Assembly (NCBI GenBank): GCA_913046035.1 | Contig: CAJWSW010000006.1 | Span: 6,493 to 70,492, forward strand | Source of the DNA: an uncultured Alphaproteobacteria bacterium | Lineage (GTDB): Bacteria; Pseudomonadota; Alphaproteobacteria; MPNO01; UBA830 | Reading direction: 5' to 3' | Length of the DNA: 64,000 bases | In this document: positions 1 to 64,000 of the stretch, piece by piece | How the letters are laid out: every line of letters starts with the position of its first letter | Numbering within the stretch: position 1 is the first letter of the stretch | Made by a program: the position numbers and the translations under genes | Notes under the pieces: model-generated | The model's database searches: none | What the model saw: the letters and a program-made list of their open reading frames with translations, nothing else | What the model was told of the DNA's origin: nothing

Positions 1-1622
1 ATTGGGTTATCCACAATTAGCTTGTCATTGTCGAAGCCGAACAACTCAGCCGTCTGACGCTTCATAAATGAAAATGTGACCGCCTCAGTCATTCCACCCG
101 CCGCCAATGCCCGTCGGGTGGCGGACTCACGTCGCTGACTAGACGACCAAGCGGGCGCGGCAACGGTATTGCCTCGGGTCAAAGGTACCGCGGGAATATT
201 ATCGTATCCATTTATGCGAAGGACCTCTTCTACGAGATCAGCCTCGCCGTCGATATCTTGGCGCCAGGAAGGGATGGAAGTTCGGATGGTCTCGCCCTCG
301 TCTACAGGGTCGAAGCCTAAATCTTCGAGGATGCGGATCTGCTCGTCATCGGGTATGCTCATGCCGCCCAACGCCGCCACACGTGCTTTGCGCAACGTGA
401 CCTCCCGCTGCCATGCGGGCATCTCGCCAGCGATCGTCAGCTCCGATGCCTCACCGCCACAGAGGTCAAGAATCATCCGGGTTGCGACATTAGCCCCCCA
501 GTATACACTTTCGGGATCAACCCCCCGCTCGAAACGGTAGCGTGCATCCGACATGATGCCCAGTTTTCGGCCGGATGTGGCGGTGCGAACAGGGTCGAAT
601 AACGCAACCTCAAGAAAAACGTCTGTGGTCTCCTCGGTCACACCTGTGACCTCGCCACCCATAATTCCCCCAATTCCCTCGACACCGTTTTCGTCTGCAA
701 TAACAGTGATGGTGTCATCGAGTTCATACTCCTCGCCATCAAGCGCCATGACCTTTTCACTGTCTCTAGCAAAGCGCATGGTTACATTTCCTCTCACCTT
801 TGACGCGTCGAACACATGCAACGGTCGCGCCAAATCGAAGGTGATATAATTGGTAATATCTACAAGTGCCGAAATCGGGCGAAGACCAATCGCACGCAGT
901 CGATCTTGGAGCCATTGCGGGCTAGGCCCGTTTTTTATTCCGCGGAAATATCGACCCACTACCAAAGGGCATGCATCGACCCCATTTGCAGGTAGTTCGC
1001 GTTGCCATTTAATAATCGGCTCAAATGAGCCTTTTACTTCTGGCGCGTAAAGGGGTTTCAGTTTGCCAAGGCCTGCTGCCGCCAGGTCCCGGGCTATGCC
1101 GCGAACACCAGCACAATCCTGGCGATTGGGGGTAAGACCAATTTCGATCATCGGGTCGCTAAGCCCTAATGCATCGGCAGCAGGAGAACCTACTTCGGTC
1201 TCTTCAGGTAATTCGACGATGCCTTCATGATTATCAGATAAACCCATCTCGCGTTCAGACAGCAACATCCCGTTAGAATGCTCACCACGAATCTTGCTTT
1301 TTTTAAGTGTCACATCGATTCCAGGGATATAAGCACCCGCTGCAGCGAACACCCCTTTCATTCCTGCCCGCGCGTTAGGTGCTCCGCAAACGACCTGTAC
1401 CGGTTCGCTACCTCCAAAATCAACCATGCAAACCCGCAAGCGATCGGCGTTCGGATGTTTTTCGGCAGAAAGAATGCTTGCAGCGCAAAAGGAGACCAAC
1501 GCTTCAGCACGGTCATGCACGCCTTCGACCTCTAACCCAATCATCGATAGTTTTTCGATAATATCGGAGAGTGGTCGATCAGTGTCGAGATGCTCTTTCA
1601 GCCAGTCGAGGGTAAATTTCAT
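1..1622 (-). CDS. pheT: phenylalanine--tRNA ligase beta subunit. N-terminal part only; the gene runs off the window start.
   Basis: Minus-strand frame starting at ATG 1622..1620 translates MKFTLDWLKEHLDTDRPLSDIIEKLSMIGLEVEGV..., a typical PheT N-terminus. The ATG overlaps the pheS stop (ATGA). No in-window stop, which is why it is absent from the ORF track. Confidence 0.85.
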   Translation of the reverse strand, partial: MKFTLDWLKEHLDTDRPLSDIIEKLSMIGLEVEGVHDRAEALVSFCAASILSAEKHPNADRLRVCMVDFGGSEPVQVVCGAPNARAGMKGVFAAAGAYIPGIDVTLKKSKIRGEHSNGMLLSEREMGLSDNHEGIVELPEETEVGSPAADALGLSDPMIEIGLTPNRQDCAGVRGIARDLAAAGLGKLKPLYAPEVKGSFEPIIKWQRELPANGVDACPLVVGRYFRGIKNGPSPQWLQDRLRAIGLRPISALVDITNYITFDLARPLHVFDASKVRGNVTMRFARDSEKVMALDGEEYELDDTITVIADENGVEGIGGIMGGEVTGVTEETTDVFLEVALFDPVRTATSGRKLGIMSDARYRFERGVDPESVYWGANVATRMILDLCGGEASELTIAGEMPAWQREVTLRKARVAALGGMSIPDDEQIRILEDLGFDPVDEGETIRTSIPSWRQDIDGEADLVEEVLRINGYDNIPAVPLTRGNTVAAPAWSSSQRRESATRRALAAGGMTEAVTFSFMKRQTAELFGFDNDKLIVDNP

Positions 1623-2728
1623 CCGACCAGCCCTGCCGCAACATTCGGCACATCTAAGGGCACGAAGCCGTAATGTTTAAGCCACCGAATATCGGAATCG
1701 TAAAATGTACGTAGATCCGGAATACCGTATTTCAACATTGCCGCACGCTCAATTCCAAGACCAAAGGCGAAGCCCTGGTATTGCATCGGATTAATCCCAC
1801 AGTTTTCCAGCACACGCGGATTTACCATGCCACAGCCAAGGATTTCCAGCCATTCAGCCCCTGCACCTATCTTCAGACCGCCGCCCTCTCGTGAGCAGCC
1901 AATATCCACCTCAGCCGACGGCTCAGTAAATGGAAAATATGAGGGACGGAACCGCACAGGCAAATCATCCACATCAAAAAACGCACGACAGAATTCCTCG
2001 AGGCACCCCCTTAAATGCCCCATATGTGTCGCCTTATCGATTACCAGACCTTCGATTTGGTGGAACATCGGAGAATGTGTAGCATCGTGATCAGCACGGA
2101 ATGTTCTGCCCGGCACTACGATGCGGATGGGCGGTTTTTCGTTGACCATAGTGCGTATCTGAACTGGGGATGTATGCGTGCGCAGCACTTTGCGTTCACC
2201 ATCTTCACCTGCGGGAAGATAGAAGGTGTCGTGGTCCTGGCGAGCCGGGTGTTCAGGCGGGATATTTAAAGCAGTAAAATTATTGAAGTCGGTCTCAATG
2301 TGTGGACCTTCCGCAACGGTGAATCCCATTTCGCAGAAAATTGCAACCATCTCGTCGATCGTCTGGCTTATTGGGTGGATGCGGCCTGCACTCGCCGGCC
2401 GCTGTGGCAGCGTAACATCAATCCGATCGGCAGCGAGGCCAGCGTCCAATGCCTCTGCTTCCAGCACCTCTTTGCGCGCGTCTATCGCATCTGCAATTGT
2501 ATTTTTAAGAACGTTCAGCTGTTGTCCCGCGCTTCGGCGATCCTCCGGCTTTAACTGTCCAATGCCCTTCACCATTTCAGTAATAGTACCGGACCTACCT
2601 AACGCTAGGACACGCAGATCTTCCAATGCTTCCAGATCCGCGGCCTTTACCTGTGAAAGCAGATCGTCCCTGAGTTCATCAAGATTTTCCATAGCAAACC
2701 ACCGGCGGGATTTTCTTTGGCCGCCCAA
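1619..2728 (-). CDS. pheS: phenylalanine--tRNA ligase alpha subunit
   Basis: 369-aa ORF with class II aaRS motifs (FRPSYFPFTEPSAEVD, GFAFGLGIERAAMLKYGI). Gene order rpmI-rplT-pheS-pheT. Confidence 0.95.
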   Translation of the reverse strand: MGGQRKSRRWFAMENLDELRDDLLSQVKAADLEALEDLRVLALGRSGTITEMVKGIGQLKPEDRRSAGQQLNVLKNTIADAIDARKEVLEAEALDAGLAADRIDVTLPQRPASAGRIHPISQTIDEMVAIFCEMGFTVAEGPHIETDFNNFTALNIPPEHPARQDHDTFYLPAGEDGERKVLRTHTSPVQIRTMVNEKPPIRIVVPGRTFRADHDATHSPMFHQIEGLVIDKATHMGHLRGCLEEFCRAFFDVDDLPVRFRPSYFPFTEPSAEVDIGCSREGGGLKIGAGAEWLEILGCGMVNPRVLENCGINPMQYQGFAFGLGIERAAMLKYGIPDLRTFYDSDIRWLKHYGFVPLDVPNVAAGLVG

Positions 2729-2752
2729 ACATTTGTTAATAAAATTCAGATG

Positions 2753-3118
2753 CTAACCGGCGTTGTTGAGGGCGGCTTTTGCCTGTTCTACAACGCTGCC
2801 AAACGCCTCCGGCTCTTGGGCTGCGAGATCAGCAAGCACCTTGCGGTCAAGCGCGATGCCCGCCTTACTAAGCCCATGCATAAACTGGGAATAAGTTAGT
2901 CCGTGCTGGCGCGCGCCCGCATTGATCCGCTGAATCCAAAGCGCGCGGAAATTACGCTTTTTAACCCGACGATCACGGTAGGCATATTGCCCGGCTTTTT
3001 CGACCTTCTCCACCGCAACACGAAAAACTTTTGAGTTCCGCCCGCGATAACCCTTAGCCTTTTTTAATACCTTCTTATGGCGGGCGTGCGTTGTGACGCC
3101 GCGTTTAACTCGTGCCAT
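2753..3118 (-). CDS. rplT: 50S ribosomal protein L20
   Basis: 121-aa basic protein [27 protein letters not shown]..., the canonical L20 N-terminus. Confidence 0.95.
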
Positions 3119-3130
3119 CTCAAATCTCCT

Positions 3131-3331
3131 TTATTTCGCGTAGGGCAGGTAGGACTTGACGATTTTCGCGTCTGCATCCGACAAAATCTGGGTCCCGCGA
3201 GTATTGCGCTTCATCTTCTGGGTACGTTTACGGAGATTGTGACGTTTTTTTGCGAAATTAGACCTGACTTTTCCGGTCCCTGTCGTGCGGAAACGCTTCT
3301 TAGCGCCGCTTTTCGACTTTAACTTGGGCAT
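3131..3331 (-). CDS. rpmI: 50S ribosomal protein L35
   Basis: 66-aa Lys/Arg-rich [25 protein letters not shown]... AAGGAG Shine-Dalgarno upstream. Confidence 0.95.
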
Positions 3332-3593
3332 TTTCGTCTCCTTTATTTATACCGCCATCGTAGGTTATTTCATGCGGTACTGACGTCGCATGAGCGGTCC
3401 CGGCATGCCCTTACAGGCCGGACCACTCTTCTCAAGGACGCGGGTTATAAAGGCTTAGCGGCTGGAGTGCAAGAACCAGGGAAAGGAAGTCGCGCTGGGA
3501 TTTCCCTAATTCTGTTCAGTAAAAACCAAAAAATTTCGGGTTTTTAAACGCCTATGTCCAAATAGGTTCCTAACGCATGTCTCAAAACTTAGT

Positions 3594-3914
3594 TTAGATC
3601 GCGGACTGGATCCACTCAACGAGTTTACCCTTCGGCAAAGCGCCAACCTTGGTTGCCGCGACCTCACCATCCTTAAATAGCATTAGCGTTGGTATTCCAC
3701 GCACCCCATATTTTGACGGCGTCATAGGATTTTCATCGATATTGACTTTAGCAACAATAAGCGCGTCACCCATTTCGTCCGAGATCTCTTCTAGGGAAGG
3801 GCCGATCTGCTTGCATGGACCGCACCATTCCGCCCAAAAGTCTACAAGGACCGGACTATCGGCGGCCAGAACGTCGGTTTCGAATGAGTCGTCTGAGACT
3901 GATTTACTCGACAT
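3594..3914 (-). CDS. trxA: thioredoxin
   Basis: 106-aa ORF with the WAEWCGPCK active site and thioredoxin fold length. Confidence 0.9.
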
Positions 3915-4026
3915 TTGTGTTGCTCCTCTCTCTAACTTGATGGACCCTTACAATCAAAGGAAATGTGCCTCTTAAATTCTAAAATTCCATCAGCGAGCCT
4001 CAAGTTAAGGACACGCTGGAAAGGGG

Positions 4027-7000
4027 TCAAGGTTCATGGATATCCAACAATTGTGCGTCTAATGGCATTAAGAAAGGCCCGAGAGTCCACACCAAAACGC
4101 ACTCAACCTGATGTATTGTATATATTTTTCGCAATAATGCACGGTAGGCCGCCATCTGCGCAAGGTATAGGTTTGGTACTTCTGAGGGTTTCCGAGGCGG
4201 TGGACGATTCGTCTTAAAATCTAAAATTTTTACTTTTTTCGGTCCAATCACGATACGGTCAATGCGACCAGAAATAGTTATACCACCCACTACGCCGGTG
4301 ACCGACACTTCGGCGCGAGAGCCTGGACCAAACAAATCGGCGCAATATGGATCATCTATCACAGCAAGCGTCTCAGCAATCAATTCGTCAATTCTATCGG
4401 GTGTCAGGTCGTGCAACGGGCGTGCGAGATAAGCTCTTGCCGCATCTGCGCGATCGGCCTCTGCAACATCGGGAAGTGTTTGTAATAAACGATGTACCAG
4501 TAGTCCGCGCTGAAAAGCCAGCCCGCGATCGTCGCCCATAGGGGAACGGGGCGCAGGCTCCGGCAACGCGGGGCGCGATGGCGCGAGTGGTCGGGACGGC
4601 TTCGGTTCCTCGGGGGCAGGCGTGTCAGCCCAGCTAGGCAAGCCCGGGACAGTTCCGGGCGAAACATTATCCGCGCCTCTCCTGTCAGGATCCACGCTCT
4701 GGGGTGTTTCCAAGCGCAGCCCGCGGCCATGCCAGGCAATATCGACGTCATCGTACGGTCCATCGGGATGTGAATTGAAAGCGAAAGGCTGCGCGATTGG
4801 TTCCAAACCGCGGGAAATAATATTCCACCAGGCATTTTCCGGGGCAGCGCGCCGCGCACCGTACCCAGCAATATAAAGCCGGTCTTCGGCACGCGTCATC
4901 GCCACATAGAGCAGACGCCTGTATTCCTGATCCTGACGCCTACGCTGTTCAGATGCTAAATTCTTGGCCTTGCGTTCCCGCACCCGCGATCGTGGAGCCC
5001 ATAGCAGCACGTCCGCAGCCTGGCCTTCGGCATCACTTTCTGTGTTCCACATTAACCCATTGTCTGGCAACGGCACTTGCATAGTATCCGCCAAAATCAC
5101 CACCGGGGCTTGTAGGCCTTTAGCGCCGTGCACAGTCATTATGCGAACCTCATCGCGTTGCCCTTGTTCAAGATCGCGCTTTATCTCTGCGTCGCCCTCT
5201 TCCAACCAACGCAAAAAACCCTGCAAGGAAGGCGTATGCGTTTGTTCGAAAGCGAGCGCTAGTGCCAAGAACTCATCAATCGGATCGTTCGCTTCTTTTC
5301 GCAAACGAGCCAACAAAAGTGCTCGACCCTCCATGGGACCAAGGATATGCGCGAAAAATTCATATGGAGGGGAAAGGTCAGCCCGAGAAAGTACATCGCT
5401 AAGCTTACGTTGAGCCGCGGCACATTCTGAATCGGTGCGCGCCAAACGACGCAATGATGCCCAAACGGTGCCGTTGCGCTGATGGCAGATTTCAAAAAGC
5501 TTTGACTCATTGAGGCCAATTAATGGCCCCTTTAGCACAGCGGCGAGATTGAGATCGTCTTGAGGCATCAGAGCAAATGCGCCGAGAGCCACCAAATCCT
5601 GCACTGCTAGCTGATCAGTCAATACCATGCGATCGAGGCCTGCGACATTAACACCCCGATTTTTTAGTTGCCCGATTAACTTATCCACAAAATCAGTACG
5701 CCGCCGCACCAACACCATAATGTCGCCCGGCCTCAGGGGCCGATCTGCACTTGGCAGTCTTTCTCCCTCCGATATCCAACGAGATATCCGCCAAGCAATC
5801 GAATGTGCCAATCTAAACGCAGGTGTTAAAGTCCTCTCATTCGGGTCGAAAATTTCCCACGCCGCCGGTTTAACACTATCCCCCGGGACAACAGGCGGCC
5901 ACATTTCCACCACCCCCGCCTGACCGCGGCGGTGTGCTTTGTGCCTTATGTCAGTAATCGATACTCCATCGCGAGTGATTGGGTCTGCAAAGACCGCATC
6001 AACCGCCTGAAGAATGGCGGAGGTAGACCGGAATGAGACATCAAGTGGCACACGGTGCCATTTCTTACCTGCGTCAGTGACCCGCTTTTCGAAATAGTCG
6101 CTCATTGCCGCAAACTGATCTGGCGCAGCACCCTGAAAACTAAAGATCGATTGCTTCTCGTCGCCTACCGCGAAAATGGAACGTTCAATCTCGCTCGCAC
6201 CAATCCCAGCATGAAATTCATCGGCAATAGCGCGCACCACGGCCCACTGATCAGCATTACTATCTTGGGCTTCATCGATCAGTATGTGGTCAATTCCCCC
6301 ATCTAGCTTAAAAAGAACCCAGGGCGCTGCCCTTTCCACCAGCGACCGGGCCCGCAGGATCAGGTCGTCATAGTCTAGCAAGGCGCAGCGACGCTTTTGC
6401 TCCTCGTACCGGCTTATGAGCGCCGTACCGATAAGGAGGATCGCCTCGGTTGCCTCAACTGTCAGGATCGCTTTGCACCTCTCTCGCACCTCAAGAATCC
6501 GTTTGGCCTCTTGCTCCAAGACATCAACGATATCGGACATAGTTTTGACTGCGCCCTTGCTAGCGAGATTAGCCCGAATAGTTCCGCCGGCCGTAAGATA
6601 CGCCATCGAATAGGCTTCGAAATCAGCGATACGTTGTTCAGTGTCGCCAGCCAGCCATGTCGTTATAATATTTGCTTTTTCCTTGTCCTGCTTTCCCCCG
6701 ACCGACAGTGCTGTCGCTGCTCCTCGCAATCTGATGTCATCGATAGCGGTATCGATAGCTGCACTTTGCAACAGAGCATCAACAGTTTCTTCAGCAGCCA
6801 CCTCTAACAAGGCTTTGGTTGCTCGAACCGCACCTTTGGGCCCGTCATGAGATGAAATCAAACGATGCAGACGCCCACGTTTTGACGAAATCGCGGCCAT
6901 TAGATCCGCGAATTCATCCTCATGAACCCAGTAGGTAACAACACTGAGCGCATTAGCTAACGCCTCGTCGGTTCCTCTCCGCGCGGCATCCAGTATCTCA

Positions 7001-7515
7001 TCGCGTGCAATCAACAAATATTCCGCCGCGGTGCGTTCATCCATTACTTCAAAATATGGTGCAATACCGGCTTCTATTGGAAAGCGGCCAAGCAATGATT
7101 CACAAAATGCATGAATAGTTTGTATCTTCAACCCACCCGGCGTATCGAGTACCTCGGCAAACAAACGCTGAGCAATGCGGCGGCTGGCCGGTGTTGGCGC
7201 CTCGCCGGTGAGGCCTGTAATGGCGACATCGAGTTCCGTTTCTGCCATCACCGCCCATTCGCCTAACAAGTTACGAATGCGGTTCTGCATCTCCGCCGCA
7301 GCGGCGCGGGTAAAGGTAAGGCACAGAACCTTATCGGCAGGACTCCCTTGCAGCAGCAGCCTTAGGACGCGGTCAGCTAAAACCTTGGTTTTACCCGACC
7401 CGGCTGAGGCAGACACCCACACAGATGCGTCAGGCGTCGCCGCTATAGTTTGTGACCTTGTCTTTACGAAAGTCCCAGGCCCGTGGTCCTTATTTTTATA
7501 GACTGCCTCAGTCAT
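4027..7515 (-). CDS. addA: double-strand break repair helicase AddA (UvrD-like helicase with C-terminal PD-(D/E)XK nuclease)
   Basis: The ORF-track entry 4027..7620 is N-terminally over-extended. The likely start is ATG 7515 (MTEAVYKNKDHG...), 8 nt overlapping the addB stop. Walker A SASAGSGKT, UvrD helicase motifs and a C-terminal nuclease domain. Confidence 0.9.
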   Translation of the reverse strand: MTEAVYKNKDHGPGTFVKTRSQTIAATPDASVWVSASAGSGKTKVLADRVLRLLLQGSPADKVLCLTFTRAAAAEMQNRIRNLLGEWAVMAETELDVAITGLTGEAPTPASRRIAQRLFAEVLDTPGGLKIQTIHAFCESLLGRFPIEAGIAPYFEVMDERTAAEYLLIARDEILDAARRGTDEALANALSVVTYWVHEDEFADLMAAISSKRGRLHRLISSHDGPKGAVRATKALLEVAAEETVDALLQSAAIDTAIDDIRLRGAATALSVGGKQDKEKANIITTWLAGDTEQRIADFEAYSMAYLTAGGTIRANLASKGAVKTMSDIVDVLEQEAKRILEVRERCKAILTVEATEAILLIGTALISRYEEQKRRCALLDYDDLILRARSLVERAAPWVLFKLDGGIDHILIDEAQDSNADQWAVVRAIADEFHAGIGASEIERSIFAVGDEKQSIFSFQGAAPDQFAAMSDYFEKRVTDAGKKWHRVPLDVSFRSTSAILQAVDAVFADPITRDGVSITDIRHKAHRRGQAGVVEMWPPVVPGDSVKPAAWEIFDPNERTLTPAFRLAHSIAWRISRWISEGERLPSADRPLRPGDIMVLVRRRTDFVDKLIGQLKNRGVNVAGLDRMVLTDQLAVQDLVALGAFALMPQDDLNLAAVLKGPLIGLNESKLFEICHQRNGTVWASLRRLARTDSECAAAQRKLSDVLSRADLSPPYEFFAHILGPMEGRALLLARLRKEANDPIDEFLALALAFEQTHTPSLQGFLRWLEEGDAEIKRDLEQGQRDEVRIMTVHGAKGLQAPVVILADTMQVPLPDNGLMWNTESDAEGQAADVLLWAPRSRVRERKAKNLASEQRRRQDQEYRRLLYVAMTRAEDRLYIAGYGARRAAPENAWWNIISRGLEPIAQPFAFNSHPDGPYDDVDIAWHGRGLRLETPQSVDPDRRGADNVSPGTVPGLPSWADTPAPEEPKPSRPLAPSRPALPEPAPRSPMGDDRGLAFQRGLLVHRLLQTLPDVAEADRADAARAYLARPLHDLTPDRIDELIAETLAVIDDPYCADLFGPGSRAEVSVTGVVGGITISGRIDRIVIGPKKVKILDFKTNRPPPRKPSEVPNLYLAQMAAYRALLRKIYTIHQVECVLVWTLGPFLMPLDAQLLDIHEP

Positions 7516-10474
7516 AAGCTGACGACCACTCTTGCAGCCGCTCCAGATGCTCAAACTCTGAATGCCGCGGCGCGATTTCTGGATCAGGTCGCACGACGTA
7601 CGTTGTTTCAGGATCATCATAGTGTTCCAACAGGGAAATCAGCCCAGACAGTGCCTGTTTTGCAAGAGCTAAAGGGTTATCACCTGCATCGCGGATTTCG
7701 CCCGCAGGATCACCACCGGATAGTTTCCAATACTTCAAAGCAGTCACATCACCGGGTGGAACATCATCGAACGCTCCGTGGGCAATCATCGCAGCCTCCA
7801 ACGGAAGCTGAGGTGACACGCCAACGTTGACTTCCTTTTTTGAGGGGATTGCACCGGTCTTATAATCAACAATTTCGTAGCTGCCGTCTTCCAATTCTTC
7901 GATACGGTCGGCACGGGCGCGCAACTTAAAACACTTTCCACCTCGGTAAATATTCAGAGTACCCTCAACCTCCGAATGTCGGCGCTTTGTTGTGGTTGCG
8001 CGCTCCTTTTCGAGTGCGATCACCCATTCAGCTATACGCTCGAACCGCGGCCACCAGAATGCGCGAATGCCCGGACGATCTATCCACGGCGCAAATTCGG
8101 CCTCGCCAATCGCTAGCAATCGGGATAGTGCTTTTTCGCCTGTAGTGTCGCCTGTCTCACGAATAAAACGATCTATAGCAGTGTGAATTATCGATCCTCT
8201 TTCAGCGGCACCAGGGTCGGCATCAAGCGGTTCGAGCGCCGAAAGCTCCAATATTCGCCGGGCATAAATGGCGTAAGGATCGCGCAATAAAGTCTCAATT
8301 TCTGTCACTGAAAACCTATCGGGTCGCGCGTCGGGGGGCGGGACAGGGGCTGGCGCCGTGGCAGGCGATACATCGCCTCGGGCATCGATCGCATTTTGCC
8401 AGGCTAGCCATTTCTCTTGCTCGCCGGCCCAACGGTTAAGCACATCGCGCCCACCATTATGGGCAGACAAAAGCGTTTCTATACGCGTAAGCCATCGAGC
8501 TGGAACCGTGGGTGAACCATCAATTCTAGTGGATCGCGTAACCACGGCATCTGGTGCAGCTATAGCCTGGACGAAATCGTGCGCCGTTAGCCCAATACGT
8601 CGCTCTTGAGAAGCAAGACCGAAAACTTCCCGCATCGGCCGACTCATCCATGGGTCGTTGGCAGGTTCAGGCGGCCACACGCCCTCGTTTAGCCCCCCTA
8701 AGATAACCAAATCAGCCTGTTGCAGTCGGGCCTCAAGTAGGCCCCAAATATTGAGCCGCGGGTGTCTACCATATTGCGGACGCACCACCAAACCCTCCAT
8801 CATTACATCCAACAAAGCAGGCCAATCGCGCCCTGCGATCGGTGGCAAGGCCTCTATGCCAGCGCGAAGGTCGTTAATCAGGGCCGCTGCGCTTTCACCC
8901 GCATCGCCACCCCATAACCGTTCAAAGCCGGCTTGATCGTTCGACGCCGCCAATTTCTCCGCGAAAGCGATATGAGCATCAAGTAGTTCAATTGCCGCAA
9001 CGTTTCGGCTGGCTATTAGCTCAGTCAATGGGCTTGCCATTTCAGCAAGGGCCTCCATCCAAAGTGTTAGTTCCGCTTTTGCTCCCATGTGCATTAGTCG
9101 TGCATGCAGACCCCAAAAACCCGGCGCTGGCCTGGGCCCCCGAAGTATCGCGATTTCCATTTCCCGCACCCGGTCACGGAACCCGCCCGCATCCATCCCA
9201 GCCGCTGCTAACGGATGCTTCAGGGCTGCCAGCACCGGAACCGGTGCAGCATCGCTCGCCACAGCACTCACGGTCAGGCGCAAAAAGACACCAGGCACAG
9301 TTTCAGAAATCGGCGTGCCCCCTGAGTCATCGATATCAATACCCCATCGGCGCAACTCAGAGGCCACGCGGCGTGCTAAGCGCCGGTCAGGCGTGATCAG
9401 GGCGGCGGTGCGCGAAGGCTCCTCCAACACTTCGCGCATCATGAGAGAGATAGAAAGCGCTTCCTGCTGTGGGCCGGGCACAGAAATAACACGGACATGC
9501 GAGAATGCAGCGTCGAGGTCGACTGTTGGGGCCTTCATCAATGCTGTCGCAGGCGGACGCAACGCAGCGTTTAAAGCATCAACGAAGCCCGACTCACCGG
9601 CATCGGAGCGTCCCCAAGGCAATACGTCAGCAATATCAAAATTCATCCGTTTTAGCAGGCTTATCATCCCGAATTGCGGATGGCCTGGCCCAAGTGCTTT
9701 AAGACTTTCATCGTCGAGCGTCTGGTCAAGGCCGGGCAACACAATCGTTCCATTCGATAGTGACGCAACAAAGCACAATAGATCTGCAGTCGCAGGAATA
9801 CTGCCGGTCGATCCCGCTGCAATAACGGGTCCAGTTGGTGGGTCAGACTGCCAAAGTGCGATTAGCGCCTCAATGAGGCGATTACGCCGGTCTGCCGGAT
9901 CGATACATCCCTGCTCCGCCAGAATCGATGGCCAGTTTGAGCTTACAATTTTTAGGAATTCGAGGGTCTCTTGCCAATGACCCGCAAACCGTTCTGGGAC
10001 TATTTGCGCAAGTTTAGAAAAATCCAGCCGTTCAGTTTGCGCTTCGTCGAGCAGACGAGCAAGTTCTCTCGCCAACAAAGCCGCATGGGCAACGGATACA
10101 TCCTCGTTACCGGCCATTATCAGGCGCGACAAAAGTAGCTGCCGCCGCAAAATCGGGATCGCAGGAGGTACGTTAAATTTCGAGATGATTGCCGGCTCCA
10201 CGGTCCCTAAAGGACCCAACTCATCATCGTCTAAATCACCGATGGGCGTCATTACCGGCAATAGGATTGGTGCACCGCCGGTCACTCGCAAAAAGGCGTC
10301 GCCCAATGCCCTGCAGGATCTCCGAGTAGGTAATAGAACACGGACGTCCGCAAGCGTTTCTGGATCGGCGCCGTAACGGTCCAGGATCCCGGCCGCCAGC
10401 GTGTCAAGAAACGCCGTCCCCGACTTTATGGTGTGAATACCGCCAGCAGGAACACGAACGCAGCTTGACATCAA
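7508..10474 (-). CDS. addB: double-strand break repair protein AddB (alphaproteobacterial type)
   Basis: 988-aa ORF directly upstream of and overlapping addA. C-terminal RecB-like nuclease region (...EIVDYKTG...). Start overlaps the murU-like stop by 4 nt. Confidence 0.9.
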   Translation of the reverse strand: MMSSCVRVPAGGIHTIKSGTAFLDTLAAGILDRYGADPETLADVRVLLPTRRSCRALGDAFLRVTGGAPILLPVMTPIGDLDDDELGPLGTVEPAIISKFNVPPAIPILRRQLLLSRLIMAGNEDVSVAHAALLARELARLLDEAQTERLDFSKLAQIVPERFAGHWQETLEFLKIVSSNWPSILAEQGCIDPADRRNRLIEALIALWQSDPPTGPVIAAGSTGSIPATADLLCFVASLSNGTIVLPGLDQTLDDESLKALGPGHPQFGMISLLKRMNFDIADVLPWGRSDAGESGFVDALNAALRPPATALMKAPTVDLDAAFSHVRVISVPGPQQEALSISLMMREVLEEPSRTAALITPDRRLARRVASELRRWGIDIDDSGGTPISETVPGVFLRLTVSAVASDAAPVPVLAALKHPLAAAGMDAGGFRDRVREMEIAILRGPRPAPGFWGLHARLMHMGAKAELTLWMEALAEMASPLTELIASRNVAAIELLDAHIAFAEKLAASNDQAGFERLWGGDAGESAAALINDLRAGIEALPPIAGRDWPALLDVMMEGLVVRPQYGRHPRLNIWGLLEARLQQADLVILGGLNEGVWPPEPANDPWMSRPMREVFGLASQERRIGLTAHDFVQAIAAPDAVVTRSTRIDGSPTVPARWLTRIETLLSAHNGGRDVLNRWAGEQEKWLAWQNAIDARGDVSPATAPAPVPPPDARPDRFSVTEIETLLRDPYAIYARRILELSALEPLDADPGAAERGSIIHTAIDRFIRETGDTTGEKALSRLLAIGEAEFAPWIDRPGIRAFWWPRFERIAEWVIALEKERATTTKRRHSEVEGTLNIYRGGKCFKLRARADRIEELEDGSYEIVDYKTGAIPSKKEVNVGVSPQLPLEAAMIAHGAFDDVPPGDVTALKYWKLSGGDPAGEIRDAGDNPLALAKQALSGLISLLEHYDDPETTYVVRPDPEIAPRHSEFEHLERLQEWSSAYD

Positions 10475-11226
10475 AATAGCAATCGCGCGCGCGCGCCTTC
10501 CTTTTCAAGAATTTCTGCATCCGCAATATCGATCGCATCAGGCGTACCGACGTGATACCAGTCACCGTCATGAGCAATACCATAAAGGCGCCCAGCTTCC
10601 AGTGCTCTATCGTAAAGTCGATTTATTGAAAAAGAACCGGACGGCGCATCCCTAAATAAACGTGGATGCAATATCTGCACACCAGTGAAGACATACGGCG
10701 CAATTTGTCGTTCCGGCCGACGTGTCAATTCACCCAACGCGTCCATCATAAAATCTCCATCGCCCCCATAACCGGTTGCCTGAACCGTCGCTGTCAACAT
10801 CAGGAGGGCATCCATCTTCTCTTCATCCCAGACGCGAGCTAACCGGTGCAGAGCCGGTATCGAAGCATCTCGCCAAATAACATCAGCATTTACTGCATAG
10901 AATGCTTGGTCACCCAGGAAAGGAAGTGCCTTCAGTATCCCACCGCCAGTTTCTAACAACTCTTCCTCGCGTGAAATATTTATCTTTAAGCCCTTTCGGT
11001 TAGCCAAATGATCCTCAATTTTATGGGGTAACCAATGCGTGTTAACTGTGACCGCAGCTACCCCTGCACTCTGCAACCTATCGAGCGCCTGATCGAGCAT
11101 AGTTTTCCCCCCAACCTCCAACAAAGGTTTAGGGCAAATCTGAGTTAGTGGTCGCATTCGAAGGCCCAGCCCAGCAGCTAGCACCATCGCATGGGTTGGT
11201 ACCCGATATGACCGCACACTGGTCAT
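10471..11226 (-). CDS. murU: nucleotidyltransferase family protein, MurU-like N-acetylmuramate-1-phosphate uridylyltransferase
   Basis: 251 aa, with N-terminal MVLAAGLGLRMRPLT sugar-nucleotidyltransferase motif. ATGA overlap with the upstream phosphotransferase gene. Confidence 0.75.
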   Translation of the reverse strand: MTSVRSYRVPTHAMVLAAGLGLRMRPLTQICPKPLLEVGGKTMLDQALDRLQSAGVAAVTVNTHWLPHKIEDHLANRKGLKINISREEELLETGGGILKALPFLGDQAFYAVNADVIWRDASIPALHRLARVWDEEKMDALLMLTATVQATGYGGDGDFMMDALGELTRRPERQIAPYVFTGVQILHPRLFRDAPSGSFSINRLYDRALEAGRLYGIAHDGDWYHVGTPDAIDIADAEILEKEGARARLLF

Positions 11227-12239
11227 AATGTGCTTCGATTAGAAGGAACAACACGATGGTCAGTAGGCACATATTCGTCTAGCCAGGTTTTCAATTCCCC
11301 GAGTGCCGGATGCATTACCGCCCGTTCAAGAAGACGCCAAACGCGCGGAACATGTTCCAAATATGAGACCTTGCCGTCACGATCTCGCAAACGCGTGAAA
11401 ATACCAAGCACCTTGCAGTGCCGCTGCGCTCCAAGGATGGCGCAGGAGCGGTCAAACAAGGTTTCATCGAGGTCTGGGAAAGCTTTTAGGTAACGTGTGC
11501 GGATCGCCTTAGTAACGCTATCGGGAACGTCTCGACGGGCGTCCTCAAGGAGTGAAATTAAATCGTAGGTCACGGGGCCTTTTACTGCATCCTGAAAATC
11601 GAGTAGACCGCAAGCCGCTATGCCGTCACGCATACCAACACGTATAAGGTTGTCGACATGAAAATCCCGGAGGACGAGTGTTTCAGGAACACCTCTGGCC
11701 CTTGGCAGTAAAGCGCGCCAAATCTCTCGATAGAGGGCAAACGCATTCTCATTGGACGATTTTGGCAAAACACTTGGTAAGTACCACTCCGTCAGGAGTG
11801 CCGCTTCTTTTTCAAAAAGGGCGTTGTCATATGGTAACAAACCGCTCGGGATAACATCGTGCGCAGGCCGCCGGTGAAGGTCAATCAATAAATCAACAGC
11901 AAGTGTGTATAGCTCTTCAGGCCGCGTACCGCCATCAAGCAGCCGCGAAAATGTCTCGTCACCGAGATCTTCAAGTAAAAGAAACCCCCGTTCCACGTCT
12001 TCAGCAAGGATAATAGGTGCGCTGTATCCACATTCCTTAAGTTTCCGCGCGATCAGGAGGAACGGTCGGACATCCTCCCGGTCAGGTGGAGCATCCATCA
12101 ATACTGCTCGTTCCGACCCCTGGCTAACGCGTTCGTAGCGACGAAAAGATGCATCCTCCGCCAGTGTGCAATGTTGCGCCTCCGCCCAGCCTGCGGATGC
12201 CAGAAAACGCTCGAGCGCTTCGGTGCGTCCGGCGCTCAT
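11223..12239 (-). CDS. amgK: aminoglycoside-phosphotransferase-fold kinase, AmgK-like anomeric MurNAc/GlcNAc kinase
   Basis: 338 aa in the APH/choline-kinase-like fold (HVDNL.. / DFQDA catalytic region). Paired with the MurU-like gene as in the AmgK-MurU cell-wall recycling pair. Confidence 0.7.
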   Translation of the reverse strand: MSAGRTEALERFLASAGWAEAQHCTLAEDASFRRYERVSQGSERAVLMDAPPDREDVRPFLLIARKLKECGYSAPIILAEDVERGFLLLEDLGDETFSRLLDGGTRPEELYTLAVDLLIDLHRRPAHDVIPSGLLPYDNALFEKEAALLTEWYLPSVLPKSSNENAFALYREIWRALLPRARGVPETLVLRDFHVDNLIRVGMRDGIAACGLLDFQDAVKGPVTYDLISLLEDARRDVPDSVTKAIRTRYLKAFPDLDETLFDRSCAILGAQRHCKVLGIFTRLRDRDGKVSYLEHVPRVWRLLERAVMHPALGELKTWLDEYVPTDHRVVPSNRSTL

Positions 12240-12700
12240 CTCAATGCCGAAATGTGAGCAATGCGGGCCGCTTCATCGATACCAAACTCGAGATGTATCC
12301 AAATCGCGCTGGAGGGTAAAAGTTCTTCGATTAAATCGGCCCATTCTATCAATAACGCACCTTCGGTAAGGGCCTCCTCAAGTCCAGTTTCCCATGCTTC
12401 ATCGGGTTGAGAAATCCGGTAAAAATCGAAGTGATAGACTGGAAAATCAGGGAACTCGTATTGCTGTACTATGGTGAAAGTAGGGCTCGGGACCATTCCG
12501 ATTTCGACACCCATTCCTAGGCCACGTGCTTTTATCAGCGCGCGTGCAAACACCGACTTTCCGGCGCCAAGATCGCCAGTAAGCGCGATAACGTCCCCGC
12601 GGCGGAGCTCAGCCGCAACGTTTTCCGCTAACGCTTCGGTCGCTAGCTGGTTTGGCAATTCGATTTTTCGCGCCTCTGCCAAGCTTCGAAGTTGAAACAT
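12236..12700 (-). CDS. tsaE: tRNA threonylcarbamoyladenosine biosynthesis protein TsaE
   Basis: 154 aa with P-loop GDLGAGKS, the size and motif of TsaE/YjeE. 4-nt overlap with amgK. Confidence 0.85.
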   Translation of the reverse strand: MFQLRSLAEARKIELPNQLATEALAENVAAELRRGDVIALTGDLGAGKSVFARALIKARGLGMGVEIGMVPSPTFTIVQQYEFPDFPVYHFDFYRISQPDEAWETGLEEALTEGALLIEWADLIEELLPSSAIWIHLEFGIDEAARIAHISALR

Positions 12701-12969
12701 TCCATTGGTTTATCGCCACGGCCGATTCCGCGCAAATGAAGAAGAAGTGCATTGAAAAGAATGATAATATAGGGCGGGTGCAATGATTTCATTGTCATCG
12801 ACGCTGGAAGAGCACTAACTTTTAAAAACTTTTGTTGTGGCGTTGGGCTTTCGCTCTAAAGAGCATCCACAATATGTTTGACCCGACTTTTGTGCACCGC
12901 CATTACTCACGCAAAATATGGATGTATCCTACCAGAAATGCCGATCTGACGAAATTTTTTCATTGGGTC

Positions 12970-14463
<1,494 letters not shown>

Positions 14464-14639
14464 TCCTCGGCTTAGATAGGCCATTGATAAATATAAGTCC
14501 GCCGAGACACTTGCAAAGAACAACACCTGTGAGCTTTAAACAAGTTATAGAGGCTGGGCGGAATCGGCCAAGTGTCCGGGGCAGTTTTAAACAAAAATTC
14601 GAGCTTTCCGCTGATCTTGTGCGACCCTGACCCCGTTGG

Positions 14640-14759
14640 AAAGTAAAAATCGTACAGGGCGATGCTTTTCCTAGACCATAAAACTTGTCGGGACTTTCTC
14701 CGAAGCCGCGTTTAGCCGGCGCCGGTCAGGGATAAAATAACCAAGCCAATTGCAGACAT
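14640..14759 (-). pseudogene. remnant of EIIA-Man (PtsM/ManX-like) gene
   Basis: Minus-strand ATG 14759 gives MSAIGLVILSLTGAG*. The EIIA-Man N-terminus is MIGLVLVTHGRLAE, so the active His is replaced and a premature stop follows. A further fragment (RRLNAASEKVPTSFMV) continues in another frame. No ORF of at least 60 aa exists in 14374..14794. Confidence 0.3.
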
Positions 14760-14794
14760 GTCAGCCGTTTTGTCGACATTAGTGGATGGCCTAT

Positions 14795-15703
14795 TTACTC
14801 ACCGCCATTCAAATCTCGGTGGCTAATGCTTACCCGTTCATTAATTCCCATCAACCAGTCTTTCAGTCGCTCGGCGACATAAACGGACCGGTGCTTACCA
14901 CCGGTGCAACCAACCGCAATAGTCAGGTAGCTTTTACCTTCCGCGCCATAGCGCGGTAGTAAAGGTTCGAGCAAATTGGTCAAGTTGCTTAGAAAAGATT
15001 TAAATCCAGCGTCGCGCTTTATAAATTCGCCAATCAGTGCGTCCCTCCCGGTAAGTCCGCGGAGGTTTTCCTCGTAGTGCGGGTTTTTTAGAAAACGAAC
15101 ATCGAATACCAAATCAGCTTCGCGTGGAACACCATGGCGGTAGGCAAATGAAGTAACGAAAATCGCAAGCCCAGGGGCATTATCCAATCCATAATTTGAC
15201 TCCAAAAGACCTCGCAGGTGGCTTATGGCCATATCAGTGGTGTCAATGACTTCGTCGGCGCGGTCACGAAGTGGCGCCAGCAGACGGCGTTCACCTTGTA
15301 TTCCATCGATAACACGGCGATCGGGCGCGACTGGGTGTCGACGTCGGGTCTCTGAAAATCGACGACGCAGCACCTCAGAATCGCAATCGAGAAATAGCAA
15401 ACGCAGTTTCAGGTCTTCTCTTCCGATCAATACGTCAATTTCCTCTAGGAATGGCTCAGCGCCAAAATCGCGCGTGCGCGCATCAACACCAATCGCAAGC
15501 GGGCGGTCACTTCCATTTCCAGGCGAGGGCAGGCTGGACAGCAACGACAAGGGAAGATTGTCCACTGCTTCATAACCAAGGTCCTCTAGTGCCTTAAGCG
15601 CTGTAGATCTGCCGGCACCTGACATGCCGGTAACAATGACAATCAACGAGGTTTTTTCGGACTGCATCGCGCCATATTCAGGGCCCCCGGTCCTTTTACT
15701 CAT
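14795..15703 (-). CDS. rapZ: RNase adapter / nucleotide-binding protein RapZ (YhbJ family)
   Basis: P-loop TGMSGAGRS followed by ALEDLGYEAVDNLP, diagnostic of RapZ. Track ORF is over-extended. The likely start is ATG 15703, which overlaps the stop of the upstream hprK-remnant frame (ATGA). ATG 15667 is an alternative. Confidence 0.85.
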   Translation of the reverse strand: MSKRTGGPEYGAMQSEKTSLIVIVTGMSGAGRSTALKALEDLGYEAVDNLPLSLLSSLPSPGNGSDRPLAIGVDARTRDFGAEPFLEEIDVLIGREDLKLRLLFLDCDSEVLRRRFSETRRRHPVAPDRRVIDGIQGERRLLAPLRDRADEVIDTTDMAISHLRGLLESNYGLDNAPGLAIFVTSFAYRHGVPREADLVFDVRFLKNPHYEENLRGLTGRDALIGEFIKRDAGFKSFLSNLTNLLEPLLPRYGAEGKSYLTIAVGCTGGKHRSVYVAERLKDWLMGINERVSISHRDLNGGE

Positions 15704-16140
15704 TGTTTTAGTAAATCCTTTTTCTCGGTTTTGGTCGCGGCAATGACCCAAACTGCTGTCCAAGCCCAAAGACACAACTTTATCGGCCTGAACACCTCAA
15801 ACGGGTCGATTAATATCCCGCGGATTTGCACCCCCAGATGCTCATATCGATCAGCGTCTTGCAACCGTTGAATGACAGCACAGTCTTCGAGATCACAAAT
15901 TAAGCCTAGTACCAGATCACTAACGTAGGGAATTTAATGCACTCCATCGCCTCGGACCTCAATACGACCCGTCAAAACTAAAATTAATGATGCGATAGCC
16001 TCGCCATCACGCTCCTTGACTAAAACCTGGTCATCTGAAATCAGAAAACCACTTGCATCGATCGAACGAAACGCAAGACGTTAATTGTCGGCCTCAAACG
16101 GACCGTGCAGGAGAACAACAAACCCACCTAATAAAAAATT
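15699..16140 (-). pseudogene. hprK: HPr kinase/phosphorylase gene, inactivated (short alphaproteobacterial form)
   Basis: A single minus-strand frame of about 147 codons reads ...NPNFLLGGFVVLLHGPFEADN*RLAFRSIDASGFLISDDQVLVKERDGEAIASLILVLTGRIEVRGDGVH*IPY...DRYEHLGVQIRGILIDPFEVFRPIKL...*. This is homologous to HprK (GVLI.GPSGSGKSDLALRLIDRGA.LV.DD..., LEVRGVGII). It has in-frame TAA stops at 16081..16083 and 15934..15936, the Walker A GxSGxGKS shortened to GPFEAD, and no start codon after the chvG stop. Confidence 0.6.
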
Positions 16141-16159
16141 TGGATTAATGTCTTGGCAA

Positions 16160-17767
16160 TTATGAGGGTGTTGTGGGCAGGCAAACGACGAAACGCGCGC
16201 CCGTCTTCTGACCGTCAACGCCTCTCAGGTTCTCAGCATGGATAGTGCCACCATGGGCTTCAATAATTTGGCGCGAAATACTGAGGCCGAGCCCGGAATG
16301 ACGTCCAAAACTCTCACTCTCAGGACGCTCCGAATAAAATCTCTCAAATATTGATTCCAAACTTTTATCAGGAATACCTGGACCACGATCTTCTATAGAA
16401 ATACTTAATTCCAGGCGGTTCCGCGCCATCACTATTGAGATCTCTTCCCCCGGCGGCGTGAATGAACGAGCATTACTGATCAAGTTTTGAAAAACTTGAA
16501 CCAGTCGCCCCTCTATACCACGGACGGTATAACCTGTCTGATCATCGCGCAAAACGAGACGAAGGCCCATGACCTCACCTATCTGGCCAGCCTCCGCGGG
16601 CTGTTGCACCTCCACCAGCGCGAGCAACAACTTTTCAAGATCGACTATTTCCATCTCCCCACGTGCAAGCTCTGCATCGAGTCGCGAAGCGTCCGAGATA
16701 TCACTGATCAAACGATCGAGACGTTTTACGTCATCCTGAATGATGTCCATCAACGCTGTTTGCTTTTCCGGATCCCGAACACGGGAAACTGTCTCAACCG
16801 CACTGCGAAGCGACGTAAGGGGATTTTTGATTTCATGAGCAACATCTGCAGCGAATCGCTCATTAGCCTCAATCCGTTGCCAGAGCGACTCAGTCATGTC
16901 GCGTAATGCCTCTGATAGATCTCCGATTTCGTCCTTCCGGCTAGAAAAGTTTGGAATTGCGCTTATCTCACCATGACCCGAGCGCACTCTGTCGGCTGCT
17001 GATGCAAGGCGCCGCACCGGACGGGCGATTGCCCCTGCAAGGTACAGAGAAAGAAGCACTGTAACGCCGAGAGCAATGCCGAATACCCCTAGGATATCAA
17101 AGCGGACATCACGGACTTTAGTGTCGATCTCCTCGGAGTCTGCAGTGACCAATATGGCGCCGAGCACCTGCCTAAATCTTTGAACGGGGACCGCGACCCC
17201 AAGTTTTATCCGACCGCTTGATAGTGACCAACGGTCGGCACTAGGTACTCCAGTAAGTGCTTCAGATAAAACTGGCAGTCTTGCAACGTCGAGCGGCGCC
17301 GACTCTGGGAACGCCGGCTCCTCGTTGCGTTGGGGAAGCAATGCCAGGAATGCATCATACACACGATAAAAGAAAGTCCCGCCGGACACTTTATCACCCG
17401 GAGTCGGCAACGGTTCAACCTGAACAGCGCCGCGATGACCCGCCAAGAATTGGCTGTCAGCGATTTCCGCTCCTCTCGCATCAAAAATGATTGTTCGCGT
17501 TCGCGTTGGCGCGGTCAGGCGACGAAGCATCAGCCGCGCCGCGCCGGGCCGCAAATACTGCGCGCCGTTTTCTTTTTGCGCGACTGCGCCCTGACCTAAG
17601 GCGCCGGCAAAAATCTCTGCCTGGGTTTCAAGAGCGTCGAGGTCTGCTTCAATCAACCCGTCGCGATATTCATCTAAATATAGAATTCCGATCACCAAAA
17701 TAGCGAGCGGAAAAACGTTTACGGTGAGAATACGCCGGGTAAGAGGAGAGAAAAGACGAAAAGTCAT
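16160..17767 (-). CDS. chvG: sensor histidine kinase ChvG/ExoS/BvrS family
   Basis: 535 aa with two N-terminal TM segments, HAMP, H-box HEIKNPLTSLRS and HATPase_c (GLGLSISRQIIEAHGG). Immediately downstream of chvI on the same strand. Confidence 0.85.
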   Translation of the reverse strand: MTFRLFSPLTRRILTVNVFPLAILVIGILYLDEYRDGLIEADLDALETQAEIFAGALGQGAVAQKENGAQYLRPGAARLMLRRLTAPTRTRTIIFDARGAEIADSQFLAGHRGAVQVEPLPTPGDKVSGGTFFYRVYDAFLALLPQRNEEPAFPESAPLDVARLPVLSEALTGVPSADRWSLSSGRIKLGVAVPVQRFRQVLGAILVTADSEEIDTKVRDVRFDILGVFGIALGVTVLLSLYLAGAIARPVRRLASAADRVRSGHGEISAIPNFSSRKDEIGDLSEALRDMTESLWQRIEANERFAADVAHEIKNPLTSLRSAVETVSRVRDPEKQTALMDIIQDDVKRLDRLISDISDASRLDAELARGEMEIVDLEKLLLALVEVQQPAEAGQIGEVMGLRLVLRDDQTGYTVRGIEGRLVQVFQNLISNARSFTPPGEEISIVMARNRLELSISIEDRGPGIPDKSLESIFERFYSERPESESFGRHSGLGLSISRQIIEAHGGTIHAENLRGVDGQKTGARFVVCLPTTPS

Positions 17768-17803
17768 TTGGGTAAATTATAGCAGCACCGAACTACACGA
17801 CCC

Positions 17804-18544
17804 TTACAATTCGCGAAATCGATATCCAATTCCATACAGAGTTTCAATTGCTCCGAAGTCAGGATCTGCTGTTCGGAACTTTTTGCGAAGACGCTTGATG
17901 TGGCTGTCAATAGTTCGATCGTCAACATAGATGGACTCACCATAGGCCGCATCCATAAGCTGCTCGCGCGATTTAACGTGGCCTGGATGCTGCGCAAGAA
18001 CTTTAAGGATTAGAAATTCCGTTACTGTTAGATCAACCCCTATTTTTTGCCACGTGCAGCTAAATCGGTCCAGATCCAACCGTAAGTCGCCACGAACGAT
18101 GGGCGGCTCAGAAGTTGTCACTTCGTGTTCTTTGAAATAGTTGCCGTGGCGACGAAGTAATGTCCGGATGCGTTCTATTAAAAGCCGCTGGGAAAAAGGC
18201 TTTTTGATATAATCATCCGCACCCATTCGCAATCCTAGAATTTCATCTACTTCATCTTCTTTAGACGTCAGAAAGATAACGGGCATTTTAGATTGCCGTC
18301 GCAGACGGCCGAGTAGTTCCATCCCATCCATGCGCGGCATTTTGATATCCAAGATTGCAAGATCCACGGGTCGAGCGGACAATCCACGAAGTGCAGAGTC
18401 GCCATCAGAATAAGTTCGCACTTCAAAACCTTCTGCTTCGAGTGTCATGGATACCGAGGTTAAAATGTTTCGATCATCGTCGACTAACGCGATCGACGCA
18501 GGATTCGATTGAGCGTTGGATTGGATAAGCGCGTTGGTCATCAT
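17804..18544 (-). CDS. chvI: OmpR-family response regulator ChvI/BvrR
   Basis: Receiver domain ([14 protein letters not shown]...[14 protein letters not shown]) plus OmpR winged-helix C-terminus ([18 protein letters not shown]). Track ORF is over-extended; likely start ATG 18544/18541. Confidence 0.9.
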
Positions 18545-18759
18545 TATCACATTAATACTCTGGGTTGGGCGTTTAGATAGAAAAGTTGCCACATTGCGTT
18601 TCTTTTGACGACACTCAGGTGTGAGAGATGCCTTATATGATCAGTTAAGTCTGAAACATACCGAGGCTTTCCGCCAAACATTTTGATTTTTAACGTATAC
18701 GTCTTAATTGCGGCCGAAATAGGGCATGAGCATTAAACTCCGAGCGAAGTCAGTTAAAC

Positions 18760-19521
18760 ATGAGTGGATCTCAATCGATGAAAAATGACACCAAAACCAA
18801 CGAGCCTGCCCCCGGGGCTCTGTCGCGCCGGCTTGTTCGCGCTTGTGATCGGGCTGTTTTATCGACTTCGTTAGTAAACACGGAATGGCCTTACGGCTCA
18901 CTGGTAATGACAGCATGCGACCATGGCGCTAAACCAATTCTGCTGATTTCGGATTTAGCAGAACACACCACAAACCTTGCGACTAATAATCGCGCGTCTC
19001 TTTTATTCGACGGAACAGTTGGCCTCGACAACCCTCTCACCGGTGCGCGTGTTTCGGTTTTGGGAACAATAGCAAGAACTGAAGATCCCTTCCTGAAAGC
19101 ACGCTACATGTCCCGTCACCCAGAAAGCGAGGTTTTCGCTAACTTTGGAGACTTCAATTTTTACGAAATGGCAGTGGAACGCGCTCACATCGTCGCTGGT
19201 TTCGGCCTGATTAATTGGGTAGAAAAAGCAGAGCTTATATTCGACACTTCCGGATTTGAAACACTAGCGGAAGCCGAAAACGATATCGTCAGCCATATGA
19301 ACGAAGACCATTCCGACGCAATCACCCTCTATGCAACTTCATTATGCAACTTGCCAGACGGCGACTGGAAAATGACCGGCGTTGACCCAGAAGGGTGTGA
19401 TCTTCGGCTTGGCGGCGAGGTTGCCCGGGTTGACTTTAATAGGCCCGTGACAGACGCAGAGACTGCGAGATCAGAACTTGTCAAATTGGTTAAAGCCGCC
19501 CGCAAACCAAACAACGAGTAG
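18760..19521 (+). CDS. pyridoxamine-5'-phosphate-oxidase-like FMN-binding family protein (HugZ/DUF2470-like)
   Basis: 253 aa with PNPOx-like split-barrel N-terminal region and a C-terminal region with the conserved MNEDH motif of DUF2470. Same position between chvI and pckA as in Rhizobiales-type loci. Confidence 0.55.
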   Translation: MSGSQSMKNDTKTNEPAPGALSRRLVRACDRAVLSTSLVNTEWPYGSLVMTACDHGAKPILLISDLAEHTTNLATNNRASLLFDGTVGLDNPLTGARVSVLGTIARTEDPFLKARYMSRHPESEVFANFGDFNFYEMAVERAHIVAGFGLINWVEKAELIFDTSGFETLAEAENDIVSHMNEDHSDAITLYATSLCNLPDGDWKMTGVDPEGCDLRLGGEVARVDFNRPVTDAETARSELVKLVKAARKPNNE

Positions 19522-19707
19522 ATGCTAGCCGTGGCAAAAAGTTGAAAAGCCGAAAGTCTCCACCAGTCTGATTCATTGGCGTTTGACTCCCGCTTTTCCG
19601 AGGGTATGTTGCAGGGGTCTAAAAATCAGAAATATCTGGGGAAATTCGTCCTACCTCGAGGGCAAGATAGAACCTCAGAATTTTTCGGTTATGCTCAGGA
19701 GGTAAAC

Positions 19708-21312
19708 GTGAAGCACACTGGACGTCCCAGCTCATTCGGCCTTGAGAACCATGGTCTGGATAACTTGGTCAGCGCGCACTGGAACTTGTCGATCCCGGCG
19801 CTGTACGAACATTCGCTGCGACGCGGTGAAAGCGAGCTAGCGGCAGGCGGCGGCCTTGTCGTGACCACAGGCGAATACACCGGTCGTTCTCCAAAGGATA
19901 AATATATCGTCGACGAACCGGAGAACAGCGGCAACATCTGGTGGGGTCCAGTGAACAATAAGATTTCCTCAGACAATTTTAATACAATGCGCAACCGAAT
20001 GCTGGCGTATCTGCAACATAAAGAGGTGTTCGTTCAGGACTGTTATGCCGGTGCAGATCCAGATTACCGCATTAAAGTTCGCGTCATCACTGAACAGGCT
20101 TGGCACAGCCTTTTTGCGCAGAATATGTTCATCAACCCGTCAGAAGATGAGCATGCTGATTTTGAGCCTGATTTCACAATCCTACACGCGCCAAACCTTC
20201 AGTCGGTGCCTAACATTGACGGAACAGGGTCAGAAGTGTTTGTGATGCTAAACTTTGCCGAAAAGTTGATCCTAGTAGGCGGATCGCATTACACTGGCGA
20301 AATCAAAAAAACAATTTTCTCAGTCCTCAATTACTTATTACCGGCAAAAAATGTGCTCCCTATGCACTGCTCGGCGAATATCGGTGAGAAAGGGGATACA
20401 GCTATTTTCTTTGGGCTTTCGGGCACCGGCAAAACAACACTATCTTCAGATCCAACAAGGATGCTCATCGGCGATGATGAACACGGTTGGTCCGATAATG
20501 GAGTCTTTAATTTTGAAGGTGGGTGCTACGCTAAGGCCATCAACCTCTCTCAAGAGGCGGAACCTGAAATTTATGCCGCATCGCTGCGCTTTGGAACGGT
20601 CCTTGAAAATGTAACGCTGGACCCATTAACTAAATTCCCAAACTTTGATGACGATTCGCTTACTGAAAATACCCGATCGTCTTACCCGCTAAACTACATT
20701 CCAGGGACTAGTGTCTCCGGGATGGGCGGTCAGCCAGAGAATATCGTTATGCTCACGGCTGATGCGTTTGGTGTGCTACCACCCATTAGCCAATTGACAG
20801 CGGATCAGGCTATGTATCACTTCCTATCCGGTTATACAGCGCGGCTAGCAGGCACCGAACGTGGCGTCGACACGCCGCAGGCGACCTTCTCCACCTGCTT
20901 TGGCGCGCCTTTTCTTCCACGGCACCCGACAGTTTACGCAAAACTTCTCGGCGAACGCATTGAAAAGAGCGGAGCCAAATGCTGGCTCGTCAATACAGGT
21001 TGGAGTGGTGGCGCTTTTGGGACCGGAGAGCGCATGAAGATTGCCCATACCCGAACGATGGTGCGCGCCGCGGTGGAGGGCAGACTTTCAGCTGTCGCGT
21101 TAGCGCCTGATCCAAATTTCGGTTTACTAATCCCTGAAAATGTCCCCGACATACCCAAGGAAGTTTTGAACCCAAAAGAAACCTGGGATGATAAGAGCGG
21201 TTATGACGCCACTGCCCGCGATCTCGCGCATCGATTTGAGAGCAACTTCAAACAGTTTGAGGATGCCGTCACAGAGGATGTCAAAGCGGCGGGAATTCGC
21301 GCTGCTGCCTGA
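19708..21312 (+). CDS. pckA: phosphoenolpyruvate carboxykinase (ATP)
   Basis: Kinase-1a GLSGTGKTTLS, PEPCK-ATP signatures. Track ORF starts at 19576, but AGGAGG (19697..19702) followed 5 nt later by GTG 19708 gives a 534-aa product matching normal PckA length. Confidence 0.9.
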   Translation: MKHTGRPSSFGLENHGLDNLVSAHWNLSIPALYEHSLRRGESELAAGGGLVVTTGEYTGRSPKDKYIVDEPENSGNIWWGPVNNKISSDNFNTMRNRMLAYLQHKEVFVQDCYAGADPDYRIKVRVITEQAWHSLFAQNMFINPSEDEHADFEPDFTILHAPNLQSVPNIDGTGSEVFVMLNFAEKLILVGGSHYTGEIKKTIFSVLNYLLPAKNVLPMHCSANIGEKGDTAIFFGLSGTGKTTLSSDPTRMLIGDDEHGWSDNGVFNFEGGCYAKAINLSQEAEPEIYAASLRFGTVLENVTLDPLTKFPNFDDDSLTENTRSSYPLNYIPGTSVSGMGGQPENIVMLTADAFGVLPPISQLTADQAMYHFLSGYTARLAGTERGVDTPQATFSTCFGAPFLPRHPTVYAKLLGERIEKSGAKCWLVNTGWSGGAFGTGERMKIAHTRTMVRAAVEGRLSAVALAPDPNFGLLIPENVPDIPKEVLNPKETWDDKSGYDATARDLAHRFESNFKQFEDAVTEDVKAAGIRAAA

Positions 21313-21508
21313 GGACACTCATCGGATACAAAAAGCAGCCTTTGGGTTGTTCATGTCGGTTCGGTAACACTTTCTTGGTAAATATACATCCAAGATGTTG
21401 CGTAACAATCTGCCGCCCAGTCTGAAAATCCAAATGATTAAACGTTGTAACAGATCACCGACGAAAATGGTTGATCGGCAGGTTATTCAGAAATCCCAAA
21501 CCGTTTGA

Positions 21509-22129
21509 TTAGTGCACTAACCGGCGACAATTTTTGCGTTTCGCAGATGCATCGAGAGCGCAAAGCCGTTGTTCAATCCAAGAAATTCTATCCTCCATCG
21601 CAGCCTTTAAAAAAGGGCGATCCAGAGGGAGGCGCTGACGACGCTCTATTAAACCCTCACGAGCATTCATGTAAAACCTTTTTAGATCACTTATAGCAGC
21701 CGGAATATCGCTAGGTTCGGTCACATCAAGTAACCCGAATTTGATTGCGGCAGACGAGCGAGAGATTGGATCATCCCACTCGGGTAGTGGTAACAATATC
21801 AATTCCCGGAAAACTTGGGCGCCTTTTGGGGTTAAAGTATAAAAAAACGGGATTGAGCGGATCCAACTTTCAGTAGCGAGTATTGTGCCACTTGCGGCCG
21901 CCTTGCGAAGACCGGCAGCAATAACTTCCTGGGGTGGACGCCAACCACCACCGGTCAGGCACCAGACCGTATCAATTAATCGGGCCAGCGACGTCATGCG
22001 GCACGCTGTTGCACCATAAAGCGCGAGCTGAAGAGCAGCATCCGCATCAAGATGGCGAGGCGTTTTGCCCTCCTTTTTCGGTAAAACCGCAATTTCCGGG
22101 GTTTGGTTCAGTTCAGAAGAATGAGCCAT
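21509..22129 (-). CDS. hypothetical protein with putative winged-helix motif
   Basis: 206 aa from ATG 22129 (AGGAAA upstream). The ...SIPFFYTLTPKGAQVFRELI segment resembles the wing of PadR/MarR-type wHTH domains (Y.LT.KG). No other recognisable motif. Confidence 0.5.
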   Translation of the reverse strand: MAHSSELNQTPEIAVLPKKEGKTPRHLDADAALQLALYGATACRMTSLARLIDTVWCLTGGGWRPPQEVIAAGLRKAAASGTILATESWIRSIPFFYTLTPKGAQVFRELILLPLPEWDDPISRSSAAIKFGLLDVTEPSDIPAAISDLKRFYMNAREGLIERRQRLPLDRPFLKAAMEDRISWIEQRLCALDASAKRKNCRRLVH

Positions 22130-22191
22130 TGTTTTCCTGTTAGAGTGCACGTCTGTCTGGTTGTGGCATAGGTAAGTCTGAGCATTTCCCC

Positions 22192-22250
22192 GATAATTCT
22201 AAATGAGAATGATAATCATTACCAGCACTTTAATGAGTTCTTACTCATTA
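22192..22250. promoter_or_regulatory. Fur-box-like hexamer array plus a 20-bp perfect palindrome in the promoter region of the wHTH hypothetical gene
   Basis: GATAATtctaaatGAGAATGATAATCATTACc: the 19-mer GAGAATGATAATCATTACC matches the GATAATGATAATCATTATC Fur consensus at about 16 of 19. Followed by TAATGAGTTCTTACTCATTA (8-bp arms). Located 40-120 bp upstream of the minus-strand start at 22129 and downstream of fbpC. Confidence 0.35.
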
Positions 22251-22357
22251 CCTCAAACGTACCGTTTCGATGCTACTGAAATTGCGGGAGAGGTGCCGCA
22301 AGAGAAAAAGATTGGACAAAATCGCGAGTAGAGATAGCTCTATAGTTGGTCCAAACA

Positions 22358-23407
22358 CTATTTCAAAAAAACAAATGCTTGGTCCTGATCGATTTCGACT
22401 GGAATTCTGTCACCAAGGTCGAAAGCTGCAGCTTGAGGATACCTCACTTCCACATGTGTGTGGGGTTGCGGCCAATCGCCAATTCCGAGGCGAATAAGGC
22501 TGGAATTACCCGCATACTGTACGCCGCAGACTAGCAAGGAATTTGGTGATGAATCGTCTCCACTTTGGGTCACAATCTTGAATGCCTCTGGACGTAACAG
22601 AACCTGAGCCGCCGCACCTTCCGGAAGATCGGGGTTCCGGAACGCGCCGAGATCAGTCTTGACGATGTCCCCCTCAACAACGCCGTCAATTTGGTTTATA
22701 CGGCCGAAAAAGCTGGCGCTAAATACGTTTGACGGCGATCGGAATAACTCTTTAGGGGTGCCTACCTGAATAACTTTTCCCTCATTCATCAGCACAATCC
22801 GGCTAGCCATAGTGAGGGCCTCCTCGGGATCGTGTGTCACCATTACCGCGGTTACACCGAGTTCTTTTAGCATGCTGAGGGTTTCTTCGGCCATCTCTTC
22901 ACGCAGAGTGGTGTCGAGGCCAGAAAATGGCTCATCAAGCAGCAATAATTTTGGGCCAGGAGCGAGTGCCCTAGCCAAGGCAACGCGTTGCTGTTCTCCT
23001 CCTGACAACATATGGGGATATTTATCGGCATGTTTTTTGAGACGCATACGATCCAGCAACTCACTTACACGTCGTAAGTTTTGCTCTCGACTGAAAGCCA
23101 CCAATCCGTATGAGATGTTTTCAGAAACTGAGAGGTGAGGAAATAGTGCAAAATCTTGAAAAAGTAACCCGACATCTCGCTTATGGGGAGCTACGAGCTT
23201 ATTCGGTGAGGAAACCACTCTACCGCCAAGTGTGATTATCCCTTCGTTGGGACGATCAAGTCCCGCAACAAGCCGCAAGGTAGATGTTTTTCCGCAGCCT
23301 GACGGACCGAGGAGACAAAGCATCTCACCTGTTTGAACCTGGAATGATACATTATTAACTACAACGTTATCACCGAGGTGAAGCGACACCCCTTCCAAGC
23401 TCAACAT
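22358..23407 (-). CDS. fbpC: ABC transporter ATP-binding protein, FbpC/PotA-like, with C-terminal TOBE domain
   Basis: Walker A GPSGCGKT, signature [15 protein letters not shown], Walker B LLLLDEPFSGLD, C-terminal OB-fold region. The likely start is ATG 23407 (MLSLEGVSLHLGD...); the track entry extends to 23488. Confidence 0.8.
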   Translation of the reverse strand: MLSLEGVSLHLGDNVVVNNVSFQVQTGEMLCLLGPSGCGKTSTLRLVAGLDRPNEGIITLGGRVVSSPNKLVAPHKRDVGLLFQDFALFPHLSVSENISYGLVAFSREQNLRRVSELLDRMRLKKHADKYPHMLSGGEQQRVALARALAPGPKLLLLDEPFSGLDTTLREEMAEETLSMLKELGVTAVMVTHDPEEALTMASRIVLMNEGKVIQVGTPKELFRSPSNVFSASFFGRINQIDGVVEGDIVKTDLGAFRNPDLPEGAAAQVLLRPEAFKIVTQSGDDSSPNSLLVCGVQYAGNSSLIRLGIGDWPQPHTHVEVRYPQAAAFDLGDRIPVEIDQDQAFVFLK

Positions 23408-23655
23408 GTTTTTGGACAAGCAAGTGTTATCAAGGTCTTTGTCTTTAACACCCCGAGCCTGCTTCCTTTTATTAAAACTCATTCTCATTTAACCCCTGGT
23501 AAGGATCTGTGCAAGATGGAACTTGATATGATTTTAAGAAGGAAAAAACCGGCTCTTTAAGAGAAATCCGGTAAGACATCCAGAATCTCGCAGAACTTCA
23601 ACTAAATCCAGCTTTGAAATTTGACTTTGCAAGTCACTCGCATTATTAACTTCGG

Positions 23656-23670
23656 TGATTTTGCAAATCA
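23656..23670. promoter_or_regulatory. perfect palindrome TGATTTTGCAAATCA (TGA-N9-TCA), 27 bp upstream of the secreted-protein gene
   Basis: Arms TGATTT/AAATCA with a 3-nt spacer. Fits both a degenerate Fur half-site pair and the TGA-N9-TCA iron-responsive operator type. Lies in the divergent region between fbpC and the secreted-protein operon. Confidence 0.3.
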
Positions 23671-23696
23671 TTCGCACCTCGAGAAAGGAAAACCCC

Positions 23697-25091
23697 ATGA
23701 ATAAACGGTTAATCGCAAGCGCCTTTATAATAGTGGCGCCCGCTATTGCCACACCGGCCTCCGCCGGCGATGCGGTCTATGGAAAGTTCCCGGTTACTCT
23801 TAAAAGTTGGATGGGCAACGAAACGAATAGCGTTGCATACACAGGACAAATAGCGCGACAAGTTTTACATGACTCACTAAAAAAACTTGCCGGGAAAGGC
23901 AATGGAAAGCCTAACGCAGCGCTGCAAGCCGAGATGATGCTCTACTTCGAGGGCAAAGGAAAAAATCGCAAAATCCTAGCCCCGACGTCCAAGGGTCCAT
24001 TTGTTATAAAACAAAAAACAGTCGGAGAAATAAGCAATCCAAATCTCGCGGGAAAAACCTACAAGGGCACCGTATCCGGAATGCCAAACAATATGACTGG
24101 GCCGGAATTGATTAAATTTTGGATCGGGAAAGCAGCTAGCGCTAATAAAGGGGTAGACATGGCTAACGGATACAATTATCCGCAGCTCATATCAAAATTC
24201 ATATTAGGCGCAGTATTTTATCATCAGGCCGTCGACAATTATCTCGATGAAAAGATGACAGCTGGCAACAAACCTAACAACAAGCCCTACAAAAAGGGTA
24301 AGCATTATACCGGAAAAGAACACAGTTGGGACGAAGCCTTTGGATATTTTGGCTTCCCTGCTCATGGTTTAATGCTCTCGCCGTCACAACTTTATGACAT
24401 TGCCAAGCGCAAGCCGACCGCGGTCAGTATTGCGGATGCAAATAGCGATGGGAAGATTGATCTGTACAATGAGATGGTTTTTGGACCAGCATACTATGCT
24501 GCTGGCTCAGATAAATCGAAAAAGACAGCATATGCAAAGACGATCGGCAAAGCGTTCCTTGATGGGCGAAAATTGATCGCATCAGCGGATGGCAACGCGT
24601 TAAACAGCTCTCAGCTTGGCCAGATCGCCCAATATGCCAGGGTGATCGAAGAAAACTGGGAAAAAACACTAGCGGAAGCCACATTTAAATATGCTGGCTC
24701 CTGTTTCAAGGATTTGCAAGCTATCAAGGCGAATCCCTCTGATGCCAAAGTCCTTGCCAAATACGTTAAACATTGGGGAGAGCTAAAGGGCTTTTCGCTT
24801 GCCATGCAAACGGGCCGAAAGAACCTAGGAGATACCGCAACGCGGCTTAATCGACTTATCGGCTTCGGCCCCGTGATGCCTAATTCTAGCCAGGTAATAG
24901 ATATTGATTCTGGTGGGAACTATGTGAAAGACCAGGCGTCGGGTATTAATGAATACATGGGTCACATGCTCAAAGTGCAAAAGCTTATTGTCGACAAATA
25001 CGGCATAAAGGCCCGCAAAAATGATCAGCTTGCTGGTATGTCAGATATGCTAAAAAAACTCGGTAGCGGATCTGCAGCTGAAAACGACTAA
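23697..25091 (+). CDS. secreted hypothetical protein (Sec signal peptide; Lys/Asn/Gly-rich)
   Basis: MNKRLIASAFIIVAPAIATPASA signal peptide with an AXA-type cleavage site. 464 aa, no TM segments and no recognisable catalytic motif. RBS AAAGGA upstream. First gene of the plus-strand cluster with the hydroxylase, fbpA and fbpB. Confidence 0.6.
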   Translation: MNKRLIASAFIIVAPAIATPASAGDAVYGKFPVTLKSWMGNETNSVAYTGQIARQVLHDSLKKLAGKGNGKPNAALQAEMMLYFEGKGKNRKILAPTSKGPFVIKQKTVGEISNPNLAGKTYKGTVSGMPNNMTGPELIKFWIGKAASANKGVDMANGYNYPQLISKFILGAVFYHQAVDNYLDEKMTAGNKPNNKPYKKGKHYTGKEHSWDEAFGYFGFPAHGLMLSPSQLYDIAKRKPTAVSIADANSDGKIDLYNEMVFGPAYYAAGSDKSKKTAYAKTIGKAFLDGRKLIASADGNALNSSQLGQIAQYARVIEENWEKTLAEATFKYAGSCFKDLQAIKANPSDAKVLAKYVKHWGELKGFSLAMQTGRKNLGDTATRLNRLIGFGPVMPNSSQVIDIDSGGNYVKDQASGINEYMGHMLKVQKLIVDKYGIKARKNDQLAGMSDMLKKLGSGSAAEND

Positions 25092-25159
25092 AGCCATTAG
25101 AATGCGGCGGTCGCCTAGCTAAACGGGCGGCCGCCGTCCCATTTTTAGGGAATTTACTA

Positions 25160-26179
25160 TTGCCGATCCTTGACTGGATAAATGGAGAATACATTCCCCA
25201 TCTTTTAGATGGCTTTCTGAACCCACAGAAAAGGGTTTCCCTTCTCTATCTGTCTATTGCAGCAGCGTTAGCGATTATATGGAGCGTTTACGTCTCGCGT
25301 GGGAGCGTTCGGAAGGGTTTTTTAATTGCCCGAGACAAGCTTTTTAGCCAACGTGTCTGGTTCTCACATTCGGCGCGAGGTGACTACAAGTTACTGCTTG
25401 CAAACCACGCGCTACTTTTATTGATTGCACCCCTGCTGCTATCGAAACTAACGGCAACAACAGCCCTTTTTTTCTTTTTCATAGACATTTTCCCGTCAGG
25501 GGCAGCTGTTCTCTCATCCACGTCTCCACTTTTAGTTGCAATAACCTACACAATCTTTCTTTTTCTATTGGATGACTTTTCACGCTTTGCAACGCACTTT
25601 GCACTCCATCGCGTCCCCGCACTCTGGGCGTTTCACAAAATTCACCATAGCGCAGAGACACTGAGCCCGCTTACGGTTTATCGAACCCATCCGCTGGAGG
25701 CGGTCATATTCTCATTCCGCGCCATAGTTGTGCAGTCTTCAGCGATTTCAATATTTGTTTTTCTTTTTGGTTCTTCTGTTGATCTGGTTTCGATCTACGG
25801 GGTTAATGCGATCTTATTTCTATTCAACGTCACTGGGTCTAACCTTCGTCACTCCCACATCCCAATAGGATATGGACGGCTAGCTGAGCATTTTTTGATC
25901 TCTCCGGCACAACACCAGATCCATCATTCTCTTGATCCAAACCATTATGACCGAAACTTTGGCGCTGCACTTGCCATCTGGGATTGGATAGCCGGTAGTT
26001 TGTGCAAATCTCGGACAGATATGGTGCTAAAATTCGGGCTCACCGATAGAGAAAACTTGCAAAGCCAAAAACTTCTGCACTTCTACTTTTCTCCGTTCCG
26101 GGAATTATTTGATAGGGGTCGGAACGACCCGTTTTATCGCAATCGAAACCATAGGAATTTGACAAAAAATGCGGTCTAG
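25160..26179 (+). CDS. fatty acid hydroxylase / sterol desaturase superfamily membrane protein
   Basis: 339 aa, multi-TM, histidine boxes HFALH, HKIHHS and HQIHHS typical of the membrane diiron FA-hydroxylase superfamily. Confidence 0.7.
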   Translation: MPILDWINGEYIPHLLDGFLNPQKRVSLLYLSIAAALAIIWSVYVSRGSVRKGFLIARDKLFSQRVWFSHSARGDYKLLLANHALLLLIAPLLLSKLTATTALFFFFIDIFPSGAAVLSSTSPLLVAITYTIFLFLLDDFSRFATHFALHRVPALWAFHKIHHSAETLSPLTVYRTHPLEAVIFSFRAIVVQSSAISIFVFLFGSSVDLVSIYGVNAILFLFNVTGSNLRHSHIPIGYGRLAEHFLISPAQHQIHHSLDPNHYDRNFGAALAIWDWIAGSLCKSRTDMVLKFGLTDRENLQSQKLLHFYFSPFRELFDRGRNDPFYRNRNHRNLTKNAV

Positions 26180-27197
26180 AATGATTTTTGCAGCGCTCGC
26201 GCTGATAATGGTCCTGCAAACTGGCGTAGCTTCAATTACCTCTGCACGTGCCGCAGAGCTGAACGTCTATTCCCACCGACAACCGTTTCTGATCAACCCT
26301 TTTCTAAAGGCGTTCGAAGAGAAGACCGGCACTAAGGTCAATGTCGTCTTTGCGTCTAAGGGGCTTGTTCAGCGGCTACTGGCAGAGGGACAGAGAAGCC
26401 CTGCAGATGTAGTCCTTACAGTCGATATCGGCAGGCTGTACGCGTATGCAGATAAGAACCTTTTTGCAAAGGTTACATCACCAAAGCTCTCCCAAAACAT
26501 CCCCGCTCATTTACGCGATGTGGATAACCGCTGGTTCGGCCTGTCAAAGCGTGCCCGGGTCGTCGCGATATCCAGAGACCGAGTCAAACCATCAGAGGTC
26601 CAAAAAATCGAAGATCTCGCTGACCCGAAATGGAAAGGCCGGGTTTGCAGTCGCCCGGGCAGCCATGTCTATAACCGCGCACTGCTCGCATCAATAATCG
26701 CGGCCCATGGCAAAGAGACCGCGGAAGAATGGGCACGAGGATTGGTAGCAAACATGGCACGACGTCCTCAAGGAAACGATCGCGCACAGGTCAAAGCAAT
26801 ATTCGAAGGCGTATGCGATGTCGCTATAATTAACAGTTACTATTACGGGAAACTTAAGACCTCTAAGGTGCCGGCCCAGCGCAAATGGGCAGAGGCCATA
26901 CAGATTGTCTTCACAAATCAGAATGACAGGGGCAATCACGTTAATATTTCGGGCGGCGGCGTTGCTGTCCACTCTAAGAATAAAGCAAGAGCGGTGAAGT
27001 TATTGGAGTTTTTGACCGAGAAAACAGCGCAGGATCTGTACGGACGGATCAATTACGAATTCCCGGTAAATCCTATGGTGGAGGCGGGCCCAGAAGTGAA
27101 ATCTTGGGGTACTTTTAAAGAAGACCAGCAACCTATAAGTCGTATTGCCACATTGATTCCCGTAGCACAGCGGGTTATCGATCGTGTTGGATGGTAA
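26169..27197 (+). CDS. fbpA: Fe(3+)-type ABC transporter substrate-binding protein (FbpA/AfuA family)
   Basis: 342 aa with signal peptide, and a family-1 SBP fold with a tyrosine cluster (NSYYYGK) as in ferric-binding proteins. Overlaps the downstream permease gene. Confidence 0.75.
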   Translation: MRSRMIFAALALIMVLQTGVASITSARAAELNVYSHRQPFLINPFLKAFEEKTGTKVNVVFASKGLVQRLLAEGQRSPADVVLTVDIGRLYAYADKNLFAKVTSPKLSQNIPAHLRDVDNRWFGLSKRARVVAISRDRVKPSEVQKIEDLADPKWKGRVCSRPGSHVYNRALLASIIAAHGKETAEEWARGLVANMARRPQGNDRAQVKAIFEGVCDVAIINSYYYGKLKTSKVPAQRKWAEAIQIVFTNQNDRGNHVNISGGGVAVHSKNKARAVKLLEFLTEKTAQDLYGRINYEFPVNPMVEAGPEVKSWGTFKEDQQPISRIATLIPVAQRVIDRVGW

Positions 27198-28864
27198 AAA
27201 CATTTTCTTTTCTATTTAAAAGCAAGAACGGAGATCCGCCGAGCGTCTGGTCGATAGCCACGCTAACGGCGGGCCTAATTCTTATTGGTCCGTTTTTCGC
27301 GCTTTTCGTTACTGCGGCGGGCGAAAGCGGGGGTTTGTGGTCGCACTTGATGCAAACCGTATTTCCTCGTTATGTAGGAAACACGCTCGCCCTCATGGTC
27401 GGTGTAGGCGCCATCAGTCTGTTCTTTGGCATCACAACAGCCTGGGTCGTTGCGCGTTTTCGTTTTCCCGGAGACTGGGCACTCGAGTGGATGCTGTTGC
27501 TACCGGCAACGGTTCCTGCATATATCATCGCATACACCTACACTGATCTCTTAGAATACGCAGGACCGGTTCAAGGCCTGTTGCGCGAAATTTTTGGTTG
27601 GCAATCAGCCAGAGATTATTGGTTCCCGGAAATTCGTTCACTAGGTGGCGCGATGCTCGTAATGGCTTCGGTGCTTTATCCTTATATATACCTTCTTGCG
27701 CGAACGGCATTTCGCCTAACGCCGGCGTCATATTTTGAGGTCGCACAACTTCACAACCGGAATTTTACATTAACTGCCGACATCGCACTCGCCCGGCCAG
27801 CAATAGTCGCTGGCCTTGCCCTTGTTCTTATGGAAGTCATTTCAGATTTTGGCACGGTCGACTATTTTGCGGTAGAGACACTCACTCTGGGAATTTTTAA
27901 CGTCTGGCTCGGGATGAACAACCTGATCGCCGCTGCGCAAATTGCGGGCATCGCGTTCATTTTCATCATTGGGCTTCTCTATATAGAGAGAACAGCTCGA
28001 TCTCGGCAACGCTTCACGGACACCACCCAGCGCAACAAAGAAATCGTACCCAAAAGAGTGTCCCGTGGATGGGGCGCAGTTTGTATTCTTATATGTCTGA
28101 CGCCGATTCTTCTTGGATTTGGAGTTCCGGTCGGAGTGCTACTTAATTTCATTTTGCAGGGACTTGCAATATCTGACCCAGGCGCTCTGACAAGCAGCGC
28201 GATCAATTCGGTATTAGTATCCCTAGCGGCAGCAGTTTGCGTGGTGACGCTAGCGGCAGCGATGGTTCTAACGGTGTCATACAAGAAACATCCTTTTCTG
28301 AACCTGCTTACCGCAGTGTCCGCTACCGGATATGCATTTCCGGGCGTAGTATTGGCCATCGGCGTGGTTTCATTCTCCGGCGCGCTTGACGGATTGATTG
28401 CTAATCTTGCAACTGAGGTTTTAGGTGTACCCTCAGACGGCGTCCTAATAGGAAGCGTCGCTCTGCTTGTCCTCGCGTACGTAACCCGCTTTCAGGCAAT
28501 TGGATATGGCGCGATGTCAGCCGGCGTCGAACGGCTCTCTCCAAATGTGATGAATGCCAGCTTCGTCCTTGGCCGAGGGTTCTCCAGAACCATGGGCTCT
28601 CTCGCGCCGCGTCTCCTTCGTAGTTCAATGATGGCCGCAGGGCTTCTTGTTTTTGTAGATGTTATGAAAGAGCTACCGATGACACTTCTCCTCCGACCTT
28701 TTAATTTTGATACACTCTCGACATATGTCTACCAGTTCGCAAAGGATGAATTATTAGAAGAGGCCGCTTTAGCAGCTCTAGCGATAGTTGCAGCCGGATT
28801 AGGACCGGTCATCTTAATGAACGCATCTCAAAAAAAACGTAGTCGCTCAAAATCGTTTGAATAA
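27191..28864 (+). CDS. fbpB: ABC transporter permease, FbpB-like (two fused MetI-type transmembrane domains)
   Basis: 557 aa, 12 predicted TM helices, two EAA-like loops (duplicated permease domain) as in FbpB/AfuB. Confidence 0.8.
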   Translation: MVKTFSFLFKSKNGDPPSVWSIATLTAGLILIGPFFALFVTAAGESGGLWSHLMQTVFPRYVGNTLALMVGVGAISLFFGITTAWVVARFRFPGDWALEWMLLLPATVPAYIIAYTYTDLLEYAGPVQGLLREIFGWQSARDYWFPEIRSLGGAMLVMASVLYPYIYLLARTAFRLTPASYFEVAQLHNRNFTLTADIALARPAIVAGLALVLMEVISDFGTVDYFAVETLTLGIFNVWLGMNNLIAAAQIAGIAFIFIIGLLYIERTARSRQRFTDTTQRNKEIVPKRVSRGWGAVCILICLTPILLGFGVPVGVLLNFILQGLAISDPGALTSSAINSVLVSLAAAVCVVTLAAAMVLTVSYKKHPFLNLLTAVSATGYAFPGVVLAIGVVSFSGALDGLIANLATEVLGVPSDGVLIGSVALLVLAYVTRFQAIGYGAMSAGVERLSPNVMNASFVLGRGFSRTMGSLAPRLLRSSMMAAGLLVFVDVMKELPMTLLLRPFNFDTLSTYVYQFAKDELLEEAALAALAIVAAGLGPVILMNASQKKRSRSKSFE

Positions 28865-28967
28865 AACTTGAAAATCAAACTGTGTTATATGCCCCTCCAA
28901 TATATCAGCGCCAAACTTGTCGAGCCTTTACTTGTAAAGCCAAAAGCTGGACCCAGCGGCACTATTC

Positions 28968-31900
28968 TTAGTGCGCCTCGTCCCAGTTGAGACCAGTACC
29001 GGTGTCCACCACCAATGGTAATTCCAGATCGGCAGCACCCTCCATTTTTTTTGTTACGATCGCAGTGGTCTCGTCGACTTCTCCCTCTGGCACCTCGAAA
29101 ATTAACTCGTCATGAACTTGGAGCAGCATTCGAGCGCCAAGGCCCAGTTCTTTCAAGGTTTCCGGTATCCCAATCATCGCGCGCTTGATGATATCTGCCG
29201 CCGCGCCTTGCAGGGGAGCATTTATGGCGGCGCGCTCCGAAAAATTTCGTCGCGCAGGGTTTTTGTCATTGATTCCGGGAGTATGACACTTCCGGCCGAA
29301 GATTGTCTGGACGAAACCGTGTTCTCGCGCGAAGGTTTTCGTCGTTTCCATGTAGTCTCTAATACCCGGAAATTTCTTAAAGTAATTGTCGATATACTGT
29401 TTTGCCTCTCCCTGGGGAATAGATAACTGACGGGCTAAGCCGAAAGGACTTATCCCATATATGATGCCAAAATTGATCGCTTTGGCACGACTTCTTACCG
29501 AGGGCTCCATATTTTCTATGGGAATTCCAAATACCTCACTTGCAGTCATTGCGTGTATATCTTTTCCGTCCCGAAACGCTTCTCGCAGAGCCTCAATACC
29601 CGCAACATGGGCCAGCAAGCGCAATTCGATTTGCGAATAGTCAGCTGAGAGCAACACATGACCTTTTTCTGGCACGAATGCTTGCCGTATCTTTCTACCT
29701 TCCTCTGTTCGGATTGGGATATTCTGAAGATTAGGATCTGTCGATGAAAGCCGTCCCGTCGATGCTATGGCCTGCGCATATGAAGTATGAATGCGTTTTG
29801 TCGCAGGATTGATCTGCTTAATGAGCGCATCGGTGTAAGTGCTCCGTAATTTGGAAAGCTGACGCCAATCAAGAACGCGGCGTGGAAGATCCAAACCCTC
29901 CGCGGCCAGCCCCTCAAGAACATCAGCGCCAGTACCGTAGGCACCGGTTTTTGTCTTCTTACCGCCTTGTATTCCCATTTCATCGAATAACACTTCGCCT
30001 AGCTGCTTGGGTGAACCAATATTGAATTCGTGACCCGCTAGTTTGTATATGTCCTCGGCTATATCGGCGGTGCGTTTTTCAAAATCACCAGACAATTCTT
30101 TTAGGAAGGTTGCATCCACAATTATGCCCGCCCGCTCCATATCTGATAGGACGGGCACTAAACGGCGCTCCATCGTCTCATACACAGAAGTCATGCGTTC
30201 TTCAGAAATCCGCGGTTTCAGCTGACGGTAGAGGCGGCCAGTGACCTCCGCGTCCTCAGCTGCGTAATCTAACGCTTTATCAAGCGGCACATGATCGAAA
30301 CTTACTTGGTTCTTGCCAGTGCCGGCCACCTCAGAAAATTTAATATTGGTATGACCCAGGTGCAGTGCCGCTAGTTCATCCAATCCATGGCCATGCAGTC
30401 CGCCTTCAAGCACGTAAGAAAGCAACATAGTATCGTCTATAGGCCCAACCTCTACGCCATAGCGCGCCATAACCTGCATATCATATTTAATGTTGTGGCC
30501 AACCTTCAAAATGCCAGGGTCTTCTAATAGGGGTTTCAACATTTCGATCACACGGGTACGCGCGAGCTGCTTCGGAAGCTCCGGCGAAACATTACTTCTT
30601 ATCGCTCCCAGATCGAGCTCATCATTTCCTTGATTACCCGCAGAGATATGTGCGACAGGCACATAGCAGGCACGGCCACCCTGAACCGAGAGTGACAAAC
30701 CCACTAGGTCTGCTTGCATGGCATCAAGCGAATTCGTCTCTGTATCGAATGCGAACACACCTGCTAATTGAATTTCGTCGATCCAACCTTGCAGAGCGTC
30801 CTCCTCTTGCACAAGCTCGTATGCTCCTTCGCCAGGCGCGGTTACTGCGTCTGGGTTAGAGTTTTCCGCTTCAACGCCGAATTCGGACAGTGCTCTCGAT
30901 AAGGCGGACTTAAACCCCTGTTTTTCAAGCCATGGTATCAGAACCTCGGGATCGGGGCGTTTTTTCTGAAACTGAGCGATGTCCCCTTTGACGGGAACAT
31001 CAGCTCTTAAAGTCACTAATTCGCGAGAGACACGGGCGATACCCTGCTCCTCGTAAAGCAGCTCAGCATAACTCGTGTTAACCTTCGAATAAAACCTGTA
31101 ATCGATAATCTGTTGCGCTATCTCGTATCCGCTTGCGGCCAGCTCATTCAGCGCGGCGGCGTTGGTTGTAGGTTTTCCCGATTTCTTATCCTTTGGTACT
31201 GGGAGGTTAAGTTCGTCTATCAAAACCTCTTTTAACTGCTTTGGCGAACCAATTCCGAACTCTCGGCCCGCGATTTCGTAGATACGTTTTTGGCATGTCT
31301 CTGCCTTTAGGACAGCGTCCGCTTTAACGGCGTCGGTGTTCTGAACGGCCTCTAGAATCTTTTCAAGATCACCGTATTCGCGCACCAGTGCGGCAGCTGG
31401 TGCCTCGCCAATACCTTTTATGCCAGGTACGTTATCAGTCGAATCACCAAGCAAAGCCTGAACATCGACTACATTTTCAGGGCCAACACCAAATTTTTCC
31501 ACCACTTCTTCGGGGCCGATAAACCGGTTCTTCATCGGATCCATCATACGAACGCGCGGCCCCACAAGCTGCATCAAGTCCTTATCTGATGACACGATGG
31601 TAACCTCATATCCCTGCTCAACAGCGAGTTTTGCATAGGTAGCGATAAGGTCATCCGCTTCAAAACCCTCCATTTCTAAGCAGGGCAGCGAATATGCCCG
31701 GGTGGCCTCGCGTATAAGTTCGAACTGTGGCACTAACTCATCCGGCGGTGGCGGTCGGTTAGCTTTGTAGTCGGGATAGATCTCAGTCCGGAACGTCTTG
31801 CGCGCAGTATCAAAGATTACCGCAAGAAAGCTCGCACCGGAATCTTCTACCAGCTTGGTGAGCATATTGGTAAAGCCGAAAACCGCATTGACCGGCGTAC

Positions 31901-32015
31901 CGTCTGGTCGTGTCATCGGCGGCAGAGCGTGAAACGCCCTGAAGATATACGCAGACCCGTCTACTAAATAGACGTGATTGCACCCCGCATCGGCTTCCTG
32001 TTCCTTGACCATCAA
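28968..32015 (-). CDS. polA: DNA polymerase I
   Basis: 1015 aa with 5'-3' exonuclease, 3'-5' exonuclease and polymerase domains (motifs DYSQIELR, YGISPFGLA, QVHDELIFE). Confidence 0.95.
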   Translation of the reverse strand: MMVKEQEADAGCNHVYLVDGSAYIFRAFHALPPMTRPDGTPVNAVFGFTNMLTKLVEDSGASFLAVIFDTARKTFRTEIYPDYKANRPPPPDELVPQFELIREATRAYSLPCLEMEGFEADDLIATYAKLAVEQGYEVTIVSSDKDLMQLVGPRVRMMDPMKNRFIGPEEVVEKFGVGPENVVDVQALLGDSTDNVPGIKGIGEAPAAALVREYGDLEKILEAVQNTDAVKADAVLKAETCQKRIYEIAGREFGIGSPKQLKEVLIDELNLPVPKDKKSGKPTTNAAALNELAASGYEIAQQIIDYRFYSKVNTSYAELLYEEQGIARVSRELVTLRADVPVKGDIAQFQKKRPDPEVLIPWLEKQGFKSALSRALSEFGVEAENSNPDAVTAPGEGAYELVQEEDALQGWIDEIQLAGVFAFDTETNSLDAMQADLVGLSLSVQGGRACYVPVAHISAGNQGNDELDLGAIRSNVSPELPKQLARTRVIEMLKPLLEDPGILKVGHNIKYDMQVMARYGVEVGPIDDTMLLSYVLEGGLHGHGLDELAALHLGHTNIKFSEVAGTGKNQVSFDHVPLDKALDYAAEDAEVTGRLYRQLKPRISEERMTSVYETMERRLVPVLSDMERAGIIVDATFLKELSGDFEKRTADIAEDIYKLAGHEFNIGSPKQLGEVLFDEMGIQGGKKTKTGAYGTGADVLEGLAAEGLDLPRRVLDWRQLSKLRSTYTDALIKQINPATKRIHTSYAQAIASTGRLSSTDPNLQNIPIRTEEGRKIRQAFVPEKGHVLLSADYSQIELRLLAHVAGIEALREAFRDGKDIHAMTASEVFGIPIENMEPSVRSRAKAINFGIIYGISPFGLARQLSIPQGEAKQYIDNYFKKFPGIRDYMETTKTFAREHGFVQTIFGRKCHTPGINDKNPARRNFSERAAINAPLQGAAADIIKRAMIGIPETLKELGLGARMLLQVHDELIFEVPEGEVDETTAIVTKKMEGAADLELPLVVDTGTGLNWDEAH

Positions 32016-32111
32016 TTAAGTATCCCATCGACCTGCATCAGTGAGAAGCATGCAGATTTGTTTTAATAGAGTCGAGAATCCGCCGACAAAATTTCTGTTT
32101 TCTAAGCGGCC

Positions 32112-33092
32112 TCAAGGTTTAAGTACTATCTTTCCTTGCAAACTTCGGGCGTCAAGCGCCTCATGTGCTTTGCGCGCCTCAAAAATTGGCATCCGCGCAT
32201 GTATCGCTGGCTTCAAATTACCGGATGCAAACCGGTCGAGAACTGTACGAAGAATTCGCGCGCGCTCCTCTGGTGCTTTATCGAACGAATGCCATGAAAA
32301 ACACCGGATACCTGGACTTTTGCCGAGATTTGCGCGCATCGCTGAAAATGTCTCATCTTTAGGAAGGCCCGCAAGCGCATTGAACGAGACAATTGTGCCA
32401 AGAGGCGCCAGCATTGGGATTGTATCTGTAAATCTCGGCCCTATTAACTGGTCAAGTGCTAAGTCAACACCGCGGCCGTTGGTAATTTCAAGAATGCGTT
32501 GAGGCACGTTTTCCCTTGAGTAGTCAATCGTATAGTCTGCACCTCGTTCGGCCGTAAAGGCGCATTTTTCACGGGAACTTGCGCCAGCTATTGTGGTCAT
32601 TCCAAGATCACGAGCAAGATCAACAACCGCCGACCCGACCCCACCCGCAGCACCGTTTATATATACTATGCGATCTCCACCTCCAGGGGCGACTTCTTTT
32701 AGAAGGCACCACGCGATCGCATAGTTCGGAATGCATACCGCGTCGTCCAAATCAACATTCGTAGGGAGCGCGGTAATGATATCAGTGGACGCTACGGTAA
32801 ATTCCGCATGCCGCCCACCGCCAGTTCCAAATACCAGTACAGGTTGACCAACATTAAAATCGGATACGCCAGGTCCGATAGCGGCCACATAGCCAGTCAC
32901 CTCATTACCTATCACTGCAGGCAGAGCAGGCATCCACTTATAGACACCAGTTCTTAGCAAGACGTCAGGCTTTCCAACACCGAGCGCTGCAGCCTGCACT
33001 AGTACTTCGCCCGGCCCTGGTTCGGGATTGGGTAGGTCGACTAAACGGAGAACCTCAGGGCCACCGGTTTTACAAAATTGGATCGCTTTCAT
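32112..33092 (-). CDS. qor: NADPH:quinone reductase (zinc-type ADH/MDR superfamily, Qor-like)
   Basis: 326 aa in the MDR fold with an AAGGVGS nucleotide-binding motif. Confidence 0.8.
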   Translation of the reverse strand: MKAIQFCKTGGPEVLRLVDLPNPEPGPGEVLVQAAALGVGKPDVLLRTGVYKWMPALPAVIGNEVTGYVAAIGPGVSDFNVGQPVLVFGTGGGRHAEFTVASTDIITALPTNVDLDDAVCIPNYAIAWCLLKEVAPGGGDRIVYINGAAGGVGSAVVDLARDLGMTTIAGASSREKCAFTAERGADYTIDYSRENVPQRILEITNGRGVDLALDQLIGPRFTDTIPMLAPLGTIVSFNALAGLPKDETFSAMRANLGKSPGIRCFSWHSFDKAPEERARILRTVLDRFASGNLKPAIHARMPIFEARKAHEALDARSLQGKIVLKP

Positions 33093-33117
33093 TGAGACCT
33101 TCTCTGCATGAGCACTA

Positions 33118-34035
33118 TCATGCCTTCCGGCTCGAGATCGTTACCCCAATGATAATAAGAATTGCGCCAACAATGTGAAAAACTCCTATGCTTTCACCTA
33201 ATAGCGGGATGGCAAAAATCGCGGCATATACTGGAACCAGATACATATAGAAGCCGGCACGGCTAGGCCCTAGCCGGGCGATGGCGCTATTCCATAAAAG
33301 TATTGCGCAGACCGATGGAAAGATAGCTACAAAAACAAGCGAAACTAGCGCCTTTACCGTCCAGATAACTGCTACGCCCGACACTAGTTCATAAAAGAAA
33401 AATGGAACATGACAAAGAGCGCCTACCCCACAGATAATGGTGATGAGCGAAAGCGGATGAAATCCCCCCGGAAGTCGCTTGACCACGACCCCATACCCGG
33501 CAAGGCCAAGATTACAGGCAATCAAGATAGCATCCCCAACGTTAAAGGAGAGATCTACTAGCGTCACAGGATTACCGCGCGCGACAATATAGAGTACGCC
33601 TGCTATTGCAACGACAATGCCTACCCATTGGATCCCGTTTGTCTTTTCGTTCAAAAACACCCACGAAAGCAAAACAATCATTACCGGCATGGAGGTTTGG
33701 ATAACACCACCGTTTATTGCCTCGGTGTAGGTCAACGCCACATATGTGACGCCAGCTCCCATGAAAGGCATCAAAAAGCCAGCAAGGCATAACAGCTTCC
33801 AGCTTCCTCTTATGCGCTCTGCGTCAGCCCTTATTGGCCGCAGCGCGAACGGGAGCAGGATAAGGGTTCCGGCGGTCCATCGAACAAAGCCAAGAACATA
33901 GGGCTGCACATCGCCAGCAACCCAGCGGCCGACTACGTAGTTCAGCCCGAAAATAAGTACGGCGACTAGCATCATCGCGTGAGGAACGCCTTCGCGAGCC
34001 ATGAGAGATGGATCAGTGCCAGTTGAATTGCGCAC
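33118..34035 (-). CDS. DMT-superfamily (EamA-like) transporter
   Basis: 10-TM hydrophobic protein with duplicated EamA-type halves. The true start may be ATG 34002 (MAREGVPHAMM...). Confidence 0.75.
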   Translation of the reverse strand: MRNSTGTDPSLMAREGVPHAMMLVAVLIFGLNYVVGRWVAGDVQPYVLGFVRWTAGTLILLPFALRPIRADAERIRGSWKLLCLAGFLMPFMGAGVTYVALTYTEAINGGVIQTSMPVMIVLLSWVFLNEKTNGIQWVGIVVAIAGVLYIVARGNPVTLVDLSFNVGDAILIACNLGLAGYGVVVKRLPGGFHPLSLITIICGVGALCHVPFFFYELVSGVAVIWTVKALVSLVFVAIFPSVCAILLWNSAIARLGPSRAGFYMYLVPVYAAIFAIPLLGESIGVFHIVGAILIIIGVTISSRKA

Positions 34036-34432
34036 GGCGGGGTAAATATCCCTTTGCTTCCTATAAAACTAGGATAACAGGTGACCATTAAGCAGCAAAC
34101 GAAATGTCACAGACGCCAAGCATTTGTTGAGTATCGAAAGCCCTGTACCGCACCAGTGATTTTGTTTGCTGATCTATGTTATGCCATTGTAATGCAGCCG
34201 GGATTTTCACAGCATGAGTTGAACTCAACGTTGCATAAGAATTTAAGTTTAAGTGTTTAACCTTGCAGATGCCCGCGATAGCGCATCATAACATTTTTAT
34301 TTGGGGCAATAATAAAGGTGTTTAGACGGCACTACATTGATACGCTAGTAAGAGCCAAGCCAGACCGTTATCGCGTCGATATTAAGGTCTGGCAACTAAG
34401 TTGCACAAACAGATTAATGATGTGAACTCATA

Positions 34433-34463
34433 GGTCTGTCGCCCTTAAAACGGGTGACAGACC
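34433..34463. terminator. GC-rich stem-loop (GGTCTGTCGCCC-TTAAAAC-GGGTGACAGACC) 16 nt downstream of the acnA stop
   Basis: 12-bp stem with one G-U pair and a 7-nt loop. On the plus strand it is followed by ACGTTGTTTGGTTGCTT. On the minus strand (acnA sense) the trailing U-tract is weak. Confidence 0.35.
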
Positions 34464-34478
34464 ACGTTGTTTGGTTGC

Positions 34479-37178
34479 TTATGCCGCGTCTAACATATTT
34501 CGGATCACATACTGAAGTATGCCGCCATTCTTGTAGTAATCGAGCTCGTCTAAAGTGTCGATACGACAACGCAGATTAATATCGATACTTGTGCCGTCTG
34601 CGCGACGGATTGTGCAGATTAAATCCGATCGCGGTGCAAGACCATCAGTCACACCTTTGATATCGAACATCTCTGTGCCATCCAAACCCAGCGTCTCACG
34701 CGTGTCACTGCCAGTGAACTGAAGTGGTAACACTCCCATACCGATCAAATTAGACCGATGAATACGCTCAAAGCTCTCAACAATCACAGCCCTTGCCCCC
34801 AGCAATGTAGTGCCTTTGGCAGCCCAATCGCGTGAAGATCCTGTTCCATATTCCTTACCCCCGACAATAACCAAAGGAACACCCTCTGCCGCATATTTCA
34901 TTGCCGCGTCATAGACCGGCATTTCCTCGCCGGAAGGCTGATGCTTTGTAAAGCCGCCTTCAACTCCTGGCACCATTTCATTTCGTATTCGGATATTAGC
35001 GAAGGTACCTCGCATCATCACCTCATGGTTGCCGCGCCGCGAACCATAGGAATTGAACTGTGCTGGCCGGATTTGACGTTCAAGCAGGTATTCACCGGCT
35101 GGGCTTTCACGCTGGATCGAACCAGCTGGCGAGATGTGATCGGTGGTTACCGAATCCGATAGGATAAGAAGCGGCCTGGCACCGACTATGTCTTCAACCG
35201 CATCGGGCTCCCGTTCCATGCCCTCGAAAAAAGTTGGATACTTCACGTAGGTGCTATTCTCCTGCCAGCTGTAAGTTTCGGATTTAACGCTGTCGATTGA
35301 CTGCCATTCCTTCGGCCCTTCGAACACATTGTCATAGCGAGCACGATACATCTCAGCCGTCAAACACTCACGAATGGTGTTTTGAACTTCGTGGTTCGTA
35401 GGCCAGATGTCCCTTAGGTAGACTGGTTGCCCGTCAGCGTCTTTGCCCAGTGGGTCAACCGAAAGGTTGGTTTTGAGCGACCCCGCCAGTGCATAGGCAA
35501 CCACTAATGGAGGGGATGCAAGGAAGTTCGCGCGTACCTGCTGATGAACTCGGCCTTCGAAGTTACGGTTTCCCGAAAGCACCGCTCCCGCAACTAGGTC
35601 TCTTTCATCAATTTGGGCGGCAACTCGATCAGGTAGCGGGCCAGAGTTCCCGATGCATGTAGTGCACCCGAAACCAACAATATTAAAACCGAGCGCATCG
35701 AGGTAAGCCTGCAGTTCGGCCTTCTCGAGATAGTCCTTCACTACCTGACTACCGGGCGCAAGAGATGTTTTTACCCATGGTTTAGCCTTCAGACCCCTCG
35801 CGACTGCATTGCGAGCCAAAAGCCCGGCAGCCACCAACACAGACGGATTTGACGTGTTGGTGCAGCTTGTAATGGCTGCGATGACCACGTCGCCATCCTC
35901 GATTTCGAAATCATCGTCGACGTTGCGGGCTAACTGGTCAGTCTCCGCGGGCGTCGCACCACGGTGATCAGAAATAACATCGATCGCGGTCTTCTGCACA
36001 CCAGACAGTACAACCCGATCTTGAGGGCGTTTGGGCCCAGCGAGCGACGGCTCGACCTTGCCCAAATCCAGCTCTAGCGTCGCAGTGAAAACAGGGTCGG
36101 GGGTATCCTCTTCTCGCCACATTCCCTGCGCCCTGGCATAAACCTCGACGAGTTCCACACAATCGTCGTCCCGACCAGTAAATTTGAGGTAATCGCAAGT
36201 TTCGCGGTCTATAGGAAAGAAACCACATGTCGCGCCATATTCGGGCGCCATGTTACCAATGGTGGCGCGGTCGGGCAGCGAAAGCCCATTTAGTCCCGGG
36301 CCATAGAATTCGACAAACTTACCGACCACACCTTCAGCGCGAAGCATTTGCGTAACGGTCAGAACCAAATCAGTTGCTGTTGTTCCTTCTTTCATTTCAC
36401 CGGTCAGTTTGAAACCGACGACCTCAGGAAGCAGCATTGAGATTGGCTGACCTAGCATTGCGGCTTCGGCCTCAATCCCGCCGACGCCCCAGGACAGAAC
36501 TGCGAGGCCGTTGACCATTGTCGTGTGACTATCGGTACCAACCACGGTATCTGGATACGCGATCTGTTTGCCGCTATCGTCTTCTGTAACCCAAACAGTC
36601 TGCGACAGGTACTCTAGGTTGACCTGATGACAGATCCCAGTGCCTGGCGGAACAACGCGGAAATTATTAAATGCTTTTGAACCCCAACTAAGGAATTCGT
36701 ATCGTTCTTTATTGCGATCAAACTCTACTTCAACATTTTTCTCGAATGCGCTGCTAGAACCGAATTCATCTATCATAACTGAATGGTCAATTACCAAATC
36801 AACCGAATTAAGCGGGTTAATCTTTTGCGGGTCGCCACCTAACGTAAGCATTGCGTCACGCATCGCGGCTAGGTCGACCACAGCAGGCACACCGGTAAAA
36901 TCTTGCAGCAGAATACGCGCCGGCCGGTAGGCAATTTCAAGGTCAGACTTTTGCGTTTCCACCCATTTTGCCGCTTGTTCAATATCGCTGACTGATACCG
37001 AACGACCGTCTTCGTAACGCAGCAAGTTTTCGAGAAGAACCTTTAGCGAAAACGGTAGTCGAGAAATATCTCCGTACCCGGCGTCAGATATCGCATCTAA
37101 GCTGAAGTAGTCGTAATGTTTTCCGCCGACTTCCAGCGTACGGCGGGCTTTCAGCGTATCCTGTCCGATTGCGCTCAC
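34479..37178 (-). CDS. acnA: aconitate hydratase AcnA
   Basis: Aconitase family throughout, including Fe-S ligand cysteines. The likely start is GTG 37178, preceded by GAGGAG ([27 protein letters not shown] matches AcnA N-termini). ATG 37193 is an alternative. Confidence 0.95.
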
Positions 37179-37424
37179 GTTTACTCTCCTCATCAAATGA
37201 TCGGGCGAGAAATTAGCCGCAAAAGTTGCTAAATCCAATAGCGACTAGACCTAGGCCTTCTATCGCCCGCTAACAACACTAAATACCTCGCTCAGACCAA
37301 GACCCGTCACAGACCTAGATCCTACCTTGGTAGCTCACGATCGCATTGACTGATACAAATATCCATACATGCTCTGGAAATGCTCCGGATGACGAAACGA
37401 TCTTTTTAGGGTATTGCACGCAGT

Positions 37425-38102
37425 ATGGACGTTTTTTCGGGTGAGGAACTTACCTGCATTAGAAGCGATCGGATCGTATTTGCCGGCTTTAATTTTTCTG
37501 TAAAAGCGGGTGACGCACTGGTGCTGTCTGGGCCAAATGGCTCCGGTAAATCAAGTCTGCTACGCCTAATGGCTGGTATTTCCCGTCCAGCTGCAGGCCA
37601 AATTACCTGGCGCGGCAAGTCCATCACGGAGGATCCAGAACGCTTTTTCTCAGATATGCATTATGTTGGCCATCGCGACGCTGTTAAGCAGGCCTTGTCA
37701 GTTCGCGAAAATCTTATTTTTCATTCTGCCCTACGGTCCGTAACGTCAAACATTGATAATGCTCTTGATCTAACCGGTCTAGCCGCACTCGCCGACGTTC
37801 CGGCACGGATGTTATCGGCCGGTCAGACCCGAAGACTTGCGCTTGCTCGGATGCTTTCGTCACCCGCACCACTTTGGCTGTTAGACGAGCCAACCGTGGC
37901 ATTAGATACGGTATCGGTTGAAAGACTTCGCGCTGCCATCGCATCTCATCGAAAAGGCGGTGGCATTGTGATTGCATCCACCAACGTGCCACTAAACATC
38001 GAGGATGGAGTATCAGTAGATATTTCCACTTTTGCGCGCGAGAACGCTACCCTCTGGAGCAATGGCATCGCGGACGAACTCGGAACAGAAAAACGGATAT
38101 GA
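37425..38102 (+). CDS. ccmA: heme exporter ATP-binding protein CcmA
   Basis: 225 aa with Walker A GPNGSGKSSLL, signature LSAGQTRRLALAR and Walker B LWLLDEP. Followed by ccmB-ccmC-ccmD-ccmE. Confidence 0.85.
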   Translation: MDVFSGEELTCIRSDRIVFAGFNFSVKAGDALVLSGPNGSGKSSLLRLMAGISRPAAGQITWRGKSITEDPERFFSDMHYVGHRDAVKQALSVRENLIFHSALRSVTSNIDNALDLTGLAALADVPARMLSAGQTRRLALARMLSSPAPLWLLDEPTVALDTVSVERLRAAIASHRKGGGIVIASTNVPLNIEDGVSVDISTFARENATLWSNGIADELGTEKRI

Positions 38103-38764
38103 CGGCATTTTTCGCTCTTATCAAACGCGACATTCGCATAGCACTGCGACAATTGAGCGATACCCTGATTGTTATAGTTTTCTTCGTTATCTCAGCGTCG
38201 CTATTTCCCTTCGGAGTCGGCGCTGAGCCAAACCTGTTAGCTCGGATGGCTCCAGGAGTTCTATGGGTAACAGCTCTTTTGTCCGCTATGCTCTCTTTCG
38301 ACCGCCTTTTCCAAAACGACTTCGAAGACGGAACCCTGGAGTTATTAGTAATTGCACCGCAACCACTTTGGCTAAGTGCGCTTGCTAAGATCGCCGCGCA
38401 TTGGATTACGACTGGCTTCCCGGTGTTATTAGTAGCTCCACTGATTGGTATAATGCTCAATCTCAAACCTGAAGGACTTGCAGTTCTCCTAGCAGCGATG
38501 GCTCTGGGAACCTCTATTATTAGCCTCATAGGGGCGCTAGGCGCAGCTCTAACACTGGGTTCCCGTAGAAGCGGCGTCTTGTTGTCTTTGCTTATTTTGC
38601 CCCTTGCTGTACCGGTTTTGATTTTTGGGTCCGGCGCGGTCGAAGCATCGATCGGGGGATATCCTGTTTCTCAGCAGCTTTTGATGCTGAGCGGATTACT
38701 ATTAGCCTGTCTCGTTCTGTGCCCATGGGGATGTGCTGCAGCGCTCAGGATAGCTAATGAATAA
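38099..38764 (+). CDS. ccmB: heme exporter protein CcmB
   Basis: 221 aa, 6 TM helices, 4-nt overlap with ccmA. Confidence 0.85.
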   Translation: MTAFFALIKRDIRIALRQLSDTLIVIVFFVISASLFPFGVGAEPNLLARMAPGVLWVTALLSAMLSFDRLFQNDFEDGTLELLVIAPQPLWLSALAKIAAHWITTGFPVLLVAPLIGIMLNLKPEGLAVLLAAMALGTSIISLIGALGAALTLGSRRSGVLLSLLILPLAVPVLIFGSGAVEASIGGYPVSQQLLMLSGLLLACLVLCPWGCAAALRIANE

Positions 38765-38968
38765 AATAGTTTGGACGAGGTTAATGGGCGCAAAGCGCCA
38801 AATTTCTCGGGCTTAATGCGCGGTCGCAATACAAAAATTTGCCAATATCCATGGCACTGCCTTGAAATTTCTTCAATCTCTGCCATTTAGCGGATAAACC
38901 TTGTAGATTTAAGGTTAATTTATAGCAAACTCGCAGTACCGCCTGAAACAGATAGGCAACAGTTCGGA

Positions 38969-39706
38969 ATGCTCCAGAAATACGCTAACCCCAAACGCTT
39001 TTTAACACTTGCCAATTCAGTCCTTCCATGGACTACTTGCGCCACTGTAATTCTAATTGTTGCAGGGCTCTATTTCGCCTTTGCCGCCTCCCCCCCGGAT
39101 TATCAGCAGGGGCAAACTGTCCGAATAATGTATGTGCACGTGCCATCGGCCTGGATGGCTATGTTTGCCTACGCTTTTATTGTGGTGGCCAGCGCCGTTG
39201 GGCTGATCTGGAAACACCCTGTAGCGCATGTGGGGGCACTTGCTGCTGCACCGATTGGCGCTTGTTTTACGCTGATATGCCTCGCAACGGGCTCGCTTTG
39301 GGGTAAACCGATGTGGGGTACTTGGTGGGTGTGGGATGCACGCCTAACCTCAGTCCTTATTTTGTTTTTTCTTTATTTGGGTTTCATCGCACTGGCAAAC
39401 GCATTTGACGACTCCAGTCGCGGTGAGAAAGCATCGGCCATTCTGGCATTGATCGGCGGCATCAATCTACCAATCATCAAATTTTCGGTAGACTGGTGGA
39501 ATACATTACATCAACCCGCCAGTGTCTCTAAAATAGACATGCCATCAATCCATTCGTCAATGCTGACGCCCCTACTCTTAATGGGAATTGGCTTCACGGC
39601 TCTTTTCGTGACACTCGTGATTATCCGTGTGCGCGCCGAGCTTGCATCACGGCGCATCAATGCTCTACGCGCCGCCAAAATTCACGCTGAGGTTGCCGGC
39701 GGTTAG
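38969..39706 (+). CDS. ccmC: heme exporter protein CcmC
   Basis: 245 aa with the WGTWWVWDARL tryptophan-rich (WWD) motif. Confidence 0.9.
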   Translation: MLQKYANPKRFLTLANSVLPWTTCATVILIVAGLYFAFAASPPDYQQGQTVRIMYVHVPSAWMAMFAYAFIVVASAVGLIWKHPVAHVGALAAAPIGACFTLICLATGSLWGKPMWGTWWVWDARLTSVLILFFLYLGFIALANAFDDSSRGEKASAILALIGGINLPIIKFSVDWWNTLHQPASVSKIDMPSIHSSMLTPLLLMGIGFTALFVTLVIIRVRAELASRRINALRAAKIHAEVAGG

Positions 39707-39875
39707 ATAAAGGTCTCTATTAAAGGGCGGTCCAGCAATCTTAAGTTCTGGACCCGAAAAGACAGCAGACACTGCCTTAGTGCGGAGTGGAATGAAACAG
39801 GTCAATTTTAACAGAAATAGAAAATCAACGTCCTGATGCAAATTAAAATACTTAAAAAGAAGTGCAGCCAACGCA

Positions 39876-40070
39876 ATGACTGAAGTGTTCAATATGGGCG
39901 AGTATAGTATGTATATCTGGCCGGCCTGGGGCTTCGCGGTGCTTGTGTTGGGGGGTTTAGTTATTGCGAGCGTCCGAGTTATGCAGGCGCGTGAGCGTGA
40001 ACTTGCAGAACTTGAAGCGGCAAAACCACGTCGGCGGCGCCAAAAGAATCCAGAAGGGAAATCCGCGTGA
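39876..40070 (+). CDS. ccmD: heme exporter protein CcmD
   Basis: 64 aa, single TM helix (IWPAWGFAVLVLGGLVIASV) then a basic tail. 4-nt overlap with ccmE. Confidence 0.7.
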   Translation: MTEVFNMGEYSMYIWPAWGFAVLVLGGLVIASVRVMQARERELAELEAAKPRRRRQKNPEGKSA

Positions 40071-40516
40071 CCCGAAAACGCCGCCGCCTAACAGTTGTCC
40101 TACTCGGCGGGCTCGCGCTTGCAACCGCAGCTGCACTGGTGCTGGCCGCATTCGAAGACAATATCGTTTTCTTCCATAGCCCTAGCGACATCGCCACAAA
40201 GAAAGAGCTTGGTATCGACCGCAGGCTTCGTTTGGGCGGGCTGGTAAAACCAGAAAGTTGGAAAAAGGCCCAGGACGGACTCACCCATAACTTTGCTATC
40301 ACGGACCTCAGCCATGAAGTCCCTGTTGTCTACAAAGGTATTATACCCGACCTATTCCGCGAAGGGCAGGGCGTCGTTGTTGAGGGGCGCCTGCAGTCCA
40401 ATGGTAGTTTTCGCGCAGACGAAGTATTAGCTAAACATGATGAAAATTATATGCCGCCAGAAGTCGCCGAAGCACTCCGAAAATCTGGAAAGTGGAAAGG
40501 TGGGGCGGATCAATAA
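40067..40516 (+). CDS. ccmE: cytochrome c-type biogenesis heme chaperone CcmE
   Basis: 149 aa with an N-terminal membrane anchor and OB-fold, plus the conserved heme-binding histidine context LAKHDENY. Confidence 0.85.
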   Translation: MTRKRRRLTVVLLGGLALATAAALVLAAFEDNIVFFHSPSDIATKKELGIDRRLRLGGLVKPESWKKAQDGLTHNFAITDLSHEVPVVYKGIIPDLFREGQGVVVEGRLQSNGSFRADEVLAKHDENYMPPEVAEALRKSGKWKGGADQ

Positions 40517-40723
40517 GAAGTTGGTTTTACCACAACCGTGCTGTACCACCTACCAACTTAAGGGGGATGATCTGCTAATGCCGAGCCAAGTTCGTTGAAG
40601 CAACAACTGATTGGCATCACGTTGTCTGTACTCCAAAGCTGATCGACCGGTTCTTAAGCAATACCATTGCCTGGTTCAATTTGAGACCCGCGACAATCCG
40701 TTGGCATTATTTAAAAATTTGAC

Positions 40724-41335
40724 TTAAACCGGTTGCCGTGCCTTCAACGCCGCCAACAGTGTTCCATCGTCCAAGTAATCCAGCTCGCCTCCCACTGGCA
40801 CGCCGTGTGCGAGCCTCGTTATCCTCAAAGTAAGACCCTTTTCGTCGCTGAGATCTTCCAGGCGGTCGGTAATGTAATGCGCAGTCGTCTGCCCATCGAC
40901 GGTAGCCGAAGTTGCGAGAATGGCCTCGGAAATTTTTTCATCAGCAACGCGAGATATCAGCGATGAGATGTTAAGATCTTCTGGCCCTCGGCCGTCAAGC
41001 GCCGAGAGCGTTCCGCCTATAACGTGATAAGTGCCTCGGAATGATGCTGATCGTTCCAATGCCCAGAGATCTGCGACGTCCTCAACAATGCAAACCTGTC
41101 CACGGTCTCGGCGTGTATCGGTGCATATGCCGCACGGGTCTGTCGCGTCTAAATTGCCACACACACTACAGGTGGTTACCGATCGTGCCGCACCTTCCAT
41201 CGCTGCAGCTAACGGATCAAGTAGCGAATCGCGACGCTTTATGAGATGCAATGCCGCACGCCGCGCTGAACGGGGTCCGAGACCAGGCAATTTAGCTAAC
41301 AATTGTATCAGTCGTTCGATCTCAACCGAGGACAT
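40724..41335 (-). CDS. recR: recombination protein RecR
   Basis: 203 aa with HhH ([11 protein letters not shown]), a C4 zinc finger (CSVCGN...CGIC) and a Toprim domain. Confidence 0.95.
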
Positions 41336-41417
41336 CTCAACTAATACCCAGCGCGCCGAAAATTAAAGTCGTTTCTTCCGCGAACGTCATGAAACGATCT
41401 GATATTGTGATCTTTTA

Positions 41418-41741
41418 TCAAAACGGTAGTTTCATGCCAGGCGGCAGATTGAGACCGCCAGTTACTCCCGCCATCTTTTCCTGCATATGGGTTTCAGCCT
41501 TGGCTCTGGCATCATTAAAAGCAGCTACTATCAGATCTTCAACGACTTCAGCATCTTCACTGTTGTAGAGCGATGGATCGATCTTTACATTGCGCACCTC
41601 GGATTTGCCATTCATGGTGACTGTCACCATGCCGCCACCGGCTCTGCCAGAAATTTCCACTTCGGCCAGTTTATCCTGCATTTCCTGCATTTTCGTCTGC
41701 ATTTCCTGTGCTTGTTTCATAAGGTTGCCGAGATTCTTCAT
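41418..41741 (-). CDS. ybaB: nucleoid-associated protein YbaB/EbfC
   Basis: 107 aa, MKNLGNLMKQAQEMQ... Start overlaps the dnaX stop. Canonical dnaX-ybaB-recR order. Confidence 0.9.
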   Translation of the reverse strand: MKNLGNLMKQAQEMQTKMQEMQDKLAEVEISGRAGGGMVTVTMNGKSEVRNVKIDPSLYNSEDAEVVEDLIVAAFNDARAKAETHMQEKMAGVTGGLNLPPGMKLPF

Positions 41742-43603
41742 ATGTAATCCTCGTCACTATCGTCGGGGTCAAAGCTAATAAGTTCAGTCTCGTCGTCTTT
41801 GTATTTGCCAGCGAGGCAATCATGAGGCGTTGTGGGCGTGCGGTCTTCACTTTTTAAACCTGCATCGCGTTCGAGGACGTTACGAACATCGGTCACTTCG
41901 GCGCCTGGAAAAGCATCCAGCGTCTTCTGCACTAGCGGATGAGCAATCGCTGCCGCTCGTTGCTCTGCGGCAGCATCTTCACGCTTTTGTTGAAGAGTTA
42001 ACTCACCCTCCTCTTGGCTAGCTTCGACAAACCACGCGCGCCCGGTCCACTCATTCAGACGACGACTTAGATTTTGCAGGAAATCCCTTGGAGGGCCGTC
42101 GGAAACTCGAATTGATATCTTTCCGATTTCGTACTTAACCATGTGCACATTGTTTACAAGGTAGGCATGCAATAGTGGCTCGCTATTAGCCGAGAACAAA
42201 CCAACCATGTCCTCAAACGACGCGGGGAGATTCAGCTTGTCATCTTTTCCAATATCATCGGGCTCTACTTCGGTTTCAAAAGAAAGCGCAGTTGAGCCGT
42301 CAGTCGTCAACATTTGCTTCGTGGGGGCGGTTTCGGATGTTGGCGCGGGTGTGCCTATTGCCTCTGCAAGCTTGCCGCTACCTTTTGCCTCCGAAGGAGC
42401 ATCCATTTTATGATCAGTAGATGCCGCCATATCTTTTCCGAGCGATGCAATCACCTCGGCAGGCGTTGGCAGATCCGCGGCGTAAGCGATACGGACCAGC
42501 ACCATCTCTGCCGCCTGACAAGCAGATGGAGCAATCCGCAACTCGCTTATGCCCTTAAGAAGGATTTGCCATACGCGCGTCAGCGCCGACATCGGCAAAC
42601 GGGCTGATAAATCGAGTCCGCGTTTAAAATCCAAATCCGACGCCGGCGTCGCTTTAGCCGCGTCCGGAGCAGCTTTAAGACGGGTTAACCAATGAGTTAA
42701 CTCTGCAAGATCTTGCAAAATCGCCTCCGAATCAGCACCAGCTTCAAACATCGAGCCAAATAGCACCAATGCATCGGCTATATCACCGGCCATTAGGTAT
42801 TCGAACAGATCAAAAACCTGCACACGTTCTACGACCCCCAACATTTCCCGGACGGTATCTTCACTGATCTCTGTTTCCGGGCCACTGTGCGCAATTGCTT
42901 GGTCCAGCAGCGACAAACCATCACGTACGGAGCCGTCAGCAGCACGCGCAATGAGGCCAATAGCACCCGGCGCAATATTGGCGTTCTCCTTACTGGACAA
43001 TTCAGTAAAGTGATCCACTAAAACCTGAAATTTTACCCGGCGTAAATCAAACCTCTGGCATCGTGACAGTACCGTAACCGGCACGCGTCGAATTTCCGTG
43101 GTTGCAAAGATAAATTTCACGTGCTCTGGAGGTTCTTCAAGTGTTTTCAGGAGAGCATTGAAAGCATTTCGAGAGAGCATGTGCACTTCGTCAATAATGT
43201 ATACTTTGTAACGCGCTGATACTGGCCGATAGAGCACCCCATCGATAAGTTCGCGGATGTCATCAACACCGGTGCGACTGGCGGCGTCCATCTCCATTAC
43301 ATCGACATGACGGTCCTCAGTGATGGATAGGCAGTTTTCGCAAACACCACATGGAGCGGAAGTCGCCCCGCCGTTTCCATCGGGTCCGATGCAGTTCAAA
43401 GCTTTGGCGATAATTCGTGCAGTGGTCGTTTTCCCAACCCCTCGCACTCCGGTCAGGATGAAAGCATGCGCCAAACGCCCCAATGCGATTGCGTTTGACA
43501 GGGTTTGAACCATCGCCTCCTGGCCAATCAGCGAATCAAAATCGCTCGGCCGGTATTTGCGCGCCAAGACTCGATAAGGTTGGGTGCTGGGGTTATCTGC
43601 CAT
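41738..43603 (-). CDS. dnaX: DNA polymerase III subunits gamma/tau
   Basis: AAA+ clamp-loader motifs (GVRGVGKTT, zinc module CGVCENC, SRC). The likely start is ATG 43603 (MADNPSTQPYRVLARKYRP...); the track entry extends to 43633. Confidence 0.9.
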   Translation of the reverse strand: MADNPSTQPYRVLARKYRPSDFDSLIGQEAMVQTLSNAIALGRLAHAFILTGVRGVGKTTTARIIAKALNCIGPDGNGGATSAPCGVCENCLSITEDRHVDVMEMDAASRTGVDDIRELIDGVLYRPVSARYKVYIIDEVHMLSRNAFNALLKTLEEPPEHVKFIFATTEIRRVPVTVLSRCQRFDLRRVKFQVLVDHFTELSSKENANIAPGAIGLIARAADGSVRDGLSLLDQAIAHSGPETEISEDTVREMLGVVERVQVFDLFEYLMAGDIADALVLFGSMFEAGADSEAILQDLAELTHWLTRLKAAPDAAKATPASDLDFKRGLDLSARLPMSALTRVWQILLKGISELRIAPSACQAAEMVLVRIAYAADLPTPAEVIASLGKDMAASTDHKMDAPSEAKGSGKLAEAIGTPAPTSETAPTKQMLTTDGSTALSFETEVEPDDIGKDDKLNLPASFEDMVGLFSANSEPLLHAYLVNNVHMVKYEIGKISIRVSDGPPRDFLQNLSRRLNEWTGRAWFVEASQEEGELTLQQKREDAAAEQRAAAIAHPLVQKTLDAFPGAEVTDVRNVLERDAGLKSEDRTPTTPHDCLAGKYKDDETELISFDPDDSDEDYI

Positions 43604-43677
43604 TTCGAGTTTTTCGGTTCTCCGTAGTGACACGATGCGCAGCGCGCCATGCCTTTTTCTGTGGAAAAGACAATTAA

Positions 43678-43777
43678 GGGTGGGAGCCTGGTGAGGCGAC
43701 CCGGAAAAATCTCGTTACGGCTGCTTCCTTCCGGACCTGACCGGGTTGGCGAGCAATCCGTCCGCCACCAGACTCCC
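43678..43777 (-). ncRNA. ffs: signal recognition particle RNA (small / 4.5S type)
   Basis: Minus strand reads GGGAGUCUGGUGGCGGACGGAUUGCUCGCCAACCCGGUCAGGUCCGGAAGGAAGCAGCCGUAACGAGAUUUUUCCGGGUCGCCUCACCAGGCUCCCACCC. It contains the invariant domain IV core GGUCAGGUCCGGAAGGAAGCAGCC and complementary 5'/3' ends (GGGAGUCUGGUG / CACCAGGCUCCC). Located directly upstream of dnaX, as in many bacteria. Confidence 0.85.
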
Positions 43778-43993
43778 ATTTGCAGTATATCAGTTCCGAC
43801 GCTTGGACCAAACCCAACTTATCTATTCGCAAATTGAGAGGAGCTGTACGCCAGTTGCTAATATTTACATGACCGATCTCGCATGGCCTGTCGCAGCATT
43901 CTTCCCTGAAACAAGGGGATGAGAATTCGCGATGCATTGGCGAACTCCGAGCATAGATTGCACCGCCTGCAGCGGTGTGCGAGTACTATCGTT

Positions 43994-44905
43994 ATGAAAG
44001 GTGCCAATTATTATGTAGACGGAGGCTTGGACCGAGCATCACACCTCCGGACCGATGAAACATGGGTGGCCTCACAACTCTGCGCAGACCGAACCTGCTT
44101 TATACCTATTTGGAGAACTCGCAATCTCGTCGCCAATCGGAGCGAGCCCCGCGGCGTTATGCTCACGAGAGCAAGGGCCCGGCACTTGCTTGACATTTCA
44201 AGCACCAAAGTTCTGCTCGGCCTCCGCAACAAGATCGCGTATTTCGCTATCGATATATCCGAAGTCGAAAAACAAGAAGTGGAGGATCTTCACGAAAACA
44301 GCGAGCTCGTGGATTTACGATCGGTCGGAGCCGTCATGGAGCGGTCAGAGGCGTCGATATTGGCCTACGCCAAAGGAATAGTCTACTGGCACACTCGCCA
44401 TATTCATTGCGGCGTCTGCGGGAGTCCGACGGAAAGCCGCGATGCCGGACATCTGCGTAAATGTCTGAACCGCGACTGCGGCGCATCCCATTTTCCTCGC
44501 ACCGATCCAGCGGTGATCATGCTAGTTTCAAAGGGCGATCGAGCATTACTGGGCCGTAAAGCGGAATGGGTAGAGGGAATGTACTCGACGCTAGCCGGCT
44601 TTGTTGAGCCGGGGGAAAGCTTGGAGCAGGCAGTGGCTCGAGAGGTTTTGGAAGAATCAGGGGTTAAGATCTCAAACATTCGTTACCACTCATCCCAACC
44701 ATGGCCGTTCCCAGCATCGCTTATGCTCGGTTTCTTCGCCGACGCGGTAACCGAAGATCTAGTGCGGAGCGAGGAGGAGTTGGAGGATTTGCGATGGTTT
44801 ACGAGGCAAGAACTCGCCAACGGCGGTGCAGGAATCGCTATGCGCCCTCGCTCGGATTCTATTGCGCGTCAGTTAATAGACGAATGGATCCGAATGGGAG
44901 ACTAA
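43994..44905 (+). CDS. nudC: NAD(+) diphosphatase NudC (NADH pyrophosphatase)
   Basis: C4 zinc ribbon CGVCGSPT...CLNRDCG followed by the Nudix box GFVEPGESLEQAVAREVLEESGV. The likely start is ATG 43994 (MKGANYYVDGG...). Confidence 0.8.
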   Translation: MKGANYYVDGGLDRASHLRTDETWVASQLCADRTCFIPIWRTRNLVANRSEPRGVMLTRARARHLLDISSTKVLLGLRNKIAYFAIDISEVEKQEVEDLHENSELVDLRSVGAVMERSEASILAYAKGIVYWHTRHIHCGVCGSPTESRDAGHLRKCLNRDCGASHFPRTDPAVIMLVSKGDRALLGRKAEWVEGMYSTLAGFVEPGESLEQAVAREVLEESGVKISNIRYHSSQPWPFPASLMLGFFADAVTEDLVRSEEELEDLRWFTRQELANGGAGIAMRPRSDSIARQLIDEWIRMGD

Positions 44906-44932
44906 TTGCTCCTTTCCGCCATCCTCCCCAGC

Positions 44933-45808
44933 TTATTTTTTACGAAACCGAAAAGGATCAGCAGGATAGGTACCCAAAACCCTTATTTCATGGGTGAAAA
45001 ATTTTAACTCTTCCAGGGCACGACGAAGTGACGCATCCCGAGGATCACCCTCAACATCGGCGTAGAACTGTGTTGCTACGAAGTCTCCATCAACCATGTA
45101 GCTTTCAAGTTTTGTCATATTGATTCCATTAGTCGCAAAACCGCCCATCGCCTTAAACAGCGCGGCTGGCACGTTACGCACCTGGAAGACAAAGCTTGTG
45201 ACAACAGGATCACCGTTACGTTTTGGACGGACAGGTTTGCGCGACATCACCACAAAGCGTGTGGTGTTATGCTGTGCGTCTTCGACGCTGGCGCGTATAG
45301 ACACCAAACCGTTCACCTCCCCCGCTAGTTCTGACGCGATCGCGGCATCAGTAATGTCGCCTACTGTTGCTATGTCAGCGGCCGCACCGGCGGTATCAGC
45401 ATGCACCACTGGCTCCAATTTGTGTTTCCGAAGAAATTTCCCGCACTGACCTAGCGCCATCACGTGACTGTGCACCCGCCGAATAGTTCTTAGGGTCGCA
45501 CCTTTTGGTGCAAGAAGGTGGTGATTTACTCGGAGGAATCGCTCGCCAATGATATAAAGACCTGAGTCAGGCATGATTTGATGGATATCTGGAACCCGTC
45601 CGGCTACCGAGTTTTCTATCGGGATCATCGCAAGCTTCGCATGGCCTTCTCGCACTGCCTCTAAGGTGTCTTCGAAGCTAGGCGTAGGAAGCGGCGTCAT
45701 CTTTGGAAAATATTTGCGACAAGCAAGGTGCGAATAAGCTCCAAGCTGGCCCTGAAAAACGATCGTGCGAGACGGTGAGGCGGATTGTGATTTTTTTCGA
45801 GCGGCCAT
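44933..45808 (-). CDS. pheA: prephenate dehydratase
   Basis: 291 aa with a PDT domain (IVFQGQLGAYSHLA...TRF) plus a C-terminal ACT domain. Confidence 0.85.
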   Translation of the reverse strand: MAARKKSQSASPSRTIVFQGQLGAYSHLACRKYFPKMTPLPTPSFEDTLEAVREGHAKLAMIPIENSVAGRVPDIHQIMPDSGLYIIGERFLRVNHHLLAPKGATLRTIRRVHSHVMALGQCGKFLRKHKLEPVVHADTAGAAADIATVGDITDAAIASELAGEVNGLVSIRASVEDAQHNTTRFVVMSRKPVRPKRNGDPVVTSFVFQVRNVPAALFKAMGGFATNGINMTKLESYMVDGDFVATQFYADVEGDPRDASLRRALEELKFFTHEIRVLGTYPADPFRFRKK

Positions 45809-45847
45809 GGCCTCGTTCCGTACAAGTCAACTGCGACTCAATAAGTT

Positions 45848-46606
45848 TCAGCGTGGATCGGTAGCAAGTATAGATTTTGCCCGATCAAGGTCCTCGAGAG
45901 TATCGACACCGAGTGGAACGGTGTCAACGACCGCTACATCGATGCGCATGCCATCCTCCAGCGCCCGCAGCTGCTCTAACTGTTCTAACGTCTCTAATCG
46001 ACCTGGCGGCAATGAGACAAATCGGTCAAGTGCTGCGCGCCGAAATGCGTACAAACCGAGGTGATGATATTGCGGGCCATCCGGTGAAGACGGCACCGGT
46101 GCACGGCTGAAATAAAGTGCCCGACCAATCCGCGCTGAGTCCTTTTTCAGAGCAATTACCGCCTTCACAACATTAGGGTCGGTGCGTTCTCGGTCTTGGG
46201 TTATTTGCACGGCCAAGGTCGTGATATCAACCTCTGGGGTGTCGAATGGATCTAGTATCGTAGCAATCAAACGGGGTTCTATTGTTGGCAAATCACCTTG
46301 AACGTTAATGATCACATTATAAATCTTCTCGGGGTCATAGCTTTCGAGCGCCTGATGCACTCTATCCGACCCGCTAGGCAGGTTAGGATTTGTCATGACC
46401 ACTTTACCTCCTGCCGCAGCGACAGCATCCGCTATCGCCTGATCTCCAGCTGCAACTAAGACAGGGCCTATGTTAGCCTCAACTGCACGTCGCCAAACGT
46501 GGACGATCATAGGCTTACCGTGAATATCTGCTAACGGCTTATTCGGAAAGCGTGTCGCAGCAAGCCGCGCAGGAATGACAACAATTGGGTTTAGGGATGT
46601 TTTCAT
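45848..46606 (-). CDS. kdsB: 3-deoxy-manno-octulosonate cytidylyltransferase (CMP-Kdo synthetase)
   Basis: IVVIPARLAATRFPNKPLADIHGKPMI N-terminus typical of KdsB. Likely start ATG 46606; the track entry is extended to 46732. Confidence 0.85.
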   Translation of the reverse strand: MKTSLNPIVVIPARLAATRFPNKPLADIHGKPMIVHVWRRAVEANIGPVLVAAGDQAIADAVAAAGGKVVMTNPNLPSGSDRVHQALESYDPEKIYNVIINVQGDLPTIEPRLIATILDPFDTPEVDITTLAVQITQDRERTDPNVVKAVIALKKDSARIGRALYFSRAPVPSSPDGPQYHHLGLYAFRRAALDRFVSLPPGRLETLEQLEQLRALEDGMRIDVAVVDTVPLGVDTLEDLDRAKSILATDPR

Positions 46607-46779
46607 GATTGCAGGTCGATAGAACGAAACCAAATAAATAAGTGCGACATTATACCCCTTGAAGCTCGGTGGAAATGGCGGTCTTTTAACGTGGTAATCA
46701 AACGGTTCATTGTGAAATGTGTCGGTCCGCACAGTTTACCTGTTGGGTTACAATATTCTAATCCGAGCGGAAGCCCCAA

Positions 46780-47817
46780 ATGTCGTCTTTCGAACTTAAC
46801 AAGGTTATTGGTGCACTGCTGCTTGCCGTTTTGACTGTGGTAGTGATCGGCAAGCTGGGCGACAATCTAGTCGCGAGTGATGACAGCCACGACACCAAGC
46901 ACGCTGATAAGAAAGTCGTCACGGCAGCGGCTGTGCCTGCAGTACCGAAAAAACCCGAACCACTCGTGCCAATATTAGGGTTACTTGCGTCTGCGGACGC
47001 TGCTGCAGGGAAAAAAGTTTTTAAGAAATGCGCGTCATGTCACAAAATTGGAAAAGACGCAAAAAATGGTGTCGGTCCCCGAATATGGAACTTGGTAGGA
47101 TCTAATCGTGGCACCGTCCCTGGTTTTGGGTATTCAGATGCGATGAAGTCCAAAAAAGGTAACTGGACATACGAAAGCTTGAATGCTTTCCTTGCCAAAC
47201 CGAAGCGATACATCCCTGGAACCCGGATGCAGTTTGGCGGTGTGAAAAAAGTTTCAGATCGAGCCAACTTGGTTGCCTATCTACGTAGCGCATCGGACAG
47301 CCCAGCACCGTTACCGTCAAAGTCTGAGATTGATGCAGTCATGAAGTCTTTAAACGAAGCAAGGGCTGCTGAGGATTTATCCGTTACACAGAACGCTACA
47401 GAAGCAAAACTCCAAATACAAATCACTCAAAAGCCCGTAGCGTCGCCGATGAAAGCAGAAATGGATCTAGCTAAAATGCTAGCGGCCGCAGATGTTGATA
47501 AAGGGAAGCGCGTTTTCAACAAATGCAAGTCCTGCCACACGGCCGAAAAAGGCGGAAAGAAAAAAATTGGCCCCAACATGTGGGGAATTGTCAATAAACC
47601 CATAGCTTCAACAGATGGCTTCTCCTATTCTTCGGCTCTTAAATCCCTATCCGACAAAAGCTGGAGTTATGAAAATTTAAACGCGTTTCTTTTGAAACCG
47701 CGGGACTTTTCTAAGGGCACAAAAATGACCTTTGCCGGCCTCAAAAAAGAGAGCGACCGGGTAAATGTGATCGCCTATCTACGTAGTCTTAGTGAGAACC
47801 CAGTTCCGCTTCCGTAA
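46780..47817 (+). CDS. membrane-anchored diheme cytochrome c (two tandem class-I / c2-like domains)
   Basis: N-terminal TM anchor (VIGALLLAVLTVVVIG), then two repeats each with CXXCH (CASCHK, CKSCHT) and a distal Met context (GTRMQFGG / GTKMTFAG). Each repeat ends in a YLRS(A/L)S motif. Confidence 0.8.
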   Translation: MSSFELNKVIGALLLAVLTVVVIGKLGDNLVASDDSHDTKHADKKVVTAAAVPAVPKKPEPLVPILGLLASADAAAGKKVFKKCASCHKIGKDAKNGVGPRIWNLVGSNRGTVPGFGYSDAMKSKKGNWTYESLNAFLAKPKRYIPGTRMQFGGVKKVSDRANLVAYLRSASDSPAPLPSKSEIDAVMKSLNEARAAEDLSVTQNATEAKLQIQITQKPVASPMKAEMDLAKMLAAADVDKGKRVFNKCKSCHTAEKGGKKKIGPNMWGIVNKPIASTDGFSYSSALKSLSDKSWSYENLNAFLLKPRDFSKGTKMTFAGLKKESDRVNVIAYLRSLSENPVPLP

Positions 47818-47962
47818 ACATAATTTGATGGCATGCCCAATCGGTTTATGGCGTTCGCTGAATTGTGTGTACTAAAAAAGCACTCCCCACCTATTCCAAT
47901 GCGGAGCTCCGGTTTAAGCTAAAAACCTTTAAAAGAGCCTTGATTCGCGAGAAACTTCTACG

Positions 47963-48742
47963 ATGCTTCCATCGTCCGCATCCAGCCTTATTACGCTTGC
48001 TAACCGACTTGCAGACTCCAGCGGTGCAATTATCCGGCCCTATTTTCGCGAACAAATCCCCGTCGATGTTAAGATAGATGCCTCACCGGTGACAGTCGCC
48101 GACCGCGAGGCGGAAAAGGCAATCAGAACAATATTAATGGAGGCTCGACCACAGGACGGGATTATTGGAGAAGAATTCCAGAACGAAAACACTGACGCCG
48201 AGCATGTTTGGGTGATCGATCCGATTGACGGAACGAAATCTTTTATTTCAGGGCGACCGATATTCGGTACACTAATTGCTCTAACGTGGAATGGAATGCC
48301 GGTGTTAGGCGTCATTGACCAGCCAATAAGCGGCGAACGCTGGATCGGGTTACGAAACCATGGGGCATCGCTCAGCGGCACGCCAATACAAACACGCGAG
48401 TGCTCCTCTCTGGCTGACGCCACTATCGGCACAACAGCACCAGACCTTTTTGATGCCGATGGCCGGCAGAGCTGGCAACGCGCAGCTAAGGCGGCGAGAC
48501 ACGTGGTTTATGGAGGTGATTGCTATACTTATGCTCTAGTCGCGAGTGGACTAGTCGACGCAGTTATTGAATCGGGCCTCCAGGCATACGACTTTGCAGC
48601 ACTCTCTCCCATAATAGAGGAAGCCGGCGGAATCGCTTCTGACTGGGAAGGAAACCCGTTGACGCTCTCTTCAGATGGGCATGTCATCGCCTGCGGCGAT
48701 CGCCGAGTGCACGCAGAACTGCTCGAATTGATTTCCGGTTAA
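47963..48742 (+). CDS. inositol-monophosphatase-family phosphatase (HisN-type histidinol-phosphatase candidate)
   Basis: 259 aa with IMPase motifs (VIDPIDGTKSF, WDFAA-like C-terminal region). Confidence 0.7.
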   Translation: MLPSSASSLITLANRLADSSGAIIRPYFREQIPVDVKIDASPVTVADREAEKAIRTILMEARPQDGIIGEEFQNENTDAEHVWVIDPIDGTKSFISGRPIFGTLIALTWNGMPVLGVIDQPISGERWIGLRNHGASLSGTPIQTRECSSLADATIGTTAPDLFDADGRQSWQRAAKAARHVVYGGDCYTYALVASGLVDAVIESGLQAYDFAALSPIIEEAGGIASDWEGNPLTLSSDGHVIACGDRRVHAELLELISG

Positions 48743-48847
48743 TACTACTGGTTCCTTCGGCGTATATACTTTTTATTAAAACACTTGCCCCATCGCGCAA
48801 ATTACCCAGTTTTAGGTGTCTTAATAGATTATTGAGAAACGACCGTC

Positions 48848-50677
48848 ATGAAACTTATAGCGACCACAATCGCCTCCATCCTTATTGCAGTTCCGGCCCT
48901 CGCTGGAGATAAGACGCCAAACGTAAATATTAGCCATGGCCTAACACTACTCGAAAATCTCAAATATCCGCCAGATTTCAGGCACTTTGACTATGTAAAC
49001 CCCAACGCACCGAAGGGCGGTGTATTGAGACGATATAGCATCGGAACCTTTGACAGCTTTAACCCATACATAATCAAGGGTAATCCGACAGGCGCGGTCG
49101 GCATGGTTTTTCAAACCTTGATGGACACCCCGATGGACGAGGTTTCAGCCGGGTACGGTCAAATAGCTGAAAGCGTTGAGGTGGCTAATGATCTGTCTTA
49201 CACCACCTTTAATCTGCGCAAGAGCGCGCGATTCCATGACGGCACGGCGATTACTGCTGACGATGTAATCTGGACATTTAGAGCATTGAAAAAAGATGGT
49301 CGCCCATTTTACCGTTTTTATTACAAGAATATTGCCAGGGCGGTGAAACTTGGTGAACATAAAGTTAAGTTTGAGTTTACTGGCCCTCCTAATCGCGAGC
49401 TGCCACACATTACTGGTCAGTTACCGGTGTTATCCAAAAAGTGGTGGTCAGAGAGAGACTTCTCAAAAACTTTACTCGAACCTCCGATGGGGAGCGGTCC
49501 CTATCGCATCGTCAAATTCGAGGCGGGGCGGTACGTTAAACTGGAGCGGCTCAAAGATTGGTGGGGCGAAAATTTACCAGTAAACCTCGGCCGCAACAAT
49601 TTTGACCACATCCGCATCGATTATTACCGCGATCAGACAGTGGCACTTGAAGCTTTCAAGTCGGGACGTTACGACCTCCGAAGCGAAAATACATCGCTAA
49701 CTTGGGCAACTGGCTACGATTTTCCCGCTCGTCGAGACGGGTACGTCAAATTAGATGAAGTGCAGCATGCCCGACCAACGGGCATGCAGGCATTCGTTTT
49801 CAATACCCGAAAGCCAATCTTCAAAGACCTCGAATTACGGCGTGCCATTGCTTATGCATTCGATTTTGAGTGGTCTAATAAAAACCTATTCTTTGGCCAG
49901 TATGCTCGCACTAAAAGCTTCTTTTCAAATTCAGAGCTTGCAGCGACAAATCTTCCATCGAAGGAGGAGCTTGTTTTTTTGAAACCCTGGCGCGACAAAA
50001 TTCCCGCTCAAGTTTTCACGCAAATCTATGATCCACCTGCCTCTGATGGTTCTGGAAATATACGTCGCAACTTGCGCATGGCGTTGAGAATTTTAAAGGG
50101 CGCTGGCTATAAAATTAAAGAGAATAAAGCGATATCCCCGCGAACGGGAGCTGCGGTCAAATTCGAGATACTGCTCGTTAGTCCTGCCTTTGAGCGCATC
50201 GCTACTCCGTTCGTGAAGAACCTCTCTCGTCTTGGTATCGAGGCGAACATTCGAACTGTTGATCAGTCACAATACATAAATAGAGTTCGGTCGTTCGACT
50301 TTGACATGATCGTGTCCACCTTCGGACAATCAGAGTCCCCTGGCAATGAACAACGAGATTACTGGAGCTCGGCTGCCGCCGAAAGGGCGGGTGGTCGCAA
50401 TGTGATAGGAATCAAGGACCCAGCGATCGACTCTTTAATAGAAAATGTTGTGAACGCTAAAAACAGAAAGTCGTTAATACACGCGACACGAGCACTTGAC
50501 CGGGTTTTGCTATGGAGTCATTTCGTTGTCCCCCAATGGCATGTACGGAAAGATCGCATAGCCTATTGGAATCGCTTCGGCATCCCCAAACACCCCAAAT
50601 ACGGTCCGGACACGATGAGTTGGTGGATAGATCCTGCAATGGACGCAGCACTAAAAAACAGAGGGAAAAAGCGTTAA
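48848..50677 (+). CDS. yejA: ABC transporter substrate-binding protein, family 5 (YejA-like) paralog 1
   Basis: 609 aa with signal peptide and a cluster-C SBP fold. First gene of a yejA-yejA-yejB-yejE-yejF arrangement. Confidence 0.8.
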   Translation: MKLIATTIASILIAVPALAGDKTPNVNISHGLTLLENLKYPPDFRHFDYVNPNAPKGGVLRRYSIGTFDSFNPYIIKGNPTGAVGMVFQTLMDTPMDEVSAGYGQIAESVEVANDLSYTTFNLRKSARFHDGTAITADDVIWTFRALKKDGRPFYRFYYKNIARAVKLGEHKVKFEFTGPPNRELPHITGQLPVLSKKWWSERDFSKTLLEPPMGSGPYRIVKFEAGRYVKLERLKDWWGENLPVNLGRNNFDHIRIDYYRDQTVALEAFKSGRYDLRSENTSLTWATGYDFPARRDGYVKLDEVQHARPTGMQAFVFNTRKPIFKDLELRRAIAYAFDFEWSNKNLFFGQYARTKSFFSNSELAATNLPSKEELVFLKPWRDKIPAQVFTQIYDPPASDGSGNIRRNLRMALRILKGAGYKIKENKAISPRTGAAVKFEILLVSPAFERIATPFVKNLSRLGIEANIRTVDQSQYINRVRSFDFDMIVSTFGQSESPGNEQRDYWSSAAAERAGGRNVIGIKDPAIDSLIENVVNAKNRKSLIHATRALDRVLLWSHFVVPQWHVRKDRIAYWNRFGIPKHPKYGPDTMSWWIDPAMDAALKNRGKKR

Positions 50678-50713
50678 CACCCGCGCGTCCGAGCAGCTTA
50701 GTATGTTTTAATT

Positions 50714-52576
50714 ATGAAACGGCTCATTCTTTGGCTTATCGTAGCCCTGACAATTGCAACGCAGGCCGTAGCGGCTAACGTTGAGCCACGTCACGGCCTC
50801 AGTGTTTTCGGAGATCTGAAATATGGCCCGAGCTTCGAACACTTTGACTACGTCAACCCGCTCGCGCCCAAAGGCGGCGCGATCATGATCTCAGGCTTAG
50901 ACACGTTTGAGACCATCCATCCTTTCATTCTTAAAGGTCGGAAAGAACTGCTAGCGGAGCCCTTGCTTTACGACACACTTATGGCGCGGTCATTTGACGA
51001 GCCGGATTCATATTATAGTCTCGTCGCAAAGACAGTCGAAATACCCAAAGATAAGCGATGGATCGCTTTTAATATCGACCCGCGAGCAAAGTTTCATGAT
51101 GGCACACAAGTCACTGCCAGCGACATCGTTTTTACTTTCAAAGCATTAGTTAAGGAGGGTCACCCACGCTTCCGGATCAATTTCCGTGATGTTGCTGAAG
51201 CAAAAGCGACTTCGTCATCCCGCGTTATGTTTACTTTCAAGCCAGGTACTCACCGAGATTTGCCGACCCGGCTCGCTACACTGCCGGTCCTGTCCAAAGA
51301 CTATTACGAAGGAGTCGACTTCAACAAAACAACATTTCAGCCAGCACTTACTAGTGGACCTTATCAAGTAAGCAAAGTGGAAGCCGGGCGCTCAATTACC
51401 TATAAACGGGTAAAGGATTACTGGGCGAAGGACCTGCCTGTTAACAGAGGGCGTTACAATTTCGACCGCGTAAAAGTTGAGTACTATCGTGACCGCGAAG
51501 TTGCCTTTCAGGCGTTCTTCTCCAACCAATATGATTATCGTGAAGAATTCACGTCCCGTCAGTGGGCCACACAGTACAACAAACCCCCCGTTAACAAAGG
51601 GCTCGTGGTCCGCGAAACTCTACCGGACGAAACCCCATCGGGGGTGCAGGCATTCATCCTGAATCTGAGGCGCGCAAAATTCCAAGATATCCGTTTACGA
51701 ATAGCGATGGATTTGGCCTTCGATTTTGAATGGACCAACAAAACCCTATTTTATGGCCTATATGAACGCACTAATTCAATGTTCGAAAATTCAAACTTAG
51801 CTGCCAAGGGGCTGCCTTCCAAAGCAGAGTTAGCAATACTTAAGCCACTCCGCGGAGAAATTCCGAAAGAAGTTTTCGAACGACCGTTTAGCTCGCCTGT
51901 AAACGACGGCTCCGGCAGGATCCGCAGCAATCTGCGCAAAGCCAGTAGCCTGCTGAAACAAGCCGGATATTCCGTTAAAAACGGAGTTTTGCAGGATCGG
52001 TCAGGTCAGCCGCTTACGATCGAATTTTTGCTTTTCGAGGCTAGTTTCAAACGCATTATCAATCCCTATATCCGCAACTTGAAACGCCTAGGTATCCAGG
52101 CTTATCTCCGCATTGTGGATGTCGCCAATTTTAAACGCCGCCAAGACAAGTTTGATTTTGACGTGGTCGTTCGACGCATTGCTCAGCCGCTTACACCTGG
52201 AATAGAACAACGCAATTATTTTGGATCTGAGTTTGTCGACGTTGAAGGGTCCTTCAACGTTGGAGGTGTAAAAAACCCTGCCGTAGATGCATTGATAGAA
52301 GAAGTAATCACCGCTCGAAACCGCAACAAACTTATTGTTGCGACGCGCGCGCTAGACCGTGTTCTAATGTGGAACCGTTATGTCGTGACCCAGTGGTATA
52401 AGGGCGTACATAATATAGCTTACTGGAATAAGTTTGACCGTCCAGCATTCCCGCCAAAGTTTGACACTGGCGTGATCGACACATGGTGGTACAACTCGGA
52501 CAAGGCGTCGATGATTAAAAAAGGCGTCGCTCCACCAATCCCTGAGGGAGCGCTACCCCCTCCCAATGGCAATTAA
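50714..52576 (+). CDS. yejA: ABC transporter substrate-binding protein, family 5 (YejA-like) paralog 2
   Basis: 620 aa with signal peptide, collinear with paralog 1 (shared blocks FDYVNP.APKGG, FHDGT..TA.D..FT, GPY......G, DWW, VE/IDYYRD). Proline-rich C-terminal tail. Confidence 0.8.
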   Translation: MKRLILWLIVALTIATQAVAANVEPRHGLSVFGDLKYGPSFEHFDYVNPLAPKGGAIMISGLDTFETIHPFILKGRKELLAEPLLYDTLMARSFDEPDSYYSLVAKTVEIPKDKRWIAFNIDPRAKFHDGTQVTASDIVFTFKALVKEGHPRFRINFRDVAEAKATSSSRVMFTFKPGTHRDLPTRLATLPVLSKDYYEGVDFNKTTFQPALTSGPYQVSKVEAGRSITYKRVKDYWAKDLPVNRGRYNFDRVKVEYYRDREVAFQAFFSNQYDYREEFTSRQWATQYNKPPVNKGLVVRETLPDETPSGVQAFILNLRRAKFQDIRLRIAMDLAFDFEWTNKTLFYGLYERTNSMFENSNLAAKGLPSKAELAILKPLRGEIPKEVFERPFSSPVNDGSGRIRSNLRKASSLLKQAGYSVKNGVLQDRSGQPLTIEFLLFEASFKRIINPYIRNLKRLGIQAYLRIVDVANFKRRQDKFDFDVVVRRIAQPLTPGIEQRNYFGSEFVDVEGSFNVGGVKNPAVDALIEEVITARNRNKLIVATRALDRVLMWNRYVVTQWYKGVHNIAYWNKFDRPAFPPKFDTGVIDTWWYNSDKASMIKKGVAPPIPEGALPPPNGN

Positions 52577-52594
52577 GGGATATTCGAGTTCGCC

Positions 52595-53704
52595 ATGACC
52601 TCTTACATCCTCCGACGGCTACTACTGATTATCCCGACCCTGCTCGGCATCATGATCATAAACTTTGCTATAGTGCAGCTGGCACCCGGTGGTCCCATCG
52701 AACAGATCATTGCAGAAGTAAGCGGAACCGATGCTGGAACCACAGGACGCATTAGCGGCGGTGGCTCCGAAGTATCGGGCGGGTCATCTCAGAATTCAGC
52801 TGGAAGCACTGCCACCGATAATAGATATCGCGGAGCGCAGGGCCTAGACCCCGAATTTATTAAAGAGTTGGAACGCCAATTTGGTTTCGATAAACCGCTG
52901 CACGAACGTTTTATCGACATGATGGGCAACTTCATTACGTTCGATTTTGGCACAAGCTTCTTTCGCGATGAAACGGTGATCGATCTGGTTTTACAAAAAA
53001 TGCCGGTGTCAATTTCACTTGGCCTTTGGACTACCCTGATCGTCTATCTGGTGTGTATCCCGCTAGGTATTCGCAAAGCAGTTAGAGACGGAAGTCGTTT
53101 CGACGTTTGGACCACCACAGCATTGACTATTGGTTTCGCAATCCCGTCTTTTGTATTGGCAATTTTGCTAATTGTGCTCTTCGCCGGCGGCAGTTTCCTC
53201 GATATCTTCCCGCTTAGAGGACTGGTTTCGGAAGATTTTGATCAAATGTCTGCCGTCGACCAAGTTTTCGACTATCTTTGGCATCTTGTTCTGCCTATCA
53301 CGGCATTGGTGCTGGGAGGTTTCCTTTCACTCACAATGCTGACCAAGAATTCTTATCTCGACCAGATCAATATGCTTTACGTTCAGACAGCACGCGCAAA
53401 AGGTCTGAGCGAAACTCGCGTTATGTACGGCCATGTTTTCCGTAATGCGATGTTGATCGTGATCGCCGGGTTCCCCGGAGCGTTCGTCGGCATACTCTTT
53501 ACTGGGGCAATGCTCATCGAGATCATCTTTTCCCTTGATGGGCTTGGCCTGCTTGGTTTCGAAGCCGCGATCAAACGCGACTATCCTATAATGTTTGCAA
53601 CTGTTTATTTCTTTACCCTTCTAGGGTTGGTCATGAACCTAATTGGCGATCTGATGTACACTATTATCGATCCGCGCATTGATTTTGAAGGCCGCAATGT
53701 CTGA
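52595..53704 (+). CDS. yejB: ABC transporter permease YejB-like
   Basis: 369 aa, a DppB-type permease with a Gly/Ser-rich insertion in the first periplasmic loop. Confidence 0.85.
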   Translation: MTSYILRRLLLIIPTLLGIMIINFAIVQLAPGGPIEQIIAEVSGTDAGTTGRISGGGSEVSGGSSQNSAGSTATDNRYRGAQGLDPEFIKELERQFGFDKPLHERFIDMMGNFITFDFGTSFFRDETVIDLVLQKMPVSISLGLWTTLIVYLVCIPLGIRKAVRDGSRFDVWTTTALTIGFAIPSFVLAILLIVLFAGGSFLDIFPLRGLVSEDFDQMSAVDQVFDYLWHLVLPITALVLGGFLSLTMLTKNSYLDQINMLYVQTARAKGLSETRVMYGHVFRNAMLIVIAGFPGAFVGILFTGAMLIEIIFSLDGLGLLGFEAAIKRDYPIMFATVYFFTLLGLVMNLIGDLMYTIIDPRIDFEGRNV

Positions 53705-54800
53705 TACATTGAGGTCGTCAACAGCAGACCAAATCCCAACTTCAGTCAAACACGCACGCCTTTTAGGCATTCCTATTTCACCTATGAATGCACGGCGGAT
53801 CTCAAATTTCAAACGCAACCGGCGCGGGCGCTGGTCTCTTTGGGTTTTTCTAGCATTGTTCCTCGGCACGTTGCCGGCAGAATTTATTGCTAACGATCGA
53901 CCGCTGGTAATCTGGTATCAAGGATCTGTCTACACGCCCGTCCTAAACACATATGCAGAAACCGTGTTTGGTGGCGATTTTGAGACCGAAGCAGAGTACC
54001 GAGAACCAGAAGTGAAAGATCTAATTACCAGCAAAGGCGGCTGGATGATCTGGCCTCCAATTAAATTTAGCTACAACACCGTTAACCTAAACCTGCAAGT
54101 CCCAGCGCCTGCGCCTCCGTCCACTGAGAATGCCCTAGGTACCGACGACCAGGGTCGCGATGTCTTAGCACGGGTTATTTATGGATTTCGAATATCCGTG
54201 CTATTCGGTTTAATCCTGACTGCACTTGGGTCAATAATCGGAATAGTAGCTGGTGCGTTTCAAGGATTTTTTGGCGGCGTTTTAGATCTTTTTTTCCAGC
54301 GGTTTATCGAAATCTGGGGCGGGTTACCTCAACTCTACATCCTCATTATCTTATCGAGCGTAATCATCCCCGGTTTCTGGACACTATTACTGATCCTTTT
54401 ACTATTCGGCTGGACATCACTAGTTGGCGTCGTCCGCGCAGAGTTTTTGCGCGCTCGCAATTTCGAATTTGTACGAGCAGCACGAGCGCTAGGGGTAGGT
54501 GATATGACTATTATGTTTCGCCACGTATTGCCCAACGCAATGGTCGCAACCCTAACCTTCTTGCCACTTATCCTTACCGGATCAATCACTAGCTTAACCG
54601 CCCTCGATTTCCTTGGTCTTGGCTTACCTCCGGGATCACCGTCACTTGGTGAACTCCTTCAACAAGGTAAAACCAACTTACAGGCGCCATGGCTTGGACT
54701 CACATCAACAATCGCGATCTCATTAACCCTTGTCCTACTAATTTTTGTAGGCGAAGCAGTGCGCGATGCATTCGACCCAAAGAAGACCTTCAGTGACTGA
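53697..54800 (+). CDS. yejE: ABC transporter permease YejE-like
   Basis: DppC-type permease. Likely start ATG 53697, overlapping the yejB stop (ATGTCTGA). Confidence 0.85.
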   Translation: MSDTLRSSTADQIPTSVKHARLLGIPISPMNARRISNFKRNRRGRWSLWVFLALFLGTLPAEFIANDRPLVIWYQGSVYTPVLNTYAETVFGGDFETEAEYREPEVKDLITSKGGWMIWPPIKFSYNTVNLNLQVPAPAPPSTENALGTDDQGRDVLARVIYGFRISVLFGLILTALGSIIGIVAGAFQGFFGGVLDLFFQRFIEIWGGLPQLYILIILSSVIIPGFWTLLLILLLFGWTSLVGVVRAEFLRARNFEFVRAARALGVGDMTIMFRHVLPNAMVATLTFLPLILTGSITSLTALDFLGLGLPPGSPSLGELLQQGKTNLQAPWLGLTSTIAISLTLVLLIFVGEAVRDAFDPKKTFSD

Positions 54801-56424
54801 TCCACTAATTAATATCAACGATCTCTCGGTTTCTTTTGGCGACAAACTTTCCGCAATACAGGCCGTAAGTAACGTGTCTTTTCGAATTGAGCACGGCGAA
54901 ACTCTGGCCTTGGTCGGAGAGTCTGGTTCCGGAAAGTCGGTAACCGCACTGTCGATTATGCAGCTGTTACCCTATCCTGCGGCTTTCCATCCATCAGGCT
55001 CGATTCGTTTCTTAGACGAAGAAATTATCGGTGCATCTTCATCTCGCATGCAAGAGATACGTGGAAATCGGATCGCCATTATCTTCCAAGAACCACTTAC
55101 ATCTCTAAACCCGCTACACACTATCGAGAAGCAAATCGGAGAAACCCTACTACTCCACAAAAAACTGGACAGGAGCGCTACCCGATCCAGGATTATCGAA
55201 CTGCTATGCGAAGTTGGCCTACCTAACGCAAGGGAACGGCTGGTCGCGTACCCTCACCAGCTTTCCGGCGGTCAACGCCAACGTGTAATGATTGCAATGG
55301 CGCTGGCAAACGATCCAGACCTATTAATTGCGGACGAACCAACCACAGCGCTCGACGTGACAATCCAAGCGCAGATATTGGGTCTGCTTCGGGAAATTCA
55401 AAAGAACCGGGGCATGTCAATCCTGCTCATAACTCACGATCTTGGCGTTGTGCGCAAAGTTGCAAATCGCGTATGCGTCATGAAAGATGGCAAAATTGTC
55501 GAGACTAGCGAGACCGCCCATCTCTTTCAGGCTCCACAACATCCTTACACCCAACACCTGCTCAAGGCTGAACCTTCGGGTAACCCGTTATCGGCGCGGA
55601 CTACAGAACGCCCGGTGATCAAAGCCGAAAACCTGCGCGTCTGGTTTCCAATAAAAAAGGGTCTGCTCCGGCGCACGGTAGGACACATAAAGGCTGTTGA
55701 CGGCATCGATATCACTATCCGTGAGGGCCAAACCGTCGGCGTAGTGGGTGAATCTGGTTCCGGCAAGACAACGTTGGCAATGGGATTGCTAAGATTAGAA
55801 AGCAGCAACGGCGCAATTACTTTGAAAGATGAACGTATTGACGGCTATGACTTTCGAAAGATGCGTCCTCTCAGGGAAAAAATGCAAATAGTTTTCCAAG
55901 ACCCATTTTCATCTCTGTCGCCACGATTGTCAGTTGGCCAAATTGTTGAAGAAGGTCTTCGGGTGCACAATCTGGCAGGCGACACCCTCGAAGAACGGCG
56001 CGAAGTGATATCGGCAGCGCTGGCGGAGGTTGGCCTCTCGCCAGACGTTCAAGACCGGTATCCGCACGAATTTTCGGGTGGTCAACGGCAGCGTATCGCG
56101 ATTGCGAGGGCCATTGTCCTGAAGCCAAAATTTATCGTTCTTGACGAACCAACATCTGCACTCGACATGTCAGTCCAAGCTCAAATAGTAGATCTTTTGC
56201 GCGATCTGCAAGAGCGCCACGGCCTTGCATATCTGTTCATTAGCCACGACCTAAAGGTAGTGCGGACGCTCGCTGATGAACTACTTGTTATGAAAGACGG
56301 CAGAGTTGTCGAGAGAGGTTCGGCCGAAGAGATTTTTAAAAGCCCGACTGAAGAATACACAAAGGCCTTACTTGCTGCAGCCTTTGACATTGAGGTAGTA
56401 AGCACACATACGGTTCACACGTGA
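54766..56424 (+). CDS. yejF: ABC transporter ATP-binding protein YejF-like (two fused ABC domains)
   Basis: 552 aa with two complete Walker A / signature / Walker B sets (GESGSGKS twice, LSGGQRQRV and FSGGQRQRI). Confidence 0.85.
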
Positions 56425-56590
56425 GTTTTTTGAAACAGATCACGCTCATTTAAAGAACTTTCGCACGTGAAAAATATTTATCATTATCGACCCATGCCTC
56501 CAGTCGCGCTTGTTCGAAATTTGGCTCTTAACCGGCGCATAACTAGTCCCGGGTCACACAATTCTTGGTTTATTTTGGCAGGCTTTGAAC

Positions 56591-56989
56591 CTAATACCTG
56601 CCATCCTCCGTATATGGCACACCTCCTTCAAATGGTGTCGGGCTGGTAAGTTCGCGTCCAGCTGCAGACACCTGACCAGCAAATTTAGCCAAAAATAGAG
56701 CGCCTTTTACGGTAAGCTCAAGCTGAACGCTCCGACGGTCGTAGTCATCTCGCCGACGGCTGATATAACCTAATTGGCTAAGCCGATAGATTGCGCGCGA
56801 AATGGCGGGTTTCGAGATATTCAGGCCCTTCGAGAGCGAGCGGACCGTATGCGGCTTTGGCTCAGTATAAACCGTAAGCAAAATCGACATCTGCCGAGCA
56901 GACAAATCTGGATCGTCGCTACGGACACTTGCCGAGAGTGCGTTGCACCATAACGCAAGGGCATCATCTTCATTCAGAAATATCGGCAT
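56591..56989 (-). CDS. MarR-family transcriptional regulator
   Basis: Roughly 130-aa winged-helix regulator (LSARQMSILLTVY...RDDYDRRSVQLELTVKG). Divergent from the GST gene. Likely start ATG 56989. Confidence 0.7.
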   Translation of the reverse strand: MPIFLNEDDALALWCNALSASVRSDDPDLSARQMSILLTVYTEPKPHTVRSLSKGLNISKPAISRAIYRLSQLGYISRRRDDYDRRSVQLELTVKGALFLAKFAGQVSAAGRELTSPTPFEGGVPYTEDGRY

Positions 56990-57121
56990 GCTATCTCCAG
57001 ACCGCACCGCGCTCTCGCTTTAAACGCACATCTTAAGTTTAGCCGAATCATGATATGCTTGACCATTTACTGGAGGCAGCGGAAAACAACTGGTATCAGT
57101 TTGCTGCCGGGAGACTGCATT

Positions 57122-57721
57122 ATGAACATGAAATTACTAATGCGTGGGCCGTCACCATTCGGGCGCAAATGCACATTCGCCGCACAGTATTTGGACCTTT
57201 CCGACAAAATCGAAATTAGCGAGCCCGAAAGTGAAGATCAAATCCGGAGCTTAAACCCGCTTGCTAAGGTGCCCGTTTTAGTGTGCGATGACGGAGTTAC
57301 AATTTTCGATAGCCGGGTCATCTTGGAGTTTTTGGACTGCTTAGCAGGCGGCGGAAAGATCATTCCATCCGATACAGCGGCACGTTTTGATGCTCTGTGC
57401 TCCGCGGCAATGGCAGACGGTATACTAGAGGCGGCCCTCCTAATTACTTATGAGGGCCGCTACCGGCCAGACCAAGAACCCTACAAACCTTGGCTTAAAT
57501 TCCAACAAGGTAAAATTCAGCGCGCGTTAGAAACAATGTCCAAGGCGCCCCCGGCGATAGCCCCCCTTACTGTAAGCAGCATAGGTCTTGGCTGCGCATT
57601 GGAATATATGGATTTCCGCAAACAGTACGCCTGGCGGCCGGAATTCCCAGCTCTGGTAGCATGGCTTAATGAATTCAACGCCGCTTACAGCACCTTCTCC
57701 GCAAGCCGTCCGTCGGATTGA
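57122..57721 (+). CDS. glutathione S-transferase family protein
   Basis: Thioredoxin-like N-terminal domain (SPFGRK, VPVLV.DDG) plus a helical C-terminal domain. Start ATG 57122 or 57128; the track entry is extended to 57050. Confidence 0.7.
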   Translation: MNMKLLMRGPSPFGRKCTFAAQYLDLSDKIEISEPESEDQIRSLNPLAKVPVLVCDDGVTIFDSRVILEFLDCLAGGGKIIPSDTAARFDALCSAAMADGILEAALLITYEGRYRPDQEPYKPWLKFQQGKIQRALETMSKAPPAIAPLTVSSIGLGCALEYMDFRKQYAWRPEFPALVAWLNEFNAAYSTFSASRPSD

Positions 57722-57853
57722 AATGGCTCAACCAAGCTCAATTCCCTTATAGAAAAAGTCGCAGAACATTTAAAAACCTGTGAAGCTTATTCCACCGTCT
57801 CCGCAACAGACAAAGCACCCTATACCTACCTTTGATAAGGTAAGAGTAAAATT

Positions 57854-58408
57854 TTAAAAGCGGGAACAATCTTCAAGAAAAGGGAATTCCGCCACTGGCG
57901 TATAGTCAGCTCCATGCCTCCCCAAACGGCTCTCATAAAGCACAAATGAATGCGCCTTAAATGGTAGAGCAAAAAACGCGCCATTGACCTCCAGCCACCT
58001 TTGCACATGGTTAGGACGTGCACCGTTCATACGACCAATCGTAACGTGGGGCGTGTATTTTCGTCGCTCTGGCGACAATCCAACTCGGATCAAAGCCCGA
58101 TCTACCTTTTCGTGAAGCGCCATAAGTCCTTGGTTCTTTTCAACACCGACCCACACCGCGCGCACGCGCGACTTACTAGCAAACTGCCCAGCGCCGTTTA
58201 GCGCGATCTCAACCGGCGCCGCGCGAATTCCGCCGAGGGCCTGCACAATGTCATCAATCACTAGCTCGGACACTTCTCCGACAAAACGCAAAGTAATGTG
58301 AAGATCTCGGACGTCCACCCAGCGCGCTCCATCTATTCCACCGCCCAATGCAACCAGCCTCTTTCGACATTGATCAGGGAGAGCGAGTGCGACAAACAAG
58401 CGGATCAT
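57854..58408 (-). CDS. thpR: RNA 2',3'-cyclic phosphodiesterase (2H phosphoesterase, ThpR/LigT-like)
   Basis: Two H-x-T/S-x motifs (HITLRF and HVTIGR) at the spacing characteristic of the 2H superfamily. Likely start ATG 58408. Confidence 0.75.
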   Translation of the reverse strand: MIRLFVALALPDQCRKRLVALGGGIDGARWVDVRDLHITLRFVGEVSELVIDDIVQALGGIRAAPVEIALNGAGQFASKSRVRAVWVGVEKNQGLMALHEKVDRALIRVGLSPERRKYTPHVTIGRMNGARPNHVQRWLEVNGAFFALPFKAHSFVLYESRLGRHGADYTPVAEFPFLEDCSRF

Positions 58409-58516
58409 TTTACAGCACTTCAATCCTACGGCTCTTCACCGCAGCACGGAGAATAGAATAAAAAAAACCCTATTAAGCAACTATCGGTGGGATTGGTTGA
58501 ATGCAAACTTCAATGT

Positions 58517-59647
58517 TTATCCAATTAAAGTTAGGACACCAGTGTAGCCATATAACCGATTATTAGAAATCTCACCGTTGGCGAAAAAACCAACAACCGG
58601 CACATCGTCTCCAAGGACATTCTGCACCGCCATTAATTCTTCTGAGTTCCGGCCGAAAAGATTAGGGCCACGCGCAACGCAAGAATAATATAGCGCCGCC
58701 TTTGGTTTGCCAGCAGCGCGCATGGTAATATCCGCTAGCATCCGTTGGAGGTCTTTCATCGCCGACGGCGCGTCGCGGCGAACGAACATTAACCGGTCGC
58801 CAGCAGATACCCGCTCTCCGATCGCAACCAGCTTGTTATCGGGGTCAACACCGACCACATTCCGAACCAAATAGTCACCCCGATCGTCACCAGAAACCGG
58901 GAGTGCAGCATGAATATAGCCACCCACGCGCTCCAGATTTTGCGCCAACACCTCACCGATATCTTCTTTGAAAACATCGAGTGCAGGGAGCTTATCTAAT
59001 TCAAAAATAATGTTGTCTTTTGCCTTCGTCACTTCGTGGATACTACCGACAGGTGAACAACCCTGACTGAGACCTGAGGTGACACTTACATCTCCGGAGA
59101 AAAACACCCCCGAAACTCCCCCTTCCGTGAGTTCATTAGCGATCTGTGGCTGCTTCCCTCGCGACGCTGTTAGTCCACCCACTAGAAACGCATCTGTATC
59201 ATCCGTGATTGAATTGAGAATATCGCCGACGTAGGCATTACGTGGATCGGCGTGCACAACACCCAGCATGGGGTTTTTTCGAGACACCCATTCCATAGCA
59301 TCGTCTGTTAAGGGTTCACCTGGCGTGGCGATGGTCGACATCACCTTGAAGGCATCGTCATCTAAGGCGCCGATCATAACTACAACCGCTGGGGTGTCGA
59401 AATATTCCTTTCCGCCCACCATAACGCCGAAGCCAACTGTACCGACCCAATGGGCGACACCAGTCTTTTCACGCAGACGGGCGGCAATTAACGGGAAGTC
59501 TGCATCAAGTGTGTCCGTAACGTACAGGAAGCCTAGATTGGCTCCGTCCGGAAGCCTTCCAATCTGCGCCAAACAAGAGGCCGTCAGAGTTTGCCAATCT
59601 GCATCGGATGCGTGGCCAACATAGAAATTCTGCGTGACGTTATTCAT
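58517..59647 (-). CDS. FIST-domain signal-transduction protein (FIST_N + FIST_C)
   Basis: 376 aa, cytoplasmic, with the C-terminal GFFANGEI motif typical of FIST_C. No output domain. Confidence 0.7.
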   Translation of the reverse strand: MNNVTQNFYVGHASDADWQTLTASCLAQIGRLPDGANLGFLYVTDTLDADFPLIAARLREKTGVAHWVGTVGFGVMVGGKEYFDTPAVVVMIGALDDDAFKVMSTIATPGEPLTDDAMEWVSRKNPMLGVVHADPRNAYVGDILNSITDDTDAFLVGGLTASRGKQPQIANELTEGGVSGVFFSGDVSVTSGLSQGCSPVGSIHEVTKAKDNIIFELDKLPALDVFKEDIGEVLAQNLERVGGYIHAALPVSGDDRGDYLVRNVVGVDPDNKLVAIGERVSAGDRLMFVRRDAPSAMKDLQRMLADITMRAAGKPKAALYYSCVARGPNLFGRNSEELMAVQNVLGDDVPVVGFFANGEISNNRLYGYTGVLTLIG

Positions 59648-59650
59648 TAT

Positions 59651-60262
59651 TTATTCCTTCTCATCCAGAAATTTCTCAATTGATGGCAAGATCCGTCCGA
59701 CAATGACCGTTACACCCCTTTCGTTGGGGTGGATACCGTCATCCTGGTTTAGGTCTCTCTTGGCAGCAACTCCTTCTAAGAAAAATGGGTAGAGCATGAT
59801 CCCATGTTTCTTCGAAAGATCTGTGTACACAGACCGGAAGGCATCGGTATAAACTTGGCCAAGATTTGGCGACGCATACATTCCGGCTAGCATAACCCTT
59901 ATATTTTTCGCCTTGAGATCTTTAACTATTTTGTCAAGATTCTGACGGGTCAGGCTAGGTGAGACCGCGCGCAGCATATCATTCGCGCCAAGTTCGACAA
60001 GCACGTGGGTCGGGGTTGATGCCAACACCCATTCAAGTCGCGCCAAACCACCTGAGGTAGTGTCGCCCGACACGCCCGCGTTGATCACGGTTACATCTCT
60101 TCCTTTTGCACGAAGGGCCGCTTCAAGCTGGGAGGGAAATGTCGCTTCCTGCGGCAATCCATATCCCGCCGCCAAGCTGTCACCGAGCACCAGGAGCCGT
60201 AGCGGTGTATTTGCATGTGCTGGTGTTCCGAAAGTTATCAGAGCAAAAACTATTACAAACAA
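59651..60262 (-). CDS. tesA: SGNH/GDSL arylesterase-thioesterase (TesA-like), secreted
   Basis: Catalytic block LRLLVLGDSLAAGYGL plus a C-terminal DDGIHPN (Asp/His of the triad). Preceded by a hydrophobic signal-like segment. No in-frame ATG; the probable start is TTG 60262 (MFVIVFALITFGTPAHA). The track entry 59651..60625 is grossly over-extended. Divergent from ybbA as in E. coli tesA/ybbA-ybbP. Confidence 0.7.
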   Translation of the reverse strand: MFVIVFALITFGTPAHANTPLRLLVLGDSLAAGYGLPQEATFPSQLEAALRAKGRDVTVINAGVSGDTTSGGLARLEWVLASTPTHVLVELGANDMLRAVSPSLTRQNLDKIVKDLKAKNIRVMLAGMYASPNLGQVYTDAFRSVYTDLSKKHGIMLYPFFLEGVAAKRDLNQDDGIHPNERGVTVIVGRILPSIEKFLDEKE

Positions 60263-60325
60263 GCGCTTGAGAATGCGCTTAATTGAGCTATATCGGGTGT
60301 TGCTTATCTTCCCGTTCAAAAATCG

Positions 60326-61040
60326 GGTAAAATGTATGGAAAACAAAAGCGACACTCGGGCACCCATGATTCTACTCGAAGATGTTGAACTTAAGCTGGA
60401 GAGTGAAGCCGGGTTCGTCAACATCCTCAAAGGTATTAATTTAGAAATCACAGATGGCGAAACCGTCAGCGTGGTCGGTCCTTCTGGGTCTGGCAAAACC
60501 TCGATGATGATGCTGATTGGTGGTCTCGAGCGACAGACTGGAGGAAGTATAAATGTCGCCGGTAATGACCTGGAGAAACTCGACGAAGACGGTCTTGCCC
60601 GGTTCCGACGTGACAATGTTGGCATTGTTTTTCAGAACTTCCACTTAGTGCCAACAATGAGCGCTCTGGAAAACGTCGCAATCCCGGTTGAGTTGGCAGG
60701 CTTGGATAACCCTTTTGATCGGGCAGCCTCCGCACTTTCATCCGTCGACCTTGACCACCGGGCAGCACACTACCCCAGTCAACTGTCTGGCGGTGAACAA
60801 CAGCGTGTAGCGCTAGCACGAGCAATCGTTGCCGGGCCGCGACTACTTCTCGCGGATGAACCCACGGGGAATTTAGATGGCGCAACTGGTGAAACAGTTA
60901 TGAACCTGCTCTTTCAACTGCGCACCGATCATAACGCGACCCTACTGCTGATTACGCACAACCCAGCTCTTGCCGAACGATGCGGCCGGATAATCAGCTT
61001 AAATGATGGCCTGATCAGTAGCGACGAAGTTATTACGTGA
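60326..61040 (+). CDS. ybbA: ABC transporter ATP-binding protein YbbA/LolD-like
   Basis: Walker [10 protein letters not shown], signature [14 protein letters not shown] and Walker [13 protein letters not shown]. Real start ATG 60326 (MENKSD...); the track entry begins at 60060. Confidence 0.85.
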
Positions 61041-61053
61041 CAGACACAGTCGT

Positions 61054-63573
61054 ATGACAAACGCCTGGCGAATAGCGCGCCGCGAATTACGCGGTGGACT
61101 GCGGGGTTTTCGCGTGTTCCTCGCTTGCTTGGCTTTAGGTGTTGGAGCAATCGCGGCAGTGGGTGCAATCGCATCGTCAGTCATCGGCGGGCTGGAGAGG
61201 GATGGCGCTGTGCTCTTGGGCGGCGACGCCGCACTGCGGATGACATATAAGGATATTTCCCCGGTAGAACGCGCTTGGCTTGAGCAAAGTGCTGACATAT
61301 CGCGCCTTGTTTATCTTCGATCGATGGCACGCGTACCCGGAAACACCAAACAGACACTAGTCGAGATAAAAATGCTCGACGACCTCTATCCGCTTTATGG
61401 TCGCCTAAAACTCTCACCTCAAAAAAACCGTGCTAATTTGCTTTCCAAGCGCAACGGTATATGGGGTGCGGTGGCGGATCCTGCGCTCTTGGAGCGTTTA
61501 GGCATCAAGCTCGGCGAAACAATTAAACTCGGCAATGCTACCTACCAGGTTCGGGGAATTATCGATGAAGAACCTGATCGTATCTCTGGGGCACGCGCCC
61601 TTCAGATTGGTCCGCGTTTAATGGCCTTAAGCAAATCGTTGCCAGAGAGCGGCCTAATCCTTCCCGGTAGTCAAGTTTGGTATTTTTACCGGGTGCGTTT
61701 ATTGGGCAATGATACGCTGAAAAGTTGGAAAGACCGCCTCCAGAAGGCTTTTCCGGATGCCCCCTGGATTGTGCGCGATCGCACCAATGCATCACCCACG
61801 ATCAAACAATTTATCGACCGAACGACGCTCTTCATGACATTGGTTGGACTGACAGCGTTGCTCGTTGGCGGGGTCGGTGTCGGTAACGCAGTGCGCAACT
61901 TCCTGTCTGCCAAAATTGAAACTATCGCCACCCTTAAATGTGTCGGCGCATCTTCGAAATTGATTTTCGGCGCCTATCTTTTCCAGGTGATGGTTATGGC
62001 GATGGCAGGCATCTTTTTAGGTCTGTTAGTCGGCGGTATTGCACCGGCTATTTTAAGCGAAATAATAAGCGACGTGTTCCCGTTCGCGGTGCGTATTGAA
62101 CTATATTGGGAGCCGCTGATACTCGCGACCTCGTTCGGTTTGTTAACCGCGCTAGCATTTTCTATTTGGCCTATCGCCCAAGCCTGTGACTTACCCGCGA
62201 CAAGGCTGTTTCGCCAATCTCTTACCGGTGTTAGCGGCATGCCTCGCTGGCCATTTTTACTCGCAACGCTAGCCCTATTGATAGCGCTAGCAGCGCTAGC
62301 CATAGGCACCGCCCAGAGCACTCTAATCGCCGTGTGGTTTTTGGCCGGAGCGACAAGCACAATGATCATACTCGGTATTGCGGCGGTTATAGTCGCCCGT
62401 ACAGCAAAGGCAGTCGGCAGCAGCAGCGGTACTGGTTTGCGCCTCGCCCTAGCAAACCTGCATCGTCCAGGCGCACCCACAGGAACGGTGATAATGTCTC
62501 TAGGGCTGGGGCTTACGGTTTTAGTGACAGTGACGCTTATCGAAGCCAATCTGGAAAGTCAGATTACCAGGTCTTTGCCTAATCGCGCTCCAAGCTATTT
62601 TTTCATTGATATCCAAAATAATCAGGTAGACGATTTCGAAAACGCGGTTGCGAGCGTACCCGGCTTCCGTGAAATGCGCCGCACTCCCATGCTCCGCGGT
62701 CGAGTTACTCGGCTGAACGGTCAAACAGCCAGACCGGAAACTGTCTCGGAGAACGGGCGATGGATCCTTCGCGGCGACAGAGGCGTCACATGGTCGCGCG
62801 AGTTACCTGAAGGCGAGTTTCTAGTCGCGGGTAAATGGTGGCCAACCGACTATTCCGGTAAACCTCTAGTTTCAATGGCTAAAAGAAACGCTGCAGCACT
62901 TGGGCTCAAAATTGGCGATACGATTACCATCAACATACTTGGGCAAAATGTCACAGCTGAGATCGCAAGCTTGCGTGACGTGCAGTGGGGCTCGCTAAGA
63001 ATGAACTTCCTCTTCATCTTTTCGCCTGGCCCATTAAATGCCGCACCACAGACGCATTTAGCAACTGTTCATGCAGATCCAGCACTAGAACAAGACATCG
63101 AACGTACCATCGCCGACAACTTTCCCAATGTTACCATTATCCGGGTGCGCGATACGCTCGAAACCGTCAGTGAGTTCCTCAACCGGCTCGGCCTCGCCAC
63201 AAGGATGACTGCCGGCGTTGCTATAGTAGCCGGCATACTGGTGCTCGCCGGCGCCATTGCCGCAGGACACCGACGCCGAGTGTATGATTCGATAGTTCTT
63301 AAAGTGCTAGGGGCGACACGGCGGAGAGTAATAGGTGTTTTACTGCTCGAATTTAGTCTACTGGGTTTTGTGACCGCCATTATTGCATCATTTATTGGGT
63401 CCCTCGCCGCTTGGGGCGTAATCACTGAAGTGATGAGCTTGGAATTCGTATTCGACACTATCGCAGTGGTAATCTCAGTTGCCGCGGCTGTAGCATCGAC
63501 TACCGCGCTTGGCTTTTACGGTATTTGGCGCGCGCTAGGTCAAAAGTCTGCGCCACTACTGCGCAATGAATAA
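61054..63573 (+). CDS. ybbP: FtsX-family ABC transporter permease with duplicated MacB/FtsX domains (YbbP-like)
   Basis: 839 aa with two repeats of the 4-TM FtsX module and large periplasmic loops. Follows ybbA. Confidence 0.85.
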   Translation: MTNAWRIARRELRGGLRGFRVFLACLALGVGAIAAVGAIASSVIGGLERDGAVLLGGDAALRMTYKDISPVERAWLEQSADISRLVYLRSMARVPGNTKQTLVEIKMLDDLYPLYGRLKLSPQKNRANLLSKRNGIWGAVADPALLERLGIKLGETIKLGNATYQVRGIIDEEPDRISGARALQIGPRLMALSKSLPESGLILPGSQVWYFYRVRLLGNDTLKSWKDRLQKAFPDAPWIVRDRTNASPTIKQFIDRTTLFMTLVGLTALLVGGVGVGNAVRNFLSAKIETIATLKCVGASSKLIFGAYLFQVMVMAMAGIFLGLLVGGIAPAILSEIISDVFPFAVRIELYWEPLILATSFGLLTALAFSIWPIAQACDLPATRLFRQSLTGVSGMPRWPFLLATLALLIALAALAIGTAQSTLIAVWFLAGATSTMIILGIAAVIVARTAKAVGSSSGTGLRLALANLHRPGAPTGTVIMSLGLGLTVLVTVTLIEANLESQITRSLPNRAPSYFFIDIQNNQVDDFENAVASVPGFREMRRTPMLRGRVTRLNGQTARPETVSENGRWILRGDRGVTWSRELPEGEFLVAGKWWPTDYSGKPLVSMAKRNAAALGLKIGDTITINILGQNVTAEIASLRDVQWGSLRMNFLFIFSPGPLNAAPQTHLATVHADPALEQDIERTIADNFPNVTIIRVRDTLETVSEFLNRLGLATRMTAGVAIVAGILVLAGAIAAGHRRRVYDSIVLKVLGATRRRVIGVLLLEFSLLGFVTAIIASFIGSLAAWGVITEVMSLEFVFDTIAVVISVAAAVASTTALGFYGIWRALGQKSAPLLRNE

Positions 63574-63576
63574 TGA

Positions 63577-63593
63577 ACCTATAATTTATAGGT
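63577..63593 (+). terminator. perfect palindrome ACCTATAA-T-TTATAGGT followed by a T-rich tract, just after the ybbP stop
   Basis: 8-bp AT-rich stem with a 1-nt loop centre, then CCAAAATTTTGTGGTGTAGTTTTTTGCC. Weak intrinsic-terminator candidate. Confidence 0.3.
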
Positions 63594-63784
63594 CCAAAAT
63601 TTTGTGGTGTAGTTTTTTGCCAGGACGCCAATAAATAGAAAAGTCTTGGTGTCTGGAAAGCGCTTCTTCACAAATCGGCAACAACGCGCGTGATTAAATT
63701 ATCCTGGTGGCGCACCGTTGATTTTGCATCGAGACATACCCATAATAAACTTATGATCAACGCATAGTTTTAAGGAGAGCAAAG

Positions 63785-64000
63785 ATGGCTTTCGGTTCTG
63801 AAAAAACATTGTATACGGGCACACGCGCCATTGATCAGGCAGAGTTTGATGCCGGTCTTCGGGCGCACATGCTGCGTGTCTACAATTACATGGTCTGTGG
63901 GTTGCTATTGACTGGCATTCTAGCTGTCCTTGTCGCACAGGCTTCAGTCATAACGAATGACGCTGGCCAAATCGTTGGGCTAACGGGACTCGGCCAAACA
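63785..64000 (+). CDS. Bax-inhibitor-1/YccA-family membrane protein. N-terminal part only; the gene continues past the window end.
   Basis: MAFGSEKTLYTGTRAIDQAEFDAGLRAHMLRVYNYMVCGLLLTGILAV..., the typical N-terminus of BI-1/YccA proteins. RBS AAGGAG upstream. Confidence 0.7.
   Translation, partial: MAFGSEKTLYTGTRAIDQAEFDAGLRAHMLRVYNYMVCGLLLTGILAVLVAQASVITNDAGQIVGLTGLGQT

Follow-up and report, generated by a model that had tools for sequence, protein, structure and literature searches.

A putative iron-regulated FbpABC-type transporter locus with DUF4856 and fatty-acid-hydroxylase-family accessory genes in an alphaproteobacterium

Why do a secreted protein and a membrane protein of the fatty-acid-hydroxylase (FAH) superfamily stand in front of the genes for a ferric-iron transporter? 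This question is raised by a locus within a 64,000-nucleotide stretch of alphaproteobacterial DNA (hereafter the window). A preliminary description had named five genes there, all of which are present. We consider it the better bet, with real room for doubt, that the locus specifies an iron-starvation-inducible FbpABC-type ferric-iron importer that would work with two conserved accessory proteins. The features on which the argument draws are as follows.

21509-22150, minus strand: ORF213, a conserved 213-aa protein; transporter neighbor and candidate member of the locus
22205-22223, unstranded: canonical Fur box GAGAATGATAATCATTACC, departing from the 19-bp consensus at 2 positions (chance expectation for a match this good, 0.02)
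22358-23488, minus strand: ABC ATPase (FbpC-like), divergent from the operon
23628-23642, unstranded: putative operator box 1, TGCAAGTCACTCGCA, the weaker twin 34 bp upstream of box 2; 2 mismatches to the Fur-alpha-type 15-mer
23662-23676, unstranded: putative operator box 2, TGCAAATCATTCGCA, 0 mismatches to the 15-mer
23697-25091, plus strand: DUF4856 secreted protein, 464 aa, from an ATG within the mechanically called ORF 23655-25091
25104-25147, plus strand: terminator-like hairpin in the gap separating the DUF4856 gene from the FAH gene; 13 pairs, of which 10 are G-C, then CCCATTTTTA
25160-26179, plus strand: FAH-family protein, 339 aa, TTG start
26169-27197, plus strand: solute-binding protein (SBP) of FbpA type, sharing 11 bp with the FAH gene
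27191-28864, plus strand: FbpB-like double-module permease, 557 aa, sharing 7 bp with the SBP gene

The SBP had been taken to be of the Fe3+ type, and this assignment holds. Instead of clustering with non-iron family-1 SBPs, it is a three-tyrosine FbpA that groups with solved ferric-binding proteins, matching FbpA of Mannheimia haemolytica (1Q35, E 6e-91) and, with E-values no worse than 4e-74, those of Bordetella (1Y9U), Synechocystis FutA1 (2PT1), FutA2 (2VOZ) and Campylobacter cFbpA (1Y4T). Equivalents of Tyr142, Tyr198 and Tyr199 and of the carbonate-holding Arg10 and Arg101 are retained, accounting for every metal and carbonate ligand, and the NSYYYGK motif begins at residue 222. In Pfam the protein falls to SBP_bac_1/6/8/11. 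Phosphonate- and thiamine-type identities were rejected, the relevant models scoring at most 50 bits where the thiamine subfamily model requires about 93 and the others above 300. The permease, earlier described as a fused 12-TM protein, has a hydropathy profile that reaches or passes the threshold in 11 peaks, which is compatible with 12 helices; its NCBIfam permease matches are confined to the N-terminal half, and the orthologue at related locus L006 gives a weak BPD_transp_1 match. The ATPase carries an ABC_tran domain (PF00005, E 8.5e-35) and is of the PotA/FbpC/CysA class in NCBIfam; the TOBE domain attributed to it falls just below the cut-off (TOBE_2, E 7e-4, 20.0 bits against 21). Among related loci, about 19 have the ATPase gene upstream in divergent orientation, and at least six have it at the operon's 3' end.

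In its SBP, double-module permease, TOBE-type ATPase and Fur-family control the locus thus resembles the FbpABC/FutABC importers. It differs from the described members of that group, in which FbpA is free in the periplasm and accessory genes are missing, in that DUF4856 and FAH genes precede fbpA and in that, in most relatives, the FAH protein contains FbpA as its C-terminal domain. Such accessory components were not found described in the literature searched, in agreement with the earlier statement that they lie outside the known Fbp/Afu/Fut systems.

The first accessory gene encodes the 464-aa protein that had been reported to contain no recognizable domain. This is incorrect: the protein belongs to PF16148, DUF4856 (E 2e-12, 47 bits against a cut-off of 22.3), one of the families for which a Pfam check had been suggested. 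Another family suggested, imelysin, shows no detectable likeness (hhalign probability 0.1%), and we rejected that identity. A Sec signal peptide occupies residues 1-23, with the N-terminus MNKRLIASAFIIVAPAIATPASA followed by GD. The remainder is predicted to be all-alpha with one beta-hairpin, and the AlphaFold2 model is confident (pLDDT 91, pTM 0.89). The residues that stay invariant across the family (H, E, D, Y, R, K) are polar ones of the kind that can bind metal. A search gave 2215 homologues. The invariant motifs are EHxWDEAFGYFG (residues 208-219) and KHWxExKGF (358-366), and there is a DxNxDG loop resembling a Ca-binding site at residues 247-259. No likeness to a solved structure was detectable (best Foldseek E 0.22; no sequence profile below E 0.1), the PDB matches being weak EF-hand ones only, and a literature and structure search found neither a paper nor a solved structure for DUF4856.

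Canonical, more distant DUF4856 proteins are lipoproteins encoded directly after TonB-dependent receptors, in one case together with an imelysin and a di-haem oxidoreductase. Bacteroidota-type clusters, which combine a TonB-dependent receptor and a DUF4856 lipoprotein with or without imelysin (Peptidase_M75/IrpA-like) and DHOR genes, contain the same family: EHxWDEAFGYFG, DxNxDG...E and KHWxExKGF are shared over the full length, and iron-uptake genes are again adjacent. The alphaproteobacterial proteins form a set of their own, with about 60% identity across orders and an invariant C-terminal END. As they have no lipobox, unlike the lipoproteins, they are soluble in the periplasm. Their partners are an inner-membrane ABC system and the FAH protein, where the Bacteroidota-type proteins are paired with an outer-membrane receptor.

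The second accessory gene was correctly placed in the FAH/sterol desaturase superfamily, with three His boxes. The protein matches FA_hydroxylase (PF04116, 76 bits against a cut-off of 31), and the boxes, of the HX3H, HX2HH and HX2HH form, are H146xxxH150, H159xxHH163 and H252xxHH256. In an alignment of 62 homologues at 42-93% identity, H150, H159, H162, H163, H177, H231, H252, H255, H256 and H262 are invariant, including His residues additional to the boxes. To judge from its sequence this is a polytopic helical membrane protein with a complete di-iron histidine set, and its AlphaFold2 model has a pLDDT of 88. It nevertheless falls in no characterized subfamily: the sole NCBIfam match is OlsE (E 3e-9), which scores 36.6 bits where 475 are required, and Foldseek against Scs7p (4ZR0) gives E 7.4. 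Further differences from the superfamily are an extra N-terminal helix and transmembrane segment with their own invariant motifs, iron-regulon control, and, in relatives, fusion to a periplasmic metal-binding protein, of which we know no described case in this superfamily.

That fusion ties the FAH protein to the transporter. In 49 of the 61 loci having both genes (among the best 80 loci) FAH and SBP are joined in frame, and Pfam finds both domains within one 670-aa protein; the cultured bacteria Terasakiella sp. A23 and Nisaea denitrificans DSM 18348 are among the carriers. The split form seen in the window is the rarer one, and here the SBP comes with a signal peptide of its own that looks cleavable. 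In the fusions the former signal peptide would serve as an extra transmembrane helix, placing FbpA outside. The C-terminal region of the FAH protein is probably cytoplasmic, since it is rich in Lys and Arg (15 in residues 226-339). The catalytic site should face the cytoplasm, making direct chemistry on periplasmic iron unlikely. No recurring electron-donor gene was found among the neighbor genes of the relatives.

Conservation of gene order points in the same direction. A close DUF4856 relative is encoded in at least 562 species genomes, from which the best 80 loci were taken for synteny counts; the carriers number hundreds of bacteria, mostly marine. Of the 77 loci that extend far enough downstream, 74 have FAH immediately after DUF4856. 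The SBP gene is followed by the permease gene in 47 of the 80, and the full DUF4856-FAH-SBP-permease order is likewise found in 47 of the 80, so that linkage of the two accessory genes to the transporter extends from the window to its relatives. A DUF4856-FAH pair stands without an adjacent transporter in 11 of the 80, and also in Rhodobacteraceae KLH11 and in Marinobacterium, so that the pair has a role not strictly dependent on a cis-encoded FbpA; one locus has DUF4856 and SBP and is missing FAH. A GC-rich hairpin, preserved in structure though unrelated in sequence, lies straight after the DUF4856 stop codon in most of 68 related loci. It suggests unequal expression within the operon, and it could act as a full terminator, uncoupling DUF4856 from the genes downstream.

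Regulation was assessed with motif definitions taken from PMC1698941, the Fur-alpha-type 15-mer being TG[AC]nAATnATTn[TG]CA. The 64 kb contain three such sites with at most one mismatch: box 2, which ends 20 nt before the DUF4856 ATG, and two mutually overlapping sites within the Fur box at 22205. The palindrome previously noted in front of the gene does exist (TGATTTTGCAAATCA, 23656-23670, 26 nt before the ATG, with 6-bp arms and a 3-bp spacer), but it makes up the left-hand side of a Fur-type operator and lies 6 bp off the likely core. Box 1 similarly overlaps a palindrome, TGACTTTGCAAGTCA, at 23622-23636. The 17-mer TTTGCAAnTCAnTCGCA is present in exactly two copies in the window, here only and 34 bp apart; both copies, and with them both operator boxes, are conserved in the closest relative (L011), and 14 bases identical to box 2 lie upstream of the L036 orthologue. 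The Fur-like box reported after the ATPase gene is also present, but belongs to ORF213 and does not precede a transporter gene: on the strand that both genes use, the ATPase stop codon comes 135 bp before it and ORF213 starts 55 bp after it. This box is conserved at L011 and L012, where orthologues of ORF213 (67-69% identity) occupy the same position, each with a Fur box upstream. ORF213 has no match in Pfam or NCBIfam.

Across 77 upstream regions of related loci the 15-mer occurs with at most one mismatch in 47, against 0.7% of control windows, the Fur consensus with at most four mismatches in 35 (control 0.2%), and the Irr ICE box with at most two mismatches in 8 (control 0.07%). Hyphomicrobiaceae loci have Irr boxes in place of the Fur-type box, and an Iron-Rhodo-like box is found in one Rhodobacteraceae strain. 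Recurrent neighbors are genes for bacterioferritin (9 loci), Fur-family regulators (6), Rrf2 regulators (5) and imelysin (5), as well as bfd, and some alphaproteobacterial loci have imelysin-bfd-bfr neighbors. Iron control of the operon and functional linkage of its genes thus appear well supported.

Could the accessory genes and the transporter share nothing beyond this control? DUF4856 and FAH might remodel the envelope, a membrane lipid being hydroxylated by FAH much as ornithine lipid is by OlsE, so that the surface adapts to iron starvation; FbpABC would import iron on its own. The transporter-less pairs, the intact di-iron site expected of an enzyme, the OlsE match and the hairpin parting the DUF4856 gene from the rest all favor such a scheme, and we give it perhaps a one-in-several chance, the highest of the alternatives. 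The 49 in-frame fusions, however, argue for physical coupling beyond co-regulation, the OlsE match falls far short of the required score, and an iron-dependent lipid enzyme induced in iron starvation would be uneconomical; moreover, DUF4856 relatives adjoin TonB-dependent receptors and imelysin, not lipid genes. Rather less probable is that FAH is essentially an anchor or scaffold, tethering FbpA near the permease and raising its local concentration, with any chemistry irrelevant to uptake. Tethered SBPs, fused or lipid-anchored, are an established design in other ABC systems, and the fusion architecture puts FbpA at the outer face of the inner membrane. Yet the di-iron histidines and many cytoplasmic-loop residues are invariant in the 62 homologues, FAH stays beside DUF4856 even where the SBP is neither fused nor adjacent, and in the clade of the window the two proteins are separate.

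Two further explanations concern the signal and the origin of the operon. It is improbable that the operon senses manganese or Fe-S/oxidative status, through Mur (MRS) sites or through TGA-N9-TCA sites of RirA/IscR type bound by an Rrf2 regulator. The Fur-alpha motif does resemble the Mn-responsive Mur box (PMC1698941), both palindromes match TGA-N9-TCA, and an Rrf2 gene adjoins five of the operons. Against this, the bare TGA-N9-TCA pattern is at chance level in the window (14 matches against 15.5 expected), orthologous operons have canonical Fur or Irr ICE boxes, the SBP ligands are of Fe3+-protein type, and RirA and IscR themselves sense iron status through Fe-S clusters. Least likely of all, and very doubtful, is a recent horizontal insertion of two AT-richer genes before an ordinary fbp operon. 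The AT-richness noted earlier is real but modest: the GC contents of the DUF4856 and FAH genes, 0.462 and 0.458 against a window mean of 0.505 +/- 0.023, lie in the lowest 1-2% of 1.4-kb windows of the stretch. Their GC3, however, is nearly normal, and amino-acid composition (Lys/Asn-rich in DUF4856, Phe/Ile/Leu-rich in FAH) accounts for much of the shift. The same gene order also recurs in dozens of loci across alphaproteobacterial lineages, among them Rhodospirillales, Hyphomicrobiaceae and Sneathiellales MAGs, and the pckA/polA neighborhood is kept at L001 and L002.

We therefore return to the importer with two accessory proteins, whose individual roles we only infer. Low iron would take the repressor off both operator boxes, and DUF4856 would be made in excess as the hairpin attenuates read-through. 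In the periplasm DUF4856 might serve to capture iron, or a complex of it, or to hand it off, a role like that of its lipoprotein relatives beside TonB-dependent receptors. It would pass Fe3+ to an FbpA held at the inner membrane by the FAH protein, covalently in the fused forms; in the split form, translational coupling and a presumed association would join the two. Import itself would then fall to FbpB and FbpC. The FAH domain may be a functional di-iron protein, its metal site turned toward the cytoplasm next to the permease. With low confidence we favor an active part for it over that of a bystander lipid enzyme: redox or oxygenase chemistry on the iron as it enters, or on the carrier of that iron. 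EfeUOB, FtrABCD/P19 and FetMP follow a similar logic, coupling an iron-regulated periplasmic accessory to an inner-membrane iron-handling protein. Homology to these systems was not detected, DUF4856 showing none to imelysin/EfeO, and FTR1-type permeases are unrelated to the FAH protein. With two uncharacterized partners, one of them usually fused to FbpA, iron uptake at these loci probably includes a step that has so far gone undescribed.

A complete FbpABC-type set, made up of a solute-binding protein (SBP), a double-module permease and an ATPase with a C-terminal TOBE domain (a marginal TOBE_2 match), is encoded together in the gene layout, which we drew up from an ORF listing and from Pfam and NCBIfam family scans. 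The described FbpABC transporter is a three-component system, whereas here two extra, strongly conserved proteins are often added: a secreted DUF4856 protein and a fatty-acid-hydroxylase-family membrane protein (FAH).

Features of the operon region in the window (coordinates, strand, description)
22358-23488, minus strand: ABC ATPase (ABC_tran E 8.5e-35; TOBE_2 20.0 bits against a 21-bit cut-off, marginal)
23489-23696, no strand: intergenic region, 208 bp
23697-25091, plus strand: secreted DUF4856 protein, 464 aa
25160-26179, plus strand: FAH protein, 339 aa, TTG start
26169-27197, plus strand: SBP, 342 aa, 11-bp overlap with the FAH gene
27191-28864, plus strand: permease, 557 aa, 7-bp overlap with the SBP gene

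The true start of the DUF4856 gene is the ATG at 23697, which is preceded by GAAAGGA. The operon is flanked by the housekeeping genes pckA (19576-21312) and polA (28968-32015). Between pckA and a ChvI/ChvG-like two-component pair (16160-18592, minus strand) lies a gene for a PNPOx-like/CREG beta-barrel plus DUF2470 protein (18760-19521, plus strand), which adjoins pckA in the related loci L001 and L002 too; we take these two domains to be the combination seen in HugZ-type proteins of haem utilisation.

In a PDB sequence search the SBP matched Mannheimia-type FbpA of M. haemolytica (1Q35) with E 6e-91 and 308 bits over residues 29-340. FbpA/FutA/cFbpA-type iron-binding SBPs make up all of its top eight matches (E 6e-91 to 7e-50), the best being 1Q35, Bordetella FbpA 1Y9U, Synechocystis FutA1 2PT1, the Trichodesmium SBP 6G7N, Campylobacter cFbpA 1Y4T and FutA2 2VOZ. 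Counted along the alignment, identical residues stand at the positions of 1Q35 Tyr142, Tyr198 and Tyr199, which we take to be the Fe3+ ligands, and of Arg10 and Arg101, which presumably hold the carbonate or anion; in the SBP they lie in the segments HVYNR (166-170), NSYYYGK (222-228), SHRQP (35-39) and KRARV (127-131). Phosphonate and thiamine SBP models score at most 50 bits on the protein, against cut-offs of about 93 for the thiamine subfamily model and more than 300 for the others. Given these matches, the retained ligands and the low scores of the other models, the SBP is of the iron type, as the preliminary description had supposed, and does not group with the non-iron SBPs; by sequence we assign it to the FbpA-type ferric-binding proteins of the three-Tyr plus carbonate class, M. 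haemolytica type.

Scanning by pattern, with each GTDB species represented by one genome, gave 562 stretches with a close DUF4856 relative, so that at least 562 species-level genomes carry a form of the operon; among those listed, most are marine Rhodospirillales-like and Hyphomicrobiaceae MAGs. Nearest among them are the MAGs UBA7314 (90% identity) and UBA830 (84%), and the operon proteins are present in Tara Oceans data. Among the cultured carriers are Nisaea denitrificans DSM 18348, Terasakiella sp. A23, Neptuniibacter caesariensis MED92, Rhodobacteraceae KLH11 and Marinobacterium arenosum. The proposed linkage of the secreted-protein and hydroxylase genes to the transporter recurs in relatives, the full order being the commonest arrangement among the best 80 of the 562 loci.

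Gene order around DUF4856 in the best 80 of 562 loci
DUF4856-FAH-SBP-permease: 47/80
DUF4856-FAH-SBP, permease not found or contig end reached: 14/80
DUF4856-FAH only: 11/80
DUF4856-FAH, then contig end: 2/80
DUF4856-SBP only: 1/80
No FAH, SBP or permease gene adjacent to DUF4856: 2/80
Locus too short for a call: 3/80

The linkage goes as far as fusion. In 49 of the 61 loci having both genes, FAH and SBP lie in a single frame without a stop codon, giving one polypeptide of 660-680 aa with an FAH N-terminal half and an SBP C-terminal half (FAH::FbpA). The 670-aa product of locus L006, which the gene callers likewise gave as a fusion, has Pfam FA_hydroxylase at 125-272 and SBP domains at 368-645. 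The fused proteins retain a hydrophobic, signal-peptide-like segment before ELNIYSHRQ, which would move the FbpA domain across the membrane. They also keep an AxA-like site. Split, overlapping FAH and SBP genes are found in the window, L011-L017 (L011 being the closest relative), L021, L022, L081 and L001/L002. The position of the ATPase gene varies: it is divergent in the window and in about 19 loci, terminal in at least six, and inside the operon in L006. The low GC of the DUF4856 and FAH genes could be read as the mark of a horizontal insertion, a reading opposed by the conserved synteny. Separately, alphaproteobacterial-type DUF4856 proteins (59-60% identity) occur in the marine Gammaproteobacteria Neptuniibacter caesariensis MED92 (L089) and Marinobacterium arenosum (L009), which suggests lateral spread of the module; FAH follows DUF4856 in Marinobacterium, and Neptuniibacter lacks FAH, though genes for an Fbp-like ABC system are close by on the other strand.

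The FAH protein matches PF04116 with 76 bits against a gathering threshold of 31, in agreement with its first description as a polytopic fatty-acid-hydroxylase-family protein with three His boxes (H146xxxH150, H159xxHH163 and H252xxHH256), which follow the HX3-4H, HX2-3HH, HX2-3HH pattern of the superfamily. Across 62 homologues of 42-93% identity ten histidines are invariant (H150, H159, H162, H163, H177, H231, H252, H255, H256 and H262) and two more, H146 and H233, nearly so; the N-terminal part adds the invariant residues K24, R25, Y30, S69, S71, D75 and N82. The structural model is helical with hydrophobic segments. From hydropathy, the distribution of charges and the helices of the AF2 model, a cytoplasmic location is suggested for the His boxes and for the C-terminal 110 residues, which are rich in K/R. 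The ornithine lipid hydroxylase OlsE equivalog (NF052566) was rejected, the protein scoring 36.6 bits against a cut-off of 475; a PDB sequence search gave no match, and a Foldseek fold search against the PDB gave only a weak match to Scs7p. With OlsE so far below cut-off and the PDB sequence search empty, FAH is, as judged from sequence, in none of the characterised subfamilies. It may be an active di-iron protein that keeps FbpA membrane-bound alongside the permease and acts on iron that has been imported, or on its carrier. A rival reading makes it a membrane anchor only. A recurrent electron-donor gene for FAH was not found across the best 80 loci, Bfd occurring in some bfr-linked ones.

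The secreted protein begins with a Sec signal peptide (MNKRLIASAFIIVAPAIATPASA, followed by GD). It had been described as having no recognisable domain, which proved incorrect: its central stretch matches profile positions 130-199 of the 358 of PF16148 (DUF4856) with 47 bits against a cut-off of 22.3. Of the two families named beforehand for comparison with it, DUF4856 is thus the one that matches. An imelysin/Peptidase_M75 (IrpA, EfeO-like) identity was rejected, with an hhalign probability of 0.1% against the imelysin of locus L004, no Pfam imelysin match and no imelysin among the 50 Foldseek matches listed. There are 2215 homologues in a set of 5.8 billion proteins, the best 120 of which are all annotated PF16148 and match over their full length at 59-99% identity. 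We aligned 37 sequences of the family, taking in canonical full-length proteins of Bacteroidota, Poribacteria and Chlorobi with full-length Pfam matches (e.g. P0280), and found 17 invariant and 29 nearly invariant columns. The family-wide invariant elements are SVSYxGQxxR, EHxWDEAFGYFG (208-219), a DxNxDGxID...E loop (247-259), GR (291), Y332, KHWxExKGF (358-366) and Q371. Among the invariant residues are R54, K167, Y182, H209, D212, E213, R291, Y332, H359 and E362. A lipobox cysteine is present in distant members and absent from the alphaproteobacterial ones.

An AlphaFold2 model of the protein (71 sequences; pLDDT 91, pTM 0.89) is all-alpha with one beta-hairpin, the signal peptide and the last nine residues being predicted disordered. 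No solved structure resembles it with E below 0.2 in a Foldseek search of the PDB (best E 0.22), and phmmer, the family profile and a wider family profile found no PDB member of the family; the sub-threshold PDB matches of the profiles are EF-hand proteins only, over the DxNxDG loop. Although predicted disordered, the C-terminal END is invariant in 71 of 71 alphaproteobacterial sequences, which suggests a short docking motif for some partner; the tail that bears it spans residues 456-464 (window 25064-25091). Distant members are fused to cadherin and fasciclin domains, which indicate a surface location only. In Xanthovirga aplysinae a canonical DUF4856 gene lies directly 3' of a TonB-dependent receptor gene, and one 6.4-Mb genome has, in order, imelysin, di-haem oxidoreductase (DHOR), a small ORF, a TonB-dependent receptor and DUF4856. 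Found beside TonB-dependent receptors and beside an ABC importer, the family is thus linked to iron-type uptake machinery in two envelope settings that differ greatly. The protein itself may be abundant in the periplasm and serve there in capture or hand-off, perhaps stabilised by Ca2+.

Thirteen bases past the DUF4856 stop codon, at 25104-25147, is a 13-pair hairpin (10 G-C) followed by a T-run. A GC-rich hairpin occupies the same place in most of 68 related loci with unrelated sequences, the T-run often being present in AT-rich genomes and lacking in GC-rich ones. By attenuation or transcript stabilisation this hairpin would let DUF4856 be expressed above the membrane components, much as the SBP genes of ABC operons are commonly over-expressed relative to their membrane components. 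Three loci have an extremely GC-rich, highly structured DUF4856-FAH spacer of 195-620 bp (L033:5088-5709; L078, ~8417-8798; L077, ~8420-8616; MFE down to -396 kcal/mol); they come from two Defluviicoccus MAGs and one unclassified alphaproteobacterial MAG, and the expanded spacers may be inserted repeat elements.

The perfect palindrome reported upstream of the first gene is present (TGATTTTGCAAATCA, 23656-23670), as is a second, TGACTTTGCAAGTCA, at 23622-23636, and the repeat TTTGCAAnTCAnTCGCA occurs exactly twice in the window, both times at the operon promoter, with both copies kept in L011. Both palindromes match TGA-N9-TCA, the RirA-box consensus, to which the Iron-Rhodo-box has been described as similar (PMC1698941). 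We prefer another reading to that of RirA IRO boxes, since the pattern turns up in the window no more often than by chance (14 observed against 15.5 expected) and a Fur-alpha 15-mer, offset by 6 bp, accounts better for the window and for 47 of the 77 promoters of orthologues. In the orthologous boxes TGAnAAT and TGCrAAT half-sites are freely mixed, and the motif was therefore generalised to TG[AC]nAATnATTn[TG]CA; with statistics taken as consensus mismatch counts, it is found with at most one mismatch in those 47 promoters, as against 0.7% of controls. The only such sites in the 64-kb window are 23662-23676 (box 2), with no mismatch, and a Fur box at 22204-22224; box 1, at 23628-23642, has two mismatches. 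The operator core is therefore probably TGCAAAT-C-ATTCGCA, at 23662-23676; it overlaps the palindrome but is shifted from it by 6 bp, an offset in keeping with Fur sites being arrays of hexamers. By this measure the window promoter has a predicted Fur-alpha-type operator, conserved in L011 and in orthologous promoters.

The alternative is control by a Mn or Rrf2 regulator; the Fur-alpha box has been described as similar to the Mur MRS (PMC1698941), and Rrf2 genes are among the neighbours of the operon. Beside this stand canonical Fur boxes (at most four mismatches to the 19-mer) in 35 of the 77 promoters, against 0.2% of random 250-bp windows, and Irr ICE boxes (at most two mismatches) in 8 of 77, against 0.07% of controls; in Hyphomicrobiaceae the ICE boxes often form tandem arrays. 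Rhodobacteraceae KLH11 has an Iron-Rhodo-like TGACTAAAACAATCA upstream. Genes near the operon in the best 80 loci include bacterioferritin (9 loci), a fur-family gene (6), Rrf2 (5) and imelysin (5), and in one genome bfd-bfr-imelysin lies directly upstream of DUF4856; these neighbours support an iron role. The fur-family gene is directly upstream and divergent in L044 (6360-6863) and L063 (6183-6599) and near the operon in four more loci, and an Rrf2-family gene is directly upstream in L003/L025, loci other than the six with a fur-family gene. An unannotated family of ~190-aa proteins is also encoded near the operon in 12 of the 80 loci (e.g. L029:1351-1926, L035:3678-4259), just upstream of bfd-bfr-imelysin-DUF4856 in L004/L035; the L004 copy has no Pfam match.

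The Fur-like box noted beyond the ATPase gene also exists (22205-22223) and is the only canonical Fur box in 64 kb. We rejected it as a regulator of the ATPase gene: it is on the downstream side of that gene, and its conserved position is ahead of a 213-aa ORF (ORF213; 21509-22150, minus strand) directly downstream of the ATPase gene. ORF213 has no Pfam or NCBIfam match, and both it and the box are kept in L011 and L012, the two closest relatives. By our reading its stretch FYTLTPKGAQVF resembles the wing of a winged-helix regulator, so ORF213 might be an iron-controlled regulator.

These comparisons give good support to the reading of this system as a ferric importer of the FbpABC type, controlled by Fur-family proteins or by Irr. 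Also well supported is a functional link of the DUF4856 and FAH genes to the importer, given their conserved order, frequent fusion and shared operators. The main rival would make the pair an iron-regulated lipid- or envelope-remodelling module, in keeping with the 11 DUF4856-FAH pairs that lack a transporter; the 49 FAH::SBP fusions argue for the link to the importer instead. The transporter core is ordinary, and it is the accessory pair and the FAH::FbpA architecture that look undescribed: literature searches, including sterol desaturase, iron, Fur and FbpA combinations, found neither DUF4856/PF16148 nor a hydroxylase-family FbpA partner, in line with the initial view that the secreted and hydroxylase components lie outside the described Fbp systems.

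A broader reading, which we consider rather improbable as a whole, takes FAH::FbpA as a new class of ferric-uptake component, DUF4856 as a new family capturing iron or iron complexes, and both as parts of a widespread, so far undescribed marine pathway of iron acquisition. A periplasmic transferrin-like domain would then be covalently tied to a cytoplasm-facing di-iron domain active in the transport cycle, which might, for example, accept and reduce imported Fe3+ at the permease exit or oxidatively destroy a lipophilic iron carrier; in Alphaproteobacteria DUF4856 would serve ABC importers, and in Bacteroidota it would serve TonB-dependent receptors.

Iron limits microbial growth in much of the ocean, and Fbp/Fut-type transporters are a main route of inorganic iron uptake for many marine bacteria. 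The breadth of the operon in marine bacteria and its cultured carriers give it its interest, and it provides a first functional context for DUF4856. A membrane di-iron oxygenase-family domain fused to a ferric-binding protein is an unexpected architecture, and FAH::FbpA in the cultured Nisaea and Terasakiella offers a testable handle on the hand-over, release and processing of Fe3+ at the inner membrane.
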